Assembly: GCA_016187745.1 (NCBI GenBank)
Contig: JACPJC010000006.1
Coordinates: forward strand, 104,005-168,004
Origin: Candidatus Iainarchaeum sp.
GTDB taxonomy: Archaea > Iainarchaeota > Iainarchaeia > Iainarchaeales > JAXPJC01
Reading direction: 5' to 3'
Length of the DNA: 64,000 nucleotides
Shown here: positions 1 to 64,000 of the stretch, piece after piece
How the letters are laid out: each line of letters starts with the position of its first letter
Numbering within the stretch: the stretch's first letter is position 1
Notes under the pieces: generated by a model
Told to the model about the DNA's origin: nothing
Seen by the model: only the letters and a program-made list of their open reading frames with translations
Databases searched by the model: none
Made by a program: the position numbers and the translations under genes

Positions 1-358
1 TCGGGTCCTTTACAAACATCGAGACAATCATGTCCCAGCGGCCCCTGCACGAAACAACCCAGTTTGTATATTTGCTTTCAACAAGGCGCCTGATTAGGGC
101 GTTTTCCCTTTCTGCCGAAAGGCTCTGGAAGCGCAGAAAAATCCTGTAGCCTATCGGGAAAAGCGCCCCCCTGTTGATAACGCAGTAAATTTTTTTGATG
201 ATGCCTTCATTGATCAGGCGCTGGATCCTGTAAGCAACAACATGCTCATTTGCCCTTGCCTTTTTTGCAATCGCCTTGTTTGATTGCCTCGAATTCTCTT
301 CCAAAGCGGCCAATATCTTCTTGTCTGTTTTGTCGAGGGCAAAAAACTCCGCAGCCAT
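1..358 (-). CDS. Lrp/AsnC-family transcriptional regulator (runs off window edge)
   Basis: Manual translation from ATG 358: MAAEFFALDKTDKKILAALEENSRQSNKAIAKKA...VAYRIQRLINEGIIKKF is an Lrp-type HTH. Divergent from the liv operon. Confidence 0.85.
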   Translation of the reverse strand, partial: MAAEFFALDKTDKKILAALEENSRQSNKAIAKKARANEHVVAYRIQRLINEGIIKKIYCVINRGALFPIGYRIFLRFQSLSAERENALIRRLVESKYTNWVVSCRGRWDMIVSMFVKDP

Positions 359-475
359 ATGCATAAAAACGATAAAAATCATTAAAAATCTATTTTTTAT
401 AGCAAAATTATGAAAAAAGTGTTATTAATACTAAAAAACAAGTATTTTTATCGTTTAACTAGGGGTGATGAAAAA

Positions 476-1624
476 GTGAACAGGCGCATAATTCTGATTT
501 CGGCTGCGGTCATTGCTGTTGGTCTGGTTGTGTTTTTTGGCTTGAATCAAATGGGCCTTGCTGGCTTAAGCGCCCCGGAGGGCGCGGGAGGCACTGTTAA
601 AATTGGCATAATGCTCCCTTTAACAGGCGATGCTGCATTGTATGGCGAGAGCATTGGAACTTCATTGGAACTTGCAAAGGAAGAAATAAATGCGGAGGGG
701 GGCATTCTGGGCAGGGAAGTTGAATTGGTCTTGGAGGATTCCGCGTGCAATGCGAATGAAGGGGTAAAGGCAATAAACAGCTTAGTGAATTTGAAGGGAT
801 TGAAGCTCATCATTGCTGCGGAGTGCAGCGGCCCAAGCCTTACTGCTGCGCCGGTTGCGGAAGATGCAAAGGCCCTTTATCTGGTTGCTGTTGCAAGCAA
901 CCCTGACATAAAGTACGCCGGAGACTATGTTTTCAGAATCGCCCCGAGCGATGCGCAGCAGGGAAAGGATATTGCGCAAATTGTTTACGATGGGGGATTC
1001 AGAAATACTGCGGTTTTATTTATGGACAATGCATACGGAGAAGGGATTGCGGGGGTTTTTATGGAAGAAATTGGAAGGCTTGGCGGAAAAGTTGCAATCA
1101 AGCAGCGCTTCAACCAGGATGATTCTGATTTCAGGACCCAGCTTTTGAAAACTAAGGAAACAGGGCCTGATTCCCTGTTCGTTGTTGGCTATCCGCAGGC
1201 ATACCAGCTCATAATCAAGCAGATGTATGAGTTGGGATTGAATGCGCAGATATTTGCAGGCGACACATTCAAGGAGGCATCCATTGTGGAAGCGCTGGGG
1301 GATAAGGTAGAAGGCGCTATTTTTTCAGCGTATGCTGAAAGCAATTCGGAGGAATTCAGGCGGTTCAAGGAAGCCTACAGGAAAAAATATGGAAAAGAGT
1401 ACGGCCCATACGGGGATTATGGGTATGACAGCCTTTATGTGCTGAAAGCAGGCATTGAATATGCAAAAAGCTTTGATCCGGAAGTGCTGAAGGAGAAATT
1501 ATACGGGGTTGAATATCGCGGGGTTACGGGCCTAACGAAATTCGACTCATACGGGGAAGTGGACAAGCCTTTCGGAATAATGACTGTGAAGGATGGGATG
1601 TTTGTGCCTTATGAGGCGGGCTGA
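476..1624 (+). CDS. livK: Branched-chain amino acid ABC transporter substrate-binding protein
   Basis: N-terminal TM, KIGIMLPLTG, GGILGREVELVLED, FRIAPSD. Start placed at GTG 476 after SD GGGGTGA. Confidence 0.92.
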   Translation: MNRRIILISAAVIAVGLVVFFGLNQMGLAGLSAPEGAGGTVKIGIMLPLTGDAALYGESIGTSLELAKEEINAEGGILGREVELVLEDSACNANEGVKAINSLVNLKGLKLIIAAECSGPSLTAAPVAEDAKALYLVAVASNPDIKYAGDYVFRIAPSDAQQGKDIAQIVYDGGFRNTAVLFMDNAYGEGIAGVFMEEIGRLGGKVAIKQRFNQDDSDFRTQLLKTKETGPDSLFVVGYPQAYQLIIKQMYELGLNAQIFAGDTFKEASIVEALGDKVEGAIFSAYAESNSEEFRRFKEAYRKKYGKEYGPYGDYGYDSLYVLKAGIEYAKSFDPEVLKEKLYGVEYRGVTGLTKFDSYGEVDKPFGIMTVKDGMFVPYEAG

Positions 1625-1713
1625 AAAGGCAATTGGCGCAAGTAACATTCCGGAAATCAGCCTCCATCAATTAGTTAATTTAATTAACTCTTTTTTCCTT
1701 TATATTTGGTTTT

Positions 1714-2589
1714 ATGGTTCTGGAGCAATTGGCGGTAAATGGCATAATTGCGGGTTCTGAGTACGCGCTGCTCGCGATCGGGCTGACCCTGATTTATGGA
1801 ATTCTGAGGCTCATTCATTTTGCCCATGGGGAAGTGGCAATGGTGGGGGCTTACAGCGCTTTTGTTGTTAGCGTGGTTTTTGGCCTGCCACTGATTGCAG
1901 GGTTTTTTGTCGCAATTGCCGCAGGGGCATTGCTTGGAATCGCAGTCAACAGGATTGCGTTCAGGCCGGTAAGAAAACAGCACATACTTATCGGGCTCAT
2001 TACAGCAATTGCGGTTTCAATTCTGCTGCAGAATGCCATTGCATTGTTTTTCGGGAATGACATAAAAACATACAATCTGGGGGCTGTTGAGAAAGGGATT
2101 GAAGTATTTGGATTCATCATAACAAAAACGCAGATAGTGATTGTTTTTACAGCAGTTGCCTTAATGCTGCTGACCTGGGCATTCATTAAGAAAACAAAAA
2201 TAGGGCAGCAGGTGAGGGCGGTTGCGGACAACAGGGAACTGGCTGAAAGCATCGGAATTGATTCTGAGAAAGTAATCGCATGCACCTTTGCATTTGGCTC
2301 TGCCCTGGCTGCAGCAGGGGGAGTATTAATTGCGGCCGAAACAAATTTAGCGCCAATGATGGGCCTGATGCCGAACATCAAGGCATTTGCTGCAATTATT
2401 GTTGGAGGCATTGGAAGCATTCCGGGGGCGATTTTTGGCTCATACTTCATTGGCCTGGCCGAGAATATTGGGATATGGTTTTTGCCTTCAGGCTACAAGG
2501 ATGCGATTGCATTCTTTATTCTCGTAATTTTCCTTTTGTTCATGCCAACCGGAATTTTCGGTAAGAAGAAGGAGGGAATTGAGCAATGA
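1714..2589 (+). CDS. livH: Branched-chain amino acid ABC permease
   Basis: GLTLIYGILRLIHFAHGE, IIVGGIGSIPGA; multi-TM. Confidence 0.93.
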   Translation: MVLEQLAVNGIIAGSEYALLAIGLTLIYGILRLIHFAHGEVAMVGAYSAFVVSVVFGLPLIAGFFVAIAAGALLGIAVNRIAFRPVRKQHILIGLITAIAVSILLQNAIALFFGNDIKTYNLGAVEKGIEVFGFIITKTQIVIVFTAVALMLLTWAFIKKTKIGQQVRAVADNRELAESIGIDSEKVIACTFAFGSALAAAGGVLIAAETNLAPMMGLMPNIKAFAAIIVGGIGSIPGAIFGSYFIGLAENIGIWFLPSGYKDAIAFFILVIFLLFMPTGIFGKKKEGIEQ

Positions 2590-3479
2590 TTGAGGCATAT
2601 ATACTGCATCTGCTGATCTTCATCTGCATTTATGCAATTCTTTCAATGAGCCTGAATCTCATTACGGGATATGCGGGCATGCTTAACTTGGGCCATGCTG
2701 CATTCTTTGGAATCGGGGCATATGCCTCTGTTTTGATTGTCATGGCAGGATTTCCATTCTGGCTTGGCTTTATTGCTGCAGGCGCAATTGCCGCATTTTT
2801 CGGGCTGCTCCTGAGCGTTCCGGCACTGAGGTTGAGGGGGGACTTCCTTGCAATTGCAACTCTTGCTTTTGGGGAAATAATCCGGAGCATCTTGGTGAAC
2901 TGGACCGAATTTACAAGGGGGCCGCTTGGAATCCCCGGCATACCAAAGCCTGAAATTTTTGGAATTGCTTTTGATTCGCTCTGGATGTATTTTATTCTGG
3001 CTTTTATAATTGCCGCAGTTGCATACTTTGTTTTGAGGCATTTGCTGAATTCAAATTTTGGAATTGCCCTGAAGGCAATAAGGGAAAATGAATCTGTTGC
3101 TGCGAGCCTGGGAAAAAATGTGAATCTGCTCAAAATGCAGGCATTTGTTGTTGGCGCATTTTTTGCGGGCCTTGCGGGGAGCCTCTTCGCCCACTACATT
3201 ACTTTTATTGACCCGGGAACTTTTGTCCTCGGGGAAACAATACTGATGCTGCTTATGGTTGCGCTCGGGGGGATGGGAAGCCTTGAGGGAAGCATACTTG
3301 GCGCAATAATCCTGATTCTGCTGCCTGAGCCCCTGCGCTTTATAGGGCTGCCTTCCGCGGTTGTTGGGCCGCTAAGGCAAATTATTTATGCAGCAATACT
3401 CATAGTATTAGTAATAAAAAAGCCCAGGGGGCTGCTTGGAACGCAATGGTTTGGGGGGATTGTAAGTGATAGCAATTGA
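2586..3479 (+). CDS. livM: Branched-chain amino acid ABC permease
   Basis: GYAGMLNLGHAAFFGIGAY, LRLRGDFLAIATLAFGE, AIRENE. ATGA overlap with livH. Confidence 0.93.
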   Translation: MIEAYILHLLIFICIYAILSMSLNLITGYAGMLNLGHAAFFGIGAYASVLIVMAGFPFWLGFIAAGAIAAFFGLLLSVPALRLRGDFLAIATLAFGEIIRSILVNWTEFTRGPLGIPGIPKPEIFGIAFDSLWMYFILAFIIAAVAYFVLRHLLNSNFGIALKAIRENESVAASLGKNVNLLKMQAFVVGAFFAGLAGSLFAHYITFIDPGTFVLGETILMLLMVALGGMGSLEGSILGAIILILLPEPLRFIGLPSAVVGPLRQIIYAAILIVLVIKKPRGLLGTQWFGGIVSDSN

Positions 3480-4104
3480 ATTGAAGGGAATTTCAAAAAA
3501 ATTTGGCGGGGTTACTGCACTTGATAATGTTTCCTTCAAGTTGGAGAAGGGAAAAACCCTTGGGCTTGTTGGGGGCAATGGCTCCGGAAAAACAACCCTG
3601 CTGAATTCAATTACAAAAATGGTTGCTCCGGACAGGGGGGAGGTTTATTTCAAGGGAAAGCGCATTGACAAACTTCCGGCATACAGGATTGCAAGGCTTG
3701 GCATCGGGAGAATATTCCAAACCGGGGGAGTTTTCAAGAACATGACTGTGCTTGAGAATTTGCTTGTTGCATCCGACGGGAAGAGGGAGAATGAGGCAGA
3801 GAGAATTCTGAAGGAAGTGGCATTGCTGGAAAAGAAGGGTAAAAAGGCCGCAACCCTGAGCGGGGGCCAGCAGAGGCTGCTTGAATTCGGAAGGGTAATG
3901 GTCAGGAATGATGAATTGATCCTGCTTGATGAGCCGTTTGCAGGGGTAAGCGCGGAAAACAGCAGGAAGATTGAAAGCGTAATAAAAAAACTTCAGGAAG
4001 AGGGCAAGACAATTATCCTGATTGAGCACGACAGCGCAAGAATCAAAAGATTGTGCAACCAGATAATCGAGCTTGAGAAGGGAAGCATAATTAGAAGAGA
4101 ATGA
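3466..4104 (+). CDS. ABC transporter ATP-binding subunit (LivG/LivF-like)
   Basis: Walker A GGNGSGKT, LSGGQ signature, LLDEP, H-loop IEH. Confidence 0.9.
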   Translation: MIAIELKGISKKFGGVTALDNVSFKLEKGKTLGLVGGNGSGKTTLLNSITKMVAPDRGEVYFKGKRIDKLPAYRIARLGIGRIFQTGGVFKNMTVLENLLVASDGKRENEAERILKEVALLEKKGKKAATLSGGQQRLLEFGRVMVRNDELILLDEPFAGVSAENSRKIESVIKKLQEEGKTIILIEHDSARIKRLCNQIIELEKGSIIRRE

Positions 4105-4236
4105 ATGTGCCGTTCACCTGTCAGCCCTAACGGTCAGGCAGCTCGCAGGCATTCAGGAATTACTTCAATCTGATCTGGAAGATTGCGACAAATTAGACTG
4201 CATTATATTATATCCTTTTCTTTGCTATTTTTTATA

Positions 4237-5235
4237 ATGCAGAATAAAATCCAGGAGCTGCTTGACCACGCATTCGGGCAGGCGAGGAAACGCGCGGAAA
4301 AACTGCCTAAAATGAAGAACAAGTTCAAGCGCGTGAGGATTGAGGAAACCACAAAAATAAAGGCCGTGGCGGATGCGCTTGCAGCGGGGCTTGATAAGGT
4401 TGTTGAGGAATTCCCGGACTTTTCAAAATTGCATCCGTTTTACGCGGAGCTGTTTGATGCGATTGTGAGCGTTGCAGAACTGAAAAAGGCGCTTGCGCAC
4501 ATAAGCGATGCCGCGGAAATAATAAAGAGGCTTAAGCACAGGAAGATTTACGAAATTGGCAGCATTTACAGGAAAACAGAAACCGAGCGCATGTCGGCAA
4601 TAAGGAATGAATTTTACGGGCGCGCGGCATCGGTTGTGAATGACCTGCAGGGGAGCTTCGGGGTAATCGAGAATGCGCGGAGCAAATTGAAGGAGAAGCC
4701 GGAAATAAAATTTGACCTGCCGACTGTTATAATTGCCGGCTTTCCGAATGTCGGGAAAACAACAATACTGAAGCGCCTTACGGGGAGCGAGCCGGAGATT
4801 GCGCCATACCCCTTCACAACAAAATCAATAAAACTGGGCTATTTCAAATTGAAGTATGAGAAAATCCAGGTTATTGATACGCCCGGGCTGCTTGACAGGC
4901 CCATGGAAAAGCGCAACGCGATTGAAAGGAAGGCTGTAATCGCAATAAGGCACCTTGCGAATGCGGTTGTTTTTGCGCTTGACGCAACAACATATTCGGG
5001 ATACAGGCTCGGGGAGCAGATGCACCTGCTGAAGGAAATAATGGGCGCATTTGGGAAAATCCCATTGATTGTTGCAATAAACAAGGCGGACCTTGCTAGC
5101 GGGGAAGAAATTGAAAATGCGAAAAAGTCCGTGAAGGAAATCGGCATAAATGAAACCGTCCTGTGCGGGGAAGGCATAGGGGATGAGGCGCTTAAGGAGA
5201 AAATAATGAGGATGATTCAGCGGAAATCCGCTTAG
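4237..5235 (+). CDS. NOG1-family GTP-binding protein
   Basis: GFPNVGKT, PYPFTT, DTPG, NKAD, with the helical N-terminal LHPFYAEL region. Confidence 0.92.
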   Translation: MQNKIQELLDHAFGQARKRAEKLPKMKNKFKRVRIEETTKIKAVADALAAGLDKVVEEFPDFSKLHPFYAELFDAIVSVAELKKALAHISDAAEIIKRLKHRKIYEIGSIYRKTETERMSAIRNEFYGRAASVVNDLQGSFGVIENARSKLKEKPEIKFDLPTVIIAGFPNVGKTTILKRLTGSEPEIAPYPFTTKSIKLGYFKLKYEKIQVIDTPGLLDRPMEKRNAIERKAVIAIRHLANAVVFALDATTYSGYRLGEQMHLLKEIMGAFGKIPLIVAINKADLASGEEIENAKKSVKEIGINETVLCGEGIGDEALKEKIMRMIQRKSA

Positions 5236-5324
5236 GAAAGGCATTTAAACATTTTATTGCTGGATTATATTATTCTTGATTGCCTTGCTGAACTGCTTGG
5301 CGACTTGTTTTAGGGAGTGGAAAA

Positions 5325-5606
5325 ATGCTGGCTGAAACGCAGGAACAGGCTTCCCATATAGCGGAACTGATGGAAAACATAGTTGCGGACAATTCGGTTC
5401 CAAGGAACATAAGGAAAATTGTGGAGGAGGCGAAAAACAAAATCCTCTCGCAGGAGGAATTTGACACGAAGATAACCTCTGCAATCTATCTCCTTGATGA
5501 CATAAGCAATGACATAAACATGCCAAGCCACACGCGCACTGAACTCTGGACGCTCATATCCAAGCTCGAGGCAATTAGGGGAAACAAAAAAGAAGTAGTG
5601 CCTTGA
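5325..5606 (+). CDS. UPF0147-family protein
   Basis: DNSVPRNIR...LDDISNDINMPSHTRT signature. Confidence 0.85.
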   Translation: MLAETQEQASHIAELMENIVADNSVPRNIRKIVEEAKNKILSQEEFDTKITSAIYLLDDISNDINMPSHTRTELWTLISKLEAIRGNKKEVVP

Positions 5607-7147
5607 TGCAGGAAATGCAGAAAAAGCCAAGTGCTGAAGAGATTGTCAGTTATGCCAGCGAAAAGGCTGCTTTTGTAAATGCCGATGCGCTGGGGCCGCT
5701 TGCGGAATTTGGGGATTATAAAAAAATAATCGATGAGCTGCTTGCGGAAGGCATTTTTGAAATAGGGAAGGACAGGGTTTCTGAAAAAATTGCGAAATCA
5801 AGGGCAAAAATAAATGTTCTTGAAACCCCGATAATTGAGATAAGGCATGAGAGGTTCAGGCCGGAGGCAAGGGAATCCTCTGGAAAGGTGAAAATCCTTG
5901 AGGAGTATGATGTTACGGGGCAGAGCTTTTCCTCAGGAAGCGTGAAGGACTTCCTGAATTACTTCAGGGCGAAATTCGATGCGCTTTCGGAAATACTGAT
6001 GCAGCATCCGGGAATGAGCCCAAAATCAATAAGCTCATTGCACAACATCAGGATAGGCCCGGAGGGAAGGAAGGAATTTGATGTAATCGGCATGGTAAAG
6101 GACAAGTGGATAAGCAAGAAGGGGCATTTGATCCTCCAGCTTGAAGACCTTGAGGCCGAATGCGTTGCGGTAATTCCCAAGGATGATTTGGAGCTTACAA
6201 GGATTGGATTGAATGTATTGCCTGACAATGTGATATGCGTAAGGGCTGTGAAGGGGAGCCAGGGGATGGTAATCGCAAAGGGCATTGTGTTTCCTGAAGT
6301 TCCGCAGAGGGAACTCCCGAAAATCGAGAATGATGCGAGCATTGCAATTACTGCTGATGTGCACATCGGAAGCAAATTGTTCCTTGAGGAGAGCTTCAGG
6401 AGATTCTTGGCATGGATAAACGGCTCAATAGGGAATGAGAAGGAGGCTGAAAGGGCGGGAAAAATAAAATACCTTGTGTTTGCCGGGGACAATGTTGACG
6501 GCGTTGGAATCTACCCTGAACAGTTTGATGAGCTGGGAATAAAGGACATTTATGAGCAGTATGCTGAATTTGAGAAATTGGTAATGCAGATTCCGGAATA
6601 TGTGGAAATAATAATATGCCCGGGGCAGCATGATGCTGTTAGAAGGGCAGACCCACAGCCGGCAATTCCCAAGGAATTTGCCCCGAATCTCAGCAAAATG
6701 AGCAATGTGCATTTTGTCGGCTCCCCCGGCTGGTTTGAAGTGGAGGGTCTTAAATGCCTCGTATACCACGGGGCGTCGCTCCATGACCTGATTTCAAGCG
6801 TTACAACGCTGAGCTCAGCAAAGCCAGAGAAGGTAATGGTTGAAATCCTCAGGCGCAGGGATCTGATGCCAACCTATGGATTAAGGCAGCCCTATGTTCC
6901 TGAGAAAAAGGATTTCATGGTAATGAAGGAAGTGCCTGACCTTTATTTCGGGGGGGACATGCACCATGTGGGTTATGAGAGATACAGGGGAACGACGGTT
7001 GTGAATGCGGGAACGTGGCAGTCGCAAACCCCCTATCAGCTGAACTTAGGGCACATTCCAACCCCGGGAATTGTCCCGACAATAGACCTGAAGAAAAACA
7101 GCATAAGGGAAGTGCATTTCCTTGAGCAGGAATTGCGGGGCGCATAA
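5606..7147 (+). CDS. polB: DNA polymerase D small subunit DP1 (proofreading exonuclease)
   Basis: OB fold plus calcineurin-like phosphoesterase (ADVHIGS, GDNVDG, YHG, GTWQSQT). TGATG overlap with the upstream gene; directly precedes DP2. Confidence 0.95.
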   Translation: MQEMQKKPSAEEIVSYASEKAAFVNADALGPLAEFGDYKKIIDELLAEGIFEIGKDRVSEKIAKSRAKINVLETPIIEIRHERFRPEARESSGKVKILEEYDVTGQSFSSGSVKDFLNYFRAKFDALSEILMQHPGMSPKSISSLHNIRIGPEGRKEFDVIGMVKDKWISKKGHLILQLEDLEAECVAVIPKDDLELTRIGLNVLPDNVICVRAVKGSQGMVIAKGIVFPEVPQRELPKIENDASIAITADVHIGSKLFLEESFRRFLAWINGSIGNEKEAERAGKIKYLVFAGDNVDGVGIYPEQFDELGIKDIYEQYAEFEKLVMQIPEYVEIIICPGQHDAVRRADPQPAIPKEFAPNLSKMSNVHFVGSPGWFEVEGLKCLVYHGASLHDLISSVTTLSSAKPEKVMVEILRRRDLMPTYGLRQPYVPEKKDFMVMKEVPDLYFGGDMHHVGYERYRGTTVVNAGTWQSQTPYQLNLGHIPTPGIVPTIDLKKNSIREVHFLEQELRGA

Positions 7148-7148
7148 A

Positions 7149-10100
7149 ATGCAGAGCATGAATATTCTTGCGGGCGAGGGGATAAGGAATTATTACCAAA
7201 AAATTGCCGAGCGCGTGGATGCGCAGTTCTCTCTTGCAAAAAGCGCAAGGGCAAAAAACTATGATGTGTGCGCTTCTGTTGAGTCACTTCCTGCCGTTGA
7301 CCTTGCGGACCGCGCGGAAACTATTATCGGCCCAAAAGGAGTTGCGGCGCGCTACAGGGAACTGTATGCAAAGCACAACAACAGGGAGCTTGCAATATTT
7401 GATATTTTCAGGGACATAATCTCCGGAAAATTGGGGAACATTCAGGGGAATGAGAAAAGGGTTGAGCAGGCAATCAAGACTTCCCTTTGCTTAATTACCG
7501 AGGGGGTAGTTGTTGCGCCGATTGATGGATTGCCATATGTGAGGATAAGCAAAAATCCCGATGGGAGCGAATACGTGGATGTTTATTATGCGGGCCCAAT
7601 CCGCGCAGCCGGGGGAACTGCGCAAGTGCTGCCATTGATTCTCGGGGATTATGCCCGCGCACTTCTCTCTTTGGACAGATACAAGCCGACGGAAGCGGAA
7701 GTTGAGAGATATGTTGAGGAAGTCAAATTATATTCAACGCTCTACACAAGGCAGTATCCGATAAGCGAGGAGGAAATCCGCACAATAGTAAGGGGCTGCC
7801 CTGTGTGCATTAACGGGGAGCCGACGGAAAAGCTGGAAGTTTCAGTGTTTCGGGATCTTCAAAGAATTCCGAGCAACCGCATAAGGGGCGGGGCATGCCT
7901 TGTAATAAGCGACGGGATTGCGCTAAAGGCAATGGCAATCCTGAATTATGCGAAAATGCTGCAGCTTGACTGGAGCTGGCTTGAGAAAATAATAAAAGTT
8001 AAAAAATCCGGGGAGAAGGAGTCAGGGCTCCAGCCGAGCAAAAAATACCTTGAGGGAATTGCTGCGGGAAGGCCCATACTTGCGTATCCCCTGCGTTCCG
8101 GGGGCTTCAGGCTGCGCTATGGGAAAAGCAGGAACAATGGCATAATGGGAAAGTGCATACATCCCGCAACAATGGCGGTGCTGGACGAGTTTATTGCCGT
8201 TGGAACGCAGATGAAAATTGAGAGGCCGGGAAAGTCAGCGGGAATATTCCCCTGCGATTCAATTGAGGGGCCGATAGTGAAGCTCAAGGATGGAAGCGTG
8301 GTGCAGCTGCACACATATGGGAAAGCAAAAGAAATTGCAAATGATGTTGAGAAAATACTTTTTTTGGGGGATATGCTCGTAACTTACGGGGACTTCAAAA
8401 AATCCGCGCATCCTCTTGTTCCTGCAGGATATTGCGGGGAATGGTGGCTTCAGGAAGTGAAGAAGGCGCTTGGGGAAAATAAAAATGCGGATGCGGCTGA
8501 ATTCGCAAAAATAATGAAGAGCCCATTTGATGCGGATTATGAAACCGCAACTAAAGTTTCAGAAAAATTGAATGTTCCGCTGCATCCGCATTACATACAT
8601 TACTACTCCGCGCTGCAGAAACCCGAAATGCTTGAATTGATTGACGCAATAAGGGCTGCTGAAATTTCCGAACCGGATGGAAGAATTTCAGGGATAAAAA
8701 TTGAAAACAGCCCGAAAACAAAAGAATATCTTGAGAGGATCGGGCTGCCGCACAGATTGGGCGAAGGAAAAATTATTATTGAAAGGGAATTCGCGCCCGC
8801 GCTGCTTGGAACATTCGGCTTTTACAGCAAAAAGGTTCCTGAGGGGGAGAATGCGCTTGAAGTTCTCAACAGCATTTCAGATTTTGCAATAAGGGACAAG
8901 GGCGGAACTTTCATAGGGGCGAGGATGGGCAGGCCGGAATCCGCAAAGCCAAGGGTGATGGTGGGAAATCCGCATGTGCTTTTCCCTGTCGGATTGTATG
9001 GGGGCGCAACAAGAAGCCTGAACAAGGCGATGGATTCAGAAGAGGATTCCGCGGAGCACAAGTACAGGAGCAGGGAGGCAAAGATGCTGGGCGAGATCGA
9101 GGTTGAAATTGCATACCATAAGTGCCCGAACTGCGGGAAGATTCTCCCCTCCTCAATATGCTCGCAGTGCAGGTGCGGAACAAAAAAAATAACGCTTTGC
9201 GAGAAGTGCGGGACAGAATGCTTTGACGCATTGTGCAGGAACTGCAGGGGGGCTGCGAACTCCAGGGGCATGAAAAAAATAAACATTGATGAGCTGATGC
9301 GCTCTGCGGCGCTTAACTTAGGAACGGGAATTCCTGAAACTGTAAAAGGCGTGAAGGGGGTCATAAATGACGACAAATTTGTGGAGCCGCTTGAGAAGGG
9401 GATTCTGAGGGCGCGCCATGAGCTGCATGTGTTTCGCGACGCTACAATAAGGTTTGATTTGCTGAACGCGCCATTGACGCACTTCAAGCCGGGCGAAATT
9501 GAATTGGGGGTTGAGGAAGCGAAAAGGCTTGGATACGCAAAGGATGTTGATGGGAATGAGCTTGTCAGCCCTGAACAGATGCTTGAGCTGTTCCCGCAGG
9601 ACATAATAATAAATGAGAGCGCTGCGGAATTTTTCATAAGGGCTTCAAAGTTCATTGATGATTTGCTGGAGGATTTTTACGGCCTTGAGAGGTATTACAG
9701 GGCAAATTCAAAGCAGGATCTGATTGGGGAGCTGGTTCTCGGGCTTGCGCCGCACACATCTGCCGCAATTGTAGGCAGGATAATAGGGTATACAAAGGCA
9801 AGGGTGTGCTTTGCGCATCCATTTTTCCATCTTACAAAGCGCAGGAACATCGATGGGGACCAGGATTCAATTTTATTGCTGATGGACGCGCTCCTGAATT
9901 TCTCGCAGAAGTATCTTCCTTCCACGCGGGGAGCGAGGATGGATGCGCCGCTTGTTTTTACAATCGCGCTGAAGCCCAGTGAGATAGACAATGAGGCATT
10001 TGACATGGAAGTCTGTGGGGAATATCCATTGGAGCTTTATGAGAGGGCGCAGAGGCTCGAGCCCGCAAATCTTGAGGGCATTGAAAGGGTTATGCACCGT

Positions 10101-10601
10101 TTAAATACTCCCAACCAATATTCGGGATTGAAATACACGCATGAAACAGGCTGCTTTGATGAGGGGCCGAAAATTTCAAGGTATGTGCAGCTTGAAACAA
10201 TGGCTGAAAAGCTGAATTCGCAGGCTGAACTGCAGCAGAAAATTTGCGCAATAGAGCACAAGGACGCGCTGGAAAGGGTAATGGCGTCGCACTTCCTTCC
10301 GGATTTAATTGGAAACACGCGCGCGTTCTCGAGGCAGAATTTCAGATGCACAAAATGCAATACGCGCTACCGCAGGATTCCCTTAGTGGGGCACTGCACA
10401 AAGTGCGGGGGGAATATAATACTTACAATTGCAGAAGGATCGGCGCGCAAATATCTGGAGATAGCAAAGGCATTCATTGTGAAGTATGCGCTTTCCCCCT
10501 ACATAAAGCAGAGGGTTGACCTCATAGAGAGGGAGATGAATTCTGTGTTCCAGAGCGAGGGCGCAGTGGCAAAGCAGAAAAGCTTGGCAGAGTTTGTTTA
10601 A
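7149..10601 (+). CDS. polC: DNA polymerase D large subunit DP2, intein-free
   Basis: YAGPIRAAGGT, GGFRLRYG, GARMGRPE, LAPHTSA, DGD catalytic motif, Zn fingers, C-terminal PIP-like QKSLAEF. Confidence 0.97.
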   Translation: MQSMNILAGEGIRNYYQKIAERVDAQFSLAKSARAKNYDVCASVESLPAVDLADRAETIIGPKGVAARYRELYAKHNNRELAIFDIFRDIISGKLGNIQGNEKRVEQAIKTSLCLITEGVVVAPIDGLPYVRISKNPDGSEYVDVYYAGPIRAAGGTAQVLPLILGDYARALLSLDRYKPTEAEVERYVEEVKLYSTLYTRQYPISEEEIRTIVRGCPVCINGEPTEKLEVSVFRDLQRIPSNRIRGGACLVISDGIALKAMAILNYAKMLQLDWSWLEKIIKVKKSGEKESGLQPSKKYLEGIAAGRPILAYPLRSGGFRLRYGKSRNNGIMGKCIHPATMAVLDEFIAVGTQMKIERPGKSAGIFPCDSIEGPIVKLKDGSVVQLHTYGKAKEIANDVEKILFLGDMLVTYGDFKKSAHPLVPAGYCGEWWLQEVKKALGENKNADAAEFAKIMKSPFDADYETATKVSEKLNVPLHPHYIHYYSALQKPEMLELIDAIRAAEISEPDGRISGIKIENSPKTKEYLERIGLPHRLGEGKIIIEREFAPALLGTFGFYSKKVPEGENALEVLNSISDFAIRDKGGTFIGARMGRPESAKPRVMVGNPHVLFPVGLYGGATRSLNKAMDSEEDSAEHKYRSREAKMLGEIEVEIAYHKCPNCGKILPSSICSQCRCGTKKITLCEKCGTECFDALCRNCRGAANSRGMKKINIDELMRSAALNLGTGIPETVKGVKGVINDDKFVEPLEKGILRARHELHVFRDATIRFDLLNAPLTHFKPGEIELGVEEAKRLGYAKDVDGNELVSPEQMLELFPQDIIINESAAEFFIRASKFIDDLLEDFYGLERYYRANSKQDLIGELVLGLAPHTSAAIVGRIIGYTKARVCFAHPFFHLTKRRNIDGDQDSILLLMDALLNFSQKYLPSTRGARMDAPLVFTIALKPSEIDNEAFDMEVCGEYPLELYERAQRLEPANLEGIERVMHRLNTPNQYSGLKYTHETGCFDEGPKISRYVQLETMAEKLNSQAELQQKICAIEHKDALERVMASHFLPDLIGNTRAFSRQNFRCTKCNTRYRRIPLVGHCTKCGGNIILTIAEGSARKYLEIAKAFIVKYALSPYIKQRVDLIEREMNSVFQSEGAVAKQKSLAEFV

Positions 10602-10607
10602 TCCTAA

Positions 10608-11000
10608 TTATTTTCCGAAAATAATCCAGAGCATTGCAACCAGAACAAGAACCAGAAATAAAATCAGCACTTTGGGCCTTTTCAGGAGCAGTCTGAAAAA
10701 CCATTTTATTATTCCTGAAATCAGAAGCAGAATTGAGAGAATTATCCCGAAAAAATATTTTATCCAATTTATGGGATTTTTCAGCTCGTTGAAAAGCTCA
10801 GAGGATGCGCCCTTCCATGTCGGCTTTTGCGCTTTTCCGGCGGAAGGCTGAATTCCCTGCTCCGTTTCCTGAATTTCAGCGCCTTCGGATTCCCCGGTTT
10901 CTTCCTCAGAAATTTCCTCCGGCTCTTCCGATGGCTCTTCTATTTCCTCAACTTCTTTATCGGCAGAATTAGGGGAGGCTTGAAGCGCTTCTTTAGGCAT
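10608..11000 (-). CDS. Hypothetical membrane protein (acidic disordered N-terminus, C-terminal TM helices)
   Basis: Glu-rich first 50 aa and two hydrophobic segments. Co-oriented downstream of sepF. Confidence 0.7.
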   Translation of the reverse strand: MPKEALQASPNSADKEVEEIEEPSEEPEEISEEETGESEGAEIQETEQGIQPSAGKAQKPTWKGASSELFNELKNPINWIKYFFGIILSILLLISGIIKWFFRLLLKRPKVLILFLVLVLVAMLWIIFGK

Positions 11001-11057
11001 TTTCCCTTTTTCTTTTGGGATAACTTAACACTTTTCTTTTTTATAAAAAGAAAAGGG

Positions 11058-11417
11058 TTAGGCTTCCTTTCTTTTTACAATCTTTACCCTTGAGGGCGTT
11101 ACTAACACGCGATCGCTTGAGACCCTTGCCATGTCGCCGTCTATGCCCTGAACCTCATTGCGGATTGTGCTTATCAGTTCGCGCAATTTCATCGCGTTTC
11201 TCTTGCTCAAATCAGCGATATTCAGCAGCACTATGTTGCCCTTCTTCACTTCTTCAACAACAGTCTGCGCATCTGTATCGCGCTGAAGCGAATAAGGCTT
11301 CACATATGCGTCCGCGTCCTCATACATGCTCTCTTCTTCAACATCAAGGTTGTTGAGGAATTCCTCTATGTCAACAGCCTCTGACTTTCTGCCTATCTTA
11401 TCCAAAAAACCCATCAT
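11058..11417 (-). CDS. sepF: Cell division protein SepF
   Basis: Amphipathic MGFLDKI, GNIVLLNI, GIDGDMARV, VLVTP. SD AGGGGTGA upstream. Confidence 0.88.
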   Translation of the reverse strand: MMGFLDKIGRKSEAVDIEEFLNNLDVEEESMYEDADAYVKPYSLQRDTDAQTVVEEVKKGNIVLLNIADLSKRNAMKLRELISTIRNEVQGIDGDMARVSSDRVLVTPSRVKIVKRKEA

Positions 11418-11499
11418 ATCACCCCTTAGTGAAAAGATAATTTCTGCTAATATATTACGCAAGCATATATTTTAATGCTATTGTTTGGGTTAGTTTAGT

Positions 11500-12075
11500 A
11501 TGATGAAGGGCTTTTTTAATAGAATTTGGGCAAGGAAATTTCTTAGGCCCGGCAGGCAGAGCGGAAATATTGAATTTATAAAGCAGCGCGCCTCGCAATT
11601 CAGCGGCAGCAATATTGAAACCGTCGGGCAGATTCTTGGTTTTGTTAAGAAGATGGGGGAAGGGCAGCCCGGAGCAAGAAACGAAATGTCTGTTGATGCA
11701 AGGAGACGGGCTAATGTAGAGCATATATTGAGGAAAAATGAAATAGGTGGCTGTGGTGATGCTGCTGTTATTTTTGCTCAATTGGCAAGGGCAAAAGGCA
11801 TTCCTGTAAGGCTTGTTGATGCTGTAATGAAAGGTTATGATGGTAGAGGCGATTTTAGGGGGCATGTTTTTGCTGATGTTTTTATAAATGATAAATGGAT
11901 AACTGTTGAGCCAGTTGCAGGGCGCGTTATTGGAAAAGGATACAACAGAATAGGTAAAGACAGGACAATAATTAGTTACATCCCTTATGCAAAAGGGCTT
12001 GATTTTTCATCAATGGGCACGACAACATTAAAGGCAATAAGGAGAAAATCTTCAAAATTTCTGCAGCCAGGGTAG
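11500..12075 (+). CDS. Transglutaminase-like (papain-fold) protein
   Basis: GGCGDAA (Cys), ARAKGIPVR, GHVF (His), WITVEP (acidic residue). Confidence 0.8.
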   Translation: MMKGFFNRIWARKFLRPGRQSGNIEFIKQRASQFSGSNIETVGQILGFVKKMGEGQPGARNEMSVDARRRANVEHILRKNEIGGCGDAAVIFAQLARAKGIPVRLVDAVMKGYDGRGDFRGHVFADVFINDKWITVEPVAGRVIGKGYNRIGKDRTIISYIPYAKGLDFSSMGTTTLKAIRRKSSKFLQPG

Positions 12076-12142
12076 TTCGGAATCCTAACTCTAAACCCTT
12101 TTATAGTTTGTGCTATGGAATTATATGGGAGTTCTGATTTTC

Positions 12143-13354
12143 TTGGGCGAGAATGTTTTTGAAAAGGAATTTGCAAGGGAGAGCATATTCATTGACAGGG
12201 ATGCGATTTCCCCGCACTATCTGCCGGAAAAACTTCCCTTCAGGGAAAAGCAGATTGAGGAGATAAGCAAGCTTCTGGGTGTGGCATTGCACGGGAAAAG
12301 GCCGGATAATCTGTTTGTTTACGGGCCCACAGGGGTTGGGAAAACCGCAACCGTAAAGCACGTTATGCAGCAGCTGCAGGATTTTGCAAAGGAGAAAAAT
12401 TCAAAAATTATTTCCACTTACATAAACTGCAGGAACCATAATTCCAAGTACCGCGCGATGATAAAGTGCGTGAATGATTTTTATCCCAATAATTATTTTG
12501 TGGGCTATTCCGCATCATTTGTTCATGATAAAGTTCTGGATTTTGTGAGGGGAAATGAAGGCACATTGGTTGTAGTGCTGGATGAAATTGATAAGGTTAA
12601 GGACCTTGATGATTTGGTTTATGCGCTTACGCGCGCGAATGATGAATTGCAGAAGGGCGCAATCTCAATAATAGGGATTTCAAACAATTTGATGTTCAAG
12701 GAGCGTTTGGATCCAAGAACAAAAAGCTCCCTTTGCGAGCAGGAGCTTGTTTTTGCTCCATACAATGCCTCTGAGCTGAAGGCAATCCTTGAGCAGAGGA
12801 TTGCAATTGCATTCAAGCCGAATTCTGTGGAGAATTCCGCAATAAATATTGCTGCGGCATTTGCGGCAAAGGAATCCGGGGATGCGCGGACTGCGGTAAT
12901 GCTTCTTCAGAGGGCGGGGGAGCTTGCGGAAAAAAACGGGCTGCAGAAAATAACAGATGAGGAAGTGAAAAAGGCAAAATCAAAAGTGGAGGAGGAAGTA
13001 ATCCTCAATATGGTTTCAGCGCTTCCCGAGCAGGAGCAGCTGGTGCTTTATGCGATTTCCGCGCTTACGCTTAGGAAAAAGGGGATAAGGAAAATTACCG
13101 GAAGCGCGGATGAGGGCGCATTGTATTCGGGGGATGTGTATGAGGAATATGCAACGCTTGCGAAACACTTCAAGGCTGAAGCCGTAACGGCGCGCTGGTA
13201 TAGGGAATACATAAACGAGCTGGAAATGTACGGATTGATTTTAACAACAGCATCGGGCGCGGGAATAAGGGGCAATACAACCCTAATAAAGCTTGGATTC
13301 GACGCGGAAAAAATTAAGCAGGTATTGGAAAAGGAACTGATGCAGGGAAGCTGA
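12143..13354 (+). CDS. cdc6: Orc1/Cdc6 replication initiator
   Basis: YGPTGVGKT, VVLDEID, GDAR, C-terminal wHTH (ELEMYGLI). TTG start inferred. Confidence 0.95.
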   Translation: MGENVFEKEFARESIFIDRDAISPHYLPEKLPFREKQIEEISKLLGVALHGKRPDNLFVYGPTGVGKTATVKHVMQQLQDFAKEKNSKIISTYINCRNHNSKYRAMIKCVNDFYPNNYFVGYSASFVHDKVLDFVRGNEGTLVVVLDEIDKVKDLDDLVYALTRANDELQKGAISIIGISNNLMFKERLDPRTKSSLCEQELVFAPYNASELKAILEQRIAIAFKPNSVENSAINIAAAFAAKESGDARTAVMLLQRAGELAEKNGLQKITDEEVKKAKSKVEEEVILNMVSALPEQEQLVLYAISALTLRKKGIRKITGSADEGALYSGDVYEEYATLAKHFKAEAVTARWYREYINELEMYGLILTTASGAGIRGNTTLIKLGFDAEKIKQVLEKELMQGS

Positions 13355-13358
13355 TTAA

Positions 13359-13706
13359 ATGGGAATAAAAACAGAATATAATCCTGATTTGGCATTAATA
13401 AACATTTCAGAATTTAAGAACGGGAATAGAAAAAGAGAGGAATGCATCCCCGAAAACCTCAAAGCCGGGCAAATCTGTGAGTTTCTTAAAAAGGGCCAGA
13501 GGAATTATTGGATTGAAGGTGAAATTCCTCTTTTAGAAACAAAAGGGAATCAACTACTTTCAAAACCATTAGCGAGCGTCATAATTCTTGAAGCGACACA
13601 TTTTATGTTAAATGGCGAACCTTGGACAAAGGGAAAATATAAAATTGTTGAGGCCTTTGACCCTAAAGAGCCCAAGATTCATTTCAACGGATTTGCCAGA
13701 GCATAG
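13359..13706 (+). CDS. Hypothetical protein
   Basis: 115-aa ORF 4 nt after cdc6 with protein-like composition; no motif recognised. Confidence 0.65.
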   Translation: MGIKTEYNPDLALINISEFKNGNRKREECIPENLKAGQICEFLKKGQRNYWIEGEIPLLETKGNQLLSKPLASVIILEATHFMLNGEPWTKGKYKIVEAFDPKEPKIHFNGFARA

Positions 13707-13734
13707 ATTAAGGCTTTTGCAAAATTTTTCAAAA

Positions 13735-15930
13735 TTAAAATTCTTTTAGTGCCTTCTGCTCCATTGATGTTTCTTTTTCATCCCTGTGTTTTTTGAATTC
13801 TTCCGGGATCTGCGCTTCCTGGCCCAGCTGCTCCTTTACTTTTGCCGCAACCGCGCTCCCGAGGATGCGCGCAATGCTCTCAAATGGCGCGCCCTTCAAA
13901 TCCCCAATTCCCTTTATGTTGTTTGAGAACAATCTGCGCGCCCTTACTCTCCCAATATGGCGCACTTCGCACAACGCAATCAGCTCTTCCTTAATTCCGG
14001 CTTCCATGCGCTTTCTTAGTTTCTGCAGATTTGGGAAATGCTGCTCAGTTTGCAATAATTTTGCGAGCTCCAATGCGCTGTAGAGCAGCCAGTCCGCAAT
14101 GCGCAGCTTTGAGTGCAGTATCCCTGGTTGAATGTTGTAGGATTTCGTAAGGCTCTGCTCGGAAATTTCATCAATCCAGTCCTGCAGGAGAAGGGAAGTG
14201 GAGAATTTTTTTAGGATATCAGGGTCCTGGTATTGTTCCTTATCAAAATCCACTGGCAAATGTGCTTTTTGCTCTTCTGCAAGCTCGTATAATTCAGCCT
14301 GCTTTTCCTTCTGTGCGGAAATCAGCGGAGCGAACTCGGAAGTGTTTGCAAGCGCGTAAAGATAGAACAATTCTCCGTATTTTTTCCTTTGCTGCTGCAG
14401 CGCAAGAATGATTTTATATGCGGAGATTGGGTCCAAGTACAGTTCGCTTACGCGCCTTCCCAGTTTTGTTGGTTTTATGCTTTTTGCATCGCTTTCAACG
14501 AATCCAATTTCCTGCAGCTCTGAAATTATTTCCTGGATTTTTACGAACAGTTCTGAAAGGTTTTTGTACTGGTGCGCATAAAAGGTTCTTGAGAAGAATT
14601 TTTCCATTGAATCAAGGTCAAAAATGAAATTGTCTGAAATTGCTGAGAGGACATGCATTCTCAGAAGGGGCGCAATGCCCAGTTTTGAAGTAATATCCTC
14701 AATTTTGCCATTAACATAATTTTCAAACAGCTCATCAACCTCATCCTCGCTCCGCGCAATAAGTATGGATTCCCCGGAAGTGTCGAATTTCGGCCTTCCG
14801 GCGCGGCCCGACATTTGCTTGTAATCCCTTACGGGAATGCGCTGCTGGCCGTAGGTTTCTTCATAGCGGTAAAGGCTTGGAATAATTACGCGGAATGCAG
14901 GCATGTTGATTCCTGCGGAAAGTGTTGGCGTGGCAGAAATAATCTTCACACAATTTGCTTTAAACAACTCCTCAATAATCTCGCGCTGTTTCTGCAATAA
15001 TCCCGCGTGGTGGAATGCAATTCCCTTCTCAATAAGCGAGGCAAGAAGATTGCACTGCTCAGTGGGCATTTCAAGCACATTAAGCGCTTCGTTTGCCTTT
15101 CTCCTCAAATGGGCTTTTTCCCTTTCAATCAGCATCTTCTCGGTAAGCGGGGCAAGGCTTTTTGCAATTGATTCCGCGCGCTTGCGCGTGTTTGCGAAAA
15201 TAAGCGCCTGCTTGTTTTTCAGCTCAAGCGTATTTTTCACAATTGAATGCAGCGGCTCCTTGTAGCTGTCAATTGTTTCCTTCTGCTTTTTCTTTTCGTC
15301 AAAAATAATTTCCTCATTGAAGTAAATGCCCTCGCGCAGCTTAACAGGCCGGAAATCGCTTTCTACAAGCTTTGCATTGAGCCATTTGGAAATTTCCTTT
15401 GCATTTGGGATTGTGGCGGAAAGCGCAAGCAATTGCAGTTTCGGATTCAGGGAAAGCATTTTTGTTATCAGCACTTCCAATGTTGCGCCCCTGTTGGAAT
15501 CAAGCTCGTGGATTTCATCAATCATCAGCAGGCCGACAGCGGAGAGCCATTCAGCCCTGTGGCGGATTAATGAATCCAATTTTTCGTAAGTTGTGAAAAT
15601 CAAATCATAATCCTGAAGGTATGAGGCGCTTGAATCAAGGTCGCCCGTAGAAATAGTAATGCGAATGCCCTGCTCTTTTGCATACTTGCGCCTGAAGTCA
15701 TTGTAGTGTTCGGAGGCAAGCGCACGCAAAGGGCAGGTGTAAATGACCTTGCGCCTGCTGTTCATTATTGAGTGCAGGGCGCAGAGTTCCGCAATTATTG
15801 TTTTTCCGCTTGCGGTTGGCGAGGAAATTATCAAATTGCCTTCAAATGGGTTTGCCTTCAGCGCGGCAAGCTGCATGGGATTGAATTCCGGAAAGGAATT
15901 TGCTTGCAGAACTGCTTGAGAAATGTCCAT
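13735..15930 (-). CDS. hel308: Hel308/Hjm Ski2-like DNA helicase
   Basis: PTASGKT, DEIH, LSAT, FHHAGL, QMSGRAGRP, HIGRVRARRLF. Confidence 0.93.
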   Translation of the reverse strand: MDISQAVLQANSFPEFNPMQLAALKANPFEGNLIISSPTASGKTIIAELCALHSIMNSRRKVIYTCPLRALASEHYNDFRRKYAKEQGIRITISTGDLDSSASYLQDYDLIFTTYEKLDSLIRHRAEWLSAVGLLMIDEIHELDSNRGATLEVLITKMLSLNPKLQLLALSATIPNAKEISKWLNAKLVESDFRPVKLREGIYFNEEIIFDEKKKQKETIDSYKEPLHSIVKNTLELKNKQALIFANTRKRAESIAKSLAPLTEKMLIEREKAHLRRKANEALNVLEMPTEQCNLLASLIEKGIAFHHAGLLQKQREIIEELFKANCVKIISATPTLSAGINMPAFRVIIPSLYRYEETYGQQRIPVRDYKQMSGRAGRPKFDTSGESILIARSEDEVDELFENYVNGKIEDITSKLGIAPLLRMHVLSAISDNFIFDLDSMEKFFSRTFYAHQYKNLSELFVKIQEIISELQEIGFVESDAKSIKPTKLGRRVSELYLDPISAYKIILALQQQRKKYGELFYLYALANTSEFAPLISAQKEKQAELYELAEEQKAHLPVDFDKEQYQDPDILKKFSTSLLLQDWIDEISEQSLTKSYNIQPGILHSKLRIADWLLYSALELAKLLQTEQHFPNLQKLRKRMEAGIKEELIALCEVRHIGRVRARRLFSNNIKGIGDLKGAPFESIARILGSAVAAKVKEQLGQEAQIPEEFKKHRDEKETSMEQKALKEF

Positions 15931-15996
15931 TAAAGACTTTGGCTGAAGAGCCTTTTAAATGATTTCGGGGGCGGATTGCCGCTGAAATTACGGGTT

Positions 15997-16653
15997 TTAC
16001 CTTATGCTCAGGCCCTGGAGGGTTTTGAACATTCTTATGTCCGCGTCAATTTCTGAGAGCTTTTCCTTCAGGCTGCCTAATTTCTTCTTTGAAACCTCAA
16101 TCCTGAAATTCTGCAAATCATCGGAGTATTTTGCGAGCTTCCTGTGCTTTTTGTAAACTACCGAGTGCTGCACTGTTTCCGTAAGCTGCTTGCGGTAATC
16201 AATGTTATTCACAAACATATTCACCATGGGCTTCCAGCGCTTGTCGCTTACAAGGTGCGCAGGGAGCTTTACCGCTTCCGCATCGTTCTTGTAGTCCTTG
16301 CTTGTTGCTGCCTTCAGAAGATGCTTCCAGTAAAGCGGCTCTGAAAGCTTTTTGAAGTGCTGTGTAATTTCATAGGATTTTGCTGAATTCTGCTTTTTCT
16401 TCCAGGAGCCGTGCTGCTTCTGCAGGCTTGATCTCATTTCCTCGAGCTCCTTTATCTGGGAATTTATCCTGCTCCTGCTTGGATATGATAATTTAGGCCA
16501 GTCGTTTTCCCTTTTTTCCGCGATTGAAATTACCCCTCCTTTGGAGAAATAGCGCCTGAAGGCTTCAGCAATCCCGCCCTTGCCGTGCCTTTTCACCATT
16601 TCCGGGAAATTGCTCTCAAAGCTTTCAAATGATGAAATTATCTCATTGGCCAT
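15997..16653 (-). CDS. Hypothetical basic helical/coiled-coil protein
   Basis: 218-aa ORF with SD-like GGGGTTGA upstream; Lys-rich heptads. Confidence 0.7.
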   Translation of the reverse strand: MANEIISSFESFESNFPEMVKRHGKGGIAEAFRRYFSKGGVISIAEKRENDWPKLSYPSRSRINSQIKELEEMRSSLQKQHGSWKKKQNSAKSYEITQHFKKLSEPLYWKHLLKAATSKDYKNDAEAVKLPAHLVSDKRWKPMVNMFVNNIDYRKQLTETVQHSVVYKKHRKLAKYSDDLQNFRIEVSKKKLGSLKEKLSEIDADIRMFKTLQGLSIR

Positions 16654-16682
16654 CTCAACCCCGAATCCTATAAATTAGATTA

Positions 16683-16806
16683 TGTTGGAGGGAGTTTATA
16701 AGATTTTTGAAGGAGAGGAAGGTATCGGAAACCTAAGGTTTCTGATTAAGGGAGGTATCGGAACCGCAGGTTCTGATTGTTGGAGGGAGTTTATAAGATT
16801 TTTGAA
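16683..16806 (+). repeat. 29-bp perfect direct repeats enclosing two related triloop hairpins (hairpin element, site A)
   Basis: TGTTGGAGGGAGTTTATAAGATTTTTGAA at 16683-16711 and 16778-16806. Hairpins ATCGGAAACC-TAA-GGTTTCTGAT (16724-16746) and ATCGGAACC-GCA-GGTTCTGAT (16757-16777). Confidence 0.93.
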
Positions 16807-16813
16807 TTTATAT

Positions 16814-17515
16814 ATGAGCGGAATGTGCGCGATAAAGGCAATCATATTTGACATGACCGACACAATCCTTGAGTTTGATTTTCGGAGGATGCGGGAGGAA
16901 TTCGGGAAAATAATAAAGGGGCATGAGTGCACTAGGCATCTGGCAATTGGGCAGTTCATGGACGCCTATAAAGAGGCATATGACTCATACCAGAGGGGGG
17001 AAATTCAGAACGATAATGCTTTCTGGGAAAAGATGTTTGGACTGCTTAAAGTTAATCCGAAAAAAGGGGAATTCAGGGGCATAATGAGAAGGCATCTGGC
17101 TTCGAGAAGAAAATTCGTAAAATTGCACAGGCACGCGGGGCATATTTTCGGAAGGCTGAAGAAAAAATACAGGCTTGCAATCCTATCGAATGCAGTGAGG
17201 AATTGGGCGGATTATGACTGGAAGTTCCTGAAATTCAATCCGAAAAAATATTTTGATGTGCAGCTCTACTCTCAGGACACACGCCTGCTTAAGCCGGAGA
17301 GAAAGGCTTTTGAACTTGCTCTGCGCAAATTAAATGTAAGCGCAAAGGAGGCGCTTATGGTCGGGGACAACGAAAGCCAGGATATTCTGGGAGGCAATAG
17401 CGCGGGACTTGTTACAGTGTTTCTTGCAAACAAGTACAGGCTTTCCGGGGCGGTAAAGCCGAGGTTTGTGGTCAATTCATTGGAAGAAATTGAAAAAATT
17501 GCGGGGGAAATGTAA
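16814..17515 (+). CDS. HAD-superfamily hydrolase
   Basis: IIFDMTDTI, ILSN, KP, MVGDNESQDILG. Start placed at ATG 16814; the longer ORF-track N-terminus runs through the repeat element. Confidence 0.88.
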   Translation: MSGMCAIKAIIFDMTDTILEFDFRRMREEFGKIIKGHECTRHLAIGQFMDAYKEAYDSYQRGEIQNDNAFWEKMFGLLKVNPKKGEFRGIMRRHLASRRKFVKLHRHAGHIFGRLKKKYRLAILSNAVRNWADYDWKFLKFNPKKYFDVQLYSQDTRLLKPERKAFELALRKLNVSAKEALMVGDNESQDILGGNSAGLVTVFLANKYRLSGAVKPRFVVNSLEEIEKIAGEM

Positions 17516-17889
17516 TGGGCGCGAGGAAATATGTAATTCCAGAACAAATAACTGGCGCTGCACGCAAAAACATAGCTGTCGGCTTGAAGTATGCCAGGCC
17601 GGGGGATTACATTGATAGGCTGGCAATGGCAAAACTGCAGCAGCTTGCAAGGGGCGAGCTTGCAGGAAGGGTTATTGAAAGGCTTGAATCTTATAAAAAG
17701 GAGAATTTAAGCCCAATCAAAAAGCTTGCTGTGCTATTGCGGGTTTTGAAAAAGCTTAAGCGGAAACCGACAGGAATCCAGCAGAAAATGGCGGATGGGA
17801 TTATTGATGAATTTATGATGGACGCATTGCAGAATGCTGAATTGTCAAATGAGGAATTAAGCAGGCTTCTGAGCCAGTGGAGAAGATGA
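17515..17889 (+). CDS. Hypothetical basic helical protein
   Basis: TAATG overlap with the HAD gene; 124 aa. Confidence 0.65.
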   Translation: MGARKYVIPEQITGAARKNIAVGLKYARPGDYIDRLAMAKLQQLARGELAGRVIERLESYKKENLSPIKKLAVLLRVLKKLKRKPTGIQQKMADGIIDEFMMDALQNAELSNEELSRLLSQWRR

Positions 17890-17890
17890 G

Positions 17891-18439
17891 ATGAAAGATA
17901 ATTTTTTGTTGGGGATAATCGGGCCGAGCGATAGCGGGAAAAACGCACAAATTCTTGGACACTCTTTGGAGGGAAGCGCTGCGCAGATTAGGGAAATAGC
18001 GCGCTCCGCTGCTGAAATTGGAATTAAAAGAATTGCAATAGTCCCGCATAAGGGGAGCGCAAGCGAAATGTTTGCAAAGGAATTCGGAAAAAGGGAAAAG
18101 GTAATTGGCGTTGTGCCGCTGCGGGACAGGGAGTTCGGGATTTCATATCTGAATAAGGGGGTTTGCGATGAGATTGTGGATTGCGGAACATGGAGAAATT
18201 CCGCAATTAAAATGAATGAAATATGCGATGCGTTCCTGTGCCTTGGGTTTACCTGCGGCGCGCTGAATGAGGTTGCATTCTCAAAATGGTTCAACAAAAG
18301 CAAAAAGCGCAAGAAGAAAATCCTGGTTTGCGCGTGGCGCATTTCTTCAAAGCTCCCGAAGGAGATTGAAAAGGACGTGGATTTGGTTTATGCGGGGAGC
18401 CTTGCGCAATTGAGGCAAAGGTTAAAAGGACTTGTGTGA
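17891..18439 (+). CDS. SLOG/LOG-like Rossmann-fold nucleotide-binding protein
   Basis: GIIG, VIGVVP and CDAFLCLGFTCGALNE resemble the LOG-family D(A)F...GTLxE pattern. Confidence 0.6.
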   Translation: MKDNFLLGIIGPSDSGKNAQILGHSLEGSAAQIREIARSAAEIGIKRIAIVPHKGSASEMFAKEFGKREKVIGVVPLRDREFGISYLNKGVCDEIVDCGTWRNSAIKMNEICDAFLCLGFTCGALNEVAFSKWFNKSKKRKKKILVCAWRISSKLPKEIEKDVDLVYAGSLAQLRQRLKGLV

Positions 18440-18458
18440 ATTAATTTGGTGTGGAAAC

Positions 18459-18803
18459 ATGATTCCGGGAATTCCAGCAGGGATAAATCCAAAGCAAGTG
18501 GAAATGCTCATGCGCCAGTTCGGCATAAAGACCGAGCAGATAAATGCGAAAAGGGTAATTTTTGAGCTTGAGGATAAAAGGCTTGTCATTGAGAATCCGC
18601 AGGTCAATTCAATCATCGCGCAGGGGCAGAAGATGTACCAAGTTGTAGGGGAAGCGAAGGAAGAGGGAAAAGAGGGGATAAATGAGGGAGATTTGAATCT
18701 GGTTATGGAGCAGAGCGGCGCAGCAAAGGCAAAGGCGGAAAAGGCGCTGAAGGAAGCAAACGGCAACATCGCTGAAGCGATAGTTAAATTGAAGAAGCCA
18801 TAA
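18459..18803 (+). CDS. nac: Nascent polypeptide-associated complex protein
   Basis: NPKQVEMLMRQFGI, IENPQV, YQVVG, UBA-like tail ALKEANGNIAEAI. Confidence 0.93.
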   Translation: MIPGIPAGINPKQVEMLMRQFGIKTEQINAKRVIFELEDKRLVIENPQVNSIIAQGQKMYQVVGEAKEEGKEGINEGDLNLVMEQSGAAKAKAEKALKEANGNIAEAIVKLKKP

Positions 18804-18845
18804 ACAACCTGAATTTTAATATACTACTTGTTCTATAATAGAACT

Positions 18846-21800
18846 ATGCCCAGGACTGAAAAAGGACAGGCCGCGCTTGAGTATCTGATGACCTATTCCT
18901 GGGCGCTTGTTGCAATTGCAATAGTCATTGGAGTGCTTATTTTCATGGGAATTTTGAAGGCGCCTTCTGCTGGAACTTGCACAGGGCTTGAGAAGCTTGC
19001 ATATGAGGACCATACCATAGATTCCAACGGGAATTTCATTCTCTACTTAAAAAACGGGGCAGGAATGCAGATTGCCATCAACAGCATATCGCCGGGTGAA
19101 GATTTCAGCGGAAATTGCAGCGCAAGTTCCGCAATAATAAATGCAACAAAGGATTTCAATATTGTGTGTATCAATACAGGAATAAGCGCAGGCCAAACTT
19201 ATAATGGAAAAATAACAATTGAGTATATGCGCAGGAATGCAAAGCATACCGAAAGCGCGGCATGCTCAGGAACAGCGCCCTTGAGCGGGATATTTTTGGT
19301 TGCCCCTGCCCCGCAAATCATTGAGGGCTTTTTCAACGGTTCAGGGAACAATGTTGACCTGAACAACCCTGACGAGATGACGCTTGGGGGCGGAGGGGGT
19401 AGTTATGCATTTTTTGGCAGTTATACTTCGGATGTTTTTGATGCAAACTCAACAATGGACTGGACCGCAAGCATCTCATGGGATGAGAACGCTCCGGCAG
19501 GAACTGACATTAATTTACAAACAAGAACTTCTGACAATAATGTTGCATTTAGCGCATGGAGCGGCTATTACACAAATCCTTCAGGAGAAGCAATTACCTC
19601 CCCTAATGGGCGCTTCATACAATATAAAGCGAATTTGAGCACTACAAACCCGGCGCTTACGCCGAGATTATTGGAAGTGAGAATGCATGGGAACCCTCTT
19701 GCGCAGAGCTGCGGCAATCTGAAAAGGGAGGGAAGCGAACAATGCGATACAAATGACCTGGCAGGATCAAATTGTGTTTTATTGGGCTATTCTTCAGGCG
19801 CCCTTGCGTGCAAGGCAGACTGCACATTTGATACGAATGGATGCGTTGGCGCAACTACTACAATGCTTTGCCCTGGCAGCAAAACCTGGACTTCCCAATC
19901 AGATTGGCAGTCCGGGGCGCTTGCAAATATTGATGCTACTTCAAGCCCTGGCAGCATAAAGCTTTCGCAGCCATCAACCTCAGGAACATGGAACATTGTT
20001 GTTGATTCAAATGCCGCGCCAACAGACTGGAATGCGATAAGCTGGAGCGAGGACTTGAATTATGGGGGAGAGCTTGCAGGAGATGCTAACACAAAATTGC
20101 TTTTGCATTTGAATGAGGTCTCGGGTTTAACTGCTGCAGATGCAAGCGGGAATGGGAACAATGGAACACTAACAAACGGAGCAACATGGACTTCTTCAGG
20201 GAAGTTTGGGAATGCATTGGGCTTTGATGGAATAAATGACTACATTGATGTTTCCAATGAGTCTCTTTTTGATTTTGAAAGAACTTCTCCATTTACACTA
20301 AGTGCATGGGTTAAGTGGGCTTCAGGCACTACACAAACCTTATTATCCAAACAAACAAGTGCTGGCAACGCACCAGGATGGTTATTGATTGTTAATGCAA
20401 ATGGAACTCTGGCAATGTGGCTCGTAAATGATGCAGGTGCGGGTTGGAATCTAATACATGTCGATTCGGTGAGTTCTATAGGGCTGGGGACATGGAATCA
20501 TGTAGTAATGACTTATGATGGTTCGAGTACTGCGGCCGGAGTAAAGTTGTTTATAAATGGCAATCAAAGCGGGACAACAATAGTAACAAATACGCTTTCA
20601 GCTTCTATTCTCAACAATGTTGATGTGTGGATAGGAAATAGGCAATTTGCTGACATACCATTCAATGGTACAATTGATGAAGCTGCTATATGGAATAGAG
20701 CACTGGGTGCAGGTGAAATCCTTGAGCACTACAAGCGCGGCGCGCTGAATCTTCGATTTAGGACAAGAAGCGCACCAACGCAAGGCACCTTGAGTTCTGC
20801 TTCATGGGGTGGCTATTACACAGAATCCCCTTCAGCAATAGCTTCGCCGAACAACAAGTGGATTGAGGTTCAAGCATTGCTTGAAAATTCAGATGCAAAC
20901 TATACAAATTACACGCCAGTGCTGAATGATGTAAGCATCAGTTGTGCTGGCGCTCAAGGCAATCAGGCTCCTTTTGCAGGGCTTGGCGCTTCAGCATATT
21001 CGGCAAATGCTGGAAGCTATATTGCTTTTTATGGGAATACCTCCTATGACCCTGACGGGAATATTGTGAATTATGCGTGGAATTTCGGGGACGGGAATGC
21101 AGTTGCAAGCCCGGCAAACTATCCGCTGGGCGCAAAGACATTATTGCGTTTTGATGAGGGAATTGATTCGGCAGCAGGTGATGCGAGCGGAAACAACAAT
21201 GGTGGAACAATAAGCGGGGCTGCTTGGACCTCTTCAGGAAAGTTCGGGAATGCGCTCGCTTTTGACGGGGTTGATGATTATGTTAATTTGCCGCAAAAAA
21301 TTACAGATGCCGAAGGAACCATATCGGCATGGATTAAAACCGGCGGCGATGTTAGCAGCGCGCAAAGGATATATTCCCAATCCACAGGGGGCGCAAGCAG
21401 CAACAGGGTAGCAGTTACGATTTTGTCTGGGGCTTTCCGTTTTGACGCAGGATTTGCGCCAGGAGGAGTTCAGTTGGATATTGGCAATGTCCAGCCAAAT
21501 ACCTGGTATCATATAGTGTGGACAAGTGATGGCTCCACGATTAAAGGATATGTAAATGGGGCAAACCAGGCTTTAACTGTTACGGGGGGGAGCAACAGCG
21601 GCCAATGGTTCAGCGGCATAACCTCAAATTATGCCAGGATCGGCAATATGCGCTATGATGATATCTCAGGAAACATCCAATATTTCAACGGCACAATCGA
21701 TGAAGTTGCAATTTATAATCGCGCATTGGGCGCAGGCGAAATACTTGCCTTATACCAGGGCGGCCCTGCAGTAGTGTATCATAAGTACAATCTCGCAGGA

Positions 21801-24293
21801 GATTATAATGTTGTACTTACAGTAACTGATAATAATGGCGCAACTGATGCAAACACCGTGAGCGTAAGCATCACTTCAGGCCCGATAAGCTTCTGCCCGG
21901 GGACAAAAAGCTGGACAACGCAGGCTGATTTCAATTCAGGAAGCGATGTAAATGCTGACACTTATTCAGATCCCGGAAGCATAATTTTAACAAAAAGCGG
22001 GGAAATAGCGCCTGATGCAAACACAAAGCTGCTTATGCATTTTAATGCAAATCCGCAAACGCATTTGGGAACGGAAATGGATTCTTCAGGAAACGGAAAT
22101 AATGGAACGGTTTATACAAATGAGGGCGCAACAAACAAGGCAGTTGCAGGAAAATTCGGAAGCGCTTTGGGCTTTGATGGCATTGATGACCGCGTATCCG
22201 TCCCGGACAGCGATTACTGGAATCTGGGTTTATATTTCACTATTGGCATGTGGGTTAAATTCCAGAGCGGAACAATAGACAATGAGCATTATTTGCTGGG
22301 CTATAATTACGGGAGCAATAACAGGAATTTCTGGGTGGCATACCAGGGGCAGCTTTCGCCGGATCAGCTGCATTTTAATTTTGCCACTGACGGCTCAGGC
22401 GGCCACTTCGGGGGCATGAGCGTTGCATGGACGCCTAATGCAGGGCAGTGGTATAATATTGCAATTGTGAGAAATAGTGCTGATTTGAAGATGTTTATAG
22501 ATGGCATGCAGATCGGCTCCACTTACAATATCGGCGCAACGAGCATGTGGGCCGGCTCAACAGCAGGCATAGAAATCGGTTCGGGGCACAATTCCCGCCA
22601 TAGCGGCGAAATGGATGAAGTTGCAGTCTGGAACCGCGCGCTTTCTCCAAGCGAAGTCCTTGCGCTTTATCAGAGCGGCTCGGCATACCGCCCTTCAGGC
22701 ACATGGAACGGAGTATTTGATTCAAATTCAATTGCAAGCGGCTGGAACACAATAAATTGGGGCGAGGATTTGAATTACGGCGCTGAACTTGCAGGGGATT
22801 CCAATACAAAACTGCTTTTGCATCTGAATGAGGGTTCTGGAACAACTGCAAATGATTCAAGCGGCAATGGGAACAATGGGGCATTGTTTAACGGCCCTAT
22901 CTGGACTTCTTCAGGAAAGTTCAGGAATGCGCTGCAGTTTGATGGAACTGATGATTATGTGAAATTCTCGGCAGCAAATATGCCTACAGGGGAAAGAACA
23001 GTTGAATTGTGGTTCTATAACACAGACACAACAGCGGTGGGGGCAAGGCAGATATTCGGATATGGGGGGAACAGCAACAGCCCCGCATATTCTTCATTTT
23101 TGATTTACTCCTCCGCAGATAAGAAGGGAATTACTGCCCATATGCATTATCCCGGGGGCGGGATCCTGAATTATGCAGGAACTTCGCCGATGACCAATGC
23201 CTGGTATTACTTGGTGCTCACAACTGACGTGAGCGGAAGCAGGCTTTACATAAATGGAAGGCTGGTTGATTACAATGCAGTAACCCCTTCAACATATGTT
23301 TCGGGCAAAGATGGATTTGTGGGTGCAATGCCTTCAGGCAGCGGCACTGGAACCTATGTTGACCCGAATTATCCCTATTGGAAGGGGAATATAGATGAAG
23401 TTGCAGTTTACAACGCAGCGCTGGACGCAAATAAGATACTTGAGCATTACAGGAAGGGCGCCGCAAATATAAGATTGAGGACAAGAACTGCCGCATCGCA
23501 GCTGGCATTGAGCAGCGCGGAATGGAGCAATGAGAATGAGATTGATGCGAATTCTGACATCAATGGATTGTGGCACTTCAATGAAGGAAGCGGCAGCATT
23601 GCAAGCGACTCAAGCGGAAATGGGAATAACGGAACATTGATGAATGGAGTGGCATGGGCTTCTTCTGGAAAGTTTAAGAATGCGCTGCAGTTTGATGGGG
23701 TTAATGATTATGTTAACATAATTAAATCTGATGAGTTTCATTTAGGAGCGGGTAGTTTTGCTGTTACAGCATGGGTTAACTTTGCGGGGTTAGCCGGAAA
23801 TCAGAATATTCTTGCGTTTTATACCATTGCCAATCAGGCTTTGCAATTTGCTTGGAGTACAAACGTTTTAACTGTTTGGGGCGAAACAAGCACTGTTTTA
23901 AGCACATCAGGATTTTCCCCAACTCTTAACAGATGGTATCACGTTGCATTTGTAAGAAACGGGAATGCCTGGAATATTTATGTTGATGGCACGTCATATG
24001 CCAGTGCAACTGATGCGAGAACTTTAAATTATCCGAAGGATAATATTGGGATAGGCGTTCTGCCTACGTCCTTGCAATATTTCAACGGCAAGATAGATGA
24101 ACTTGCAATTTGGAACAGGGGATTAAGCGCAGGCGAAGTGCTCGGGCTTTACAAGAGAGGCAAATATTACACGGCAGGCCCGAGCGCAATAACAAGCGAT
24201 GCCAACAGGTTCATTGAGGTGCAGGCGCTCCTGGAAACTGAAAATTCCTCTTACACGCCGGTGCTGCAGGATTTGAACATAAGCTGCTCTTAG
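18846..24293 (+). CDS. Giant pilin-like surface protein: class III signal peptide, Cys-rich repeat, PKD domain, five LamG domains
   Basis: KG|QAALEYL plus hydrophobic helix; five 'FDGxxDxV...DExAxxNxAL' LamG units; WNFGDG...HKY...LTVTD PKD motif. Confidence 0.9.
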   Translation: MPRTEKGQAALEYLMTYSWALVAIAIVIGVLIFMGILKAPSAGTCTGLEKLAYEDHTIDSNGNFILYLKNGAGMQIAINSISPGEDFSGNCSASSAIINATKDFNIVCINTGISAGQTYNGKITIEYMRRNAKHTESAACSGTAPLSGIFLVAPAPQIIEGFFNGSGNNVDLNNPDEMTLGGGGGSYAFFGSYTSDVFDANSTMDWTASISWDENAPAGTDINLQTRTSDNNVAFSAWSGYYTNPSGEAITSPNGRFIQYKANLSTTNPALTPRLLEVRMHGNPLAQSCGNLKREGSEQCDTNDLAGSNCVLLGYSSGALACKADCTFDTNGCVGATTTMLCPGSKTWTSQSDWQSGALANIDATSSPGSIKLSQPSTSGTWNIVVDSNAAPTDWNAISWSEDLNYGGELAGDANTKLLLHLNEVSGLTAADASGNGNNGTLTNGATWTSSGKFGNALGFDGINDYIDVSNESLFDFERTSPFTLSAWVKWASGTTQTLLSKQTSAGNAPGWLLIVNANGTLAMWLVNDAGAGWNLIHVDSVSSIGLGTWNHVVMTYDGSSTAAGVKLFINGNQSGTTIVTNTLSASILNNVDVWIGNRQFADIPFNGTIDEAAIWNRALGAGEILEHYKRGALNLRFRTRSAPTQGTLSSASWGGYYTESPSAIASPNNKWIEVQALLENSDANYTNYTPVLNDVSISCAGAQGNQAPFAGLGASAYSANAGSYIAFYGNTSYDPDGNIVNYAWNFGDGNAVASPANYPLGAKTLLRFDEGIDSAAGDASGNNNGGTISGAAWTSSGKFGNALAFDGVDDYVNLPQKITDAEGTISAWIKTGGDVSSAQRIYSQSTGGASSNRVAVTILSGAFRFDAGFAPGGVQLDIGNVQPNTWYHIVWTSDGSTIKGYVNGANQALTVTGGSNSGQWFSGITSNYARIGNMRYDDISGNIQYFNGTIDEVAIYNRALGAGEILALYQGGPAVVYHKYNLAGDYNVVLTVTDNNGATDANTVSVSITSGPISFCPGTKSWTTQADFNSGSDVNADTYSDPGSIILTKSGEIAPDANTKLLMHFNANPQTHLGTEMDSSGNGNNGTVYTNEGATNKAVAGKFGSALGFDGIDDRVSVPDSDYWNLGLYFTIGMWVKFQSGTIDNEHYLLGYNYGSNNRNFWVAYQGQLSPDQLHFNFATDGSGGHFGGMSVAWTPNAGQWYNIAIVRNSADLKMFIDGMQIGSTYNIGATSMWAGSTAGIEIGSGHNSRHSGEMDEVAVWNRALSPSEVLALYQSGSAYRPSGTWNGVFDSNSIASGWNTINWGEDLNYGAELAGDSNTKLLLHLNEGSGTTANDSSGNGNNGALFNGPIWTSSGKFRNALQFDGTDDYVKFSAANMPTGERTVELWFYNTDTTAVGARQIFGYGGNSNSPAYSSFLIYSSADKKGITAHMHYPGGGILNYAGTSPMTNAWYYLVLTTDVSGSRLYINGRLVDYNAVTPSTYVSGKDGFVGAMPSGSGTGTYVDPNYPYWKGNIDEVAVYNAALDANKILEHYRKGAANIRLRTRTAASQLALSSAEWSNENEIDANSDINGLWHFNEGSGSIASDSSGNGNNGTLMNGVAWASSGKFKNALQFDGVNDYVNIIKSDEFHLGAGSFAVTAWVNFAGLAGNQNILAFYTIANQALQFAWSTNVLTVWGETSTVLSTSGFSPTLNRWYHVAFVRNGNAWNIYVDGTSYASATDARTLNYPKDNIGIGVLPTSLQYFNGKIDELAIWNRGLSAGEVLGLYKRGKYYTAGPSAITSDANRFIEVQALLETENSSYTPVLQDLNISCS

Positions 24294-25651
24294 GTTTTTT
24301 CTACGGCGCGTATTGCAATGGCCTTATTGCGCTTCCCATAGAAGTCAATATTCAAGTAGATTTCCTCCCCGGTTGAATGCCCCGGAACTGCAAACAGGGG
24401 CAAATAATTCGCATCAATTGTGTAGGAAGCGTTTGTGTCTGGCATTGTAAGAGTGTTGATGTTTGATTTTCCCGTTTGGTAAGTGTTTGAAGAAATGTGC
24501 TTTTGCCCAAATAATGTTTTAAGCGAAGTGTTAATTGCAGAGGTTTGCCCAGTGCCTGTGTTCAGGTCAATATTAAGGCTTGCGGAAGGCTCCTTCAATT
24601 CAATGCCGCTTATGCTTATTCCAAGCGCCGAGATTTCATTTATTATTTCCGCCTTGAGGCTTGCGAATGGCTGCGCCTCATTGAAATCTATTGCCGCATA
24701 TAAGTGATTTTCATCAACAGGCACGAAGAAGAAGTTTGTAATTCCTGCAATTGAGGAAAACGCAGAATTCAAATCGCCCTGCTTTGAGGCCGCGTTCGCA
24801 TCGGATATGTTGAGGCTTATTCTCTTCATGCCTGGGAAAATCTCAACATCCGCATTTTCAATCCCATCAATTGCAAGAAGTTCGGCCTCAAGGCCGTTTC
24901 CATCCGGGAGATATGAATAATTCACATCGCCGTAAATTACAATCCTTTTGTCAAGTTCAGAAAGCGCATAAATTCCTTCCAGGGAAAGCGGAACAGCCTC
25001 CGCTGTGAGATTCTTTGATTCAAATGCCAGTATGTCAATAAGCGCTTCCCCCGAGAGCGTGACGTTAAGAACTGCCTTCAGCGCATCGCCCTTTCTGCCT
25101 TCTACAGATAAATAGGCATTTGAAAACTGCCTTTCAAGACTGTGGGTTTTTGTTATATTGAGGTCCGCATTGCTCAATTCAATTTCATTCGGAAGCGCCA
25201 CAAGGCCAAGGGCCGCTGCCTCAATCGCATGGAGAGTTCCTTCAGCGGATTCTGAAATATTTTCTGCAATCTCCCCTGCGGAGTATTTGGAATTGTCATA
25301 TGTTGCTTCCGCAGAATAGGCAAGGGAGAATCCGCTTCCCTGCTCAGGATTGCCGTATTTTGACCAGTTTATCCCGGTTATGCCGTTCGCATCCCGCACT
25401 TTTGCATCAATCTTGTCAATGTCCACTTCATTTGTTTTTCCTGAGAATGCGATTGTGGGGAAGATTTCAACAATGTTCGCGTCAATTTCACCTGCTGATT
25501 TGTACTGCAGGGGGCTTGGGGGAGTTACTGGCGGAGGCTCATTCCCATTCTGCTGCCCCTGCACATAGAACTCCCACACAAATGCGATGGTGCTCGCAAT
25601 CATTATGAAAATTATGAAATAAGCGAAAAGCCTTGTTGCGTTCATTTTCAT
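24290..25651 (-). CDS. Hypothetical N-terminally membrane-anchored extracellular protein
   Basis: N-terminal TM, Pro-rich linker, acidic beta-rich body with many NxS/T sequons. Confidence 0.75.
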   Translation of the reverse strand: MKMNATRLFAYFIIFIMIASTIAFVWEFYVQGQQNGNEPPPVTPPSPLQYKSAGEIDANIVEIFPTIAFSGKTNEVDIDKIDAKVRDANGITGINWSKYGNPEQGSGFSLAYSAEATYDNSKYSAGEIAENISESAEGTLHAIEAAALGLVALPNEIELSNADLNITKTHSLERQFSNAYLSVEGRKGDALKAVLNVTLSGEALIDILAFESKNLTAEAVPLSLEGIYALSELDKRIVIYGDVNYSYLPDGNGLEAELLAIDGIENADVEIFPGMKRISLNISDANAASKQGDLNSAFSSIAGITNFFFVPVDENHLYAAIDFNEAQPFASLKAEIINEISALGISISGIELKEPSASLNIDLNTGTGQTSAINTSLKTLFGQKHISSNTYQTGKSNINTLTMPDTNASYTIDANYLPLFAVPGHSTGEEIYLNIDFYGKRNKAIAIRAVEKT

Positions 25652-25720
25652 CAATAGGAACTAATAATAATAAATTTTAAAATACCTCACAATTGGCAAA
25701 TCCTGCATTTTTTGTTTTGC

Positions 25721-26545
25721 TCATTTCTGAATTGCCTTGTTTGCTATAATAAGCAGGGCATTTGAAAGCTTGCTGAATTCTTCCTTTAATATCAGGTTCG
25801 TGCTGTCAAGCTTGCCTGAAACATTATCCATCTTATTTGAGAGATCTTCCTTTAATATTCTGTTTGTGTCATCCAGTTTGCCTGAAACGCTGTCCATCTT
25901 ATTTGAGAGATCTTCCTTTAATATTCTGTTTGTGTCATCCAGTTTGCCTGAAACATCATCCATCTTATTTGACAAATCTTCCCTTAATATGCGGTTTGTG
26001 CTGTCGAGCTTGCCTGAAACGCTGTCCATTTTCTTCGACAGGTCTTCCCTTAATATCTGGTTTGTGCCATCCAGCTTGCTTGAGACATTGTCCATCTTCT
26101 TTGCAAGCTTTCCTGAAAAACCGTCCATCTTATTTGACAGGCTGCCATATTTTACATCCAGCTTGCCGAAGTTCCCGTTTGTTTCTTTTCTGAAGCTATG
26201 CATCTCATCATACATTTTGTGCATATACAATGCCGCCTCATCAGCCCTCTCAGCCATTTCCCGGGTTGGCTTCCCCCTATTAATTGTAAATCTTTTAAAT
26301 GTGATTTTTGTTGCAATGCTCCTCTGTTTGATATTTTCTACATTAATTGGCCAGTTTCTGATTTTGATTTTATCAATAAATTTCTTGATTCTTGCTTTAT
26401 CCCCCTGGACAACTATTTTTACGCTTTCATCAGGAAGATTCTCCGCATAGCCTTTTATGCCCAGCTCAAAGGCAGCCTGGCTCACAATGTTCCTATAGCC
26501 GACTCTCTGGACATTGCCTGTTACAATCAATTCTAGAGCGCCCAT
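25721..26545 (-). CDS. Acylphosphatase-domain protein with 22-aa repeat helical tail
   Basis: GNVQRVGYR and GYAENLPD (catalytic Arg/Asn present), followed by ~180 aa of helical repeats. Confidence 0.85.
   Translation of the reverse strand: MGALELIVTGNVQRVGYRNIVSQAAFELGIKGYAENLPDESVKIVVQGDKARIKKFIDKIKIRNWPINVENIKQRSIATKITFKRFTINRGKPTREMAERADEAALYMHKMYDEMHSFRKETNGNFGKLDVKYGSLSNKMDGFSGKLAKKMDNVSSKLDGTNQILREDLSKKMDSVSGKLDSTNRILREDLSNKMDDVSGKLDDTNRILKEDLSNKMDSVSGKLDDTNRILKEDLSNKMDNVSGKLDSTNLILKEEFSKLSNALLIIANKAIQK
25775..26104 (-). repeat. Coding tandem repeat, 66-bp unit x5
   Basis: For example GAGAGATCTTCCTTTAATATTCTGTTTGTGTCATCCAGTTTGCCTGAAAC at 25839 and 25905. Encodes KMDxVSGKLDxTNxILxEDLSx; boundaries approximate. 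Confidence 0.9.
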
Positions 26546-26731
26546 GGCATTATTTAATAGCCCAAATCATTATTTAAACCTATCTGTTTTTTACGACATA
26601 AGACGAATATAGCAGGTGTGGTCCTGCATCCCCCGCTTCAACGGGACTGTTTTTAAATTCTTGTTATTTAAATTAATTAGTGGGAATCACTAATTAGCTT
26701 TTCCTGATTTTGATGAATTGATGGTGTTTCA

Positions 26732-27478
26732 ATGAAAAAAGGTTCAGTGGCAATAATAAGCTTTACGGGGAAGGATCTGGCTTCCGGAAAGGTATTTGAC
26801 ACAACAAGCGCAGAGGAGGCGAAGGCTTCCGGCGCATTTGATGCCAATGGAATTTACAGGCCGATTCCCATAATTGTAGGCGCGGGGGACGTAATAAAGG
26901 GGATTGATGATGCGCTTCTTGGAATGAATCCGGGAGAGCAGAAAACAATTACGCTACAGCCGAAGGACGCTTTCGGGGAGAGGAATCCCGAGCTTGTTGC
27001 GCTTGTTCCATTGCAGGAATTCAGGAACCGCAATATGAATCCCTATCCGGGCATGGTTGTGGAAGTGGATGGAAGGCAGGGAAGGGTGCAGAGCGCCTCC
27101 GGGGGAAGGGTAAGGGTTGATTTCAATCCCGAGCTTGCAGGGAGGGCGATAGAGTATAAGCTGAATGTGGAAAAGGAAATTGCGGAGAAGAAGGAGCAAT
27201 TGCAGGCGCTTTTCGGGAAGTATTTCGCGTTCCTTGATGCGAAAAGCGTGAAGATAGAGCTTAATGGCGCGAGCGCGCAGATAACAATCCCGGGAGCGCA
27301 GGTAAATGAAAGCACTATTGGAAAAATAGCAATAAACAAGATCCTCTTCACAAAGGCGGTCCTCGGGAGCCTTGAGGGCTTTTCGGAAATAAACTTCGTG
27401 GAACAATTCAACAATAAAAAAACTGCTGATGAACAAAAGCCGGCCAAGAGAGAGAAAACTGCTAAAACCCCTTCTTGA
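26732..27478 (+). CDS. FKBP-type peptidyl-prolyl isomerase (long archaeal SlyD-like)
   Basis: GKVFDTT, VIKGIDDAL, PKDAFGER, VDFNPELAG. Confidence 0.92.
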   Translation: MKKGSVAIISFTGKDLASGKVFDTTSAEEAKASGAFDANGIYRPIPIIVGAGDVIKGIDDALLGMNPGEQKTITLQPKDAFGERNPELVALVPLQEFRNRNMNPYPGMVVEVDGRQGRVQSASGGRVRVDFNPELAGRAIEYKLNVEKEIAEKKEQLQALFGKYFAFLDAKSVKIELNGASAQITIPGAQVNESTIGKIAINKILFTKAVLGSLEGFSEINFVEQFNNKKTADEQKPAKREKTAKTPS

Positions 27479-27491
27479 GTGGCATGCCCAA

Positions 27492-28214
27492 TCAGCCCAT
27501 TACTTTCATATCATAGAAATAGAATTTATTCCCTTCATACCTTACAAATCTTATCTCGGCACGCCCGATATAGCCGAGTTTAAGTCTGTTCAGGAGATAT
27601 TCAATCATTTTGTATGCCTTACGATTGCTAATTTTACTGTTGATAAATTGTGCATCTTTCCGGCTAAATTTGCCTTTTTCCAGAATGATTCTGTTTTTTA
27701 TTTTTGTATTTGCTAGAAAAATATCAAAAACATCTGTATCGCTTGGCATTGTTGTTTTATAAGCCTCTTCACGATAAACTACCTCGCCTGCACCCTGGCC
27801 CAATCTTGTTAAAATTATTCCCCCATGGCCTTTTATCGCCTTTCTCAGCCCGACCTTTTGCACTATAAAAGGGCCTGGGGGCTTTGAAATAAAACCCTGT
27901 ATTGATTCTGCAATATTAGCCATGTGTGCTTTGGTGAGGGGCTTCATGATGAATTCCTTTCGGTAACCTGAAGTTCTTACAATTATTCTCCTGGCGTCCG
28001 CAAACTCCCCAACATTAATTATGCTACTGGCCTTGTACAGTTTAGCCTGCTCAAAGGGAATCCCAAACGCATTGCATATCTTCTGGAGCTCCAATGTTCC
28101 GGGGATTTTTGAGAAGGCTGGAAATTTACCCGCAGGCAGGCCTGGCGGTTTTTCCTTCACTGCCGCCTGCTTCCTTCTGCGCCATAACATTTCTGTTGCC
28201 TTTCTAAACGGCAT
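27492..28214 (-). CDS. Hypothetical very basic protein, possibly a degenerate kinase-like fold
   Basis: Start ATG 28214 (MPFRKATEMLWRRRK), TATA-like ATATTTTAA ~22 nt upstream; FIMK and FYFYD motifs. Confidence 0.6.
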   Translation of the reverse strand: MPFRKATEMLWRRRKQAAVKEKPPGLPAGKFPAFSKIPGTLELQKICNAFGIPFEQAKLYKASSIINVGEFADARRIIVRTSGYRKEFIMKPLTKAHMANIAESIQGFISKPPGPFIVQKVGLRKAIKGHGGIILTRLGQGAGEVVYREEAYKTTMPSDTDVFDIFLANTKIKNRIILEKGKFSRKDAQFINSKISNRKAYKMIEYLLNRLKLGYIGRAEIRFVRYEGNKFYFYDMKVMG

Positions 28215-28372
28215 GAACAATATGCTGCTCATGTGGTTAAAATATCTGCCGAATTTGTGCTTGCAAACTATATGCGCAAAATGCCCAAAAAACAAGCTTT
28301 ATAAATATTTGTTATAAGGATTATTTCAGAAGATAGGCTTCTGGTTTTGATTTGTTTTATCGGGTGTATTGG

Positions 28373-28996
28373 ATGGACCAAGAGAAACTGAAAACAGGCA
28401 CTACCACTGTAGGCGTTAAGGCAACTGATGCGACAGTGCTTGCGGCAGACATGAAGGCGACAATGGGGAATATTGCCGCGGAGCTTACCGCAACAAAACT
28501 GTTCAGGATAAATGACAATATAGCGCTTGCAATTGCCGGCTCGCAGGGGGACTGCCAGACAATCATAAGGTTCCTTAAAAGCCAGGCAAAGTTGTATGAG
28601 ATGGAAAGGGAAACGCCGCTTTCAACAAAGGCCGCAATAACTTTCCTCGCGAACATCCTGAATGCAAACCGCTATTATCCATATCTTTCATACTTCATAA
28701 TGGGCGGCTTCAACAAGGAGGCTGAGCTCTACACTACAGACATGGTCGGGGGATTCAGCGAGGTTGAGAAATTCACTTCCGTAGGCTCGGGATTTGAGCT
28801 TGCTTATGGGGTATTGGAGCAGAACTACAGGGACAACATGGACCAGGATGCGGCAATAAGGCTTGCGGTAAGTGCGGTGAAGGTTGCAAAGAAGCGCGAC
28901 ATTTACACAGGCGGGGAAGGAATAAAGGTATTTGTCATTGATGCGAAGGGCGCAAGGGAACTGAGCGAAAAGGAAGTGGAGAAGTATTCCCAGTAG
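28373..28996 (+). CDS. psmB: Proteasome beta subunit
   Basis: Propeptide then G|TTTVG, AAD, GSG, RDIYTG. Confidence 0.96.
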   Translation: MDQEKLKTGTTTVGVKATDATVLAADMKATMGNIAAELTATKLFRINDNIALAIAGSQGDCQTIIRFLKSQAKLYEMERETPLSTKAAITFLANILNANRYYPYLSYFIMGGFNKEAELYTTDMVGGFSEVEKFTSVGSGFELAYGVLEQNYRDNMDQDAAIRLAVSAVKVAKKRDIYTGGEGIKVFVIDAKGARELSEKEVEKYSQ

Positions 28997-29080
28997 TTTT
29001 TCCATTTAATTCTAGGATTTATATAATTTGACGGCTCATAGTTTGCCTTTTGTTATGGACTTTGGTTTGGAGTTATTCAT

Positions 29081-30985
29081 ATGGACAATGCGGTAAAGCA
29101 GATAAAGGAAATAATTGAGAAGAACCTCCCTTCGGAGGTGGAAATCACATCCATCGAGCTTGAGGGGCCGGAAGTGGCAATATACACGAAAAACCCCAGA
29201 TCTTTTTTTGAGAATGAGAATTACGTTGCAAAGCTTGCGTACGAGCTGAAGAAACGCGTTAATGTGAGGAGCGACAAATCGCTTTTAATAAATCAGGAAG
29301 AGGCGAAAAAGATTGTTGAGGGGATTGTGCCACAGGACGCGGGAATAAGGGAAATTTATTTTGATGAGGCGTTCTCCGAGGTTGTAATAGAGGCAATGAA
29401 GCCCGGACTTGTGATAGGGAAATCCGGAAGCACCTCAAAGGAAATCATACTCAAAACCGGCTGGGTGCCGAATATTCTGAGGGCGCCGACTTCGGACAGC
29501 AATACCCTGCGCGGAATAAGGCACCATCTGCACAAGTATTCTGCAGAGAGGAGAAAAATACTGCAGGCAACCGCAAAGCACATTTATAGGGAGCTTCCTG
29601 AGCAGCTGAACAACAGGGGATGGATAAAGCTTGATGCATTGGGGGGCTTCAGGGAAGTCGGAAGGAGCTGCGTTCTTATTGCAACTGCAAACACAAAAGT
29701 AATGCTTGACTGCGGGATAAATGTAGCTTCAAACGATGACCCCTATCCTTACCTTGATTCGCTGAATTTTCCCTTAAGCGAACTGGACGCTGTAATAATA
29801 AGCCATGCACATCTTGACCACTCGGGCTTTTTGCCATATCTTTTCAAATTAGGATACAGGGGCCCTGTGTACTGCACTGCCCCAACGCGCGATTTGATGA
29901 CGCTGCTGCAGTTTGATTCCATTGATGTGCTTGTGAAGGAAGGGAGGACCCCCCCTTATTCCGAAGCAGATGTGAAGGAAATGGTAAAATACTGCATTCC
30001 CCGCGATTATAGGGAAGTAACGGACATTGCGCCGGATATGCGCCTGACTTTGCACAATGCGGCGCACATTCTCGGAAGCGCCTCAGTACATTTGCATATA
30101 GGGGAGGGGGCGCACAACTTTGTTTATAGCGCTGACATGAAATACGGCTTCACAAGGCTGTTTGACAATCTGGACATGCATTACCCGAGGCTTGAGACCC
30201 TGCTTATTGAAAGCACATACGGGGGAAGAAACGACATTCATCCCCTGAGGCAGGAATCCGAGGAAAGGATTGTGAAAATCATAAGGGAAACTGTCCTCAA
30301 TAAGGGAAATGTCCTCATTCCAGTATTTGCAGTTGGGCGCGGGCAGGAAATAATGCTTGTGCTTGAGGACGCATACAGGAGAGGAATGCTCGAGGCGAAG
30401 GTCTATATTGATGGCATGACAAAGGAGGCAAGCGCAATCCATACAGCGTATCCGGAGTATTTGCGCAATACTGTGCAGAGAAGAGTGCTGCAGAATGATT
30501 CGCCGTTTACCTCGCAGCTTTTCCAAGTGGCTCCGGAAGCAAGCGAGAGGGCGGCCCTTCTTGCGGAGGGCGGCGCGATAATTGTCGCTTCAAGCGGAAT
30601 GCTTACAGGAGGGCCTTCGCTGAGATATTTCTACCAGATGGCCGAGGACCCGAAAAACTGCATGATTTTCGTTGGATACCAGGGGGAGGGCGCCTTGGGA
30701 AGGAAACTGCAGGGGGGGATAAAAATGCTGCCTGTTCCCGCGGGAAACGGAAGGGTAAAGGCACTCAATGTAAATATGCGCGTTGAGACTGTTGAGGGGT
30801 TTTCAGGGCATTCGGACAGGCTGCAGCTGATGAATTACATCCGCATGCTCAAGCCGATGCCCAAGCGCATACTTGTTGACCACGGGGAAAAGGAAACCAC
30901 GATTGATTTTTCAAGGAGCGTTGCAATGAAATTCAGGATCAACACAACCGCTCCGCGCAATCTGGACAGCGTTAGGCTGAGATGA
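29081..30985 (+). CDS. fttA: aCPSF1/FttA beta-CASP ribonuclease (transcription termination factor)
   Basis: Two KH domains, LGGFREVGRSC, HAHLDH, ESTYG, GFSGHSD. Conserved position next to psmB. Confidence 0.96.
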   Translation: MDNAVKQIKEIIEKNLPSEVEITSIELEGPEVAIYTKNPRSFFENENYVAKLAYELKKRVNVRSDKSLLINQEEAKKIVEGIVPQDAGIREIYFDEAFSEVVIEAMKPGLVIGKSGSTSKEIILKTGWVPNILRAPTSDSNTLRGIRHHLHKYSAERRKILQATAKHIYRELPEQLNNRGWIKLDALGGFREVGRSCVLIATANTKVMLDCGINVASNDDPYPYLDSLNFPLSELDAVIISHAHLDHSGFLPYLFKLGYRGPVYCTAPTRDLMTLLQFDSIDVLVKEGRTPPYSEADVKEMVKYCIPRDYREVTDIAPDMRLTLHNAAHILGSASVHLHIGEGAHNFVYSADMKYGFTRLFDNLDMHYPRLETLLIESTYGGRNDIHPLRQESEERIVKIIRETVLNKGNVLIPVFAVGRGQEIMLVLEDAYRRGMLEAKVYIDGMTKEASAIHTAYPEYLRNTVQRRVLQNDSPFTSQLFQVAPEASERAALLAEGGAIIVASSGMLTGGPSLRYFYQMAEDPKNCMIFVGYQGEGALGRKLQGGIKMLPVPAGNGRVKALNVNMRVETVEGFSGHSDRLQLMNYIRMLKPMPKRILVDHGEKETTIDFSRSVAMKFRINTTAPRNLDSVRLR

Positions 30986-31045
30986 TTAGTTATTTCCCTA
31001 ACAAAAAGGAAAGTTAATTAATGAGGTTGCGCTAATTAATCCTGT

Positions 31046-32998
31046 ATGAAAAGGCGCGGATTTGCCCTTGGGGAAATTGCATTTGTCGTACTGATAGTCC
31101 TGGGGGTGCTGTTTGTGGCTTTTTTGGTCGCGCCGGAGCCGGAGGAAGGGCCATCGGTTCCAATTGCCAAATTTGAATCCTGCGGCGCAATAACCGCGGC
31201 ATTCAAGGAAAATGCGCAGAACTTCAGGGGCGGCATAATTTATGAAATGGGCGGAGTAATGCCCGTGATGAGTTCCGCAACAGGGGGCGCAAAGGACCAG
31301 GGCGCTGCGAGCTACTCAACAACAAATGTGCAGGTGGCAGGCGTTGATGAGGCGGACATTGTGAAAAATGACGGGAAATATATCTATGTGGTTTCGGGAA
31401 ACAAACTGATTATTGCAGATGCATATCCTGCTGAAAGCGCGGAAATTCTTTCCTCAACAGAACTGGGGGAAAACATAACCCCGCAGGAGATGTTCATTGG
31501 AGAGGATAGCGTGCTGGTTTTTGCAAATAATTATGTGCAGCAATACACCAGGCAGATGGAAATTGGGGGGGATGTTATAATGCCCGGCTTCAGCACAACA
31601 ATCGCGCAGCTGTGGGACGTTTCAGACAGGGAAAACCCGATATTGGAGAAGAGCGCGGAATTCGAGGGAAGCTACTTGACTTCAAGGAAAATAGGCAGCA
31701 ATGCTTACTTTGTAATAAACAGCAATCCATATTATTACTGGCTTTATGAGGAAACTGTCAATGATGAAATTACCATCCCTAAGTACAGGGAACTGGGCGC
31801 GGAAGAGCTGGATTCCGGGAAGGAAATTGAATTTGAGCCGGTTGCAAAATGCGGGGAAATTGCGTATTTCGAGCCAATACAGGCAAGCGCATTCATAACA
31901 ATCGCATCAATGAACATTGATGATTTTGATGCCGAAGTGAAAAAGCAGACAATTGTGGGATCGGGGCAGAATGTTTATGCCTCGCTTGATGCGCTTTACC
32001 TTGCAGAAGTGAATTACAATTATGGCTTTGCAATCCCCTTCATAGGGGATGTTATGCCCCCTGAGAACCCTGAGGAGACAATTATACATAAGTTTGCATT
32101 GAAGGACGGCGATGCGTCATATTCCGGCTTTATGGAAGCCCCAGGGCATATTCTGAACCAGTTCTCGATGGACGAATTCAATGGGTATTTCAGGATTGCA
32201 ACAACAAAGGGCGAAGTGTGGAGCGGAAACTCAACAAACAATATTTATGTGTTTAACAGCGACTTGAACATGGCGGGAAAGCTTGAAGAGCTTGCGCCGG
32301 GGGAGAAAATCTATTCGGCGCGCTTCATGGGGGAAAAGGCATATCTGGTAACTTTCAAGAAGGTTGACCCGTTATTTGTAATAGATTTGAGCAATCCGGA
32401 GAAGCCTGAAGTTCTGGGCAAGCTGAAGATTCCGGGGTATTCGGATTATTTGCATCCGATTGATGAAACGCACATAATAGGATTGGGGAAGGAGGCTCTT
32501 GAGGCGGATGAGGGGGATTTCGCATGGTACCAGGGGATTAAGATTGCGATATTTGATGTTTCAGATGTGGAAAACCCTAAGGAAATGTATAAAACAGCCA
32601 TTGGGGACCGGGGAACAGATTCCTATGCGCTTCATGACCATAAGGCATTCCTCTATGATAGGGGAAAGAATCTGCTTGTAATTCCAATTCTCCTTGCTGA
32701 AATAAACGAGGCGCAGTATCCTGAGGGGGTGGAAAAAAACACATATGGGGATTACACGTTCCAGGGCGCTTATGTGTATAACCTGACGCTTGAGAACGGC
32801 TTTGAGCTTAAGGGAAGGATAACGCACCTGGATGCGGATGATGAAAGCCTGCAAAAGTCTGGCTACTATTATGACAGCACAAACTCGATAAAAAGGGCGC
32901 TTTACATTGATGATGCGCTCTACACAATCTCAGATGCGAAGATACTTGCAAATTCATTGAATGACCTTTCACAGATAAGCGAGCTGAAGATTGCATAA
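31046..32998 (+). CDS. Secreted beta-propeller domain protein
   Basis: YSTTNVQVAGVDEADIVKNDG, LNQFSMDE, VTFKKVDPLFVID, LKIPGYSDYLHP. Confidence 0.9.
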   Translation: MKRRGFALGEIAFVVLIVLGVLFVAFLVAPEPEEGPSVPIAKFESCGAITAAFKENAQNFRGGIIYEMGGVMPVMSSATGGAKDQGAASYSTTNVQVAGVDEADIVKNDGKYIYVVSGNKLIIADAYPAESAEILSSTELGENITPQEMFIGEDSVLVFANNYVQQYTRQMEIGGDVIMPGFSTTIAQLWDVSDRENPILEKSAEFEGSYLTSRKIGSNAYFVINSNPYYYWLYEETVNDEITIPKYRELGAEELDSGKEIEFEPVAKCGEIAYFEPIQASAFITIASMNIDDFDAEVKKQTIVGSGQNVYASLDALYLAEVNYNYGFAIPFIGDVMPPENPEETIIHKFALKDGDASYSGFMEAPGHILNQFSMDEFNGYFRIATTKGEVWSGNSTNNIYVFNSDLNMAGKLEELAPGEKIYSARFMGEKAYLVTFKKVDPLFVIDLSNPEKPEVLGKLKIPGYSDYLHPIDETHIIGLGKEALEADEGDFAWYQGIKIAIFDVSDVENPKEMYKTAIGDRGTDSYALHDHKAFLYDRGKNLLVIPILLAEINEAQYPEGVEKNTYGDYTFQGAYVYNLTLENGFELKGRITHLDADDESLQKSGYYYDSTNSIKRALYIDDALYTISDAKILANSLNDLSQISELKIA

Positions 32999-33029
32999 TC
33001 TTTTATTATGCCTCCCCTGTTTTATTTTC

Positions 33030-33215
33030 ATGGCCAAGGTATGCCCTGTTTGCGGCTCCAGGAAATTGACCGTTGACAAGTCAAATATTTTCCTGAATTC
33101 CATCGGCGCTAATGTGAATTATGCGTGCGAAAGATGCGGCAGCACATTTCCCTTCCCGATTGAAATTGAAGAGAAGGCAACTGAAGCGAAGCTTCATTCC
33201 AAAAAGGGCAAATAA
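33030..33215 (+). CDS. Small zinc-ribbon protein
   Basis: CPVCGS...CERCG. Confidence 0.75.
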   Translation: MAKVCPVCGSRKLTVDKSNIFLNSIGANVNYACERCGSTFPFPIEIEEKATEAKLHSKKGK

Positions 33216-33256
33216 ATTGCATAATCTTTTATTCTGCTTATGGCAATATAATTCAT

Positions 33257-33982
33257 ATGAAGGGCTTTCCGCGCAGAAAAAGAACTGAAGAGGGACATGT
33301 TCCCAGAAGCATAAGAAGGACTTTGAATCCTGAAACAAGGCAGGGGAAGCGCAGGGCAAGGCGCATTTCACTTAATAGATTTGCATCTATATTTGGCTTT
33401 TATGAGAGGGGCAGGGGTCTGTCTTATTATAGCCAATTGGAGCGGCATTTTAATTTTAACATTGTTGGATTCCTTAGAAGAAAGGCCTCAATAGGGAAAG
33501 CGGTTGTTACAGAAATTGGTGGCAGTGGAAAAACCCTTTTGAAATTAAGGCGCAAAATGGGAAAAAACAAAGCCAATCTCAAAGCATTCAATATTGATTT
33601 AGTCGGATGGCAGTTTGCCCAGGCCCTGAGGGGGATAAAACTTTTGAAGGGCGATGTGTTAAAGACTCAAGTTCCCAAATCAGACCTCATTCTTTCACTC
33701 TGGGGCCTTGGATATTTTGGGCATCCTGATTATATGACAAGAAAAATTGCCGGCGCTTTAGTGCCGGGCGGGGTTGCGCTGCTGCATTTTAACAGCTACA
33801 ATGTTCTTTCAGTAGGATTTATCGGCCTTAAGAATTGGTCATCTTTTTTAGATAGCTTGGGAAGCGGAAGGGAAAAAATAAGTGGTTGCGAAGCAAAGAT
33901 CCACAAAGTTAGCAAAGATGGAATAAACTTCCCTGCGGGCGACTACTTTGTAATGCTGCACAAGCACCCTATGGCACAATAG
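33257..33982 (+). CDS. Class I SAM-dependent methyltransferase-like protein with Arg-rich leader
   Basis: VVTEIGGSG (motif I), NIDL, KGDV, DLILS, ALVPGG. Confidence 0.65.
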   Translation: MKGFPRRKRTEEGHVPRSIRRTLNPETRQGKRRARRISLNRFASIFGFYERGRGLSYYSQLERHFNFNIVGFLRRKASIGKAVVTEIGGSGKTLLKLRRKMGKNKANLKAFNIDLVGWQFAQALRGIKLLKGDVLKTQVPKSDLILSLWGLGYFGHPDYMTRKIAGALVPGGVALLHFNSYNVLSVGFIGLKNWSSFLDSLGSGREKISGCEAKIHKVSKDGINFPAGDYFVMLHKHPMAQ

Positions 33983-34547
33983 GCATTATGTTAAGCCTGC
34001 CAAATGCGCTCCGGAATTGCCGCGCTCCTGCTGCGGGTTGTTGTCCGGGCGCGGCTTCGGCGCCAAAATGCAAGGAGGCGGATTCTTCCTTCCCTGCGCA
34101 AAAGAAGGCAGAAAACATATAATCTACATAACGCGATTTTTTTCATTTTTTTGAAATTTTAAAAAACCGCATTTTTTTCCACATATACATAAGAAAAGGG
34201 GGTTAATTCAGCCTCCATTCGTTGAAAGACGTGTGCTGCTTTCTATTGGGGAAAAAAGGGGCAAAAATCAACCGAAATGATTAAAAAGGAGTTAGTTTAT
34301 AGTATAAACCGATGCGATATGCATATGCAGCAGGAACTTTCTAAAGGAAACTGCCTCCTGGAAAGCAGGGTTGCAGTACTTTGCTCTGCGCTTGAAAAAG
34401 GCGGGCGCAAGGTCGGCAATGACTGTGCTGCATTCAGAAAAGCTAATCGCATTACCTTGGGCAAATCACAGTAATACTTTTTCACTCACCCCGACTGTGT
34501 TTTGCCTTTTCTTTTTATTTTTAATCTTAATGCTACAGCTATTTCCT

Positions 34548-35036
34548 ATGCGCATTATCATTACCGGAAGCCCGGGAACCGGGAAAACGGCAGTTGCGAA
34601 ACTGCTCGGGAAGAGGCTGAAATGCGCTGTCCTTAATGAGCATGATTTCTGCATGCGCAAAGGGATAGGGAAATTTGAGGGAAGCGAACTTATTGTCCCT
34701 TTGGGAAAATTGCGGAAAGCGCTGAATGCTGAGCTGAAAAGGCGCAGGAACATAATTGCTGAGGGGCATCTGCTATGCGAAATTAAGCTTGGGGCTGATG
34801 CTGCAGTCCTATTGAGGCTGCATCCTGAATTGCTTGAGGCGCGGCTTGAAAAGCGCGGGTACAATGCGGAAAAGATACAGGACAATGTGTTCTGCGAGGG
34901 AATTGATTACTGCAAAAAGCATTTGCACAGGAATTTCGGGAAAGGAAAAATAATTGAGGTTTCTGCCCATGGAACTGCAAAGGAAACCGCAAACATTATC
35001 CTTAATAAATTAAAGGAGAAAAGTGATATTGGGTGA
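34548..35036 (+). CDS. Adenylate kinase, AK6/Fap7 type
   Basis: ITGSPGTGKT, IAEGHL, LEKRGYNAEKIQDN. Confidence 0.9.
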   Translation: MRIIITGSPGTGKTAVAKLLGKRLKCAVLNEHDFCMRKGIGKFEGSELIVPLGKLRKALNAELKRRRNIIAEGHLLCEIKLGADAAVLLRLHPELLEARLEKRGYNAEKIQDNVFCEGIDYCKKHLHRNFGKGKIIEVSAHGTAKETANIILNKLKEKSDIG

Positions 35037-35042
35037 GTTGCT

Positions 35043-36251
35043 ATGGGCGCAAGGGTTTACGCATTTTACGCATTATTGCTGTTTGCCATTATCGGCCTTT
35101 CTTTTGCATATTCAGCAACGGTTGAGGAGAAAACCTTCGCGCAGATGGTTTATGATGATTTTGTTGTTTCGGGCGCGAACAGGGAGAAATGCGAGGAAAT
35201 CGCCTTCGTGAGGGCAAACGATGAGAACTACACAATACTCAGCGTGCACGCTGATTTCATGCCGAATGCAACAGGCAGGATTGCAGGAATAAGCGTTTAT
35301 GTGAATGACGCGAATTCCGCGCTTACAACGCTGCTTGCGGGAAACTTCCTGGAGGACTGGGCAAGGGTAATTCTCCCCAAATGGGAGCTGAAGGAAAAAA
35401 ACAAGATCAAGCTCTGCGCAAAAACCTCGGATGTTGTAACCGAAATAAAAATACTGAACGATTCTAAGATTGGGACTTATAGAATTGCAGATTTTTCAAA
35501 GGAAGGGGCATTCACAAAAACTGCAAGCAATGCTTCCCCCGAAGTCGGGGAGGAAGTGAAAGTTACAGTAACACTGCACAATTACGGGAATGAGGAAACA
35601 TTCGTAACGATTAAGCACATTGCGGAGAATGTGGAGATGCCTGAAATTGAGATAACGCGCGGGGAAACGGAAAAGAACGGATGGGTTGCCCCGGGGAATG
35701 AGATTGCAATGGAATATTACATGAGGCCCAAGGTTGCGATAAGGATGTCGCTCCCATATGCAATTGCGGAATACACAAACACTTTCGGGGAAACGGTAAA
35801 GCTGGCATCAGCAATGCCGGATTTGGACGTAAAGGCAATTGAGCAGAGGCTTTTTGCAATAGTGCTTCCAGAAAGCAATGTGAAAAAGACAGGGGAAAGG
35901 GCGAAAATCGCAATAGCGGTAAAGAACCAGAGCACGGAAACAATAAAGGATGTGTTTGTTTCAATTTCACTGCCTGAGGGAATTGAACTCGAGGGCTCAA
36001 GCTCAAGTAACATTCCGTTAATAGAGGCAGGGGAAACTGTGAGCCTTGCGTTTTATGTTTCCGCGCAAGAGCCGGGAACTTACAGGGTGGGGTGCAACGT
36101 AACCTATGATTCTGTGCCTTTGGCGTGCGACAGGGTAGCGATTGCCTATGAGGCGCAGGGGATAAACTATGCAATAGTCGCAGGCGCGGTTCTGCTCGCA
36201 ATAGGGCTTGCAATCTACATGTATCTCTATTTCTCCTCGGAGAAGAAGTAG
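35043..36251 (+). CDS. Secreted Ig-like (CARDB/BatD-like) protein with C-terminal TM anchor
   Basis: Signal peptide, VKVTVTLHNYG, IAVKNQS, C-terminal hydrophobic helix. Confidence 0.75.
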   Translation: MGARVYAFYALLLFAIIGLSFAYSATVEEKTFAQMVYDDFVVSGANREKCEEIAFVRANDENYTILSVHADFMPNATGRIAGISVYVNDANSALTTLLAGNFLEDWARVILPKWELKEKNKIKLCAKTSDVVTEIKILNDSKIGTYRIADFSKEGAFTKTASNASPEVGEEVKVTVTLHNYGNEETFVTIKHIAENVEMPEIEITRGETEKNGWVAPGNEIAMEYYMRPKVAIRMSLPYAIAEYTNTFGETVKLASAMPDLDVKAIEQRLFAIVLPESNVKKTGERAKIAIAVKNQSTETIKDVFVSISLPEGIELEGSSSSNIPLIEAGETVSLAFYVSAQEPGTYRVGCNVTYDSVPLACDRVAIAYEAQGINYAIVAGAVLLAIGLAIYMYLYFSSEKK

Positions 36252-36340
36252 AATTTTTTCTGCCGGTTTTGCATTGCCATACTTTATTATACATAACATT
36301 TCTTAGGAAATAATCTTTTTCCTTTAGAAATATATTATTT

Positions 36341-39300
36341 TTAATCGTTTTTCAGCACTTTTTGGAACCTTATCTGCTGCTTGGCGCCCCTTCCCCTGTG
36401 GCGCATGTAGAAAATGAATCCTATGAGCGCAAACAGGGGGAGCGCGGCAAGGGGAAGAAGCGGAATTTGCTGCTGACCGTCCTGGAGGGAAAGGAGCAGC
36501 ATTGCGCTGCCTGAAAGCGCTATCGATTTCAGGTAATTGGATTTTGCAATTTCCGATTTGGAGCTTTTCATGAGCTCAGGGATGCGCGAGTCCGCAAGCA
36601 TTGCGCTGTTGAGCTTGGAGTTTGTTTTTGTATAGTTTGCAATTGCATCCTCCCTCAAGCGCCGCTCAGCATTCTCAAGCTCTGCGGAAATTGCTTCCGC
36701 CTCCTGCAGGCGGGTTTCAAATTCCGGGGAAATTCCCTCATAGCCTGAAAGCGCTTCTTCAAAGCCCTGGGATGTGCTCTTCTTGATGAATTCATTGAGG
36801 CTCGCGCCCAATTTAAGGGAATCCAGGCGCGTTATCTCAAGCAGGATTTTTTCAATCCTCTCCCTTGTTATCGGGGGGATATAATCAAGCCTGTTTATTA
36901 TTCCTTGGGTGATTTCATTGAAATTCTCCGCAAGCCTTGAGGCGCGCGCCTTCAATCCGGTTTCGGAGAGCAGGGAGGAAAACCTGCTGATTTTTTCCGA
37001 TATTGATTCTGTTTTCTGCATCAGCTGGCTTTTTATGGCATTTTCATACTCGTCTGTTTTTTCGGCAAGCGCATCCAATGCGGATTTCGCATCGGCATAA
37101 TTCCCGCCCATTATTGAGCTTTCAATTCTTGAGCTTAAATCAAGCGCGGCTTCCTTTAGCTGCAGGGAGTTGTAATCCCGGATCTTGAAGCGGAGCATGC
37201 GCTCAATCGCGCTGTTCGCCTTCTGCATAAGCGCGCTCTTGTCGTTTGAAAGGAGCATTGCAAGGTTCTTGCTGCTGCGCTCGTTCAGGAGCGCTTTTGC
37301 CCTGAACAATGCGCCCAATGCTGAATCGTAATCCGGAATGGATTTGCTTGTTTGCGCATCTTCCGCATACTGCCGGGCCTTCTGCACATTTGAATTTAGC
37401 GCGCCTGCCTGCTCCGCATATCCGAATGAAGTGAGCTTTGCAATTTCCCCTTCTGCCTCATTTACCTCATCGGAAACCTGCGAGCTCAGCTGCGCGTACT
37501 GCGAAGATTGCTGCAGGAGCGTTTGTTCCCTTTCAAGCAGCTTTTCTGCTTCCTTCGCAATTGCACTTATTGAATTTATGTGCCTGCTTTCAGTGAAATC
37601 CGAAGTGCTGCCAATTTCTGAAAGCTCTTCCGCAAGCGATGCCGAGTAACCAGCTATTTCCCCGCTTTCGGAACTTGCAAGCGATGAAAGCCTGCTTTGC
37701 AGCCCATCAATGACTCTTTGCCAATAATCCAGATAATTCCGCACTTCATAGGAAAAATAAAACTGCATTGATTGCTGCGGGTAAAGCTCTGGAACAACAA
37801 ATGAAATTTTGCCCGCATCAATTATCTCAAATCCGATTTCCTTCCCGGAGGAATCAAAGAGCTCCCCGTTCCTTATTTCCCCTGCGGAAATTGCAATTGG
37901 GACTGCGACCCTTGTTTTGAGGATGGGAATTTCAAGGTTGTTTTTCATTGAAATCAGGAAATCATAGGCCGTTGCGTTCTCATCAATTTTCTCTGAATTC
38001 AGCAGCCCAACATTCGCATCAACCGGATTTGCAATGGAAAAATAAATTTCAATCTGCTGCCTATCGCGCGCGTTCTGCAGGATGAATTCTATTGAATTGC
38101 CGTTTACCGCGCTTTCAATTTGCCTGCTGTCGGAATAGACAAAAGCGTCGCTTATGGGGTAATTCCCCGCGGGCGAGGAAATTTTAAGCACCGGAAGGTC
38201 AGCATTAGCCTTTATCGTGATGGTGCGCCTCACTGCGGCCTTGCCAACATCAACAAACAGCAGCTTGTCTTCCTGTTCCGAACTTGCGGCAACCGCATTC
38301 ACATCAAAAAGCGCAAGGGTTTTTCCCGGGGGAAGGGAAGAAAGCGCAAAAGAAATTTTTCCCTGCGAATATTCTGCCGAGATTATATTGGGGGCTGCGT
38401 ATGCAAGCCTCAGGCCTGAAAGGCCCTCAAGGGGGATTTCAAACTTGATTTCATCGTAAAGCGCCTCATTGAGGGGATTTTCAAATGAAATTCGCAATTG
38501 CGAGGCGTACAGGGAATCAAGTAGCGGAACTTCCCCTGCAATGAGCTCCTTTGCGTAGGAGTTCCGGAGGTATTTTGAAATTGCATCCTTGAGAAGGGAG
38601 CGCAGTTCCGCCGAAAATTCTTCAAGGTTTGCATTCAGCTCGGGCGCGAGCGGCATTACCGCTGGCAGGTCAATCTCATTCTCAGGGAAGAATTTCCGGA
38701 ATGAGGAGAACTTTGAATTTATTTTGCCCATTTCCGAATCTGAAACAAATCCTGCGTAATTTGAATTGGCGCCTTTTATGGCCTCAATTATCCTGCCTGT
38801 TTCTGAGAATTTCCCTGAAATTTCCTGAATTTCCGGATTGTTGGAGAGATAGGCATAGGCATCCTGCTTCAATTGGGTGCAGGCCTGCAGAAGCTGCTCA
38901 GGATTCTCGCTTTCCGGGAGAAGGGCCTGCAGCTTGAAGAACCTTGGCTGGAAGTCCTTCAGTTCTTCCGCGCCTTCAGAGAATAATCTTTGCAGATAGC
39001 CCGCGCAATTGCGCAGCCCATTCTCATTTGCCTCCTCGAACTCCGCAAAATCGGTTTTTGCGCCAGCATAGGAATTGTACATTTCAATAACCGGCTTGCA
39101 TGCAATGAGCTTCTGCCTTTGGGAGTTTGAGTCAAGGTAGCCTGCAATATTGTATGCGAGCCTTGCCCTGAGGTCTGAAAGCTTACTGCTCTCAATATCA
39201 ATATTCAGGCCCTCCCTTATTGCATTTATGCGCGAATCGCAAAGCACTTCCAAACCCTGCAGCACCTCGCTGCTGAAATAATCAAGCCCTGAATTCAGGT

Positions 39301-40585
39301 GCTTAATTCCGCCGAGAATTCCCTTGAGCCCTGAAACGCTTTCCCCTGAAGAGGCTTTTCCAAGAGCCTCCAGCTCCAAAAGGGAATTGAATTTCTGCGA
39401 TAATTCATACAGCTTTCCTGAGCTTGCCTCCTTGAAAAGCGCGATGTCGCTGATGCTCTGGGTCTGCGTTGCAATCTCGCTCTTCTGGCCAAGGAGCGCA
39501 TACAATCCCGAAAGGAAATTGGAATCAAACGGGGAATATGCCTCGGAATCAATATCCGCAATCCTTGAGTTTGAGGATGCAAGGAGCTTCTGTATTTCCT
39601 GCTTCAGCGATGCGCTTCTTTGCGAGAGGGAATCCCTTGCCCAGTAATCCTTGCGCATCAGCTCCGCAAATTCCTTCGCGACTGAATTTTCAGCCCCGGA
39701 AAAGTCATTGAAGAAATTCAGCACCTCAAATGCCGGAAACTTCAAAAGCGCATTGAGGGAGGGGTCGACCTTGCTCCGCATCGTAATGTAATTTATAATT
39801 CCCGAAATCGCATCCGTTATGAGCGGAATATAAAATTTGTTCTTTTCATTTTTTGCTGCTTCCTTGAGGAGCGGCCCGTCATAGTAGGAGATGAAATCCC
39901 ATATGTTTGATTCTTTTGTTGTTATTTTGCTGAATCCGTATGCATCCGCAAGCCTGTTGAAGGCATTTAGGCGTGAAAAATAGAATTTCACATAGCTTTC
40001 CGGGAATTTTTCATTTGCGCTTGACTGTATTGCCTCTGGGTTTTTCAGCTCATTGAGGTTGTTGTTAAGCAGTATGTAGAACGTGTAGAGCTCCTCCTCC
40101 TTTATTTTCCTGATCTCCTGCCTTTCCAAATCTGCCGCTTCCAGAAGAAGGATTTCAAAGCTTGCAGTGTTTGCAAATTCAGCGCTCCTGAATTCCTCAT
40201 TCAAGTTGCTGTTCAGTTCGTTCACATTCCTCGGAAGGAGCGCAAGATCCGAATCCGAGGCGCAGAGCTGGTAAATCCTTTTTATGTTCGCAATCGCGCG
40301 GTTGTGGAAAAGCCACGCCCTTGCAAGGTAATTTTTGTAGAGGTTCAGTTTTTGGGAAGTGGATGCTGAGAACTGCGCATCGGGGAAATTGAAGAGGCCT
40401 GCATTGACCTGCTGGAAGCAGGCTTCCTGCGTTTCGCATTTCGGGATTGAGGTTTTTGAGTGCGAGGCTAGCTGCAGGCACTGCTCCCTTTGTTCCGGGG
40501 CAAGCTTCTGCTGCAGGCAGCCCGAAGTGAGAATAAGAAATGCGAGCAGAAGCGCGAGAATTGCGAAAATTTTTTTGTTCGGCAA
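36341..40585 (-). CDS. Giant hypothetical surface protein (lipobox-like N-terminus, helical regions, Ig-like core, C-terminal TM)
   Basis: 1414-aa open frame; ILTSGC; C-terminal LPLFALIGFIFYM followed by a basic tail. Confidence 0.8.
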   Translation of the reverse strand: MPNKKIFAILALLLAFLILTSGCLQQKLAPEQREQCLQLASHSKTSIPKCETQEACFQQVNAGLFNFPDAQFSASTSQKLNLYKNYLARAWLFHNRAIANIKRIYQLCASDSDLALLPRNVNELNSNLNEEFRSAEFANTASFEILLLEAADLERQEIRKIKEEELYTFYILLNNNLNELKNPEAIQSSANEKFPESYVKFYFSRLNAFNRLADAYGFSKITTKESNIWDFISYYDGPLLKEAAKNEKNKFYIPLITDAISGIINYITMRSKVDPSLNALLKFPAFEVLNFFNDFSGAENSVAKEFAELMRKDYWARDSLSQRSASLKQEIQKLLASSNSRIADIDSEAYSPFDSNFLSGLYALLGQKSEIATQTQSISDIALFKEASSGKLYELSQKFNSLLELEALGKASSGESVSGLKGILGGIKHLNSGLDYFSSEVLQGLEVLCDSRINAIREGLNIDIESSKLSDLRARLAYNIAGYLDSNSQRQKLIACKPVIEMYNSYAGAKTDFAEFEEANENGLRNCAGYLQRLFSEGAEELKDFQPRFFKLQALLPESENPEQLLQACTQLKQDAYAYLSNNPEIQEISGKFSETGRIIEAIKGANSNYAGFVSDSEMGKINSKFSSFRKFFPENEIDLPAVMPLAPELNANLEEFSAELRSLLKDAISKYLRNSYAKELIAGEVPLLDSLYASQLRISFENPLNEALYDEIKFEIPLEGLSGLRLAYAAPNIISAEYSQGKISFALSSLPPGKTLALFDVNAVAASSEQEDKLLFVDVGKAAVRRTITIKANADLPVLKISSPAGNYPISDAFVYSDSRQIESAVNGNSIEFILQNARDRQQIEIYFSIANPVDANVGLLNSEKIDENATAYDFLISMKNNLEIPILKTRVAVPIAISAGEIRNGELFDSSGKEIGFEIIDAGKISFVVPELYPQQSMQFYFSYEVRNYLDYWQRVIDGLQSRLSSLASSESGEIAGYSASLAEELSEIGSTSDFTESRHINSISAIAKEAEKLLEREQTLLQQSSQYAQLSSQVSDEVNEAEGEIAKLTSFGYAEQAGALNSNVQKARQYAEDAQTSKSIPDYDSALGALFRAKALLNERSSKNLAMLLSNDKSALMQKANSAIERMLRFKIRDYNSLQLKEAALDLSSRIESSIMGGNYADAKSALDALAEKTDEYENAIKSQLMQKTESISEKISRFSSLLSETGLKARASRLAENFNEITQGIINRLDYIPPITRERIEKILLEITRLDSLKLGASLNEFIKKSTSQGFEEALSGYEGISPEFETRLQEAEAISAELENAERRLREDAIANYTKTNSKLNSAMLADSRIPELMKSSKSEIAKSNYLKSIALSGSAMLLLSLQDGQQQIPLLPLAALPLFALIGFIFYMRHRGRGAKQQIRFQKVLKND

Positions 40586-40662
40586 GCTTGTCCCACAAAT
40601 TCCTGCACCGAAGGATTTATAATTATTTCGTTGATTGTCGTATAGATATAAGGTGTGTTTTT

Positions 40663-40923
40663 GTGGGAATTTATTTCATTGAGCACGCGGAAAGGCGCTT
40701 TATCGAGCGCAATATCCCGGTCAATAAAATCAGGAAGATGCTGGATGAAGGAATTACAATTGATGATATTGGAGAAAAAGCCGGCAGAAAGATATGTATT
40801 TATAAGGAAGGGAACAGTTATTTTACCGTAGTTTTCCAGCCGTGCGGGGAGCATAAGTTCATAATTACCGGCTATCCATCAAAGGAATGGGAAAAGAAAA
40901 TATGCAGGGAGATTAAAAGATGA
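40663..40923 (+). CDS. DUF4258-like (RelE/BrnT-fold) putative toxin
   Basis: FIEHAERRFIERNI...IITGY. GTG start after AGGTG; ATGA overlap with the Zn-finger gene. Confidence 0.7.
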   Translation: MGIYFIEHAERRFIERNIPVNKIRKMLDEGITIDDIGEKAGRKICIYKEGNSYFTVVFQPCGEHKFIITGYPSKEWEKKICREIKR

Positions 40924-41135
40924 AATGCATCAAGTGCAACGGCAGCACAAAAATTGTTGAGACGGGAAGGGTTTTTTTTGGCAAGGTTGTGGTTAGCCCG
41001 GTCAGGGCTGAAAAATGCCTGAAGTGCGGGGAAGAATACTTGGATGAAAAAGAATATGAGAGTGTAAGGAAAAAATTGGAAAAAATTAAAGTCTGCACGC
41101 CGGAATTCCAAAAAATCCAATTGCTAGTTGTTTAA
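40920..41135 (+). CDS. YgiT/MqsA-type zinc finger putative antitoxin
   Basis: MKCIKC...CLKCGEEY. Confidence 0.75.
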   Translation: MKCIKCNGSTKIVETGRVFFGKVVVSPVRAEKCLKCGEEYLDEKEYESVRKKLEKIKVCTPEFQKIQLLVV

Positions 41136-41136
41136 T

Positions 41137-41760
41137 ATGCGCAGAACTTTGTCTGTTGTTGTTTTGCTTGCGTTCTTTATTGTATTCTTATCAACAGGCG
41201 CTTTTGCGCAGAACAAGGCAGTTGCAAAATATGCCATTGATGTTGCGCAGTTTTCCGATACCCTGAGGATAACGCTTGATGCGCTTGTGGGGGAGAACGA
41301 TTCAATAATAATACTGGGCGCGGAAAACAGGTCCTCATATGCAATTTACGACACTGGAATAATCGAGGAATTCCCTAAAGAGATTGTTTCAAGTGCGGGC
41401 GGGATTTCCAGCGCTCACAAATTCGCTGTGCTGCAGGAGGAGCCCGCAATAATTGAATGGGTTATTCCTTCCCTTATGCCAGGGGAGAAGGTTGAATTCG
41501 CATATGAACTTAAAATTAGGGTTGATGAGAACGCGCTCAAAAGCATTTCAACCTACCCGAAAATGGGCAGAATCACCAAAAGCGCAGTTCCCAATATTTT
41601 TTCCCCGCTGAGGAGCAATTTCACGACAGCATTTGCTGCGCTTAAGGAAACGGACCCGCAGGCGGCAGCTGCGGTAATTGCGGTATTTGCCATATTGTTC
41701 GCACTGGCACACATGCATAATCCGAAAGGGAAGGGAAGGCGCAAACAGAAATTCTTTTAA
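41137..41760 (+). CDS. Hypothetical secreted, membrane-anchored protein
   Basis: Signal peptide, IIEWVIPSLMPGE Ig-like motif, C-terminal TM and basic tail. Confidence 0.7.
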   Translation: MRRTLSVVVLLAFFIVFLSTGAFAQNKAVAKYAIDVAQFSDTLRITLDALVGENDSIIILGAENRSSYAIYDTGIIEEFPKEIVSSAGGISSAHKFAVLQEEPAIIEWVIPSLMPGEKVEFAYELKIRVDENALKSISTYPKMGRITKSAVPNIFSPLRSNFTTAFAALKETDPQAAAAVIAVFAILFALAHMHNPKGKGRRKQKFF

Positions 41761-41804
41761 ATGCGTTAGGATGTAATTAATCAGGAATTTGGAGTTGGAA
41801 AATA

Positions 41805-44684
41805 TTGCACAACAAAGATAGCAGATTCCCATTATTTTGCTTGCTGGTTGCGCTGTTTGCAATTGTTCTATTCCAGGGCGTTTCCGCTGTTTATTCCTGG
41901 AACCTGCAGTCAAGCACTGGAACTGCAACGGCATGGAGCAACCACAAATACTTGGCAAGGGCCGATGAGAATACGCTCTATGCAATATTTGTAAGCGACA
42001 ACAATGTTTATTTCACCCGCTCAACAAATGACGGGATTGACTGGAATGCGCCTGTACTGATCAGTACACTAAAGAAGGGGGTTAGGGAGCCTTCTGTTAA
42101 TCCCTCAATTTTGCTGGATTCAAGCAATGTGCTGCATGTTGTGTGGCAGGACTGGTATTACAGTGACCAAAGTAAAAATTGGGAGATTTTCTACAGGAGC
42201 TGCGACACAGCGCTTGCTGATTGCACCAATGCAGGCAACTGGAGCGCAATAACAGACATAAGCAATGATGCTGCTGAAAATAATTATCCGCTGATGGCAA
42301 TTGATTCAGGCAATGCCAAGCATGTGATATGGCAGCAGAATAGGGAAATTTATTACACAAAGTGCTCATCAAACTGCAATGTTGCGGGCAATTGGAGCGC
42401 TGCGGTAAATGTGAGCAATACGGCAACAGAATCATACAATCCCTCAATAGTTGTAACATCCGACAGGAACGTTGGGATTGTCTGGGAAGAAGTGACAACT
42501 CCTGAAGAGATTTATTACAAGACCTGCGCCTCTGCAACAGCAGATTGCTCAAGCTTCTCTAACTGGAGCGCTGCGGTAAATGTGAGCAATGATGCAAACG
42601 AATCCTTCTACGCAAGGGCCGTTGTTGATTCCGCGGACAGGACGCATATTGTATGGAGCGAAACCGGCGATGATTTCTCTAGCTCTTATACGCTTTACAA
42701 ATCCTGCGCGGGCGCCTGCGGAAACGCAGCAAAATGGAAAAACAAGGCGCTGGTGAGCGACTGGAACTCCGGGAAATTGAATGAGGATGCGTTTATCATT
42801 ACGGATTCCAGCAACAGGGCGCACATATTCTGGCTTGAGACTGCAAATGGCATTGGGAACATAAGATACAGGACAAGAACTTCTGCAGGCACTTGGGGCG
42901 CAATAACAGAGCTTACAAATGATTTGAGCATTGGCTATTTGGGAATCACATGCAATTACGCTGATTTCAATCCTGCTGCGAATTACGAGAAGCTTGATTG
43001 CGTGTGGACAAACAAATCAAACAGCAAGCTAGTGTATTTTGCAATAACAAAGGAGCCTGTTCCGATAAGCGTTCCGGGCGACCAGGGAAAGCTGCTGCCA
43101 ACGCATACATATCTGACAGTAAATCCCACAAACCTTTCAAGCGCAACCCCGGCAGGCGCAAACACCATAACCGTAACTGAATTCAGCATTTACTCCCCCT
43201 ATACATTCGGTGCCGGAACCCTGCTCCCGTGGTATTACGTAATCAACAGCACCCTTAACAACTACACATTCACAATACGGCTTGTTGTTTCATATTTGGA
43301 CAGGGACAATGACGGCTATGAGGACATAACAGGAAGGGATGAGAATACGCTTGCGGTTGCGTATTGGGACAATGGCCAATGGACAACAGTAAGCGGCTCT
43401 GTGAACCAAACAAACAACTATATCCTTATAACAACAGACCATTTCTCAACATTTTCGCTGGTTTCGCTTGACAATCCTGAGCCGCAGCTGGCTGTTGCAA
43501 CCCTGAGTGTCACTCCAAAGAAGAAAAATATCAGGGAGGACAGTAAATTTGATTTTGTTGTGCATGTTACGGGCGCCGGGGATTTGAGTGCATTTGCAAA
43601 CGCAACAAGCGCAACATTCAGCAATGGCGCTTATGCGCTTACTGGAATAAATTATGATGCTGCAAATAACCAGCTTGACATGAAGATTGATGCGGGAGTA
43701 CTGGAAGAAAACATTTATGAATTTGAGCTGCTCTCAATAGATGGCACAAAGTTCAGCACAAATCTGGATTCTGCAACAGTCTTCAGGCCAGGGCCTGGCC
43801 TTTCCTCTGCAAAAAAAAAACTAATTTCCCCGGGGATAACCCCTGATATGCTGTTCTACCCCTTCAAAAGGCTCTTTGAGAACTTGGACCTTCTTTTCAC
43901 ATTTGAAAAGGCGCAAAGGATAGAGAAGCATGCGCACTATGCGGAACTCAGGCTGAGCGAGGCTGTTGCCATGGTCGAGGCGGATAAGCCCGAATATGTC
44001 GATGCCCTGCTTGAGCAGTACGTATATAACATGTCCGCATCAAACAAGGAGTTCAAGGAGGTTGAGGATCTCGCAGACATGTATCCGGATCTGAGCGAGC
44101 TGCTTGCTGAAGCAACTGCAATACATTTGCGTGTCATTGGGGAAGTTTCAGGAAATGTTTCCAAAGCAGCACAGGACACATTGGATAGGGTTGAGGACAT
44201 CTCATCAATCGGGCATGAGCAGGCGGTAAAAACCCTTGCAAAAGAAAATCCTGCAAAGGCCGCGGATATTGTAATAGGCGCCGGCATTGATGCCCTTGAC
44301 AAGGCAGTTTCTGCCACCGGAGAGATGAAAGAGGGCGAGGCCAAAAAGAACATTGAATCATTTGAGAGGCATCTGCAAACAGCGGGTGAAATAATCCAGG
44401 CCGCAGGAGAATCCGGGAAGGAAACAACAAGTGCAGAGAGGGCAATTGCTGTTGTGGCAGCAGAGAGCATTGAAAAGCTGCTTCAGATACATGATGAAAG
44501 TTCCTCTGGCACAACAAGGGAAGCGGCGGAAAACGCAATAATAAACGCGCTTGAAGAGCACAGCAGGGCTGTTACTGCACTTGAGGACAAGAGCGAAGAG
44601 GCAAAGGAGAAATCAGCAATCCCAAGCGAGATTAGGGAAAAAATTGAAAGGATAAAAGAAGAAGTGGGAAATAGGGCAAAATAG
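41805..44684 (+). CDS. Secreted BNR/sialidase-like beta-propeller fused to a DUF5667-like helical domain
   Basis: Signal peptide, STNDGIDW, repeated D-S-x-x-x-x-H-I/V-V-W blades, TDHFSTF, PGITPDMLFYPFKRLFE. Confidence 0.75.
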   Translation: MHNKDSRFPLFCLLVALFAIVLFQGVSAVYSWNLQSSTGTATAWSNHKYLARADENTLYAIFVSDNNVYFTRSTNDGIDWNAPVLISTLKKGVREPSVNPSILLDSSNVLHVVWQDWYYSDQSKNWEIFYRSCDTALADCTNAGNWSAITDISNDAAENNYPLMAIDSGNAKHVIWQQNREIYYTKCSSNCNVAGNWSAAVNVSNTATESYNPSIVVTSDRNVGIVWEEVTTPEEIYYKTCASATADCSSFSNWSAAVNVSNDANESFYARAVVDSADRTHIVWSETGDDFSSSYTLYKSCAGACGNAAKWKNKALVSDWNSGKLNEDAFIITDSSNRAHIFWLETANGIGNIRYRTRTSAGTWGAITELTNDLSIGYLGITCNYADFNPAANYEKLDCVWTNKSNSKLVYFAITKEPVPISVPGDQGKLLPTHTYLTVNPTNLSSATPAGANTITVTEFSIYSPYTFGAGTLLPWYYVINSTLNNYTFTIRLVVSYLDRDNDGYEDITGRDENTLAVAYWDNGQWTTVSGSVNQTNNYILITTDHFSTFSLVSLDNPEPQLAVATLSVTPKKKNIREDSKFDFVVHVTGAGDLSAFANATSATFSNGAYALTGINYDAANNQLDMKIDAGVLEENIYEFELLSIDGTKFSTNLDSATVFRPGPGLSSAKKKLISPGITPDMLFYPFKRLFENLDLLFTFEKAQRIEKHAHYAELRLSEAVAMVEADKPEYVDALLEQYVYNMSASNKEFKEVEDLADMYPDLSELLAEATAIHLRVIGEVSGNVSKAAQDTLDRVEDISSIGHEQAVKTLAKENPAKAADIVIGAGIDALDKAVSATGEMKEGEAKKNIESFERHLQTAGEIIQAAGESGKETTSAERAIAVVAAESIEKLLQIHDESSSGTTREAAENAIINALEEHSRAVTALEDKSEEAKEKSAIPSEIREKIERIKEEVGNRAK

Positions 44685-44719
44685 GAAAGAAATTAAGATT
44701 ATCCTGTAATAGTGTAAAT

Positions 44720-45310
44720 ATGCTTTCTGCTGCAGACGGCAAGGAATTTGTGAGAGTTGCGCGGAAGAGCGTTGCATATTATCTGCATACTGGCGCACTG
44801 CTTAAAGAGGCAAGCCCTGATGCACGCTATAATGAGAAGCGCGGTGTTTTTGTAACGCTGCATTCCTTTCCTGAAAGGGAATTGCGCGGGTGCATTGGAT
44901 ACCCTGAACCCGTTGCTCCTCTTTGGCGCGCAATAATCGAGAATGCGGTGAATGCTGCATTTTCTGACCCGAGGTTTGCGCCATTGCAGGCGAATGAGCT
45001 TGAGAAAATCATAATTGAGGTTTCAGTGCTTACAAAGCCAGTTGCAATGCGCTGTGAGAGGAATGTGCTCCCAAAAAAAATAAAAATCGGGAAGGACGGG
45101 CTGATTATAAGGAAGGGCTTTAATTCCGGATTGCTGCTTCCCCAAGTGGCAAGCGAATTGAAATGGAATTCAGAGCAGTTCCTGTGCGCGCTCTGCGGAA
45201 AGGCAGGATTGAATGAAAGCGCGTGGAAGGATGAGAAGGCGGAAATATGCACATTCCAATCGCAGATATTTGCAGAGGAAAGGCCTAATGGGAGGATTAT
45301 AAAATATTAA
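44720..45310 (+). CDS. AMMECR1-domain protein
   Basis: GVFVTL, LRGCIG, DPRF, GLLLPQV. Confidence 0.93.
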   Translation: MLSAADGKEFVRVARKSVAYYLHTGALLKEASPDARYNEKRGVFVTLHSFPERELRGCIGYPEPVAPLWRAIIENAVNAAFSDPRFAPLQANELEKIIIEVSVLTKPVAMRCERNVLPKKIKIGKDGLIIRKGFNSGLLLPQVASELKWNSEQFLCALCGKAGLNESAWKDEKAEICTFQSQIFAEERPNGRIIKY

Positions 45311-45320
45311 TGATTTTATT

Positions 45321-46445
45321 TCAGCCAAGCATTGACTGCCCCTTCGACCATCTCTCGGATATTTCGCTTGCGGACAAGGCCCTGTTGTGCACTGCAAGCT
45401 CATCAACCTTGCCGTCGAAATTTGTTGAGGTTCCGCCTCCGCCGGAGCCGATGTAAAGGTTCTTGGTCAGCGCGGGGTTTATTGGGCCTGTGTAAGCCTG
45501 TGCCGTTCCTTCAGCGCCATCAACATAAATTCTGATATAGTTGCCATCATAAGTGCCAACAATATAGCTCCACTTTCCAATATAAGTGGAAGAGGGGAAC
45601 TGCTTGTACGCGCTGCTCAGGTTGTTTTCAACGCTGAATCTTATTTTCTCAGGCCCGAACCACACCCCATAGCCCTCAAACAGCCCGCCGAGGAATTTGC
45701 CAACGGGGGACCTATCTTGGACTATGGCATCAGGATTTATCCATGCCTCAACCGTGATTTTATCCGTAATGTTAAGGCTTGCGCCATTGCCGCAATCGGC
45801 CTGGCTATATAGATTGCCACCAGGATCAGAAATGAATTCCAGACCGCCGCCAAATGCCCCGCTGACCCAGAATACATTAGCAGGATTCCATAGCAGGCAG
45901 TCATTGTGATTTGAAGTTGCATCAAACAGATTATCCCCCGAGCCCTCATTGAAGTGCCATAATGCAACCGTATTCGCATCAGGCTGCATTAGTTCAGTTC
46001 CTGCAGCCCTCTGGCTTGCCTTCCCCACACATGTGATTTTCTCATAATGCCTTCCATACCTGCCCCGCTTATAGCTTACTGTTATTTCCCCCTTGTACGT
46101 GTCTCCTGCCTTTTTTGTTGTCTGGCCTGAAACCTTGAAGAAATTCCCTTCCAGGACTGTGTTTGCGCTTATTGCCCCCTGCCCTGAGAAATCCCCGCTG
46201 AAGCTTGCTTCAAGCTCTGTTATCCTATAGCCTGTGCCATTTGCGAGATATAGCGAGAAATAGCCGTTGTGGTCCATTGTATGGTCATTATATGCGAGAA
46301 ACTGCGAGCCCGTGCAATATTCTGCGCTTGGCGCATTCAATATGCCCATAAAAACAAGCACTCCAACCACTATCGCTATTATGACCAATGCAAAGCCATA
46401 GGTTGTTAAGTATTCCAGGGCCGCCTGCCCTTTGTTTTTGCGCAT
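45321..46445 (-). CDS. Pilin-like protein (class III signal peptide) with a single LamG domain
   Basis: KG|QAALEYL; LWHFNEGSG...FDGKVDELAVHNRAL. Paralogous N-terminus to 18846..24293. Confidence 0.88.
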   Translation of the reverse strand: MRKNKGQAALEYLTTYGFALVIIAIVVGVLVFMGILNAPSAEYCTGSQFLAYNDHTMDHNGYFSLYLANGTGYRITELEASFSGDFSGQGAISANTVLEGNFFKVSGQTTKKAGDTYKGEITVSYKRGRYGRHYEKITCVGKASQRAAGTELMQPDANTVALWHFNEGSGDNLFDATSNHNDCLLWNPANVFWVSGAFGGGLEFISDPGGNLYSQADCGNGASLNITDKITVEAWINPDAIVQDRSPVGKFLGGLFEGYGVWFGPEKIRFSVENNLSSAYKQFPSSTYIGKWSYIVGTYDGNYIRIYVDGAEGTAQAYTGPINPALTKNLYIGSGGGGTSTNFDGKVDELAVHNRALSASEISERWSKGQSMLG

Positions 46446-46537
46446 TTGCGGAATATATGGAAATTGGGCTATATTAAGATATTGATGCTGCCGGCAGGGG
46501 AAAATAATTTAATGCCCGTAGCTTTAATGTGATGCAG

Positions 46538-47119
46538 CTATTCGCCTGATACGCATTTTCCTGAAACGCATTTGGGATTTGGACCCGGGGCGCATAAATC
46601 TATTATTGTTGAGCACTGCCGGGTGTATGTGTCCATCTTATTATAGAACGGCTCTTTATCAATGGCTTTATTTATGAAATGGTAGCAGCCGAATTCAATG
46701 TAGCTGCCGCCCAGAATAAGGACATCGCAGTCAGCATCTTCAGAGCAATAGTTTGATTCATCAATATCATTCTCTATCTCATCATGCATGCTCTGGCATG
46801 AGCTTTCAACATTCAAATCAATTCCTTCCCTGCAGGCATTCAAATCTATTAAGAGCTTGTCATTCTGCTCATTGAGGAGTTTTGTGAGTGTTTGAAGGGA
46901 ATCGTTTTCCGCAATGAACTGCTTGTTGAGAAGCGGCTCAACATACTGGTGCTGGACGAAGCTGCCGATTACAATCCCGATAATGAGAAGGAACAGCATG
47001 AAGATTCTTGTTGCGCTGAAAAGTCCAGGGGAGGATTTGCGCCTGAACCTGCGCGCATCCCCTTCAGAATCGTCATCCTCATATTTGCTTGAAACATCGC
47101 GCAGGTCCATTTTGCTCAT
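46538..47119 (-). CDS. Hypothetical bitopic protein: TM, coiled coil, Cys-rich domain
   Basis: One TM, heptads, nine Cys in the C-terminal half. ATGA overlap with taw1. Confidence 0.7.
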   Translation of the reverse strand: MSKMDLRDVSSKYEDDDSEGDARRFRRKSSPGLFSATRIFMLFLLIIGIVIGSFVQHQYVEPLLNKQFIAENDSLQTLTKLLNEQNDKLLIDLNACREGIDLNVESSCQSMHDEIENDIDESNYCSEDADCDVLILGGSYIEFGCYHFINKAIDKEPFYNKMDTYTRQCSTIIDLCAPGPNPKCVSGKCVSGE

Positions 47120-48048
47120 TCCTCAAATTTTATTTTCCTTTTGGTTTTGCCGTTCCAGAGCAGCGCTACCCTGCTCTTTTCATCGGCATCTGCAAATTTA
47201 TAGCCAAGGTGCTTATTAAGTTTTTCTGAGAACTCCTTCACTTCGGCGAATGTTGGCATGTTCTCCCGCTGCAGGCGCAGCCTTGAGAAGCCCACATGCA
47301 TATAGCTCTTCAGCTCAACAAAATCCGGATTCGCTTTTTCAATCAGCGCGGCGTATTCCTTTTCCGAATGCATGTTCATCCCCTTAATGAGGGTTATGCG
47401 CACTGCCTTGCGGGTTTTCAGCTCCGGGAAAAGCTCAAGGGTCTCATTGAATCTTTTCCAGGAATCCCTTATTATGGGCTGGTTTATTTTTTTGTGCAGC
47501 GCCTCATCCGGGGCGGAAAGCGAAACATACAACTGAGTGGGCAGCTTCATTTTTTCAAGCACTTGCGGATTTGCGCCGTTTGTAACAAGGAATGTGGAAA
47601 GGCCTGATTTTTTGCATTCTGAAACCAGTTCCGAGATTTTTGGATAGGCTGTTGGCTCTCCTGCAAGGGAAATTGCAACGTGCCTGGGGTTCTGCGCCTC
47701 CAATAATTTTTTCTTTCCAATGCTTTCAATCAGGCTGCCGAAGCCCGAGAGGAGAATGCGCTGCTGCTTTATGGTTTCCTGTACAATTTCCTTCGGGGAA
47801 TCGAATCCATCCATTGCGCTCCCTGTTGTATTGAGCGGGCGCCAGCAGTAAAGGCATTTCTGCGTGCAGAAGGCGACCGCAGGGCTGAACTGAATGCAGC
47901 GATGGCTTTCAATTCCGTAGAATTTGTTCTTGTAGCAGTACTGGTTTTTTGTCAGCGCTGCCTTAGTCCAGTGGCAGAGCTTCACAGCGGAGTGCCCGAA
48001 GAGCGCATAATGCTGCTTCCGCAGGGTTGAAATCAAATCATCCGGCAT
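47116..48048 (-). CDS. taw1: 4-demethylwyosine synthase Taw1/TYW1 (radical SAM)
   Basis: HSAVKLCHW, CYKNKFYGIESHRC, CTQKCLYC, ISLAGEP, KSYMHVG. Confidence 0.95.
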   Translation of the reverse strand: MPDDLISTLRKQHYALFGHSAVKLCHWTKAALTKNQYCYKNKFYGIESHRCIQFSPAVAFCTQKCLYCWRPLNTTGSAMDGFDSPKEIVQETIKQQRILLSGFGSLIESIGKKKLLEAQNPRHVAISLAGEPTAYPKISELVSECKKSGLSTFLVTNGANPQVLEKMKLPTQLYVSLSAPDEALHKKINQPIIRDSWKRFNETLELFPELKTRKAVRITLIKGMNMHSEKEYAALIEKANPDFVELKSYMHVGFSRLRLQRENMPTFAEVKEFSEKLNKHLGYKFADADEKSRVALLWNGKTKRKIKFEE

Positions 48049-48215
48049 ATAATGCGAAGGGGCTTTCATAATGAATTTGGGCAGGGAAACATTAAAACCC
48101 TTATGTATAATCGTGAATTTGCGCATTTTTCGGAGCAATTTCCTGAAAAGAGAGAAAACTTTATAAATATGTTATTAGATTATAGGTATGAATTATAAAT
48201 TCGGGGTGAAATTCA

Positions 48216-48479
48216 ATGTACAAATACACAATTGCAAGGCAGCTTGCAACAAAGCGCGTCATTACCAACAGGGGAGATGAGGTTGGAAAACTGGTGGATC
48301 TTCTCGTGAATGAGACAACAGGTGAAATTGAATACCTGCTTGTTGAGATAGACAGGGAGAGCAAGGTAATAAAGCGCATAGGCGCGCACGAGAGGCAGCT
48401 GCAAATCCCATACTCTGCGGTAACAGCAGTAAGCGACGTTTTCATAGTGGATGAGCGCGAGCTTGCAAAAGCAGAATGA
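48216..48479 (+). CDS. PRC-barrel domain protein (CdpB-like)
   Basis: KRVITNRGDEVGKLVDLLVNETTGEIEYL...IPYSAVTAVSD. Confidence 0.88.
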   Translation: MYKYTIARQLATKRVITNRGDEVGKLVDLLVNETTGEIEYLLVEIDRESKVIKRIGAHERQLQIPYSAVTAVSDVFIVDERELAKAE

Positions 48480-48566
48480 ACTGGAATGCAAAAAGCGTTA
48501 TATTTATAAGTCCTACCCTTTATCTACTTACTAATTATTATTTTGCTTGCGTGCGGAGGAATATCC

Positions 48567-48863
48567 ATGGCGAAGAAAAAGAAGGCCAAACCTGCAAAGC
48601 CCAGGAAAACAAAGAAGAAGGGCAAGGTTGCAAGGAAAACCAGGAAAGCGGTTAAGAAGAGGGCTAAGCCCGGGAAGGCAAAAAATGCCTCTAAGAAGGC
48701 CGGGAAGAGGGCAAGGAAGATTGCTGTTGTTGAGGTGCCTGCCGAAGGAAAGGCCCAGGAAGAGGAGGATTATGCCGGAGCCCCCGAAGAGGAGCTTCCA
48801 GGGGGGGCAACAGGGGAAAGCTACGAGCAGCCGGATTATGAGGAATGGGAAGAAGAGGAATAG
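48567..48863 (+). CDS. Low-complexity protein, Lys-rich N-half and Glu-rich C-half
   Basis: SD GGAGG, upstream TATA (TATTTATAA), and T-rich terminator-like tract downstream. Confidence 0.75.
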   Translation: MAKKKKAKPAKPRKTKKKGKVARKTRKAVKKRAKPGKAKNASKKAGKRARKIAVVEVPAEGKAQEEEDYAGAPEEELPGGATGESYEQPDYEEWEEEE

Positions 48864-48911
48864 GCGCCTTCTGCCCTTTTTTGTTTTTCCTGTTTTATTT
48901 TTTTAATATTA

Positions 48912-50057
48912 TTATTCCAGTTCCACAACAAGCCTTTTGTCCTTGAGATTCAGCTTTGGGGAGAGTTTTGCTATCTTAGGATTGGATTTTGCCAGATTAT
49001 ACATAACATCTTCCGGATTCCTTTTTTCAGAAATCGCGCGCTTAATTTCCTCAGCAATGCTGTTAAGGAGCGCATAATTCCTGTAAATCAGCTCTGCCGC
49101 CATCCTGCTGGATTCAATCTCAGCCTCATAAGACTTTTGCGCAGCCCCCTGCCGCCCTATGCTGAATTCAATCTGGGCAAGCGCCTTTCCTGTTCTCTCA
49201 TTCTGCTGCCTTTCCGCAGCAGCAACAGGGATTTTGTTGAAGCGCTCGTCAAAGAACTTATTAAGCGAGGGAACTCCTGCGGAATTGGAAGGGGGAACTG
49301 ATTTTAGGGGAAAGGGAACTATTAGGGAATGCTCTGCGGTTTTTATTGCAGCCGGGGCAAGTTTTTTTGCATCTATTGCGTGGAGGGAACGAATCTCCGC
49401 ATACAGCGCGGTTATTTCTTTAGCGCTTAGCGAGCCTCCCGTTCTGTCCACTGAAAGCCCCGCCCTGAAGCAGGCTTCTCCGGCGATGATTGGGGAAATG
49501 TTCATTTTCGGAACAAGGGTTTTTATAATCCCTGAAGCGCTTCCCTTAAGCAGCGCGGCAAGCCCGGATTCTGAAATTGCCTCGGCCCCCAACCCCTTTG
49601 CCTTGGGAAATTCATAGGGGGCATTCCTTTCAGTTCTCCTGTCCTTCAGCAATTCCCTCCTGTAGGGCAGGAGGATTTTGTTGCTTTTGTCTGTAAGGAT
49701 CATATTTCCCTTTGCAAAAAGCTCAAGTATCAGATTGCAGCCCGCGAATTCCATTATGCATAGCCTGTCCAGATTGTGCTGCCTGAAGGAAATGATGCGC
49801 CTGTTCAGCAGATGCTTCTTCAGGAACTGCGCATAGGGGCTTTCCTTCTGGGGGGCATTGAACTTATAGGAGGTAAGGTAGAAAATTTCCGGCCTTATTA
49901 TGAGATCGGCGCTGCCCTTTTCCTTAATGTGCAGGCGGAAGCGGAACACTCCCCTGTCAATCTCCTGGATTTTATTTATGAAGGCGCCGCTTATTGAGGC
50001 GCCTATCTCAAGGAGCAAGTATGCGATTGTCAAGTTTGGAATCTGGATTTCCGGCAT
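48912..50057 (-). CDS. Rqc2/NEMF (NFACT) N-terminal half
   Basis: HNLDRL, LILELFAKGNMILTD, PYEFP, HhH region and start of the coiled coil. No C-terminal NFACT-R domain. Confidence 0.82.
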   Translation of the reverse strand: MPEIQIPNLTIAYLLLEIGASISGAFINKIQEIDRGVFRFRLHIKEKGSADLIIRPEIFYLTSYKFNAPQKESPYAQFLKKHLLNRRIISFRQHNLDRLCIMEFAGCNLILELFAKGNMILTDKSNKILLPYRRELLKDRRTERNAPYEFPKAKGLGAEAISESGLAALLKGSASGIIKTLVPKMNISPIIAGEACFRAGLSVDRTGGSLSAKEITALYAEIRSLHAIDAKKLAPAAIKTAEHSLIVPFPLKSVPPSNSAGVPSLNKFFDERFNKIPVAAAERQQNERTGKALAQIEFSIGRQGAAQKSYEAEIESSRMAAELIYRNYALLNSIAEEIKRAISEKRNPEDVMYNLAKSNPKIAKLSPKLNLKDKRLVVELE

Positions 50058-50079
50058 AGAATAAGTATGCACAACGCAG

Positions 50080-50934
50080 TTAATATATTTTGTTTATTTG
50101 GTGCAGTACCGCGACTTTAATCAGTTTTGCAAGGGTTTTGTTTAGTGTTTTAAAATTGGCATTTGTGTTTTTGTTTAATGTGGATAGCGCATTTGATGTT
50201 TTTGCCTGCGAGGACTTTGAATTTGTGGTTATGCTTCTGCCTATTTGTTTCATTTCTGCAGAGATTTTCCCATAAGTCCTATCCAATCTGTTGAAATTGG
50301 TTTTTGTGTCATCTTTGAGCTCTTCAATATTGCGGTCAATCCGGTCAAGCTTGTCAAGCTTGCTGTTTGTTGAATCTGCCTTGCAAATCAGGCCGTCCAG
50401 TTTTGAGTTTGTCATATCTGCTTTTGAAATCAGTCCGCCTAACTTGTCCAGTTTTGAGTTTGTTGCATCTGCTTTTGCAGCCAATTCATCAAGCATATTC
50501 AGCTTTTCAAGCTTTTGGTTTGTCAGCTCAGTTTTTGCATCAACCCCCTTCAGGGTTTTATTCATGCTGTTCAGGATGCGTGATGCAATTTCAGTCCTTT
50601 CCAGCATTTCCCCGGAAAAGTTTTTTTCTGCCCCATAATCCACTTCAAAAAAATCAGGCCAGAATTCCGGCTCTGAATAGCCTTTCTGGTTTTCAAAAAA
50701 TACAGCGGTCTTTTCAACATGCAGGCTCAGCGGGTCTTCCCTGCCTTCCTTTACATCAATCTTTTCCGCAAATTTTTCTATTGCTGGTTTGCGCGCTTTG
50801 CAGTATATTTCAACATTCCCGCCAGGCAGATTCCTTACAAGCCCGGAAATTTGCATGTTCCTTGCTGTCTGCCTTGCATAGGCGCGGAACCCAACTCCCT
50901 GCACATTCCCATAAACAAGGATTCTTGCTTTCAT
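50080..50934 (-). CDS. Acylphosphatase-domain protein with coiled-coil repeat tail
   Basis: GNVQGVGFR, GLVRNLPGG, tail repeats ADxTNSKLD. Confidence 0.85.
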   Translation of the reverse strand: MKARILVYGNVQGVGFRAYARQTARNMQISGLVRNLPGGNVEIYCKARKPAIEKFAEKIDVKEGREDPLSLHVEKTAVFFENQKGYSEPEFWPDFFEVDYGAEKNFSGEMLERTEIASRILNSMNKTLKGVDAKTELTNQKLEKLNMLDELAAKADATNSKLDKLGGLISKADMTNSKLDGLICKADSTNSKLDKLDRIDRNIEELKDDTKTNFNRLDRTYGKISAEMKQIGRSITTNSKSSQAKTSNALSTLNKNTNANFKTLNKTLAKLIKVAVLHQINKIY

Positions 50935-51003
50935 TGCAAATAATAAGAAGTGAAGCTTATTTAAATACTTGCTTATTTTACGATTATTGACGATTTATAT
51001 AAA

Positions 51004-52197
51004 TCAGAGGTATTTCATCATTATCTTAACAAGGCCCGGCCTTTTCACAAGCTTCTTTGCGAACAATATGAATTTTGCCTTCTTGTCCAAATCCCCCGAG
51101 GCAATTTTCAAAACATCGTCTGCAGTAATGGAATCTGCAAGATATTCAAAATCCGCATCAGAAAGCTTCTCAAGGAGATGCCTGCCCTTAAGGCGCTTTT
51201 TCAATTGATTTCCGCGCAATGCATACCATTTTTGGGTGTATTTCCCGAGGAATTTTTCTGAAAAATCGTTTTTTGCAACTGCTTCCGAGGCGACTTCCGC
51301 TGCAAGCGCGCCTGCCTCCATTGAAATCCCTATTCCTCCCCCGTGGATCGGGTCAACCTGGTGCGCGGCATCCCCTGCGATTAGCAAATTATCAGAATGC
51401 ATTTTTTCAAGGAATCCCCCTACTGGAATCCCGCCTGAATTGACTTCAATAATGCTGCCCTTCGAAAGATTGGGATGGGAGGCAATGAATTTATCCAAAT
51501 AGTATTTTGCTGTTTTTTCAGCATAGCCGGCAATCCCTATTCCGACGTTTGCTGTGCCCCTGCGCTTCGGGAAGATCCAGCAGTATCCCCTGGGTGAGAT
51601 TTCATTCCCGAAATAAAGGTGCAGCAATTTCTCATCATAGCCGTCAATTCCTGTAAGCTCATACTGGAAGCCCGAATCAACATCCGGCAATTTGTTTGTA
51701 GTATCAAGGCCCAGCATGCGCGCAATGCGCGAATCAATCCCGTCGCATGCAATTATGAGCGGAGCGGAATACTGCTTAATTTCGCCCAATTCATTCACAT
51801 CAATGACAACATTCCCGTTTTCCCTGCGCGCGCTTTTCACATTGCTCTTCAGCCTTATTTTTGCGCCCTTTTTTACAGCATCAATTGCGAGCGCCTTCTC
51901 AAACATCTTTCTTTCAAGCACATAGCCCGCTACTTTCTTTGCCTTCAGCACAACACTCTTTCCCAAAGGGGAATAAAGCGCGGCGCCGTAAATCGGCATA
52001 ACTGCCCATTCCTTGCTTGGCTTCAAACCAAGGCGCCTGAACCATCCTAGCCCAAGGCCTTCGGCGCAGCGCTTCGGGCAGCCAATCTCCTGCTTCCTGT
52101 CAAGGACAAGGGCATTGATTTTCCGCTCGGCAAGCTTTGCTGCTGCGCTCAGCCCCGCGGGACCCGCGCCAATAATTATCACACCGTATTCTTCCAT
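51004..52197 (-). CDS. Digeranylgeranylglycerophospholipid (geranylgeranyl) reductase
   Basis: GAGPAG, CAEG, PRGYCWIFPK (PxxYxWxFP), GDAA, GGGI. Confidence 0.9.
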   Translation of the reverse strand: MEEYGVIIIGAGPAGLSAAAKLAERKINALVLDRKQEIGCPKRCAEGLGLGWFRRLGLKPSKEWAVMPIYGAALYSPLGKSVVLKAKKVAGYVLERKMFEKALAIDAVKKGAKIRLKSNVKSARRENGNVVIDVNELGEIKQYSAPLIIACDGIDSRIARMLGLDTTNKLPDVDSGFQYELTGIDGYDEKLLHLYFGNEISPRGYCWIFPKRRGTANVGIGIAGYAEKTAKYYLDKFIASHPNLSKGSIIEVNSGGIPVGGFLEKMHSDNLLIAGDAAHQVDPIHGGGIGISMEAGALAAEVASEAVAKNDFSEKFLGKYTQKWYALRGNQLKKRLKGRHLLEKLSDADFEYLADSITADDVLKIASGDLDKKAKFILFAKKLVKRPGLVKIMMKYL

Positions 52198-52201
52198 TCT
52201 C

Positions 52202-52384
52202 TCACTTCTTCTCAATTTTGCCCAACGCGCCCACAGGGCACATGCGGATGCACGCAAGGCAGTCAATGCACTTGCTGTTGTCAATCTCAATGCGCACTTC
52301 GTCCAGCCCTATGCAGTTTTTCGGGCAGACCGCTACGCATGCGCCGCAGTAGCAGCATTTCTCCCTGTTCACTTTAACCCCCAT
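52202..52384 (-). CDS. 2[4Fe-4S] ferredoxin
   Basis: CCYCGACVAVCP and CIDCLACIRMCP. Confidence 0.95.
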   Translation of the reverse strand: MGVKVNREKCCYCGACVAVCPKNCIGLDEVRIEIDNSKCIDCLACIRMCPVGALGKIEKK

Positions 52385-52436
52385 ATCACATCACAAAAGC
52401 ATAAAAATAGGGGAAACAAAGCAATAAAAACATAAT

Positions 52437-52844
52437 TCAATGCTGTCTGCCTGAAATTAATTCCTCAGGAGTTTTTGTTTCAACATATTTGGCTGCTTCT
52501 TTGCGCAATCTTCTGTCCTCAGTTATAAGAATGCAATTAAGCTTCATTGCGGAGCATACAATCGGCTTGTCTGCCTTGTCGGTAAGTTCTACTCTGGAAG
52601 TTTCTTCTCTTGATGGGTCTGCGACAATTAGGCACGCTTCTTTGATTATATCAACAGAATAATTGATTGCTGTTTCATCTGCATGAGATTTTTCTTTCAA
52701 TATTTTTCTAAGCTCTTTGATTGCAAATTCATTTGTATATTTTTGTGTGCGATGCTCAAGGAGAATTTTATGGCTTATGCCATACTGAAATGAAAGCCCT
52801 GAGAATAAAACAGTGGTGTCTAGGAACAGCGGCTTATTCGCCAT
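52437..52844 (-). CDS. PIN-domain (VapC-like) toxin
   Basis: LFLDTTVL, E, DKAD, LITED. Confidence 0.88.
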   Translation of the reverse strand: MANKPLFLDTTVLFSGLSFQYGISHKILLEHRTQKYTNEFAIKELRKILKEKSHADETAINYSVDIIKEACLIVADPSREETSRVELTDKADKPIVCSAMKLNCILITEDRRLRKEAAKYVETKTPEELISGRQH

Positions 52845-53097
52845 ATTGCTCAGCATAAACCTTTCTTCCAATCTCTCTGCATATCTTCACAACATCTTTT
52901 TGCGTTATGTGCCTTTGCTTTGCAAGCGCCTCTAGTTCTTTCAGAACATCTTCTTTGACGAATGCTGCCTTTCTTAGAATTATCTCGCTATCCCTCTCGG
53001 CGACCTCCAAAACCGTGCTTGTGCCTATTCTGTGCTTCTTTCTTATGAAAGCAGGCAGTGTTATTTGCCCATGGATATTCACATTTACGTGGGTCAT
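52834..53097 (-). CDS. AbrB/MazE-type antitoxin
   Basis: GQITLPAFIR...IILRK. Overlaps the PIN gene; SD GGAGG. Confidence 0.88.
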   Translation of the reverse strand: MTHVNVNIHGQITLPAFIRKKHRIGTSTVLEVAERDSEIILRKAAFVKEDVLKELEALAKQRHITQKDVVKICREIGRKVYAEQYGE

Positions 53098-53110
53098 ATT
53101 CTTGCCTCCT

Positions 53111-53142
53111 GTATTAATTTATTAAAGTATTAATTTATTAAA
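53111..53142. promoter_or_regulatory. 16-bp perfect tandem repeat in the toxin-antitoxin promoter (probable operator)
   Basis: GTATTAATTTATTAAA twice, 14 nt upstream of the AbrB start. Confidence 0.6.
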
Positions 53143-53158
53143 TCTATTGATTGCAGCG

Positions 53159-53749
53159 CTATACGAACTGCTCATAATTCTGCGCGTTGAACTTGTAGAG
53201 GAAGCGCCTGATTTTCGCGCCATTGAATGAATAATTTGCAAGAACTTTCTCCCTTTCCCCCGAGAATTCCATAAATGGCTTTTTCTGCGCAGCATCCAGC
53301 AGAATGAACTTTCCCCCGAACTCCGTAATTGCAAATGCATGCGTATCTGCATTCTCAAGCTCCGCCACAACGACTTCCGCCTTCTCATCCCCGAGCGCAT
53401 AAAGCACGCTGCACATAAGGACTGCAAGGTCAGAATCGTCCGCAACTTTTGCTGAAAGTATTTCCTTCGGGGCAAGCCAGATGTCAAGGCCCAATTCGCT
53501 CGGGATATAGGAGATTTCGGCGCAAATGAAATTGTATGCGCCTTCCGCTGCCTGCAGGTAATGCGCGCCGAATTCATAATTTTCAGGCATTTGCGCGGAA
53601 GCAATCCCCTGGATTGTAAGGTCCTCGGAATTGACAAGCGCCTTTATTTCCCCCACTGTCTTTGTTTCCTTCTCGTTTATCAAAGAGGAATATTTATCCA
53701 GAAGCAGGCGGTAAAGCCTAAGGCGCAGCCCGGTTTCAGTTTCAGCCAT
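53159..53749 (-). CDS. Transglutaminase-like protein lacking the catalytic Cys
   Basis: AYNFI..I.Y, WLAPKEIL, ADDSD in place of GDCDD; THAF and LLD retained. Confidence 0.7.
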   Translation of the reverse strand: MAETETGLRLRLYRLLLDKYSSLINEKETKTVGEIKALVNSEDLTIQGIASAQMPENYEFGAHYLQAAEGAYNFICAEISYIPSELGLDIWLAPKEILSAKVADDSDLAVLMCSVLYALGDEKAEVVVAELENADTHAFAITEFGGKFILLDAAQKKPFMEFSGEREKVLANYSFNGAKIRRFLYKFNAQNYEQFV

Positions 53750-53829
53750 CAGATGAAATATATGGGAAAGAAAGGGGTATAAATGATATAGTATTTATAA
53801 TAGAAGCGCATTCTTATATTGGAAATAAC

Positions 53830-55251
53830 ATGCGGCAGAAAGGGCAGGAAGCGGTTGAATACCTTGCGGTAATAATAGTGATGCTGCTTATTGTCGGGAT
53901 TATTTTTGTGTATTCGCTTGACCTTTCCCAGCGCACCGTAATAACGGAGCAGGCAAGGAATGCCGTAAAAACCCTCGCGAATTCCGCGGACCTTGTTTAT
54001 GCCTCCGGCCCGGGAAGCAAGATATATGCGGAAATAGAGCTGCCTGCAAACCTTGAGGGGGAAATCCTCGGGGACAATGAAATAGGCTATAAGGTCAGAA
54101 TAGGGGATGCACTTACCGACATATATGAGGTGACAAAGGCGCAGGTTACCGGGGAGCTTCCAATAGAGGCGGGAAAGCATTCAGTTGCGCTTGAGATGCT
54201 TGACAGCGGGTTTGTTAGGATAGGCGCAGGATTGATATTGAGCCCGAACAAGATTGCAAAAACAATTCTTCCGGGAAACAGCTCAAGCGAAACCCTTACC
54301 GCATGGAATTCAACTTCCGCTTCCCTTTCCGGAATAACAAACTCGAAATCCGGGGGCATTGATGCGTTTACAAGCTTGGGGGCAATATCCTCAACGCTTG
54401 ATGCAAATGCCTCGGACAGCTTTGACGCGCTATTTAACATTCCCTCGGGAACCTCCTCATCCACTTACTCCGGATATGTTGCTGTCGATTCAAATTCCGG
54501 GCAGGGGGACAGGGCCCTGGTGCAGATATTCGTGCCGCAGGTCCTTACAAACATCAATGTGAAGGCCTATTCCGACTCAAATTATTCCTCGCATTCAGTC
54601 AATTTCGGAATCGGCTCAACTGTTTATTTTGAGGTTCTTGCCTATGACCAGGGCGCTTCGCCTGTTTCGCTTTCAGACCTTAATGTTTTTGTGAAAAACC
54701 CTTCCGGAAGCGATGTGAATGTGTTCAGGAACTTAAGCGCGCCGAACGGGAGATACCTGGGGACTTTCAAGGTTCCGTGCGATGGCGCTTCCGGAAGCTG
54801 GACAATACTCGCAAACGGAAAGGCGTATTCCGCAGTGAGCGACTCAAATAATTTCAATGTAACAACAGTGGAGCAGCAGAGCTTCTTCGAGTTTGACTGG
54901 CTTACCGCGAGCTTTGCCTCCGCAGGGAAACATCTCAATGATTGGACTATCCGCAATATTGGCTGCGGAAGCATAACAATAACAGACATGAATGTCGCGT
55001 GGTTCAATGATGCGGACAATGCAAAGCTGAAGAAAATAAGATTCAGCAATTCGGAAGTGTGGAGCGGCACATCTTCAGGAAACAGCTTCCTGAACATAGA
55101 TGATTATTCCATAGGCGCCGGCATAGAGATAAGCACAAACAACAAGCTTGAATTTGATGATGAAGTGAATGACAATTCAGAGCAGTTCATCCTTACATTC
55201 AAATTCGGGGACGGAAGCACATACAAGACCCCAACATACTCTGCAGGCTGA
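53830..55251 (+). CDS. Pilin-like protein (class III signal peptide) with Ig-like extension
   Basis: KG|QEAVEYL plus hydrophobic helix; Ser/Asn-rich beta domains. Confidence 0.85.
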   Translation: MRQKGQEAVEYLAVIIVMLLIVGIIFVYSLDLSQRTVITEQARNAVKTLANSADLVYASGPGSKIYAEIELPANLEGEILGDNEIGYKVRIGDALTDIYEVTKAQVTGELPIEAGKHSVALEMLDSGFVRIGAGLILSPNKIAKTILPGNSSSETLTAWNSTSASLSGITNSKSGGIDAFTSLGAISSTLDANASDSFDALFNIPSGTSSSTYSGYVAVDSNSGQGDRALVQIFVPQVLTNINVKAYSDSNYSSHSVNFGIGSTVYFEVLAYDQGASPVSLSDLNVFVKNPSGSDVNVFRNLSAPNGRYLGTFKVPCDGASGSWTILANGKAYSAVSDSNNFNVTTVEQQSFFEFDWLTASFASAGKHLNDWTIRNIGCGSITITDMNVAWFNDADNAKLKKIRFSNSEVWSGTSSGNSFLNIDDYSIGAGIEISTNNKLEFDDEVNDNSEQFILTFKFGDGSTYKTPTYSAG

Positions 55252-55261
55252 TGGGAATTTT

Positions 55262-55654
55262 ATGAAGGGCAGCATAGGGATTGAAACTATTGCGGTTGTA
55301 ATGCTCCTGCTTGCGATGTTCGTAATCATAAATCTTTCAATAATAAACAACACGGATTTGGTAAATGCGCTGTCCGAGCAGTTCAGGCTGCAGGCAGAAT
55401 GCAAGAAGGTTGCGGGCATAATAAGCGGAATTTACAGCGCGGGGGACGGCGCAAAATGGCAGGGGGAAATTGACAGGAATGCCGCAGTTTATTCCGATTA
55501 CATTGACTTGTGGGATGGGAATTCCGGGTTCCCTGAACTTAAAAGCGTTTACTGCGCATTTTATGCGGATCTTAATGAAAGCGATTTCAATCTGGCAAGC
55601 GGGGGCATAATTGTTGAAAACAGCAGCGGGAAGGTTGTGATAAAAAATGCCTGA
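55262..55654 (+). CDS. Minor pilin-like protein
   Basis: KG|SIGIE plus hydrophobic helix. Confidence 0.8.
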   Translation: MKGSIGIETIAVVMLLLAMFVIINLSIINNTDLVNALSEQFRLQAECKKVAGIISGIYSAGDGAKWQGEIDRNAAVYSDYIDLWDGNSGFPELKSVYCAFYADLNESDFNLASGGIIVENSSGKVVIKNA

Positions 55655-56135
55655 ATTCGGGAATTCCAGAGGGCAGGTGGTTTCATATGACCTGATGATT
55701 GCAATATTCATATTCCTGCTTGTTTTTGCATTTGCGCTGAGCGTTTGGCAGAATTCCATTGGCGCAATTGCAGGGGAGAAAATCCTTTATGAAATGAAGA
55801 ATTCCGCAGTGCAGATTTCAAACCAGCTTGTAATGACCCCGGGAGTTCCGAGCAACTGGCATCTTAGCGGGGATGCGAACCTTTATGGCTTCGCATTGTC
55901 AAGGCGCGCGCTTTCGCTGCAGAAGCTAAATGCATTCAAGGCGCTGGATTACAATTCAGCAAAGGGCAGAATGGGAATTGCCGATTATGACTTCTACATA
56001 AAGATTGAGCAGGACCTGAACAAGGCCTATGAGGCAGGAAGCATAAAAAGCGGCGCAGAGATTGCAATAAATTCATCAAGGGTTGTGAGCTACAATGGAA
56101 AAAATGCGATATTTTATTTCACGCTCTACAAATAA
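55647..56135 (+). CDS. Minor pilin-like protein
   Basis: RG|QVVSYD plus hydrophobic helix; TPGVPSNW. Confidence 0.8.
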   Translation: MPEFGNSRGQVVSYDLMIAIFIFLLVFAFALSVWQNSIGAIAGEKILYEMKNSAVQISNQLVMTPGVPSNWHLSGDANLYGFALSRRALSLQKLNAFKALDYNSAKGRMGIADYDFYIKIEQDLNKAYEAGSIKSGAEIAINSSRVVSYNGKNAIFYFTLYK

Positions 56136-56139
56136 CGGG

Positions 56140-56571
56140 ATGCGGAAGGGGCACATGCTGACCCTCGATGCCGCATTCTCAATAGTCATACTTATGGCCC
56201 TTGTGGGGATCATGGGCTATGTGCCATTGATGGGGAGCAACGACCCCTACTCCGGGCTCAATATGCAGAGGAGCATGAATGATGCGCTTGACCTGCTTGA
56301 TGCGCAGGGGGTCCTGCAGCAGTTTGATTCGAATAAAATTTCCACGGAGATAGATTCAGCAATGCCCGTGCAGTATTCGTGGAGGATGCGCATTGAGAAA
56401 TTCTCCTATGCGAATGACTCATTTACGGAAAGGGATGAGATAAATTTCGGCGCGGGCGATGCAAACCTCTCGGGAAAGGATTTGATGCACGGGAGAAGGC
56501 TTTTCCTTACATTTAAGGACAATGAAATTGAGTATTTCTATGATGCGCAGTACTGGGTATGGGTGAAATGA
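56140..56571 (+). CDS. Minor pilin-like protein
   Basis: KG|HMLTLDA plus hydrophobic helix. Confidence 0.8.
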   Translation: MRKGHMLTLDAAFSIVILMALVGIMGYVPLMGSNDPYSGLNMQRSMNDALDLLDAQGVLQQFDSNKISTEIDSAMPVQYSWRMRIEKFSYANDSFTERDEINFGAGDANLSGKDLMHGRRLFLTFKDNEIEYFYDAQYWVWVK

Positions 56572-56705
56572 TGGGGCAGAAGGAAGGGGTCAGGATTAAC
56601 CTCAAAACTAAGGAAGGTATCGGAAACGTAGTTTCTGATGGAAAACTGGTGGAAACCTTGGTTTCCCGCGGTTTGGTGCGGGTGAAATAATGGGGGGCAG
56701 GGGAA
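56561..56705 (+). repeat. Hairpin element site B, bracketed by an imperfect duplication of the stop/start junction
   Basis: TAAGGAAGGTATCGGAAAC-GTA-GTTTCTGAT (56609-56639) and GGAAACC-TT-GGTTTCC (56651-56666). Flanks GGGTGAAATGATGGGGCAG (56561) and GGGTGAAATAATGGGGGGCAG (56680). Confidence 0.85.
56571..56690 (+). CDS. 39-aa mini-ORF spanning the hairpin element
   Basis: MGQKEGVRINLKTKEGIGNVVSDGKLVETLVSRGLVRVK*. TGATG overlap upstream and TAATG overlap downstream. Confidence 0.5.
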   Translation: MGQKEGVRINLKTKEGIGNVVSDGKLVETLVSRGLVRVK

Positions 56706-57538
56706 TTATATTAACGCTGACAATACTGCTGTTCAGCCTTGCGGTTATAGGGCTGAGCTCGCAATTGAGGGAAAACACAAGGCTGCTTGAGCAGAATGCG
56801 CAGTTTGTTTCCGCAATAGACAGGGTCGCATACAAATTTGAGAATGTGCAGGACAACATATATGACATAATGCTCAACGTAGGGAACATGGATTTTGATT
56901 CAAATGCCGAAGCGATATGGTTTTATGAGAGGCTGCCCGAGAAAACAAAGAAGGACACTTACCAGATTGACCTGGATGCGTACAGGGAATTTGTCTTCCT
57001 GCATTCTGATGCGCTTGATGTGAACATAAATTCAGCAACTGTGGACGTGAGGGATTTGCTCGTTTCCCCCTATGACATAAACTACACGCACTCGAAGGAC
57101 AAGGGGAAATACTACAATGAAATTTCATATTCCCCTGAAAGCCTTAATTTTGAGGGCTATTTCATTGACATTACCCTGCAGAACCAGGATTACAACGGGA
57201 TAATAAAAAACATGAAAACGTCTCCAACCAACAACATAAATCTTGATTTGGTAATAAGGAACAGCACAAAAATTACTGAGAATGAGCTGCACTACACTGA
57301 TGTGGACCCTACAAAAACCAGCACAATAACAGTAAAGACCTCCGGCGTGGCGCAGAAGGACATTGAGATAACAATAACTCCCACAGGAGTCCTTACAATA
57401 ACCAACAACAATCAGGTCCCAATAGACATAAATTCGGGAATAAATTTCGGGGCGCTTGCGACTGAAATGCCAATAGTGGAGCTTCCTGACAATATGGTTG
57501 TGGTGGGGAGCGCGGACTATAATGTAGAAAAGAGGTAG
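56690..57538 (+). CDS. Minor pilin-like protein
   Basis: RG|IILTL plus hydrophobic helix; last of the pilin run. Confidence 0.72.
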   Translation: MGGRGIILTLTILLFSLAVIGLSSQLRENTRLLEQNAQFVSAIDRVAYKFENVQDNIYDIMLNVGNMDFDSNAEAIWFYERLPEKTKKDTYQIDLDAYREFVFLHSDALDVNINSATVDVRDLLVSPYDINYTHSKDKGKYYNEISYSPESLNFEGYFIDITLQNQDYNGIIKNMKTSPTNNINLDLVIRNSTKITENELHYTDVDPTKTSTITVKTSGVAQKDIEITITPTGVLTITNNNQVPIDINSGINFGALATEMPIVELPDNMVVVGSADYNVEKR

Positions 57539-57577
57539 GATTAATAATTAATAAAATATAATATTCTTGGTGCAAAA

Positions 57578-59224
57578 ATGGCCGGGGAAGAAAAAAGGGG
57601 CTTGGAGCAGGGCTCTGCGGAATCTGGAAAGAAAAGCGGGCATTTCGACATAGTGGATTTCATTCTGGGGCTTTTGGGGCTGAAAAAGCGCGGCGGGGAA
57701 ATTGGGATAAAGCCCGAAGCGCCCGGGAAAAAGCCCGCAACCCTGCCGGCAATCAAAAGGCCTGCCCGCAGGAAGGCAGGGCAAAAAAAGAAAAAAACAG
57801 GGAAAATCGCGCGCGGGAAAAAGGCAAAAAAAAGAAGGGCTGAAAAATTAATACCGGAAAGGGAAGAGCACAAAACAAGCAGAATTGCAAAGCCGGCTGC
57901 AGGAAGGGAAAAAGCCGGGGGGGTGCCGAAGCTTCCGGAAGCGATAAGGGTCGTTTATGAAAGCGCCGCAAGGGATGAGGGCGCAATTGAGGGGGACATC
58001 TCAACAACAAAAAAGCTGCTTGAGAGGATTGAAAACCAGTTCTTCCGGAGGGAAATAAGCGAGGAGGAATACAGGAAAAGGAAATCCGAACTGGAGGAAA
58101 AACTTTTCGTGCTTGAGGAAAAGCGCAAGGGCCTGCAGAAGAACAGGCTGCAGCTTGCGAAGTATGCGCAGACGCAAAAGGAGGAGGGCAGGGCAAAAAC
58201 CGAAATTGCGCAGATAACCGCAAAAATGCAGGGGCTTGAGCAGGATTTTTCTTCGGGAAAGATAAGCGAGGAAGCTTACGGCGGCACAAAGGCGGCATAT
58301 GAATCAAGGCTTTTTGAGCTGAAGAGAAAGGCCAGGAAAGTTGAGGGGCAGAGAATTTCCGCAGAGAAGGAAGTTCTTGGAGGTTCAGGGAAAAAAGAAG
58401 GGCCAGGCGGGATAATAGCAAAGCCGGGGAAGGGGGCAGGGGCGGAAGAAGGGCCGGCGGGGATGGTTGAGCTTCCGAAGGGAATAACAGCAAAGCCCGG
58501 AGGGAAAATAGAAGTTCCGGAAATGAGGCGCAAGCCGGCGGAGAAGAGACAAAAGCCCGCTGAAAAGGCAGTTCCTGAAACTGAAAAGCCAATTATTGAA
58601 AAGCTCATGGAGGCAAAGGCCTCAGGCACAATAGATGAGGGCAAATTAAAGGAGCTTGAGGGGCACATAAGGGAGCTGATGAAAACTTACAACATCCCTG
58701 AAGGGGAGATTGAAAAGGAAATCGGGGGGATAAGGGCTGACCATGCGCTTGAGGACGCGGAAAAGCTGATTGATTTGATGGAATTGGAGCACAGGGCGCA
58801 GGGGTTGGAGGGAACTGAGCATGAAGAAGCCAAGCGTGAGGAGGCAAAGGCAGTAATAAAGGAAATAAAGAAGCACAGGATTGTAACGGATTTTGACAGG
58901 ATATTGCAGCTTGTGAATGAAAGGGGAAAAATAAAAACTAATGATGCGATCAAGGAACTCGGCATACAGCCGAAGAGGATGGATGAGGTTGTGGAAATAC
59001 TGGAGAGGGAAGGGCTTGTGAAGATTGAGTATTCTGCAGTTGGGAGCGCATGGATTTTCTCCCCGGAATACAAAAAGCCCGTGCAGGAAAAGGGAAAGAA
59101 AAAGGCTGTTGGAGCCGAAGCAAAGCCCGGGGCCGCAAAACCAGAAGTCCAGAAAAAGAAATTCAGCTTTATTGAGGCGCTCAAAATAAGGCGCCCGGAA
59201 AACAAGGAAAGCAAAAAAGCATAA
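57578..59224 (+). CDS. Hypothetical cytoplasmic pilus-locus protein (basic region, coiled coils, SHOCT-like repeats, C-terminal wHTH)
   Basis: ISEEEY/ISEEAY repeats; TDFDRILQLV...ELGI...ILEREGLVKIEY. Confidence 0.75.
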   Translation: MAGEEKRGLEQGSAESGKKSGHFDIVDFILGLLGLKKRGGEIGIKPEAPGKKPATLPAIKRPARRKAGQKKKKTGKIARGKKAKKRRAEKLIPEREEHKTSRIAKPAAGREKAGGVPKLPEAIRVVYESAARDEGAIEGDISTTKKLLERIENQFFRREISEEEYRKRKSELEEKLFVLEEKRKGLQKNRLQLAKYAQTQKEEGRAKTEIAQITAKMQGLEQDFSSGKISEEAYGGTKAAYESRLFELKRKARKVEGQRISAEKEVLGGSGKKEGPGGIIAKPGKGAGAEEGPAGMVELPKGITAKPGGKIEVPEMRRKPAEKRQKPAEKAVPETEKPIIEKLMEAKASGTIDEGKLKELEGHIRELMKTYNIPEGEIEKEIGGIRADHALEDAEKLIDLMELEHRAQGLEGTEHEEAKREEAKAVIKEIKKHRIVTDFDRILQLVNERGKIKTNDAIKELGIQPKRMDEVVEILEREGLVKIEYSAVGSAWIFSPEYKKPVQEKGKKKAVGAEAKPGAAKPEVQKKKFSFIEALKIRRPENKESKKA

Positions 59225-59253
59225 AAGGGAATGACTTAATATTGGGGGATACA

Positions 59254-60816
59254 ATGCCGGGAAAATTCGCATCAAAGAAGCAGAAGGAAAAGCCTGAAAG
59301 GGCAACCGACGGCTTCAGGCGCGTTCTTGAGAGCTACAAGGTTGAAGCGGACAATGTGAAAGTTGAAGTGGACATAGCGGATGACAAGGATTCGTTTGTG
59401 AAGATGTATCTCCTTAACATTCCCGAGTATGGCCCCGGGACGCGCGCGCTGCTTGACAGCCTGAAGGGGAGCATAATCTCCGAGGCAACCATTGAGGCGG
59501 AGAAAATGTTTGATGTGAAGTTTGTTTCCGCGCTTAAGGAAAGGTTCAGCAGGCGCGCTGAATCAATACTGCAGAAGGAGCTCCCCAACATAACCCCCGA
59601 AATAAAAAACACGCTCATAGGGATGCTGCTCCAGGAGATGCTGGGGCTGGGGAGAATTGAGTTCCTTCTCAACGATGCGAATTTGGAGGAAATCGTAATA
59701 AATTCCTCAACAGAGCCCATGTGGGTATACCACAGGAAATACGGCTGGCTCAAAACTAACATCAACATAGACAAGGAAAACGACATCCAGAATTATGCGA
59801 GCATAATCGCAAGAAGGGTTGGAAAGCAGATTACAATCCTTGATCCATTGCTTGATGCGCATCTGATAACAGGGGACAGGGCAAATGCAACGCTCTTCCC
59901 GATATCCGGGAAGGGAAACACGCTTACAATAAGGCGCTTCAGGAGGGAGCCCTGGACAGTTACGGATTTCATAGAAAATGGGACTGCAACAGCGGAGATA
60001 ATGGCGCTTGTATGGACCGCAATGGAGTATGAGCTTAACATGATTGTAAGCGGAGGGACTGCTTCAGGAAAAACCTCATTCCTAAATGTGTGCATGCCTT
60101 TCATACAGCCGAACCACAGGATAATAAGTATCGAGGACACTAGGGAATTAGTTATGCCGGAATTCCTGCACTGGGTCCCATTAACCACAAGGGAGCCTAA
60201 TCCGGAAGGAAAGGGCGGCGTTGCAATGCTTGACCTTCTTGTAAATTCCCTGAGGATGCGCCCGGACAGGATAATTGTCGGGGAGGTAAGAAGGCAGAGG
60301 GAAGCCGAGGTAATGTTCGAGGGAATGCACACAGGGCACAGCGTTTATACTACTGTTCATGCGGACACTGCGGAAGAAACAATACACAGGCTAACAAACC
60401 CCCCGATTTCAATTCCCCCATCAATGCTAACGACAGTGCATTTGAATGTTGTAATGTTCAGGAACAGGAGGCTGGGGGTAAGGCGCATCCTGCAAGTGGC
60501 TGAATATGTTCCCGAAAAGCGCACCGAGGACATTGAAATAGTGAAGCCCAACATACTCTACCGCTGGAAGGCCGCGAATGACATAATTTCCAAGCACTCG
60601 GAGAGCATAAGGCTTTATGACGAGCTTGGCCTCTACACGGGAATGAGCCAGGATGAAATCAACCGCGAGCTGAAGGTGAAGCAGGCGATACTGCGCTGGA
60701 TGGTTGAAAAGAAAATAAATGCGATAGATGATGTGGGGAAGCTTATGGCGCTTTATTACAAGAACCGCGATGAAGTGATAGGCATGGTAAAGGAAAACAA
60801 GAGGCCGGAGCTGTAA
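59254..60816 (+). CDS. Type IV pilus/Tad assembly ATPase (VirB11/CpaF family)
   Basis: GGTASGKT, SIEDTRE, LRMRPDRIIVGEVR, TGH...TVHA. Confidence 0.95.
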   Translation: MPGKFASKKQKEKPERATDGFRRVLESYKVEADNVKVEVDIADDKDSFVKMYLLNIPEYGPGTRALLDSLKGSIISEATIEAEKMFDVKFVSALKERFSRRAESILQKELPNITPEIKNTLIGMLLQEMLGLGRIEFLLNDANLEEIVINSSTEPMWVYHRKYGWLKTNINIDKENDIQNYASIIARRVGKQITILDPLLDAHLITGDRANATLFPISGKGNTLTIRRFRREPWTVTDFIENGTATAEIMALVWTAMEYELNMIVSGGTASGKTSFLNVCMPFIQPNHRIISIEDTRELVMPEFLHWVPLTTREPNPEGKGGVAMLDLLVNSLRMRPDRIIVGEVRRQREAEVMFEGMHTGHSVYTTVHADTAEETIHRLTNPPISIPPSMLTTVHLNVVMFRNRRLGVRRILQVAEYVPEKRTEDIEIVKPNILYRWKAANDIISKHSESIRLYDELGLYTGMSQDEINRELKVKQAILRWMVEKKINAIDDVGKLMALYYKNRDEVIGMVKENKRPEL

Positions 60817-60818
60817 AA

Positions 60819-61706
60819 ATGGCTATGAGGATGGTTCCGTTCAGCCCTGTTCCTGTTGGCGCCCTGAAAAAAATCTCAAGGCCGCTTATGGGCATTGGGG
60901 CGGTATTTGCAAGGGCCTTCCCCTACCTGGAACTGGAGCTTGAGCAGGCCGAAGCCGGAATAGACATTGACGAGTATGGCGCGATAATGATTTTCCTCTT
61001 CTCATTTTATTTCCTGTTCATGGCATTCATCATCTTTGCAGTAGGCACGAAAATGGGGGCGCAGAATGTTCCCATACTTTCGATTACTGCAGGAATGCTG
61101 ATCGCATTTCTTGTGATGATGCAGCTTTCCATCTATCCCAAAATGCTAGTGAGAAAGAAAGTAAGGGACATCGAGAGGAATCTGGTATTTGCGCTGCGCA
61201 CTGTGCTTATTGAAATAAAGTCCGGGGTTTCGCTGTTTGATGCGCTTGTTATGATTGCAAACGGCGAGTATGGGGCATTAAGCTCTGAATTCAAGAGGGC
61301 GGTTGATGAAATTAACACAGGGACAAAAGAGGAGGACGCTTTGCAAAAGCTGGCAATGAACAATCCCTCGCTTTTTTTCAGGCGCTCCCTGTGGCAGATA
61401 GTGAATGGGATGAAGGCCGGGGTTGATGTGAGCAGGGTATTGGCTGAGCTTGTTGCAACAATGACAAAGGAGCAGCGCATACAAATCAACCGCTATGGCT
61501 CGCAGCTCAGGCTCTTTTCCCTGATGTACATGATGCTTGGAGTAATAGTGCCGTCTTTGGGACTGACTTTCCTGATAATACTCTCAAGCTTCCCGCAGAT
61601 TCAGATTACTGAAATTCTCTTCTGGATACTGCTTGTGGTAATTATTTTCGGGCAGCTCATGTATGTGGGGCTTATAAAATCAAGGAGGCCCAATCTCCTG
61701 GGATGA
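60819..61706 (+). CDS. Type IV pilus/Tad membrane platform protein (T2SSF, TadB/C-like)
   Basis: KSGVSLFDAL, YGALSSEF; TM pattern; follows the ATPase. Confidence 0.9.
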   Translation: MAMRMVPFSPVPVGALKKISRPLMGIGAVFARAFPYLELELEQAEAGIDIDEYGAIMIFLFSFYFLFMAFIIFAVGTKMGAQNVPILSITAGMLIAFLVMMQLSIYPKMLVRKKVRDIERNLVFALRTVLIEIKSGVSLFDALVMIANGEYGALSSEFKRAVDEINTGTKEEDALQKLAMNNPSLFFRRSLWQIVNGMKAGVDVSRVLAELVATMTKEQRIQINRYGSQLRLFSLMYMMLGVIVPSLGLTFLIILSSFPQIQITEILFWILLVVIIFGQLMYVGLIKSRRPNLLG

Positions 61707-61712
61707 TGAAGA

Positions 61713-62693
61713 ATGTATAAGAGATTCTCGGCCTTGCTGCCGAAAAGGGTCATTGAGGGGCTGCGCTCCCAGCTGGAGTATCTGAACATAAGCATAAATG
61801 AGAGGAGGTTTGCGGGCTTCCTTATAATTTACTCGCTTGCTCTTAGCTTCGGGATTGCATTCAACCTTGCATTGTTCCTGAGGATTCCGCTCTGGATAGG
61901 GTTTTCTGCCTGCCTTGGCTTTATCATATTGTGCACATATCTCTGGCTGAGCATTGCCGCGGAGGGCAAGGGCAAATTTGTTGAGCGCATACTTCCTGAT
62001 GCGCTGCAGCTGATTGCGAGCAACATGAAATCAGGGCTTACTGCGGAAAGGGCATTGTTCATAAGCGCAAGGCCCGAGTTCGGCCCTTTGGAAAGGGAGC
62101 TGAAAAGGGCAAGCGCGAAAATAATGTCCGGGGAGAGGGTTGAACTTGCCCTTATGGAATTGCCCAAGCGCATAAAATCAAAAGTTCTGGAGCGCACAGT
62201 ATGGCTGATTTCTGAGGGGGTTACCTCAGGCGGGCAGGTTGCGGATTTGCTCCTGCAGCTTTCCGATGACATCCGCGAGCAGAATGCGGTTGAGGAGGAG
62301 ATAAAGGCGAACATAAGCATGTATATTATGCTGATATTCTTCTCAAGCGCGATTGGGGCTCCCGCGCTTTTCGGAATTTCAACATTCATTGTGGAAATAC
62401 TCTCAAAGCACATGACGGGCCTTGCATCGATTCCCTCGGGGGTTAACCTCGGGGTTGCAGGGCAGTTTGTTGGCGGCGGAGGGGGAGGCGCGCTTAACCC
62501 GGAATTCGTCCTGCTGTTTGCCTATATTGCGCTGTTCTTTTCATGCATATTTGCGGGAATGACAATCGGGGTTATAAATTCCGGGAAGGAGAAGAACGGC
62601 GTTAAGTTCATACCATTGCTTCTTGCCATTGCATTCATTGTATTGTTTGCAATAAGAACCCTGCTGCTGTCCTTCTTCGGCGGGATTATGTAA
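61713..62693 (+). CDS. Type IV pilus/Tad membrane platform protein (T2SSF, TadC-like)
   Basis: LPDALQLIASNMKSG, EFGPLE, SGG; multiple TMs. Confidence 0.9.
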   Translation: MYKRFSALLPKRVIEGLRSQLEYLNISINERRFAGFLIIYSLALSFGIAFNLALFLRIPLWIGFSACLGFIILCTYLWLSIAAEGKGKFVERILPDALQLIASNMKSGLTAERALFISARPEFGPLERELKRASAKIMSGERVELALMELPKRIKSKVLERTVWLISEGVTSGGQVADLLLQLSDDIREQNAVEEEIKANISMYIMLIFFSSAIGAPALFGISTFIVEILSKHMTGLASIPSGVNLGVAGQFVGGGGGGALNPEFVLLFAYIALFFSCIFAGMTIGVINSGKEKNGVKFIPLLLAIAFIVLFAIRTLLLSFFGGIM

Positions 62694-62722
62694 TTTGCGC
62701 GGATTGCCAATAAAACACACCA

Positions 62723-63001
62723 TCATTGCTCACTGTACCAATTTTCATACTGCTTATGATTTCCGACAAAGTGTATGTGTTTTGTTCTTGTTTCTTCTTC
62801 CCGCATAAATGCGATTCTGTACTGCCCCACCTCTTCCACCTGATAACTTGAAGAATGCAATCCTCTTGCAGCCAATGGCTGCTTCATTTTTTCGATTTTT
62901 TTAATAATCTGCTGCCTGATTGGTTTGTCAAATTTTCTGAAGTGCATATCCCATCCCGGCTTGAACTTAAGTTTCCATTGCGTCAGGTTCAATGGGCTCA
63001 C
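62723..63001 (-). CDS. RelE/ParE-like toxin
   Basis: FRKFDKPIRQQIIKKI, VGQYRIAF, FVGNH. Confidence 0.8.
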   Translation of the reverse strand: MSPLNLTQWKLKFKPGWDMHFRKFDKPIRQQIIKKIEKMKQPLAARGLHSSSYQVEEVGQYRIAFMREEETRTKHIHFVGNHKQYENWYSEQ

Positions 63002-63246
63002 CTGTACTTTGCCAGTGCTTGCTCTTCCGAGAGATATTTTGTGCCCTTGTTTTTCATTTCTGCTTCTTCTTTTTTAATTCTACGCTCCACTAATTCCAGT
63101 TCAATGTCCTTAATCAGGTTATACTCCTTGTTCAATGCAAAAATGCCCATCCTCAATGCATCTGTCTTAGACCTTGCTAGGCCAAATTCTACAGCCTTTT
63201 CCAGAATCAATTCTGCAATTCCGCTAAATGCGAGTGTCGTCCTCAT
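62998..63246 (-). CDS. Ribbon-helix-helix-like antitoxin
   Basis: GLARSKTDALRMG; ATGA overlap with the toxin; SD GGAGG. ATGCAT-TAATT-ATGCAT palindrome upstream (~63263-63279). Confidence 0.75.
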   Translation of the reverse strand: MRTTLAFSGIAELILEKAVEFGLARSKTDALRMGIFALNKEYNLIKDIELELVERRIKKEEAEMKNKGTKYLSEEQALAKYR

Positions 63247-63342
63247 AATTAACCCTCCAATTATGCATTAATTATGCATCAAACACTATATAAAAATATG
63301 TTTGGCATTTGTGCATACCGCTATGCGGCAAATTGCGCATAT

Positions 63343-64000
63343 TCACGAATAGGTGATTACAACGCTGTTTATTGTTGGGGTTGAGGCTGCGGCATTCGTG
63401 TCCAGGAAGGCCCTGTACTGCGCCCATTGCTTATTGTCAAGGGCTGAATTTATTGCGCTGTTCTGCGTTGTGTAGTAGTCCCCTGCGCCTGTCGGGCCGA
63501 GCCATTGCGCGGAATTCAGGTCCTGCAGGGAATTCCCGGAACGCATCTGGAATTTCAATCCTGTTCCTGTTGGAAGCGAAGCATTCCAGGTTATTGTGCG
63601 CAAATCCCTTGGAGAGGCCAAATCAAACGGCGCTGAAGCAAAGGTGCCTGATGGGGAATAGGTTGGAACGTCCATATGGATATTGTCAAGCCATATTTTG
63701 CTGTAGCCTCCCGAACAGGCATATGCGAAGAAATAAAGCTTAAGCGTGCTTCCAAGGGTTATGCCTGTGGGATTTCCCTGATAGTCAAATGCGGGATTCA
63801 GTGAAACTGAATTGAAAGAAGGAAAATCAACATCCTGCTGCCTGTAGAGAAGCGAGCTCCCTGCCTGAACATAAATTGAGCCGTTCGCATTGTTGTCTGC
63901 CTTTATGTCAAATGTAATGCTGCCTGTTATTTCCTTGTCCATGCTTGCAATGCTCCCCGCGCAGTGGCTTTGCGGCGTGCAGCAGTTTGTGTACAAATAC
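63343..64000 (-). CDS. C-terminal part of a surface protein (starts beyond the window), same terminal scaffold domain as 18846..24293
   Basis: SGTFASAPFD...ITW...LKFQMRS...W...DYYT...QWAQYRAFL...TPTINSVVITYS. Confidence 0.8.
   Translation of the reverse strand, partial: YLYTNCCTPQSHCAGSIASMDKEITGSITFDIKADNNANGSIYVQAGSSLLYRQQDVDFPSFNSVSLNPAFDYQGNPTGITLGSTLKLYFFAYACSGGYSKIWLDNIHMDVPTYSPSGTFASAPFDLASPRDLRTITWNASLPTGTGLKFQMRSGNSLQDLNSAQWLGPTGAGDYYTTQNSAINSALDNKQWAQYRAFLDTNAAASTPTINSVVITYS

What the first reader, a model, noticed from the sequence alone, without database searches (positions are those of the whole stretch)
16683..16806. Unrecognised hairpin element: paired triloop hairpins inside a perfect 29-bp duplication
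Seen: exact 29-bp direct repeats (containing TATA-like TTTATAAG) flank a 66-bp insert made of two units of GGWAGGT-ATCGGAA(A)CC-N3-GG(T)TTCTGAT. A third unit lies 40 kb away at 56609-56639. The inner stems differ in a compensated way (AAACC/GGTTT, AACC/GGTT, AAAC/GTTT) and the loops are always 3 nt (TAA, GCA, GTA). All three keep a G-T pair at stem position 4 that pairs only on the + strand. Established: REP sequences and IS200/IS605 ends are imperfect ssDNA hairpins with a short 5' motif read by HUH enzymes, but these do not make long target duplications. Inference: a dispersed non-autonomous element or protein-binding hairpin that spreads with long local duplications; here it has duplicated a divergent promoter region.
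Basis: partly seen in the sequence, partly recalled or inferred. Interest (0 to 1): 0.8.

Follow-up and report, generated by a model that had tools for sequence, protein, structure and literature searches.

The report
Tiny mobile hairpin that hugs tRNA genes
The two hairpins inside a duplicated 29-base promoter piece are one insertion of a roughly 30-base hairpin module that is scattered through this small archaeal genome and many other archaea, sits hard against tRNA and 16S rRNA ends and inside tRNA introns, and copies a stretch of its target when it lands.

Summary
An exact 29-nt direct repeat (16683-16711 = 16778-16806) flanks two units of GGRAGGT plus a 9-10-bp hairpin. A third unit lies at 56619-56639.

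It is a family, not a local oddity:
- 20 copies lie in this 0.96-Mb archaeal genome.
- 18 of 151 genomes of the order carry it.
- An exact-pattern scan found more than 111 stretches in MAGs labelled as many archaeal phyla and some CPR bacteria.
- The G·T wobble is kept in 85 of 86 distinct copies.

Position and polarity are strict. 42 of 142 copies touch a tRNA gene, always with the hairpin end facing the mature tRNA part: the 5' end (sense), the 3' end (antisense) or the intron edge. Other copies precede 16S rRNA, lie in 5' leaders, or sit in frame in S17, Gins51 and HerA.

Long flanking duplications (17-66 nt matches) occur in 21 of 141 copies, at 18 loci. The junction at the hairpin end is precise and the 5' side is ragged.

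Best reading: a non-autonomous mobile hairpin module with long, variable target duplications, here duplicating a divergent BRE/TATA promoter. No Y1 transposase, reverse transcriptase or Cas1 co-occurs, so the mobilising enzyme is unknown. I found no description in print.

The parts
16683..16711 (.). Left copy of the duplicated target (DR1), 29 nt. It holds a purine-rich BRE-like stretch and the TATA-like box TTTATAAG (16695-16702).
   Evidence: 100% identical to 16778-16806.
16717..16746 (+). Unit 1: 5' motif GGAAGGT (16717-16723) + hairpin ATCGGAAACC-TAA-GGTTTCTGAT (16724-16746).
   Evidence: CM hit G000:C5:120714-120752, 44.5 bits.
16750..16777 (+). Unit 2: 5' motif GGGAGGT (16750-16756) + hairpin ATCGGAACC-GCA-GGTTCTGAT (16757-16777). 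This is the majority form in other genomes.
   Evidence: CM hit 44.6 bits. Alignments A1 and A2.
16778..16806 (.). Right copy of the duplicated target (DR2). It starts at the first base after hairpin 2. Its TATA-like box (16790-16797) lies about 26 nt before the ATG at 16823.
   Evidence: offset 0 after the hairpin.
16814..17515 (+). HAD-family hydrolase gene. The likely start is ATG 16814 or 16823. The frame is also open back to 16682 through the element, probably without meaning.
   Evidence: ORF; the Pfam Hydrolase domain starts at residue 51 of the 277-aa reading.
15997..16653 (-). Divergent 218-aa gene with no Pfam family. It shares the promoter region that was duplicated.
56580..56681 (+). 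102-nt composite member. It holds the core (motif 56612-56618, hairpin 56619-56639) and a second hairpin GGAAACCTTGGTTTCC (56651-56666). It was inserted at the stop/start overlap of two pilin-like genes.
   Evidence: local alignment (score 173; 3 gaps, 2 mismatches) to the copy at G000:C5:170558(-). (fold).
56561..56579 (.). Left flanking repeat of the composite (GGGTGAAATGATGGGGCAG).
   Evidence: It matches 56680-56700 with one substitution and a 2-nt indel.
56680..56700 (.). Right flanking repeat of the composite (GGGTGAAATAATGGGGGGCAG). It carries the start codon of the downstream gene.

Best explanation
The finding is one insertion, a head-to-tail pair, of a family of very small non-autonomous mobile modules.

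The core is about 30 nt: (A)AGGRAGGT, then a 9-10-bp hairpin ATCGGAAMC / GKTTCTGAT with a conserved G.T wobble and a free 2-7-nt loop.

Shown:
- The module is dispersed. Identical copies lie at unrelated loci within one genome.
- It is patchy among relatives yet nearly identical across distant lineages.
- It lands with polarity. The hairpin end is joined to the target within 0-4 nt, while the 5' side carries 0 to about 100 nt of extra sequence.
- Recent-looking copies are flanked by target duplications, seen as repeats of 17-46 nt at single insertions.

In the window the pair landed in the promoter shared by a 218-aa gene and a HAD hydrolase gene. The 29-bp duplication gave each side its own BRE/TATA copy, so the insertion could be neutral. 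Transcripts from the left copy would begin with the two hairpins.

Inferred:
- The fixed 3' junction, ragged 5' junction, variable duplication length and tandem arrays fit a nick-primed or target-primed copying step that starts at the hairpin's 3' end better than a fixed-stagger transposase.
- Copies persist where the host removes or tolerates them: tRNA leaders, trailers and introns, 5' UTRs and protein linkers.

The enzyme is not identified.
For: Family size and spread:
- 18 exact pattern matches in the genome against 0 for the reversed control.
- 19 strong CM hits plus 1 interrupted copy.
- 4 copies share an identical 31-nt core (GGAAGGT + hairpin, GAAGG loop) upstream of tRNA-Arg, Rrp4, PolB and 16S; with the 7 nt before it, 37 nt are identical in 3 of them and differ by one base before PolB.
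- 18 of 151 genomes of the order have hits, at 1-19 copies each.
- More than 111 stretches in genome contigs, against about 3 expected by chance by my own estimate.

Flanking duplications:
- 21 of 141 copies (18 loci) score 12 or more. The highest score among 141 shuffled controls was 8.
- The right repeat starts -2 to +4 nt from the hairpin end.
- The minimal inserts are 31 nt in L192, L217 and L258.

Insertion shown by comparison:
- G000's S17 has about 12 extra N-terminal residues (10 of them element-encoded) that the short N-termini of 18 of the 23 relatives whose CxHG motif was located lack.
- One relative has a degenerate copy just before the ATG. Two have remnant-like N-termini. One more, G035, has a long N-terminal extension that I did not interpret.

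Longer variants: the 5' extra sequence of one copy recurs upstream of another copy in the same genome.

Polarity at tRNA genes, 42 of 142 copies:
- 13 sense at the 5' end.
- 12 antisense at the 3' end.
- 15 antisense in introns, 14 of them within 0-4 nt of the predicted 5' splice site.
- 2 sense in introns.
- 0 with the motif side facing the tRNA.

Assembly is supported by a second sample.
Against: - No mobilising enzyme co-occurs. Y1_Tnp is absent from G000, G004 and G082. RVT_1 and Cas1 are found only in G001 among the multi-copy genomes.
- The three TnpB-like genes of G000 are not next to any copy.
- No empty allele was seen.
- 120 of 141 copies show no flanking repeat.
- A relative at about 89% identity (run X6) already carries hairpin 2 at this locus, yet the two 29-mers are still identical. 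That needs constraint on both promoter copies, or gene conversion.
- The near-invariant sequence across phyla, and some shared positions (before L7Ae in two families, before S17, before RNase HII), could also mean function.
Confidence: 0.58

Rival explanations
1. A host cis-acting RNA signal. The Shine-Dalgarno-like GGRAGGU plus hairpin would be kept by selection at the start of transcripts and at RNA processing sites, for example as a terminal stem that stabilises or marks leader, trailer and intron fragments, or as a site for a conserved RNA-binding factor. Its spread would be secondary.
For: - Sequence, not only structure, is nearly invariant over distant lineages, including the G.U wobble (85 of 86 copies).
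- Compensated changes occur at stem pairs 1, 2, 3 and 8.
- The hairpin abuts RNase P, RNase Z and splice sites and the 16S 5' end.
- In G000, 18 of 20 copies run with the gene they precede or sit in. A TATA-like box lies about 25-38 nt upstream of about 10 of them.
- Three exosome cap genes (DnaG, Csl4, Rrp4), L3, S17 and Spt4 are preceded by it.
- It lies before L7Ae in two families; in G037 that is the only copy found.
Against: - Both orientations occur at like places. It is sense before RNase HII in G001 and antisense in G023.
- Antisense copies lie in introns and in an ORF (L042).
- Copies sit in coding frames.
- Copies decay at the S17 site in relatives.
- 133 of 151 genomes of the order lack it.
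- Flanking target duplications and tandem arrays are marks of insertion.
- There are about as many uncompensated as compensated stem changes.
- No Rfam family matches.
Confidence: 0.2
2. A REP- or IS200/IS605-type single-strand DNA element. A short 5' motif and an imperfect hairpin would be read by a Y1 HUH enzyme (RAYT or TnpA) acting in trans.
For: - The anatomy fits: a conserved 5' motif plus an imperfect palindrome whose mismatch tells the strands apart.
- Y1_Tnp genes exist in G001 (5), G049 (2) and G023 (1 partial).
- Three TnpB-like genes lie in G000.
Against: - No Y1_Tnp in G000 (91% complete), G004 or G082, which have 19, 16 and 7 copies.
- The Y1 genes of G001 are not near its copies.
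- These families insert without target duplication (recalled knowledge), whereas long duplications are seen here.
Confidence: 0.1
3. Scars or ends of integrase-borne elements that target tRNA genes. The repeats would be att sites and the hairpin an arm sequence next to attP.
For: - In L217, L258, L274, L230, L280, L215 and L179 the repeat is the tRNA 3' part from the T-loop to the end plus trailer.
- A tyrosine recombinase gene lies just downstream of the tRNA at three element loci: two paralogues in G004 and one Bathyarchaeia-labelled contig.
- Anticodon loop and T-arm are known integration points of archaeal viruses (passages of PMC4090602).
Against: - Repeats at non-tRNA loci have arbitrary sequence: the window promoter, the RpoD 3' end, L175, L192, L176 and L277.
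- Inserts are as short as 31 nt.
- The recombinase family is in 140 of 151 genomes, and G000 has no match at E<=1e-10, so it does not track the element.
Confidence: 0.07
4. Mis-assembly or a private local slippage duplication with no wider meaning.
For: Short-read assemblers can collapse or invent short repeats. Contigs of X4 and X6 break at the hairpin.
Against: - A 32.5-kb contig spans the site. A second sample gives both junctions with 0 differences.
- The same architecture recurs at 18 loci in many assemblies.
Confidence: 0.03

Closest known systems
REP / BIME elements with RAYT (REPtrons) of bacteria
   Same: A short conserved 5' motif followed by an imperfect palindrome. Dozens of dispersed copies. 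A strand-specific mismatch in the stem.
   Different: - No RAYT/Y1 gene in three multi-copy genomes.
- Copies lie in frames, introns and leaders, not only between genes.
- Tandem rather than inverted pairs.
- Long flanking target duplications.
- Spread over phyla rather than one species group (that REPs are species-group-specific is recalled).
Rickettsia palindromic elements (RPE; recalled: Ogata et al. 2000)
   Same: A palindromic selfish repeat found in RNA genes and inserted in frame in essential protein genes, where it is translated. The mobilising mechanism is unknown.
   Different: About 30 nt against 100-150 nt. An archaeal host range. Strict polarity against tRNA ends. Long target duplications. 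No sequence relation was tested.
tRNA intron transposition in Thermoproteales (Fujishima et al. 2010, as summarised in passages of PMC4090602)
   Same: Similar sequences in introns of unrelated tRNA genes imply movement of intron sequence between genes. The mechanism is stated as unknown.
   Different: Here the shared module also lies outside introns (leaders, trailers, mRNA, promoters), leaves target duplications, and is shared across phyla.
Mobile GC-cluster hairpins of yeast mitochondria (search listing only for PMC4478555) and the byp elements derived from them (recalled)
   Same: Hairpin modules of 30-60 nt that spread within a compact genome, enter coding regions and leave short duplications.
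   Different: Organellar. GC-rich in an AT-rich genome. Short fixed target duplications. No link to tRNA processing sites.
Insertion sequences with long or variable target duplications (IS1202 and IS1634 groups; recalled from ISfinder descriptions)
   Same: Target duplications of about 17-29 bp or more are possible for DDE transposases.
   Different: Those are kilobase elements with terminal inverted repeats and a transposase gene. No such parent was found. Here the only inverted repeat is the hairpin itself.
Target-primed retroposition (LINE/SINE type) and hairpin-targeting group IIC introns (recalled)
   Same: A fixed 3' junction, ragged or extended 5' ends, variable-length target duplications, and insertion beside stem-loops or tRNA genes.
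   Different: No reverse transcriptase in G000, G004, G049, G082 or G023. No poly-A. A prokaryotic host.

Membership tests
REP/RAYT (REPtron) | Conserved short 5' motif followed by an imperfect palindrome, in many copies | tested here: met
   Alignments A1 and A2. 20 copies in G000.
REP/RAYT (REPtron) | A Y1 HUH (RAYT) gene in the same genome | tested here: not met
   PF01797: 0 matches in G000, G004 and G082. Present in G001, G049 and G023, but not beside copies.
REP/RAYT (REPtron) | Insertion without target duplication, extragenic | tested here: not met
   21 of 141 copies have flanking repeats of 17-66 nt. Copies lie in S17, Gins51, HerA and tRNA introns.
IS200/IS605 end or PATE | The hairpin equals the sub-terminal hairpin of a resident IS (TnpA/TnpB element) | tested here: not met
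   The three TnpB-like loci hold none of the 22 CM hits of the genome.
MITE | Terminal inverted repeats bounding the element and a short target duplication of fixed length | tested here: not met
   The only inverted repeat is the 9-10-bp stem, and the 5' motif lies outside it. Duplications vary from 17 to 46 nt at single insertions. One CPR locus (L214) has the hairpin inside a longer unit with about 20-nt inverted ends.
CRISPR array | Three or more regularly spaced repeats with differing spacers; cas genes | tested here: not met
   The window has two 29-mers only. Arrays such as L217 have identical 'spacers'. Cas1 is absent from G000, G004, G049 and G082.
Archaeal BHB intron | Two 3-nt bulges around a 4-bp helix at the element's boundaries | tested here: inconclusive
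   The window units fold as plain hairpins without bulges. In tRNA introns the splice motif has to be made by exon plus intron tail, and I traced a plausible hBHBh' by eye from the fold output (not a tool result) in one case only (L187).
Any Rfam family | Covariance-model match | tested here: not met
   0 matches at gathering score in the whole window. 0 at E<=10 in 16640-16860.
Target-primed retroelement (non-autonomous) | Fixed 3' junction, variable 5' end, variable-length target duplication | tested here: met
   Right repeat offset is -2 to +4 nt from the hairpin. The sequence between the left repeat and the hairpin is 0-106 nt. Repeats are 17-46 nt at single insertions.
Target-primed retroelement (non-autonomous) | A reverse transcriptase available in the cell | tested here: not met
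   PF00078: 0 in G000 and 0 in G004, G049, G082 and G023; 2 in G001. Genomes are 91-99% complete, and plasmids or viruses were not sampled.
C/D box sRNA or K-turn (L7Ae site) | Box C RUGAUGA with box D CUGA, or tandem sheared G.A pairs next to a 3-nt bulge | tested here: not met
   Read from the sequence: only CUGA at the 3' end, no box C. The stem is fully Watson-Crick or G.U.

The most novel reading that the evidence does not exclude
The module is a cross-phylum selfish RNA/DNA hairpin that needs no enzyme of its own.

- Host tRNA processing (RNase P, RNase Z, splicing endonuclease) would cut it out with the hairpin exactly at one end.
- This fragment would be copied back into DNA at nicks, priming from the hairpin's 3' end.
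- That would create long target duplications and, when it lands in an anticodon or T loop, a new tRNA intron.

It would then be a living source of archaeal tRNA introns, of new leaders and promoters, and of short peptide insertions in essential proteins.
Probability: 0.2. Interest if true: 0.92.

Novelty: new variant of a known kind. Interest (0 to 1): 0.74.

Why it matters
Three reasons, if the mobile reading holds.

1. Origin of tRNA introns. How archaeal tRNA introns arrive is an open question. Passages of PMC4090602 call the mechanism of intron transposition unknown. The abstract and passages of a 2026 preprint on Asgard tRNA introns say that how introns arrive remains open. Here one recognisable module makes up the 5' end of introns in many different tRNAs. 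The same module is caught elsewhere with fresh target duplications. Arrival can therefore be studied with filled and empty sites.

2. Size and reach. It would be among the smallest mobile units known. It has a reach across archaeal phyla, and perhaps CPR bacteria, without a recognisable transposase. This points to an unknown or host-borne insertion route that duplicates 17-46 bp of target.

3. Effects on very small genomes. It duplicates promoters (this window). It makes a 43-aa ORF between two genes (56559-56690). It adds 10 residues to ribosomal protein S17 and to the linker of Gins51. It supplies the stop codon of GatE.

If instead it proves to be a host signal, it is an unrecognised RNA motif at tRNA and rRNA processing sites.

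Tried and rejected
- Empty site for the window locus: the metagenome-contig scan with the HAD protein gave only distant relatives (36% identity or less over the best segment) among the best 80 of 140. The laid contigs of 4 runs showed no joints.
- RNA evidence: no RNA holder was listed, so expression and RNA ends could not be examined.
- Run X6: a relative at about 89% identity carries hairpin 2 at the locus, with 18 gap letters somewhere in 16223-16776. I could not place the gap.
- Processing-stem idea for 16S (a sense copy 5' pairing with an antisense copy 3'): the G000 trailer holds no complementary copy.
- Anti-Shine-Dalgarno covariation: the G000 16S ends in the usual GGATCACCTCCT although its copies mostly read GGAAGGT.
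- Resemblance of the antisense strand to the 16S 3' end (helix 45 + tail): about 18 of 26 positions against a bacterial-type sequence that I recalled. Not tested with a tool and set aside, because the loop varies.
- Neighbour clustering: 1266 ORFs from the loci yielded only housekeeping families and one tyrosine recombinase family. That family is in 140 of 151 genomes, so it does not track the element.
- Enzyme searches: Y1_Tnp, RVT_1, Cas1, TnpB and integrase gave no co-occurring enzyme.
- Rfam: nothing.
- Literature: seven full-text searches, including the element's sequence as a search term. The only sequence hits were three unrelated papers (primers). Subscription journals and supplements were not searchable, so prior description cannot be excluded.
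- My first window pattern had the wrong spacing and found nothing. Corrected.
Full report
**1. The observation**

TGTTGGAGGGAGTTTATAAGATTTTTGAA occurs at 16683-16711 and again, 29 of 29 identical, at 16778-16806. The 66 nt between hold two units:
- GGAAGGT + ATCGGAAACC-TAA-GGTTTCTGAT (16717-16746)
- GGGAGGT + ATCGGAACC-GCA-GGTTCTGAT (16750-16777)

A third unit lies at 56619-56639. The pattern ATCGGAA-N5-11-TTCTGAT gives 3 matches in the window and none in 100 shuffles. The + strand folds more stably than the - strand (-21.4 against -14.4 kcal/mol), because stem position 4 is G.U on one strand and A.C on the other.

The assembly holds up:
- A 32.5-kb contig of run X1, possibly the source, spans the site without a difference.
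- In X4, another sample of the same study, two error-free contigs give DR1 + both hairpins (16322-16777) and hairpin 2 + DR2 + gene (16749-17616).
- No joint, that is no empty allele, was reported in the four runs laid.

**2. A family, not a local oddity**

The window is G000:C5:104005-168004 of a 963,943-base, 10-contig archaeal genome, 91% complete. It carries Cdc6/Orc1, a Hel308-like helicase and NAC (read by eye), and archaeal 16S rRNA.

Copies in this genome:
- The pattern has 18 exact matches there and 0 for the reversed control.
- With two slightly changed copies there are 20.
- A covariance model built from 39 copies finds 19 strong hits and the interrupted twentieth, with no tail of weak ones.
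- Four copies share an identical 31-nt core (GGAAGGT + hairpin, loop GAAGG) although they lie before tRNA-Arg, Rrp4, PolB and 16S rRNA. Including the 7 nt before the motif, three of them are identical over 37 nt and the PolB copy differs by one base.

Copies elsewhere:
- Among 151 genomes of the same order, 18 have hits at E<=1e-3, with 1 to 19 copies each. Hits lie in families f1, f2, f5, f9, f13, f14, f16, f23, f24, f27 and f32.
My estimate of the chance expectation is about 3 in 596 Gb.
- The record titles name Iainarchaeum, Woesearchaeota, Nanoarchaeota, Altiarchaeota, Bathyarchaeia (7 MAGs, contigs up to 321 kb), Aenigmatarchaeota, Micrarchaeota, Undinarchaeota, a Methanosarcinales MAG, and three CPR bacterial MAGs.
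- Labels of MAGs can be wrong through mis-binning. The single Poribacteria hit lacks the 5' motif and may be chance.
- One viral-collection contig has it beside a tRNA-Ser gene.

**3. Anatomy**

In 86 distinct copies (87 model hits at E<=1e-3 in 82 loci):
- The stem is almost invariant in sequence.
- The G.T pair at position 4 is kept in 85.
- Pair 8 is C-G in 69 and A-T in 17, never unpaired.
- Single copies show compensated changes at pair 1 (G-C, C-G), pair 2 (C-G) and pair 3 (T-A).
- About ten single uncompensated changes also occur.
- The loop is free: 2-7 nt, with GTA 21, GCA 17, TAA 8 and GAA 7.
- The 5' motif reads A-[AG]-G-G-[GA]-A-G-G-T.

On the pattern-selected alignment A1, pair 22-31 is the only one that could vary, and it always covaries. 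Variable loop length and the strand-specific wobble argue for a folded single strand (RNA or DNA) rather than a double-strand operator. No Rfam family matches, even at E<=10.

**4. Where the copies sit**

In G000:

| Position | Detail |
|---|---|
| Before 16S rRNA | 1 nt from the 5' end |
| Before tRNA-Arg | 4 nt from the gene |
| Before an intron-containing tRNA | 1 nt from the gene |
| 5' regions of genes | DnaG, Csl4, Rrp4, L3, Spt4, PolB, the HAD gene and two unnamed ORFs |
| In frame | N-terminus of S17, the linker of Gins51, the acidic N-region of a HerA-like ATPase |
| End of GatE | supplies the stop codon |
| Between genes | two pilin-like genes |
| Antisense | after RpoD |

18 of the 20 run with the gene they precede or sit in, 1 is antisense and 1 is unclear. 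About ten have an A/T-rich TATA-like box 25-38 nt upstream of the hairpin (read), so the module would be at or near the 5' end of the transcript.

Over all 142 distinct copies I held, 42 touch an ARAGORN tRNA gene:
- 13 in sense, abutting the 5' end (gap -1 to 4 nt).
- 12 antisense, abutting the 3' end (gap -3 to 9).
- 15 antisense inside introns. 14 of these are 0-4 nt from the predicted 5' splice site; the fifteenth is the second of a tandem pair.
- 2 in sense inside introns, 0 and 14 nt from the 3' splice site.
- None has the motif side towards the tRNA.

Further cases:
- In G001 an antisense copy follows the 16S 3' end by 4 nt.
- Three loci have it antisense in a T-loop intron.
- Several short introns (41-56 nt in the cases examined) are essentially the antisense module plus a short tail.
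- In one case (L187) I could trace by eye a canonical helix-bulge-helix-bulge-helix made by the anticodon loop and that tail.

**5. Evidence of insertion**

(a) Flanking repeats. I compared the sequence just after the hairpin with the 160 nt before it.
- 21 of 141 copies score 12 or more. The maximum of 141 shuffled controls is 8 (first seen).
- They lie at 18 loci in many assemblies.
- Non-tRNA targets give 29 nt (window), 29 (L175), 28 (L192), 27 (L176), 29 with one mismatch (after RpoD), 25, 21, 17, 17 and 17.
- tRNA targets give 20-46 nt at single insertions (32-66 nt where tandem units overlap), running from the T-loop to the tRNA end plus trailer (L217, L258, L274, L230, L280, L215, L179).
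- The right repeat begins -2 to +4 nt from the hairpin end.
- The left repeat is followed by 0 to 106 nt before the hairpin start.
- The shortest inserts are 31 nt (L192, L217, L258).

(b) The window's third copy is a 102-nt composite (56580-56681). It aligns (local score 173; 3 gaps, 2 mismatches) with the copy at C5:170558 and is flanked by GGGTGAAAT[G/A]ATGGGG(GG)CAG. The duplicated stop/start overlap turns the insert into a 43-aa ORF.

(c) Orthologue comparison. The CxHG motif was located in 24 of the 30 S17 loci (G000 and 23 relatives).
- 18 of the 23 relatives start M-(1-5 residues)-C-[KNSTV]-D-x-x-C-[PA]-x-H-G.
- G000 has MAEEQKKEVIGNAVSD before the same cysteine. About 12 residues are extra, 10 of them encoded by the element.
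- G023 has a degenerate copy ending 1 nt before the ATG.
- G025 and G024 have N-termini that look like decayed remnants (KGNAVK, REVGV).
- G035 has a long N-terminal extension that I did not interpret.

(d) The extra 5' sequence of one G004 copy recurs upstream of another copy of that genome (27 nt, 93%). Longer variants are therefore also copied.

(e) Tandem arrays and 5' half-copies before full copies are common.

**6. What moves it**

No answer.
- Y1_Tnp (PF01797) is absent from G000, G004 and G082. It is present, away from the copies, in G001, G049 and G023.
- RVT_1 and Cas1 are found only in G001 among the multi-copy genomes tested.
- G000 has three TnpB-like ORFs without TnpA. None is near a copy.
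- Clustering 1266 neighbouring ORFs gave housekeeping genes and one tyrosine recombinase family next to three element-bearing tRNA loci. That family occurs in 140 of 151 genomes and gave no match at E<=1e-10 in G000.

The combination of a precise junction at the hairpin 3' end, a ragged or extended 5' end and a variable duplication length is what target-primed copying gives (recalled from LINE/SINE biology). It is not what fixed-stagger transposases give. This is inference. The lack of a reverse transcriptase counts against it unless the enzyme sits on unsampled plasmids or viruses, or a host polymerase does the job.

**7. The window locus**

The 29-mer holds a purine-rich stretch and TTTATAAG. 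In the right copy this box ends 26 nt before ATG 16823, the likely start of a leaderless HAD mRNA; the Pfam domain begins at residue 51 of the long reading. The 218-aa gene on the other strand starts at 16653. I infer the following:
- One promoter region served both genes.
- The pair of modules landed in it.
- The duplication left each gene with a copy.

The relative in run X6 (about 89% identity) already has hairpin 2 with both flanks, so the event is not very recent. The perfect identity of the two 29-mers then needs constraint or conversion. This is unexplained.

**8. Rivals**

A host RNA signal remains possible (0.2). Cross-phylum sequence constancy, the wobble, the places at processing sites and some shared positions speak for it: before L7Ae in G037 and G004, before S17, before RNase HII. 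Against it stand both orientations at like places, residence in frames, decay at orthologous sites, absence from 133 of 151 relatives, and the target duplications. The two readings can both be true, as a mobile module that is partly domesticated.

The other rivals, with their evidence, are given in their sections: the REP/IS200 reading (0.1), att scars (0.07) and artefact (0.03).

**9. Novelty**

Seven full-text searches, one with the sequence itself, found no description. I read passages only of PMC12558985, PMC4090602 and the 2026 Asgard preprint. Supplements and subscription journals were out of reach.

I file it as a new variant of the small palindromic repeat elements. It has unusual traits: about 30 nt, no terminal repeats, 17-46-bp target duplications, strict polarity at tRNA/rRNA processing sites, intron residence and cross-phylum spread.

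Noticed in passing
G000:C1:220822-220900 (-), locus L159: One copy is split after GGAAGGTAT by a roughly 50-nt AT-rich perfect hairpin (AAAAAATCGGCAA...TTGCCGATTTTT). This is a second kind of small palindromic insertion in this genome.
   Followed up: no
window 56559-56690: A 43-aa ORF (MGEMMGQKEGVRINLKTKEGIGNVVSDGKLVETLVSRGLVRVK) is made wholly of the 102-nt composite element plus the duplicated stop/start overlap of two pilin-like genes.
   Followed up: partly
G000:C4, about 30-85 nt downstream of the 16S 3' end: The 16S trailer holds GGAGAAGGTATAGG, which resembles the family's 5' motif. It is followed by a different 10-bp hairpin (GGTTTTACCC...GGGTAAAAAC). An intron-containing tRNA-Ala follows.
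   Followed up: no
L027:1381-1560 (tRNA-Gly intron, 106 nt): Besides the antisense element, the intron holds two perfect-palindrome variants (CAGAACCC..GGGTTCTG and CGGAACC-TGC-GGTTCCG). These are the two forms expected if the G.T mismatch were resolved either way.
   Followed up: no
L214, L243, L255 (MAGs labelled CPR bacteria): A 10-bp-stem variant sits inside a longer multi-hairpin unit. In L214 that unit is bounded by inverted repeats of about 20 nt (CTAGTGTTTCATTCATTT / AAATGAATGAGACACTAG), like a MITE.
   Followed up: no
L187, L199, L269, L218 (tRNA introns): The intron tail often carries GAGG(T), which can pair with the element's ACCTCC and form a second small hairpin next to the first.
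   Followed up: no
window 18828-24293 (+): A 1821-aa ORF with repeated LamG-like modules and an N-terminus like an archaeal class III (pilin-type) signal. Read, not searched.
   Followed up: no
G000:C8:69540-69734, C1:265794-265988, C1:263173-263373: Three TnpB-like (Cas12f1-like_TNB) ORFs of 389-440 aa lie in a genome where no Y1 TnpA was found.
   Followed up: partly
G000 copies upstream of DnaG, Csl4 and Rrp4 (L001, L003, L006): Three genes of the archaeal exosome cap are each preceded by a sense copy. This may be chance in a genome rich in information-processing genes, or a hint of shared regulation.
   Followed up: no

Follow-up and report, generated by a model that had tools for sequence, protein, structure and literature searches.

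A probable type IV pilin-like adhesin of a small-genome archaeon, with five LamG domains nested in the loops of its host domains

The window analysed here, a 64,000-nucleotide stretch of DNA, encodes an 1815-aa protein of a small-genome archaeon, which we consider likely to be a modular adhesin resembling type IV pilins, with LamG domains nested in the loops of other domains that serve as their hosts. The gene occupies 18846..24293 on the + strand as an uninterrupted frame that starts at an ATG at 18846, or at an in-frame TTG at 18828, and runs to 24293 (1815 codons plus stop from the ATG). A database protein of 1815 aa that starts at the same ATG (P0002) is 100% identical and is on record from two contigs. 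Little is understood of the way in which ultrasmall archaea locate their hosts and stay attached to them; LamG-rich proteins are the usual suspects, and they have been treated as strings of beads. The LamGs of this protein appear to project sideways from conserved sockets.

The protein begins with a pilin-type, class III-like signal (18846..18956, +), recognized by direct reading of the sequence. Type IV pilins carry a short charged leader ending in Gly, a Glu at +5 and then ~20 hydrophobic residues. The same rule is described in the accessible text of PMC9934059. The putative leader here, MPRTEKG, is followed after the predicted cut by QAALEYLMTYSWALVAIAIVIGVLIFMGIL, which places Gly at –1, Gln at +1 and Glu at +5. 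With the ~25 hydrophobic residues after this Glu, the N-terminus has the Gly end, the Glu and the hydrophobic stretch of the rule. The KGQAALEY motif is also present on three paralogues, one of which is a stand-alone protein of 156 aa. The initial annotation had read this N-terminus as a class III (type IV pilin) signal peptide. The leader agrees with that reading, but the Pfam model Class_IIIsignal (PF04021) found nothing in the first 154 aa at E up to 10. PF04021 is a narrow model, above cut-off in just one of 14 control genomes, and its only two matches in the genome scan were both on contig 1. The signal is followed by a pilin-sized globular module (18957..19304, +), defined by its identity to paralogues: residues 5–146 are 68% identical to the 156-aa paralogue, and the module is also found in four larger ones. 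The ESM Atlas clusters nearest to this module consist of archaeal proteins of 145–155 aa (score 0.96–0.97), which we note as a lead only.

The genome (~0.96 Mb; a draft in 10 contigs) holds a prepilin peptidase, an assembly ATPase and a platform protein, the profile counts being 2 for PF01478, 3 for PF00437 and 5 for PF00482. The two Peptidase_A24 (prepilin peptidase) genes are on another contig. Profile searches located a T2SSE-type ATPase (59242-60816, +) and two T2SSF-type membrane proteins (60819-61706 and 61713-62693, +) in the same window, and these may belong to the assembly machinery. The gene for the 156-aa paralogue is found ~6 kb past those for the ATPase and platform proteins. The 1815-aa gene itself is ~35 kb from the pilus-type genes, amid housekeeping genes (PolD, Cdc6, NAC, proteasome). 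Its position outside the pilus locus and the missing Class_IIIsignal match would both fit a reading in which the same nested multi-LamG protein is not a pilus subunit but a surface adhesin or wall protein, with the hydrophobic helix as its membrane anchor, cleaved or not. A subunit of ~190 kDa would also be hard to place in a filament other than at its tip. Against this reading stand the leader, which has Gly at –1 and Glu at +5, the 68% identity of the N-terminal module to a pilin-sized paralogue encoded near the ATPase and platform genes, and the presence of prepilin peptidases in the genome. We therefore regard it as unlikely, and favor the pilin-like reading.

Five LamG domains were detected by Pfam PF13385 (Laminin_G_3; five stretches, E 1.5e-102, 340.5 bits vs a cut-off of 27.6) and by a local LamG profile, which placed them at residues 420–636, 771–977, 1064–1282, 1325–1542 and 1577–1776 when counted from the TTG, not the ATG. 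LamG 1 (20046..20744) follows the ISW motif, at site B, of scaffold copy 2, and LamG 2 (21099..21779) lies within the PKD domain. LamG 3 (22002..22691), LamG 4 (22761..23462) and LamG 5 (23532..24164) occupy sites A, B and C of scaffold copy 3, respectively (all on the + strand). A DNA motif at the LamG C-terminus occurs in five copies, ending at 20741, 21764, 22679, 23459 and 24161. It contributed to the delimitation of LamGs 1, 2 and 4, the last of which is also covered by a BLASTP repeat. The five coordinate ranges proposed in the initial annotation agree with the profile, and its LamG ends are at most 1–2 bases from the ends of the DNA motif. Structure models of the LamGs matched the arabinan-binding domain 4 of AbnA with Z of 23.4–24.7 (best model: Z 24.7, rmsd 2.0, 192 residues). 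LamG ligands include proteins and lipids besides glycans; we believe that the five domains here probably bind carbohydrate.

The principal host of these LamGs is a domain that we call the scaffold. Copy 1 (19305..19703, +) is intact and was identified as a jelly-roll beta-sandwich by an independent profile and by AlphaFold2. For this profile, 150 intact domains were drawn from other proteins, none of them from the family of the 1815-aa protein; it scored 115.3 bits at residues 183–288, in line with the earlier description of this copy as intact. The AlphaFold2 model of copy 1 had a mean pLDDT of 80.2, with a core above 90. A Foldseek search with the scaffold model gave no PDB match at E ≤0.001 (best 6.1e-3), and below the best match came the PNGase C-terminal domain and CBM32 or F5-8 type C domains. 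By VIA-align, Z was 9.9 against jelly rolls of phage tails and 8.1 against 2g9g. These model comparisons point to a generic jelly roll without a specific relative. Pfam held no family at E up to 10 for scaffold copy 1, for the N-terminal module or for the linker after copy 1 (19704..19865, +), which was delimited from its sequence and is rich in Cys, with seven. In a library of 1.84 billion proteins the scaffold was found in 2422 cluster representatives, and 167 of the 390 proteins fetched carry it (429 matches, 366 of them intact). The gene thus points to a widespread host domain of ~130 aa without a Pfam family model. A scaffold query of the ESM Atlas returned unnamed clusters only.

The other hosts on the + strand are interrupted, and the matches of their parts to the profiles are complementary. 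The N-terminal part of the PKD domain (20946..21098, to WNFGDG) matched PKD_4 (PF18911) with residues 712–760 on profile positions 1–48 of 85. Its C-terminal part (21780..21890, from HKY) matched PKD (PF00801) with residues 967–1010 on positions 36–76 of 80. Both families scored above their cut-offs, and the two parts of the coverage are ~225 residues apart, which bears out the proposal of a PKD domain split by a LamG. Scaffold copy 2 is likewise in two parts: an N-terminal one up to ISW (19866..20045), on profile positions 31–69 at residues 379–416, and a C-terminal one (20745..20945), on positions 68–130 at residues 641–707 (26.5 bits). The first was assigned by alignment, profile and predicted packing on the second, and the second by profile and predicted packing. 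Copy 3 is in four pieces. Its first strands (21891..22001), an N-terminal extension, align with residues 347–383 of copy 2. Piece 2 (SGTW...INW, 22692..22760), piece 3 (IRLRTRT...EWS, 23463..23531) and piece 4 (YYT... to the C-terminus, 24165..24290; 19.7 bits) cover profile positions 31–69, 66–97 and 94–129 at residues 1280–1321, 1545–1578 and 1785–1820. Pieces 2 and 3 were assigned by alignment and profile, and pieces 3 and 4 were also placed by the order test described below.

The scaffold pieces are therefore complementary and in order, with breakpoints at profile positions 69|68, 69|66 and 97|94. Three of the five were weak when scored singly (5.2, 9.2 and 0.3 bits), and in a single-sequence phmmer search with copy 1 as query the pieces were met in order, two of the five with a conditional E above 0.1. 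When the LamGs were deleted in silico by script, as the initial annotation had suggested, the rejoined copies 2 and 3 aligned end to end with 55.6% identity over 124 columns; identities were 39.7% between copies 1 and 3 and 31.3% between copies 1 and 2. We also scored the pieces of the scaffold in shuffled order. For copy 3, the six of 24 orders with piece 3 directly before piece 4 gave 40.9–46.0 bits, compared with 25.2–33.2 bits for the remaining 18. The true order ranked fourth of the 24, so that the test resolved the site C junction only. For copy 2 the two possible orders tied at 29.1 vs 30.4 bits, leaving the post-ISW junction unseparated. These comparisons bear out the earlier claim that the LamGs sit inside other domains, at four distinct loops of which three belong to the scaffold and one to the PKD domain; the pieces that flank them are colinear and complementary.

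Structure prediction is consistent with assembly of the pieces. The halves of copy 2, which are separated by 228 residues of chain, were predicted as one unit in each of three runs (ipSAE 0.81, 0.78 and 0.82); of three controls, the best scored 0.00. The interface comprised 171–180 contacts at pLDDT 86–88 (partners at least 85), and the runs agreed on at least 95% of contacts. In calibration, 58 of 80 solved complexes reached the ipSAE mark, as did 2 of 110 mismatched pairs; these counts are only a rough guide here, where custom alignments were used. Because these alignments were built from intact domains, the prediction amounts to a homology argument, and on this footing it supports reassembly of the split halves into one domain. 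In the same prediction, the first strands of copy 2 (residues 347–355 and 368–382) also made contact with the C-terminal half, which would place site A inside the scaffold domain. AlphaFold2 of residues 706–1821 (mean pLDDT 67.9, pTM 0.37) had a 26-row alignment with a depth near zero over the host pieces. Four LamGs were modeled at pLDDT of ~70–90 and each host piece below ~50, so this run gave no direct model of the assembled host.

Split scaffolds are not confined to this protein. Among the 390 proteins fetched we found 20 split pairs in 14, two of which are the 1815-aa protein under two ids; the same complementary split is thus present in 12 other proteins. In 17 of the 20 pairs, profile coverage stops at position 60–70 in the first piece and resumes at 49–68 in the second, with one or two LamGs in between, or a different insert in P0071. 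In the other three pairs (the two ids of the 1815-aa protein, and P0004), piece 2, ending at 70–73, was paired with the last piece, starting at 88–89, across sites B and C. Judged from these profile matches, insertion after the ISW hairpin recurs among proteins of small archaea, those with names being from Woesearchaeota and Micrarchaeota. A crude motif scan of the 390 proteins placed the LamG-split PKD in P0001 to P0004 only.

Comparison with two orthologues, P0003 (1440 aa) and P0004 (1620 aa), revealed a mosaic of conservation. Both keep the order of the pieces, and both lack scaffold copy 2 with its LamG; their Cys-rich linkers are 74–77% identical to that of the 1815-aa protein. The host pieces are 81–91% identical to those of P0003. 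LamG 2 is only 36% identical to the LamG at the same site of P0003 and 47% to that of P0004, with PKD flanks at 81–90%, and LamG 3 is 81% identical in P0003 vs 38% in P0004. A survey of homologues for each insert, another earlier suggestion, thus returned one absence, that of copy 2 with its LamG, and different LamGs at shared sites. Two of the LamGs have closer relatives in P0272, a linear array of three LamGs: LamG 5 is 70% identical (136/194) to its first and LamG 3 59% identical to its third. No P0272-like gene was found in the genome of the window, and a search of 30 genomes of the same order gave no match at E ≤1e-30.

Within the protein, a single BLASTP match (residues 385–660 vs 1290–1566; 41.6%, E 5e-59) runs across host piece, LamG and host piece, and copies 2 and 3 share a DNA repeat of 263 nt at 74%. 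From this continuous match and the repeat, we infer that the post-ISW insertion was inherited by duplication and not made twice. These results do not support the suggestion of the initial annotation that one cassette had been inserted repeatedly. The five LamGs are only 28.4–38.8% identical to each other, the post-ISW insertion was duplicated as a composite, the split module exists in other proteins, the orthologues hold different LamGs at the same sites, and P0272 carries near-copies of two.

Sequence comparison directly shows the order of the domains, the colinear pieces and a mosaic of conservation, and these weigh heavily against the alternative that the protein is a simple linear array in which the stretches between LamGs are linkers that resemble scaffold or PKD parts by chance. 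Such linkers would fit the AlphaFold2 run over residues 706–1821, which left the inter-LamG stretches unstructured, and the single scores below 10 bits of three of the five scaffold pieces. Chance resemblance would nevertheless have to produce ordered, non-overlapping pieces that cover the whole profile twice, PKD parts on complementary Pfam positions, strong conservation of the host pieces around two poorly conserved LamGs, the predicted reassembly of the copy 2 halves against its controls, and the recurrence of the complementary split in other proteins. We consider this very improbable. An assembly chimera or a decaying, functionless gene, to which a draft in 10 contigs might lend itself, is less credible still, given the open frame of 1815 codons, the identical protein recorded from two contigs and the two orthologues with the same piece order.

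Taken as a nested, pilin-like protein, the molecule would consist of a pilin-type leader, a pilin-sized module and a stalk of small beta-sandwich hosts, namely three jelly-roll scaffolds and one PKD. Four loops of these hosts would each carry a complete LamG, a concanavalin-A-like domain whose two ends join the host at a single point, and scaffold copy 3 would bear three LamGs on a host of ~125 residues. The hosts would act as sockets holding the LamGs out sideways, giving a branched, five-headed and probably carbohydrate-binding adhesin for attachment to another cell or surface. We infer that the protein is cleaved by a prepilin peptidase and incorporated at the tip of a pilus, and that it binds glycans and serves in host recognition; the adhesin or host-recognition role, also favored in the initial annotation, seems to us the most reasonable reading. 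The post-ISW insertion would be an old, inherited composite module, and LamGs at the other sites would have been exchanged between genes and strains by recombination, which would vary the specificity of binding while the frame stays conserved. Near-identical orthologues differ in the LamG that a given socket holds, as one would expect of a part that sets specificity, and the gene supplies concrete LamG cassettes for expression and testing. More speculatively, the scaffold could serve specifically as a socket for display, with three loops that tolerate inserts and at which LamG and other cassettes are swapped by recombination between genes and strains in small-genome archaea and some bacteria, forming a combinatorial pilus-tip device that sets the host cell of an episymbiont. 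We hold this broader idea only tentatively and think it somewhat doubtful.

Among known kinds, modular type IV pilins and the split domains of RTX adhesins come nearest, and the 1815-aa protein is an extreme form of the split-domain design of bacterial adhesins. Graham et al. (2024, Proteins) reportedly dealt with the split domains of RTX adhesins. According to the accessible text of PMC12077191, ligand-binding domains of bacterial RTX adhesins bud from such split domains; in AhLap of Aeromonas hydrophila, as here, a stalk beta-sandwich is interrupted by a whole ligand-binding domain with its two ends together. The inserts of RTX adhesins include carbohydrate-binding modules, and nesting within a nested domain also occurs, with an insert inside a vWFA domain (same source). 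The sequence colinearity and predicted reassembly described above likewise indicate a host that is interrupted by a complete domain and whose fold is then completed. Unlike the RTX adhesins, the present protein is archaeal, has a pilin-like N-terminus, ends in a scaffold strand, and has no Pfam match (E up to 0.1) to RTX repeats or a type I secretion signal. Its hosts are a jelly roll without a Pfam model and a PKD, whereas the RTX host is an Ig-like extender (PMC12077191); moreover, three inserts share one host and all five inserts are LamGs. By analogy, then, it may work like the RTX split-domain adhesins without being a member of that group, and the rule that a split domain marks a ligand-binding domain would hold not only for bacterial RTX adhesins but also for pilin-like proteins of archaea.

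PilC of Streptococcus sanguinis combines a class III signal and a pilin module with a grafted concanavalin-A-like lectin module, and has been modeled at the pilus tip with glycan binding there (PMC9934059, accessible text). Compared by description, PilC has 52.8 kDa and one lectin module placed end-on, vs ~190 kDa and five nested LamGs here. Surface proteins rich in LamG have been reported from small-genome DPANN archaea, some of them encoded by genes linked to type IV pilus loci (PMC5498576); they are expanded in these archaea, with up to five LamGs each, and a role in host attachment is proposed (PMC5498576, PMC10266531). The accessible text of these two papers describes domain content and makes no mention of LamG nesting or strain exchange. 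The initial annotation knew of no described system with this architecture. That stands for the nested or inserted LamGs, of which we found no description in the main texts of the open-access literature, but split domains, lectin-grafted pilins and LamG-rich DPANN proteins have each been described. TafC of the haloarchaeal Tat-fimbriae, also an archaeal surface-filament protein with LamG-like regions (PMC11821415, accessible text), was considered and rejected as a match: its model (NCBIfam NF052521) gave 139.9 bits vs a cut-off of 410, all from the LamG stretches, and its leader is of the twin-arginine type, whereas the leader here is pilin-type.

The gene lies in a single uninterrupted plus-strand frame of the window, starting at 18828 (TTG) or 18846 (ATG) and ending at 24293. 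The database protein P0002 (1815 aa), which starts at the ATG, matched the gene product at 100%. Residues are numbered here from the TTG, so that residue i begins at 18828+3(i–1). Pfam detected Laminin_G_3 in five stretches of the protein (E 1.5e-102) and a PKD domain divided between residues 712–760 (profile positions 1–48 of 85) and residues 967–1010 (positions 36–76 of 80), with one LamG between the two parts. Since the two parts flank this LamG at complementary profile positions, one nested insertion is shown by Pfam alone. A crude motif scan of 390 fetched proteins found a LamG-split PKD only in P0001 to P0004, a group that includes the identical P0002 and the close orthologues P0003 and P0004. 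By structure comparison, the LamG models resembled AbnA's arabinan-binding domain 4 (Z 24.7, rmsd 2.0, 192 residues) and, at the level of fold only, the N-terminal, lectin-like halves of the binding domains of clostridial toxins. The sole NCBIfam match, TafC, rests on the LamGs and was rejected as far below threshold (139.9 bits against a cut-off of 410).

For the segments outside the LamGs and PKD, Pfam gave no match at E values up to 10. A search with scaffold copy 1 alone (residues 160–292) among 1.84 billion cluster representatives yielded 2422 proteins at E ≤ 0.001, 350 at 1e-10 and 16 at 1e-30; among the best 150 of the 2422, the matched stretch was mostly a single contiguous block of ~90–100 residues. 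The AlphaFold2 model of copy 1 (30-row alignment) had a mean pLDDT of 80.2 and a pTM of 0.75, with six strands in its residues 40–133, which were mostly above 90. The widespread matches, the modelled fold and the lack of a Pfam family together indicate a genuine beta-sandwich domain that is widespread and has no curated family. Fold searches with the model identified it only as a generic jelly roll: the top Foldseek match was at E 6.1e-3, followed by the PNGase C-terminal domain and CBM32 / F5-8 type C domains, and VIA-align gave Z 9.9 to a phage tail protein (rmsd 2.8, 119 residues) and Z 8.1 to 2g9g. A Cys-rich linker (19704–19865, seven Cys in 54 residues) separates scaffold copies 1 and 2; it is 74–77% conserved in P0003 and P0004 and has no Pfam match.

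LamGs were removed by script for alignment and scoring of the rejoined copies 2 and 3. All three scaffold copies then aligned end to end, with 55.6% identity over 124 columns between copies 2 and 3, 39.7% between copies 1 and 3, and 31.3% between copies 1 and 2. An independent profile, for which 150 intact domains were taken from other proteins and neither this family nor its paralogue was included, scored copy 1 at 115.3 bits. It met the pieces of the other copies in strict order: in copy 2, residues 379–416 at profile positions 31–69 (5.2 bits) and 641–707 at 68–130 (26.5 bits); in copy 3, piece 2 (1280–1321) at 31–69 (9.2 bits), piece 3 (1545–1578) at 66–97 (0.3 bits) and piece 4 (1785–1820) at 94–129 (19.7 bits). 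The short pieces are individually weak, and the sequence evidence pointing to split copies is the pattern of complementary breakpoints, not single-piece scores. As a control, all orders of the rejoined pieces were scored against the profile. For copy 3, the six of 24 orders with piece 3 directly before piece 4 reached 40.9–46.0 bits compared to 25.2–33.2 bits for the other 18, which supports the junction at site C (LamG 5). The junction after the ISW hairpin gained no such support: the two orders of copy 2 tied (29.1 vs 30.4 bits), and copy 3's true order ranked fourth of 24.

An AlphaFold2 run on residues 706–1821 (26-row alignment, hardly any depth over the host pieces) gave a mean pLDDT of 67.9 and a pTM of 0.37; its four LamGs were at ~70–90 and all host pieces, where the alignment is nearly depthless, below ~50. 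The halves of copy 2 (residues 347–411 and 636–707) were also submitted to a complex predictor as separate chains, each aligned to 19 intact domains. They scored 0.81 (runs 0.81, 0.78 and 0.82) compared to 0.00 for the best of three controls, with 171–180 contacts, pLDDT of 86–88 on both sides and at least 95% of contacts shared between runs. In the tool's calibration, 58 of 80 solved complexes and 2 of 110 mismatched pairs attained this mark, counts that apply only approximately here because of the custom alignments. The predictor's verdict, which leans on homology to intact domains, supports binding of the two halves to each other. The closest predicted contacts were between the strands GTWNIV and IEVQALL and between ISW and the last strand. 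Since the first strands of copy 2 (residues 347–355 and 368–382) were also predicted to contact the C-terminal half, the model places site A, which holds LamG 3 in copy 3, within the scaffold domain and not before it. The initial annotation's observation of LamGs nested in other domains was thus confirmed by the complementary PKD parts, the ordered scaffold pieces and the alignment of copies 2 and 3 after LamG removal, and we consider the nested architecture very likely.

We surveyed all 390 fetched proteins, a set biased towards LamG-rich and best scaffold matches, with local profiles. The scaffold occurred in 167 of them, with 366 of 429 matches intact, and 20 complementary split pairs were found in 14 proteins; this protein, listed with two ids, accounts for two of the 14. 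In 17 pairs, the first piece stopped at profile position 60–70, where the hairpin after ISW lies, and its partner restarted at 49–68, with inserts of 194–554 residues, usually one or two LamGs. In the remaining three (this protein under both ids, and P0004), piece 2 ended at 70–73 and the last piece started at 88–89; as piece 2 is paired here with the last piece, the single pair spans sites B (after ISW) and C. LamGs at sites A and B together were found in P0014 (twice), P0071, P0090 and P0327, and a break near site C in this protein family and P0247 only. Source names were Woesearchaeota for P0014 and P0033, Micrarchaeota for P0329 and 'archaeon' for P0246. In P0071 (residues 349–646), the loop after ISW is occupied by an insert containing DUF2341 and not by a LamG. 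As P0071 also has SLH domains, the split-scaffold design probably extends beyond archaea.

The further proposal that one cassette had been inserted repeatedly proved wrong: LamG 1–5 are 28.4–38.8% identical pairwise and thus not recent copies of one cassette. BLASTP of the unaltered copy 2 and 3 regions gave three long matches, the best of which (residues 385–660 vs 1290–1566, 41.6%, E 5e-59) ran unbroken from one host piece across the LamG into the next host piece. Together with a 263-nt DNA repeat spanning the after-ISW junction (19980–20242 vs 22695–22957, 74%), this indicates that the scaffold and its after-ISW LamG were duplicated together as one module. Sequence comparison with P0003 (1440 aa) and P0004 (1620 aa), respectively, revealed a mosaic of conservation: 81–91% and 64–88% identity for host pieces, 78% and 75% for LamG 4, 88% and 80% for LamG 5, 36% and 47% for LamG 2, and 81% and 38% for LamG 3, with copy 2 and its LamG 1 absent from both. 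Very fast divergence of single cassettes may also account for such values. In P0272, a 921-aa protein with a dockerin match and a C-terminal membrane anchor, three LamGs form a linear array, and its LamGs are 70% (136/194) identical to LamG 5 and 59% (120/203) to LamG 3; a genome search found no P0272-like gene in the window's own genome. The simplest reading is that fixed sites exchange their LamG cassettes among genes and strains. Such exchange could be guided by the conserved LamG ends, the C-terminal motif having five DNA copies that are 62–75% alike. In P0004, an extra stretch of ~185 residues (about 697–885) lies inside the site-A LamG, after its first strand; it has no clear Pfam family, only a sub-threshold DUF1583 match, and is possibly a third nesting level, which would make it a domain inside a domain that itself lies inside another.

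Several features favour a pilin. The leader MPRTEKG/QAALE has Gly at –1 and Glu at +5, followed by a long hydrophobic stretch. Residues 5–146 share 68% identity with a 156-aa paralogue (2472–2942, minus strand, of L002, the stretch holding DNA just past the window end) that consists of the pilin-sized module alone and is a candidate major pilin; four larger paralogues also share the module. A T2SSE ATPase and two T2SSF genes (59242–62693, plus strand) lie in the window, and two Peptidase_A24 genes on contig 1. As a lead only, the nearest ESM Atlas clusters to the N-terminal module are 145–155-aa archaeal proteins, one with Class_IIIsignal on 20% of members. Against a pilin count the failure of the Pfam Class_IIIsignal model to match the leader and the distance of ~35 kb between the gene and the filament machinery. 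On balance, we regard the protein as a putative pilin-tip adhesin, a plausible reading that we moderately favour.

Among the paralogues, a 374-aa protein (45321–46445, minus strand) has the leader MRKNKGQAALEYL, as in this protein, the pilin-sized module and then a single un-nested LamG (Laminin_G_3, E 2.5e-26). Adjoining the 156-aa gene, a 594-aa paralogue (L002 571–2355, minus strand) comprises the pilin module, an intact scaffold, an unassigned central part and a second scaffold.

According to the respective articles, ligand-binding domains of RTX adhesins bud from 'split domains' with adjacent termini (PMC12077191), S. sanguinis PilC is a pilin of modular build that carries a concanavalin-A-like lectin module at the tip of the pilus (PMC9934059), and DPANN archaea have expanded LamG proteins, some with genes linked to pilus loci, for which host binding was proposed (PMC5498576, PMC10266531). 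In open-access main texts we found no description of nested LamGs in archaeal host domains, of three inserts in one small domain or of insert exchange. As the nesting principle is already known from bacterial split-domain adhesins, this architecture is a new variant and not a new principle, marked by unusually dense nesting and a clear signature of cassette exchange.

The gene lies amid archaeal housekeeping genes, which encode DNA polymerase D subunits, Cdc6, a Hel308-type helicase, NAC, a proteasome subunit and FttA. The draft genome (0.96 Mb, 10 contigs, 91% complete) is of the size expected for an ultrasmall, host-dependent archaeon. The T2SSE and T2SSF genes end a type IV filament-like locus (53830–62693, plus strand) that also holds a 473-aa protein (weak MG2 match), three ~160-aa ORFs (one weak DUF7287 match) and two ORFs (282 and 548 aa) that have no clear family. 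Two further ORFs may encode large surface proteins, one of 1414 aa (36341–40585, minus strand) that gave no Pfam match at E values up to 0.01 and one of 959 aa (41805–44684, plus strand) with DUF5667. A 650-aa protein (31046–32998, plus strand) matched Beta_propel (PF09826) over its full length (E 6.2e-167).

Follow-up and report, generated by a model that had tools for sequence, protein, structure and literature searches.

A composite hairpin element, probably an insertion, at the stop/start overlap of two pilin-like genes in Candidatus Iainarchaeum sp.

In a type IV pilus-like gene cluster of Candidatus Iainarchaeum sp., two neighbouring pilin-like genes are held apart by 119 nt that contain hairpins and an open reading frame of 39 codons, which raises the question of whether this interval is an old spacer, a small gene or the trace of an insertion. 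The window analysed, i.e. the whole stretch of 64,000 nucleotides (G000:C5:104005-168004), derives from an archaeal metagenome assembly (G000; 0.96 Mb, 45% G+C, 10 contigs, 91% complete). According to our reading of the translations, several small proteins with hydrophobic pilin-like N-termini are encoded in the cluster, which also includes a weak match to DUF7287 (Pfam, below the cut-off) and the genes of a T2SSE ATPase (59242-60816) and a T2SSF membrane protein (60819-61706; both assigned by Pfam). Gene 1 (56095-56571, plus strand, 158 amino acids, hydrophobic pilin-like N-terminus) and gene 2 (56690-57538, plus strand, 282 amino acids, pilin-like N-terminus) matched no Pfam family in the Pfam search; the C-terminal end of gene 1 and its overlap with the next gene are conserved in relatives, and orthologues of gene 2 (31-43% identity) are present in nine further loci of the same order belonging to other families. 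The TGA of gene 1 overlaps an ATG at 56571 (TGATG), and the open frame claimed in the original prediction does extend from here, with 39 codons plus TAA (56571-56690, plus strand), to the ATG of gene 2 at 56690, which its TAA overlaps. The evidence presented below makes it highly probable that the 119-nt interval is the insertion of a composite mobile hairpin element, and neither an old spacer nor a gene.

The junction is duplicated, with hairpins between the two copies, as had been predicted: A 16-nt direct repeat (56561-56576 and 56680-56695, plus strand) is identical at 15 of 16 positions with a period of 119 nt, the lone mismatch being a G versus an A at the stop codon. Judged from the sequence, the repeat may, with a 2-nt indel, extend to a common CAG and thereby comprise about 19-21 nt, the left copy possibly reaching 56579 and the right copy 56700. 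In a control scan with the same geometry, none of 600 random genome positions had 14 or more matches (maximum 13). Repeat 1, the left target duplication, holds the last codons and the stop TGA of gene 1 together with a copy of the Shine-Dalgarno (SD)-like GGTGA and the ATG of gene 2, and repeat 2 holds the working SD sequence of gene 2 and the TAATG stop/start overlap. Between them, about 100 nt contain two hairpins, of 9 bp (56619-56639) and 7 bp (56651-56666); only these individual hairpins stand out, as the fold of the entire 156-nt region is not better than that of shuffled sequence (z −0.14).

The two hairpins represent two related families of elements. In type I, an SD-like run of purines precedes a hairpin of 9 bp whose loop measures 3-5 nt. 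Type II begins with purines in a similar manner; its 5' stretch is conserved and single-stranded, a basal helix and an apical hairpin are formed, and the 3' end is conserved as well. In the insert, the 5' arm of a type II element harbours a nested type I unit: The type II 5' arm (56580-56609, plus strand; purine-rich start, then a conserved TCAGGA..CCT.AAACT stretch) is followed by the nested type I unit (56610-56641, plus strand; SD-like purine run, stem arms 56619-56627 and 56631-56639, loop GTA), which on our reading is bounded by two copies of a 6-nt string, and by the type II 3' part (56642-56679, plus strand) with the apical hairpin and the conserved 3' end. The second hairpin had originally been taken for a degenerate copy of the first unit and is actually the apical hairpin of the type II family. 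Likewise, the supposed common layout with a second site of the window, site A (16683-16806, plus strand), did not hold, as at site A a tandem pair of type I units (16712-16777) is enclosed by perfect direct repeats of 29 nt (16683-16711 and 16778-16806), which contain the TATA-like promoter of a HAD hydrolase gene starting at 16814. The peptide EGIGN, noted for the frames through both sites, is present in each (at 56613 and 16718) but stems from an identical 15-nt stretch with one reading frame at both sites and adds nothing further. A twin of the composite is located 10 kb away on the minus strand (C5:170518-170612; 97 nt, 95.9% identity, same ends), in a 580-nt intergenic stretch that is apparently a nest of such elements. 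The two composite copies differ by two 1-nt deletions that leave the hairpin intact and shift the frame, which argues against a coding role.

Comparison with related genomes revealed junctions that lack the hairpin interval, so that the latter is not an old conserved spacer, and the predicted insertion with junction duplication was borne out. In two JGI metagenome loci (L189 and L190; about 93% (91-94%) DNA identity and 95% protein identity to the window), the TAA of gene 1 overlaps the ATG of gene 2 without any insert. Logan contigs, as distinct from raw reads, of the runs X5 and X6 from two other studies join position 56567 to 56701 with 17 other letters between; the strain that they represent is approximately 93-95% identical and has the stop/start overlap without hairpins. 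Eight of nine orthologous loci from other families were inspected, and all eight lack the hairpin-bearing spacer: On our reading, seven have an overlap of 4-8 nt and one has a 14-nt spacer. The junction of locus L192 is an overlap, too. The source-study run X1 contains a unitig of 62 nt (depth 2, versus 7.4 for the main path) that leads from 56529 through repeat 1 directly into the sequence behind repeat 2, which weakly indicates that the same population also harbours an empty allele and is, at the same time, a weak hint at the excision via the flanking repeats that had been envisaged in the original prediction.

The occupied allele is documented by unitigs of X1, which cover 56529-56627, 56600-56649 and 56620-56709 without differences, and by contigs of a further run, X2, which cover 55842-56639 and 56620-57400. 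Both flanks are thus tied into the element, and the occupied allele is not a mis-join. An assembly artefact, i.e. a repeat collapsed or mis-joined into the operon, might be suspected from the fact that no single Logan contig spans the insert and that the contigs break within the multi-copy unit; in view of the linked flanks and of an independently occupied junction in another locus, L191, such an artefact is extremely improbable.

In L191 (79% protein and 75% DNA identity to the window), the same junction is occupied by a different composite, namely a type II element nested in another type II element with no type I unit, which is flanked by its own 17-21-nt repeat; contigs of X5 and X6 are in agreement with this. 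The window and L191 have the 119-nt period and a nearly equal left boundary of the repeat in common, which might be explained by one old insertion in the ancestor of this genome and L191, with L189, L190, X5 and X6 as precise excisions. Direct repeats of 16-21 nt can mediate precise deletion, and the minor empty unitig in the source-study run X1 is also compatible with such losses; excision would then have proceeded by recombination or slippage between the repeats, and the content would have been remodelled by nested insertions or by conversion between copies. Both the single origin and this course of excision and remodelling are regarded as unlikely: The insert of the window combines type II with type I and that of L191 type II with type II, the closest relatives (93% DNA identity) are empty and the occupied L191 is only 75% identical, and the window copy resembles its 96% identical neighbour at 10 kb distance up to the matching ends, as would be typical of a recent copy. 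Two independent hits of the same junction are therefore favoured, based on the twin nearby and the empty closest relatives.

According to this explanation of the present arrangement, a composite element of approximately 100 nt was copied into the stop/start overlap of the two pilin-like genes, and about 16-21 nt of the target, including the end of gene 1 and the SD sequence and ATG of gene 2, were duplicated. The left repeat completes gene 1 and the right repeat keeps the initiation signals of gene 2, with neither gene being damaged. The left copy of SD sequence and ATG opens the 39-codon frame through the element, which meets the duplicated stop and ends at TAATG because of the period of 119 nt (2 mod 3). 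Ribosomes translating this mini-ORF would be expected to melt both hairpins and could re-initiate at gene 2, and the mini-ORF may soften the effect of the hairpins; the insertion is probably tolerated and nearly neutral.

The original prediction had ascribed to this arrangement the preservation of translational coupling. Indeed, the frame bridges TGATG to TAATG; however, only one of the three sense frames of the composite is open, the other two being closed by stops in the type I unit, and the chance of a bridging frame, given a duplicated SD sequence and ATG, is about 1 in 9 by our own estimate. Among four insertions with an ATG in the duplication, two are bridged (39 codons at this site and 30 codons at G004 L057); in the other two (the L15 gene of this genome and G025 L053), the frame stops inside the element, 54-56 nt before the true start, so that bridging is not needed for survival. 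Gene 2 moreover keeps its own SD sequence and ATG in the right repeat. A new frame opens automatically once SD sequence and ATG are duplicated, and in our reading the mini-ORF is a by-product and not a designed coupling device. That the interval encodes a real 39-amino acid protein of the pilus system might be deduced from an open frame with SD-like sequence and ATG that is coupled at both ends; this is very improbable, given that the frame has no Pfam family, owes its existence to a non-coding repeat that is by chance open in one of three frames, is changed in the twin copy with its preserved hairpin and is missing from the empty alleles.

The motif recurs many times in the genome, as the proposal of a mobile element implied (about 24 type I and seven type II copies in 0.96 Mb). 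The 12-nt core of type I has 14 occurrences versus none for a reversed control sequence, and a loose regular expression gave 29 hits, which after removal of five reverse-strand artefacts correspond to 24 units. In keeping with a multi-copy unit, contigs are 3-6 times deeper over 56610-56663 than over the flanks. Based on crude ORF calls, at least 18 of the 24 type I units are in sense and closely precede the start of a gene or RNA, two are antisense and four unclear. The sense units are found 0-76 nt upstream of starts, among them those of the 16S rRNA (at 1 nt) and of two tRNAs (at 1 and 4 nt); the downstream genes include those of L3, L15, Rrp4, Spt4 and MCM (Pfam) and, according to our own reading, the putative genes of S17, Csl4, DnaG and PolB. 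As a side observation, this preponderance of sense units upstream of starts could mean a role and not mere tolerance. The distance between unit and start codon ranges from −2 to 76 nt, which rules out a fixed SD-hairpin-ATG module. A general tRNA leader was rejected as well, as the element lies between a TATA-like box and the tRNA in only three of the 45 tRNAs called by ARAGORN in this genome, and a hairpin-directed tRNA 5' processing that replaces RNase P was rejected because of the presence of RNase P RNA and Pop5. One possible in-frame element in a HerA-like gene is ambiguous.

The hairpins are conserved as structures. In the alignment of 51 type I copies from 10 genomes, 97.2% of the cells are paired; one pair covaries perfectly (CG 33, AU 18, unpaired 0) under a search pattern that permitted mismatches, and 50 of the 51 copies retain a G.U pair, which indicates that the type I hairpin is strand-specific. 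For type II, RNAalifold analysis of 11 copies from four genomes resulted in 14 pairs, six of them with compensatory changes; all six are located in the apical hairpin, and the flanking sequence is invariant. This pattern fits a mechanism in which a folded single strand, be it RNA or DNA, is recognised. The 5' purine run of type I matches the SD complement of the 16S rRNA 3' end, and the reverse complement of the unit reads as a hairpin followed by a pyrimidine/T run. In comparison with Rfam 15, no family reached the gathering score in the window, and the elements had no match with E up to 1 in 11 loci with copies; readings as C/D-box, K-turn, hammerhead or BHB-intron RNAs were dismissed on account of their motifs, which do not fit by eye, and the lack of an Rfam match.

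Beyond this genome, the exact type I pattern was detected in nine of the 41 genomes searched, this one included, and in eight of 39 other genera of the order (11 copies in G001 and 12 in G004), and four of 196 genomes belonging to the order had the type II pattern. When 185,579 species genomes were scanned for type I, at least 112 stretches were obtained, where about three hits are expected by chance (own estimate) and mis-binned contigs are possible. The record titles among the matches listed comprise Iainarchaeum, Diapherotrites, Woesearchaeota, Nanoarchaeota, Altiarchaeota, Bathyarchaeia, Aenigmatarchaeota, Micrarchaeota and Undinarchaeota as well as one Methanosarcinales MAG and three contigs of CPR-bacterial MAGs; a match from Poribacteria is without the 5' purine run and may be a chance hit. 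Type I is nearly identical across records titled as distant archaeal phyla. For a purely selfish repeat without its own enzyme, such near-identity is odd and points to a conserved function or partner. In other records, the unit is present in sense 0-4 nt before the 5' end of tRNA genes or antisense behind their 3' end, mostly at a distance of 1-6 nt (in L077, the unit and the called end have 3 nt in common); in relatives, it is also located inside tRNA introns and 4 nt past a 16S rRNA 3' end. The single match in a viral collection, again beside a tRNA, gave no lead to an enzyme.

From such data, the element might be conceived as a functional portable RNA module that alters the expression of gene 2, with mobility as its mere means of spread; it might act as an SD-plus-hairpin leader, as a 5' stabiliser, as a processing signal or, on the reverse strand, as a hairpin-plus-U-tract terminator. 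The near-identical sequence in records of many phyla, the covariation and the strand-specific G.U pair of the hairpin, the position of at least 18 of 24 units in sense upstream of starts including those of 16S rRNA and two tRNAs, the match of the purine run to the SD complement and the hairpin with pyrimidine/T run in the reverse complement are in favor of this possibility. Nevertheless, we consider it doubtful as the primary explanation of the interval, as both occupied and empty forms of the junction exist and close relatives are without the element, the distance to the start codon is highly variable, units of relatives are also found antisense past tRNA 3' ends, in tRNA introns and past a 16S 3' end, only three of 45 tRNA genes of this genome carry the unit, special leader processing is not needed in the presence of RNase P RNA and Pop5, and no Rfam family is matched.

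The insertion of a mobile element is, by comparison, in accordance with the target duplications that recur in the family. Flanking repeats with at least 14 matches, in the geometry of the 600-position control, were detected at four of 30 copies in this genome (29, 28, 20 and 15 matches), at 10 of 36 copies in relatives within the order (15-31 matches) and at 14 of 73 further copies in other records (15-71 matches, where counts of 28 and above include tandem-array copies of L092 and L134); in total, 28 of 139 copies are flanked by duplications of 15-71 matched bases versus 0 of 600 control sites. On our reading, the longest repeat attributable to a single event has 46 matches. The remaining 111 of 139 copies are without a recognisable flanking repeat and may be old or of other origin. 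The duplications cover an SD sequence and ATG at this site, at the L15 gene, at G004 L057 and at G025 L053, the last codons and stop at G004 L029 and L061, and a promoter at site A; the commonest target in other lineages is the 3' end of tRNA genes, from the T-loop to just beyond the T-run (L027, L050, L090, L092, L105, L125, L134, L150 and L156). As the duplications span gene starts, gene ends and tRNA 3' ends, the flanking genes survive. Inserted segments measure 38-130 nt; they terminate with the constant 3' end of the element and in some cases include additional sequence or hairpins on the 5' side. Terminal inverted repeats were absent from the three of the 28 duplication-bounded inserts that were checked (three, one and one matches of the first 14 nt with the reverse complement of the last 14 nt). 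Microhomology at the joints of element and repeat, inspected by eye, was inconsistent (0-5 nt). The families would thus be characterised by insertion with long, variable duplications and by survival mainly at gene starts, gene ends, tRNA ends and promoters.

The search for a mobilising enzyme yielded no candidate that tracks the presence of the elements across the 41 genomes. In the profile search, Y1_Tnp (PF01797) had no hit in G000 and G004 and was present in five of the eight other unit-positive and in seven of the 32 unit-negative genomes; DDE_Tnp_1, rve and the reverse transcriptase RVT_1 were found neither in G000 nor in G004, a genome with numerous copies flanked by duplications; RVT_1 occurred in only two (G001 and G012) of the eight other unit-positive genomes, and Cas1 was not found in G000. 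Y1_Tnp, DDE_Tnp_1, rve, reverse transcriptase and Cas1 were thus rejected as mobilisers, as were the IS200/IS605 (TnpA, TnpB), IS4/IS1634 and IS30/rve systems. G000 has three TnpB genes, none adjacent to the listed unit positions, and one partial tyrosine recombinase at a contig end for which no link to the elements was seen. MAGs often lose IS copies, and the absence of an enzyme from an incomplete MAG (91% complete) is not proof. Among the conceivable routes of mobility, we would rank an integrase or transposase acting in trans first, template switching or gap repair at highly transcribed gene boundaries second and an RNA intermediate third.

Several known systems resemble the elements in part. 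MITEs have been described as small, non-coding, multi-copy elements of intergenic regions that have target direct repeats, undergo nesting and can create small ORFs or fusions (PMC10969869). The present elements are similarly small (30-130 nt), non-coding, multi-copy, intergenic, nestable, flanked by target direct repeats and able to create small ORFs or fusions; unlike MITEs, they are without terminal inverted repeats, their duplications are mostly 15-46 nt and vary between copies instead of being short and fixed, and no related autonomous IS or transposase (Y1_Tnp, DDE_Tnp_1, rve) was found in G000 or G004. They resemble REP/REPIN sequences as multi-copy imperfect palindromes of small size at gene boundaries, in which the stem is conserved and the loop varies, and as in the REP/RAYT system the palindrome is kept by compensatory change; in contrast to the latter, a Y1 transposase was found neither in G000 nor in G004. 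REPs are species-specific and are not known to make a target duplication, whereas the elements described here are common to several phyla. Rickettsia palindromic elements (RPE) are likewise small palindromic repeats in a reduced genome; reading frames tolerate them internally or at the margin and continue through them in frame (PMC10969869). RPEs lie inside genes as in-frame additions, whereas the present elements are positioned at gene boundaries and rely on the long duplication.

Insertion with long target duplication has been documented for a class of restriction-modification genes, and duplications of 19-26 bp for the bacterial IS1630 (PMC2853133); those of IS1549 and IS1634 span 8-514 bp, and a mechanistic model is stated to be lacking (PMC2266710). 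The elements agree with the class of Furuta et al. 2010 in the long variable direct repeat, which is single-copy in the empty-site relative and often overlaps a gene 3' end, and in the lack of any other mobile gene in the insert. The repeat at this site (16-21 nt) is below the 30-bp cut-off of that study, while other copies have 29-46 nt; furthermore, that class comprises bacterial kilobase gene cassettes or full IS with DDE transposases, in contrast to an archaeal hairpin repeat of 30-130 nt, with an insert of approximately 100 nt that has no restriction-modification cargo (no Pfam hit). Transposition of the IS30/IS1634 type differs by its enzymes, as neither rve nor DDE_Tnp_1 was found in G000 or G004. 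Variable target duplications, a constant 3' end, occasional extra 5' sequence and the link to tRNA genes are reminiscent of SINE retroposition; however, reverse transcriptase was found neither in G000 nor in G004, its presence does not track the elements, and the duplicated tRNA ends carry the genomic T-run instead of CCA. CRISPR spacer integration and casposons differ in that Cas1 was not found in G000 and the duplication lengths vary. An earlier description of types I and II was not found in searches of the openly accessible literature.

It is conceivable, and proposed here tentatively, that types I and II constitute an undescribed pan-archaeal class of tiny structured mobile elements with expansions in DPANN, which has no recognisable transposase, generates duplications of about two helical turns (15-46 nt) and colonises the gene boundaries of compact genomes; a duplication of this length suffices to copy a stop, an SD sequence with start, a TATA box or a tRNA 3' end and would thereby allow this colonisation. 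Type I may at the same time double as a portable module, a strong SD sequence with hairpin when read one way and, read the other way, a terminator made of a hairpin and a U-run, and its constancy across phyla may be imposed by a universal partner, e.g. the 3' end of 16S rRNA or a conserved host enzyme. At the level of the pilus operon the significance is modest: A tolerated insertion accounts for the odd 119-nt spacer and for a spurious 39-amino acid ORF that annotators might call a gene. A further caution for these genomes is that such elements can give rise to ORFs, leaders and tRNA introns. If the wider proposal is true, it would add a new kind of small mobile element for archaea, where few non-autonomous elements are known, would provide a natural marker of strain-level variation in uncultured DPANN populations, and would imply that very compact genomes can accept an insertion where genes overlap, since both gene ends are restored by the long duplication.

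Besides the type I unit (a purine-rich, SD-like run followed by a 9-bp hairpin) and the related, larger type II element with its apical hairpin, a third repeat family was observed in the source genome, in which a T-rich hairpin precedes a conserved tail. Copies of this family are located on the minus strand of locus L004 (1490-1530 and 1190-1260) and in the 3' flanks of many tRNA genes of the genome: its sites lie directly past the 16S rRNA 3' end, 3' of at least ten tRNA genes and within tRNA introns, and a tRNA intron of the same-order genome G001 carries an element resembling it. Another hairpin type, with a 7-8-bp stem of variable sequence and a conserved purine-rich loop of 11-15 nt, was observed in G001 and G004 (loci L024, L025, L026, L027, L033 and L035); it is often positioned immediately 5' of type I units and travels with them in duplication-bounded inserts, i.e. 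element copies enclosed by long direct repeats of the target, such as a tRNA 3' end. Half-units consisting of the SD-like run and the left hairpin arm occur two to three in series (period of about 23 nt) upstream of a full type I unit (L032, L033, L036 and L038 of G001 and G023; L112, L116 and L149), and in L092 and L134 the type I unit together with the duplicated tRNA 3' end forms the repeat of tandem arrays.

As judged by eye, the common type I variant, when reverse-complemented, is similar to the 3' end of the 16S rRNA, comprising the 3' strand of helix 45 and the anti-SD tail (compare L032:501-540, minus strand, and L004:1530-1570). One loop variant shares an identical 10-nt run with the 16S rRNA 3' end in the same kind of comparison, and 16S-like type I copies directly follow the 16S 3' end in G001; the resemblance may be due to chance.

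Two intergenic stretches of the source genome, unusually long at about 590 nt, are crowded with nested elements. The one at C5:58947-59536 (L060) contains a type II copy 2 nt upstream of an intron-bearing tRNA (Phe according to ARAGORN); the folding of the other, at C5:170230-170815 (L001:4230-4815), gave a z of -2.4. ARAGORN also called a tRNA-Ser with an 869-nt intron at C4:9649-10603, and introns of 12-95 nt in many other tRNAs of this genome; some of the calls look doubtful. Within the window, a tandem array of 66-nt units (25779-26140) and five dispersed repeats of 87-95 nt each, 700-1700 nt apart (19980-24161), were present; the latter look like a repeated protein domain.

The long ORF of a HerA-like (DUF87) protein contains an in-frame type I unit at C4:6919-6942 (L011:1020-1043, minus strand), in an acidic N-terminal stretch ahead of the domain; alternatively, the true start of this gene is the ATG overlapping the 3' end of the unit. 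Among the eight orthologous junctions upstream of gene 2, the only one with a spacer (14 nt; L047:1330-1362, G017) exhibits a 10-nt direct repeat around it, perhaps a scar left by an earlier event.

Finally, the type I unit was present in three CPR-bacterial MAG contigs titled as Parcubacteria-group bacteria (L089, L118 and L131), in a context that the three share, 3' of a G+C-rich hairpin. Its occurrence there may reflect transfer between CPR and DPANN organisms in groundwater, or mis-binning.
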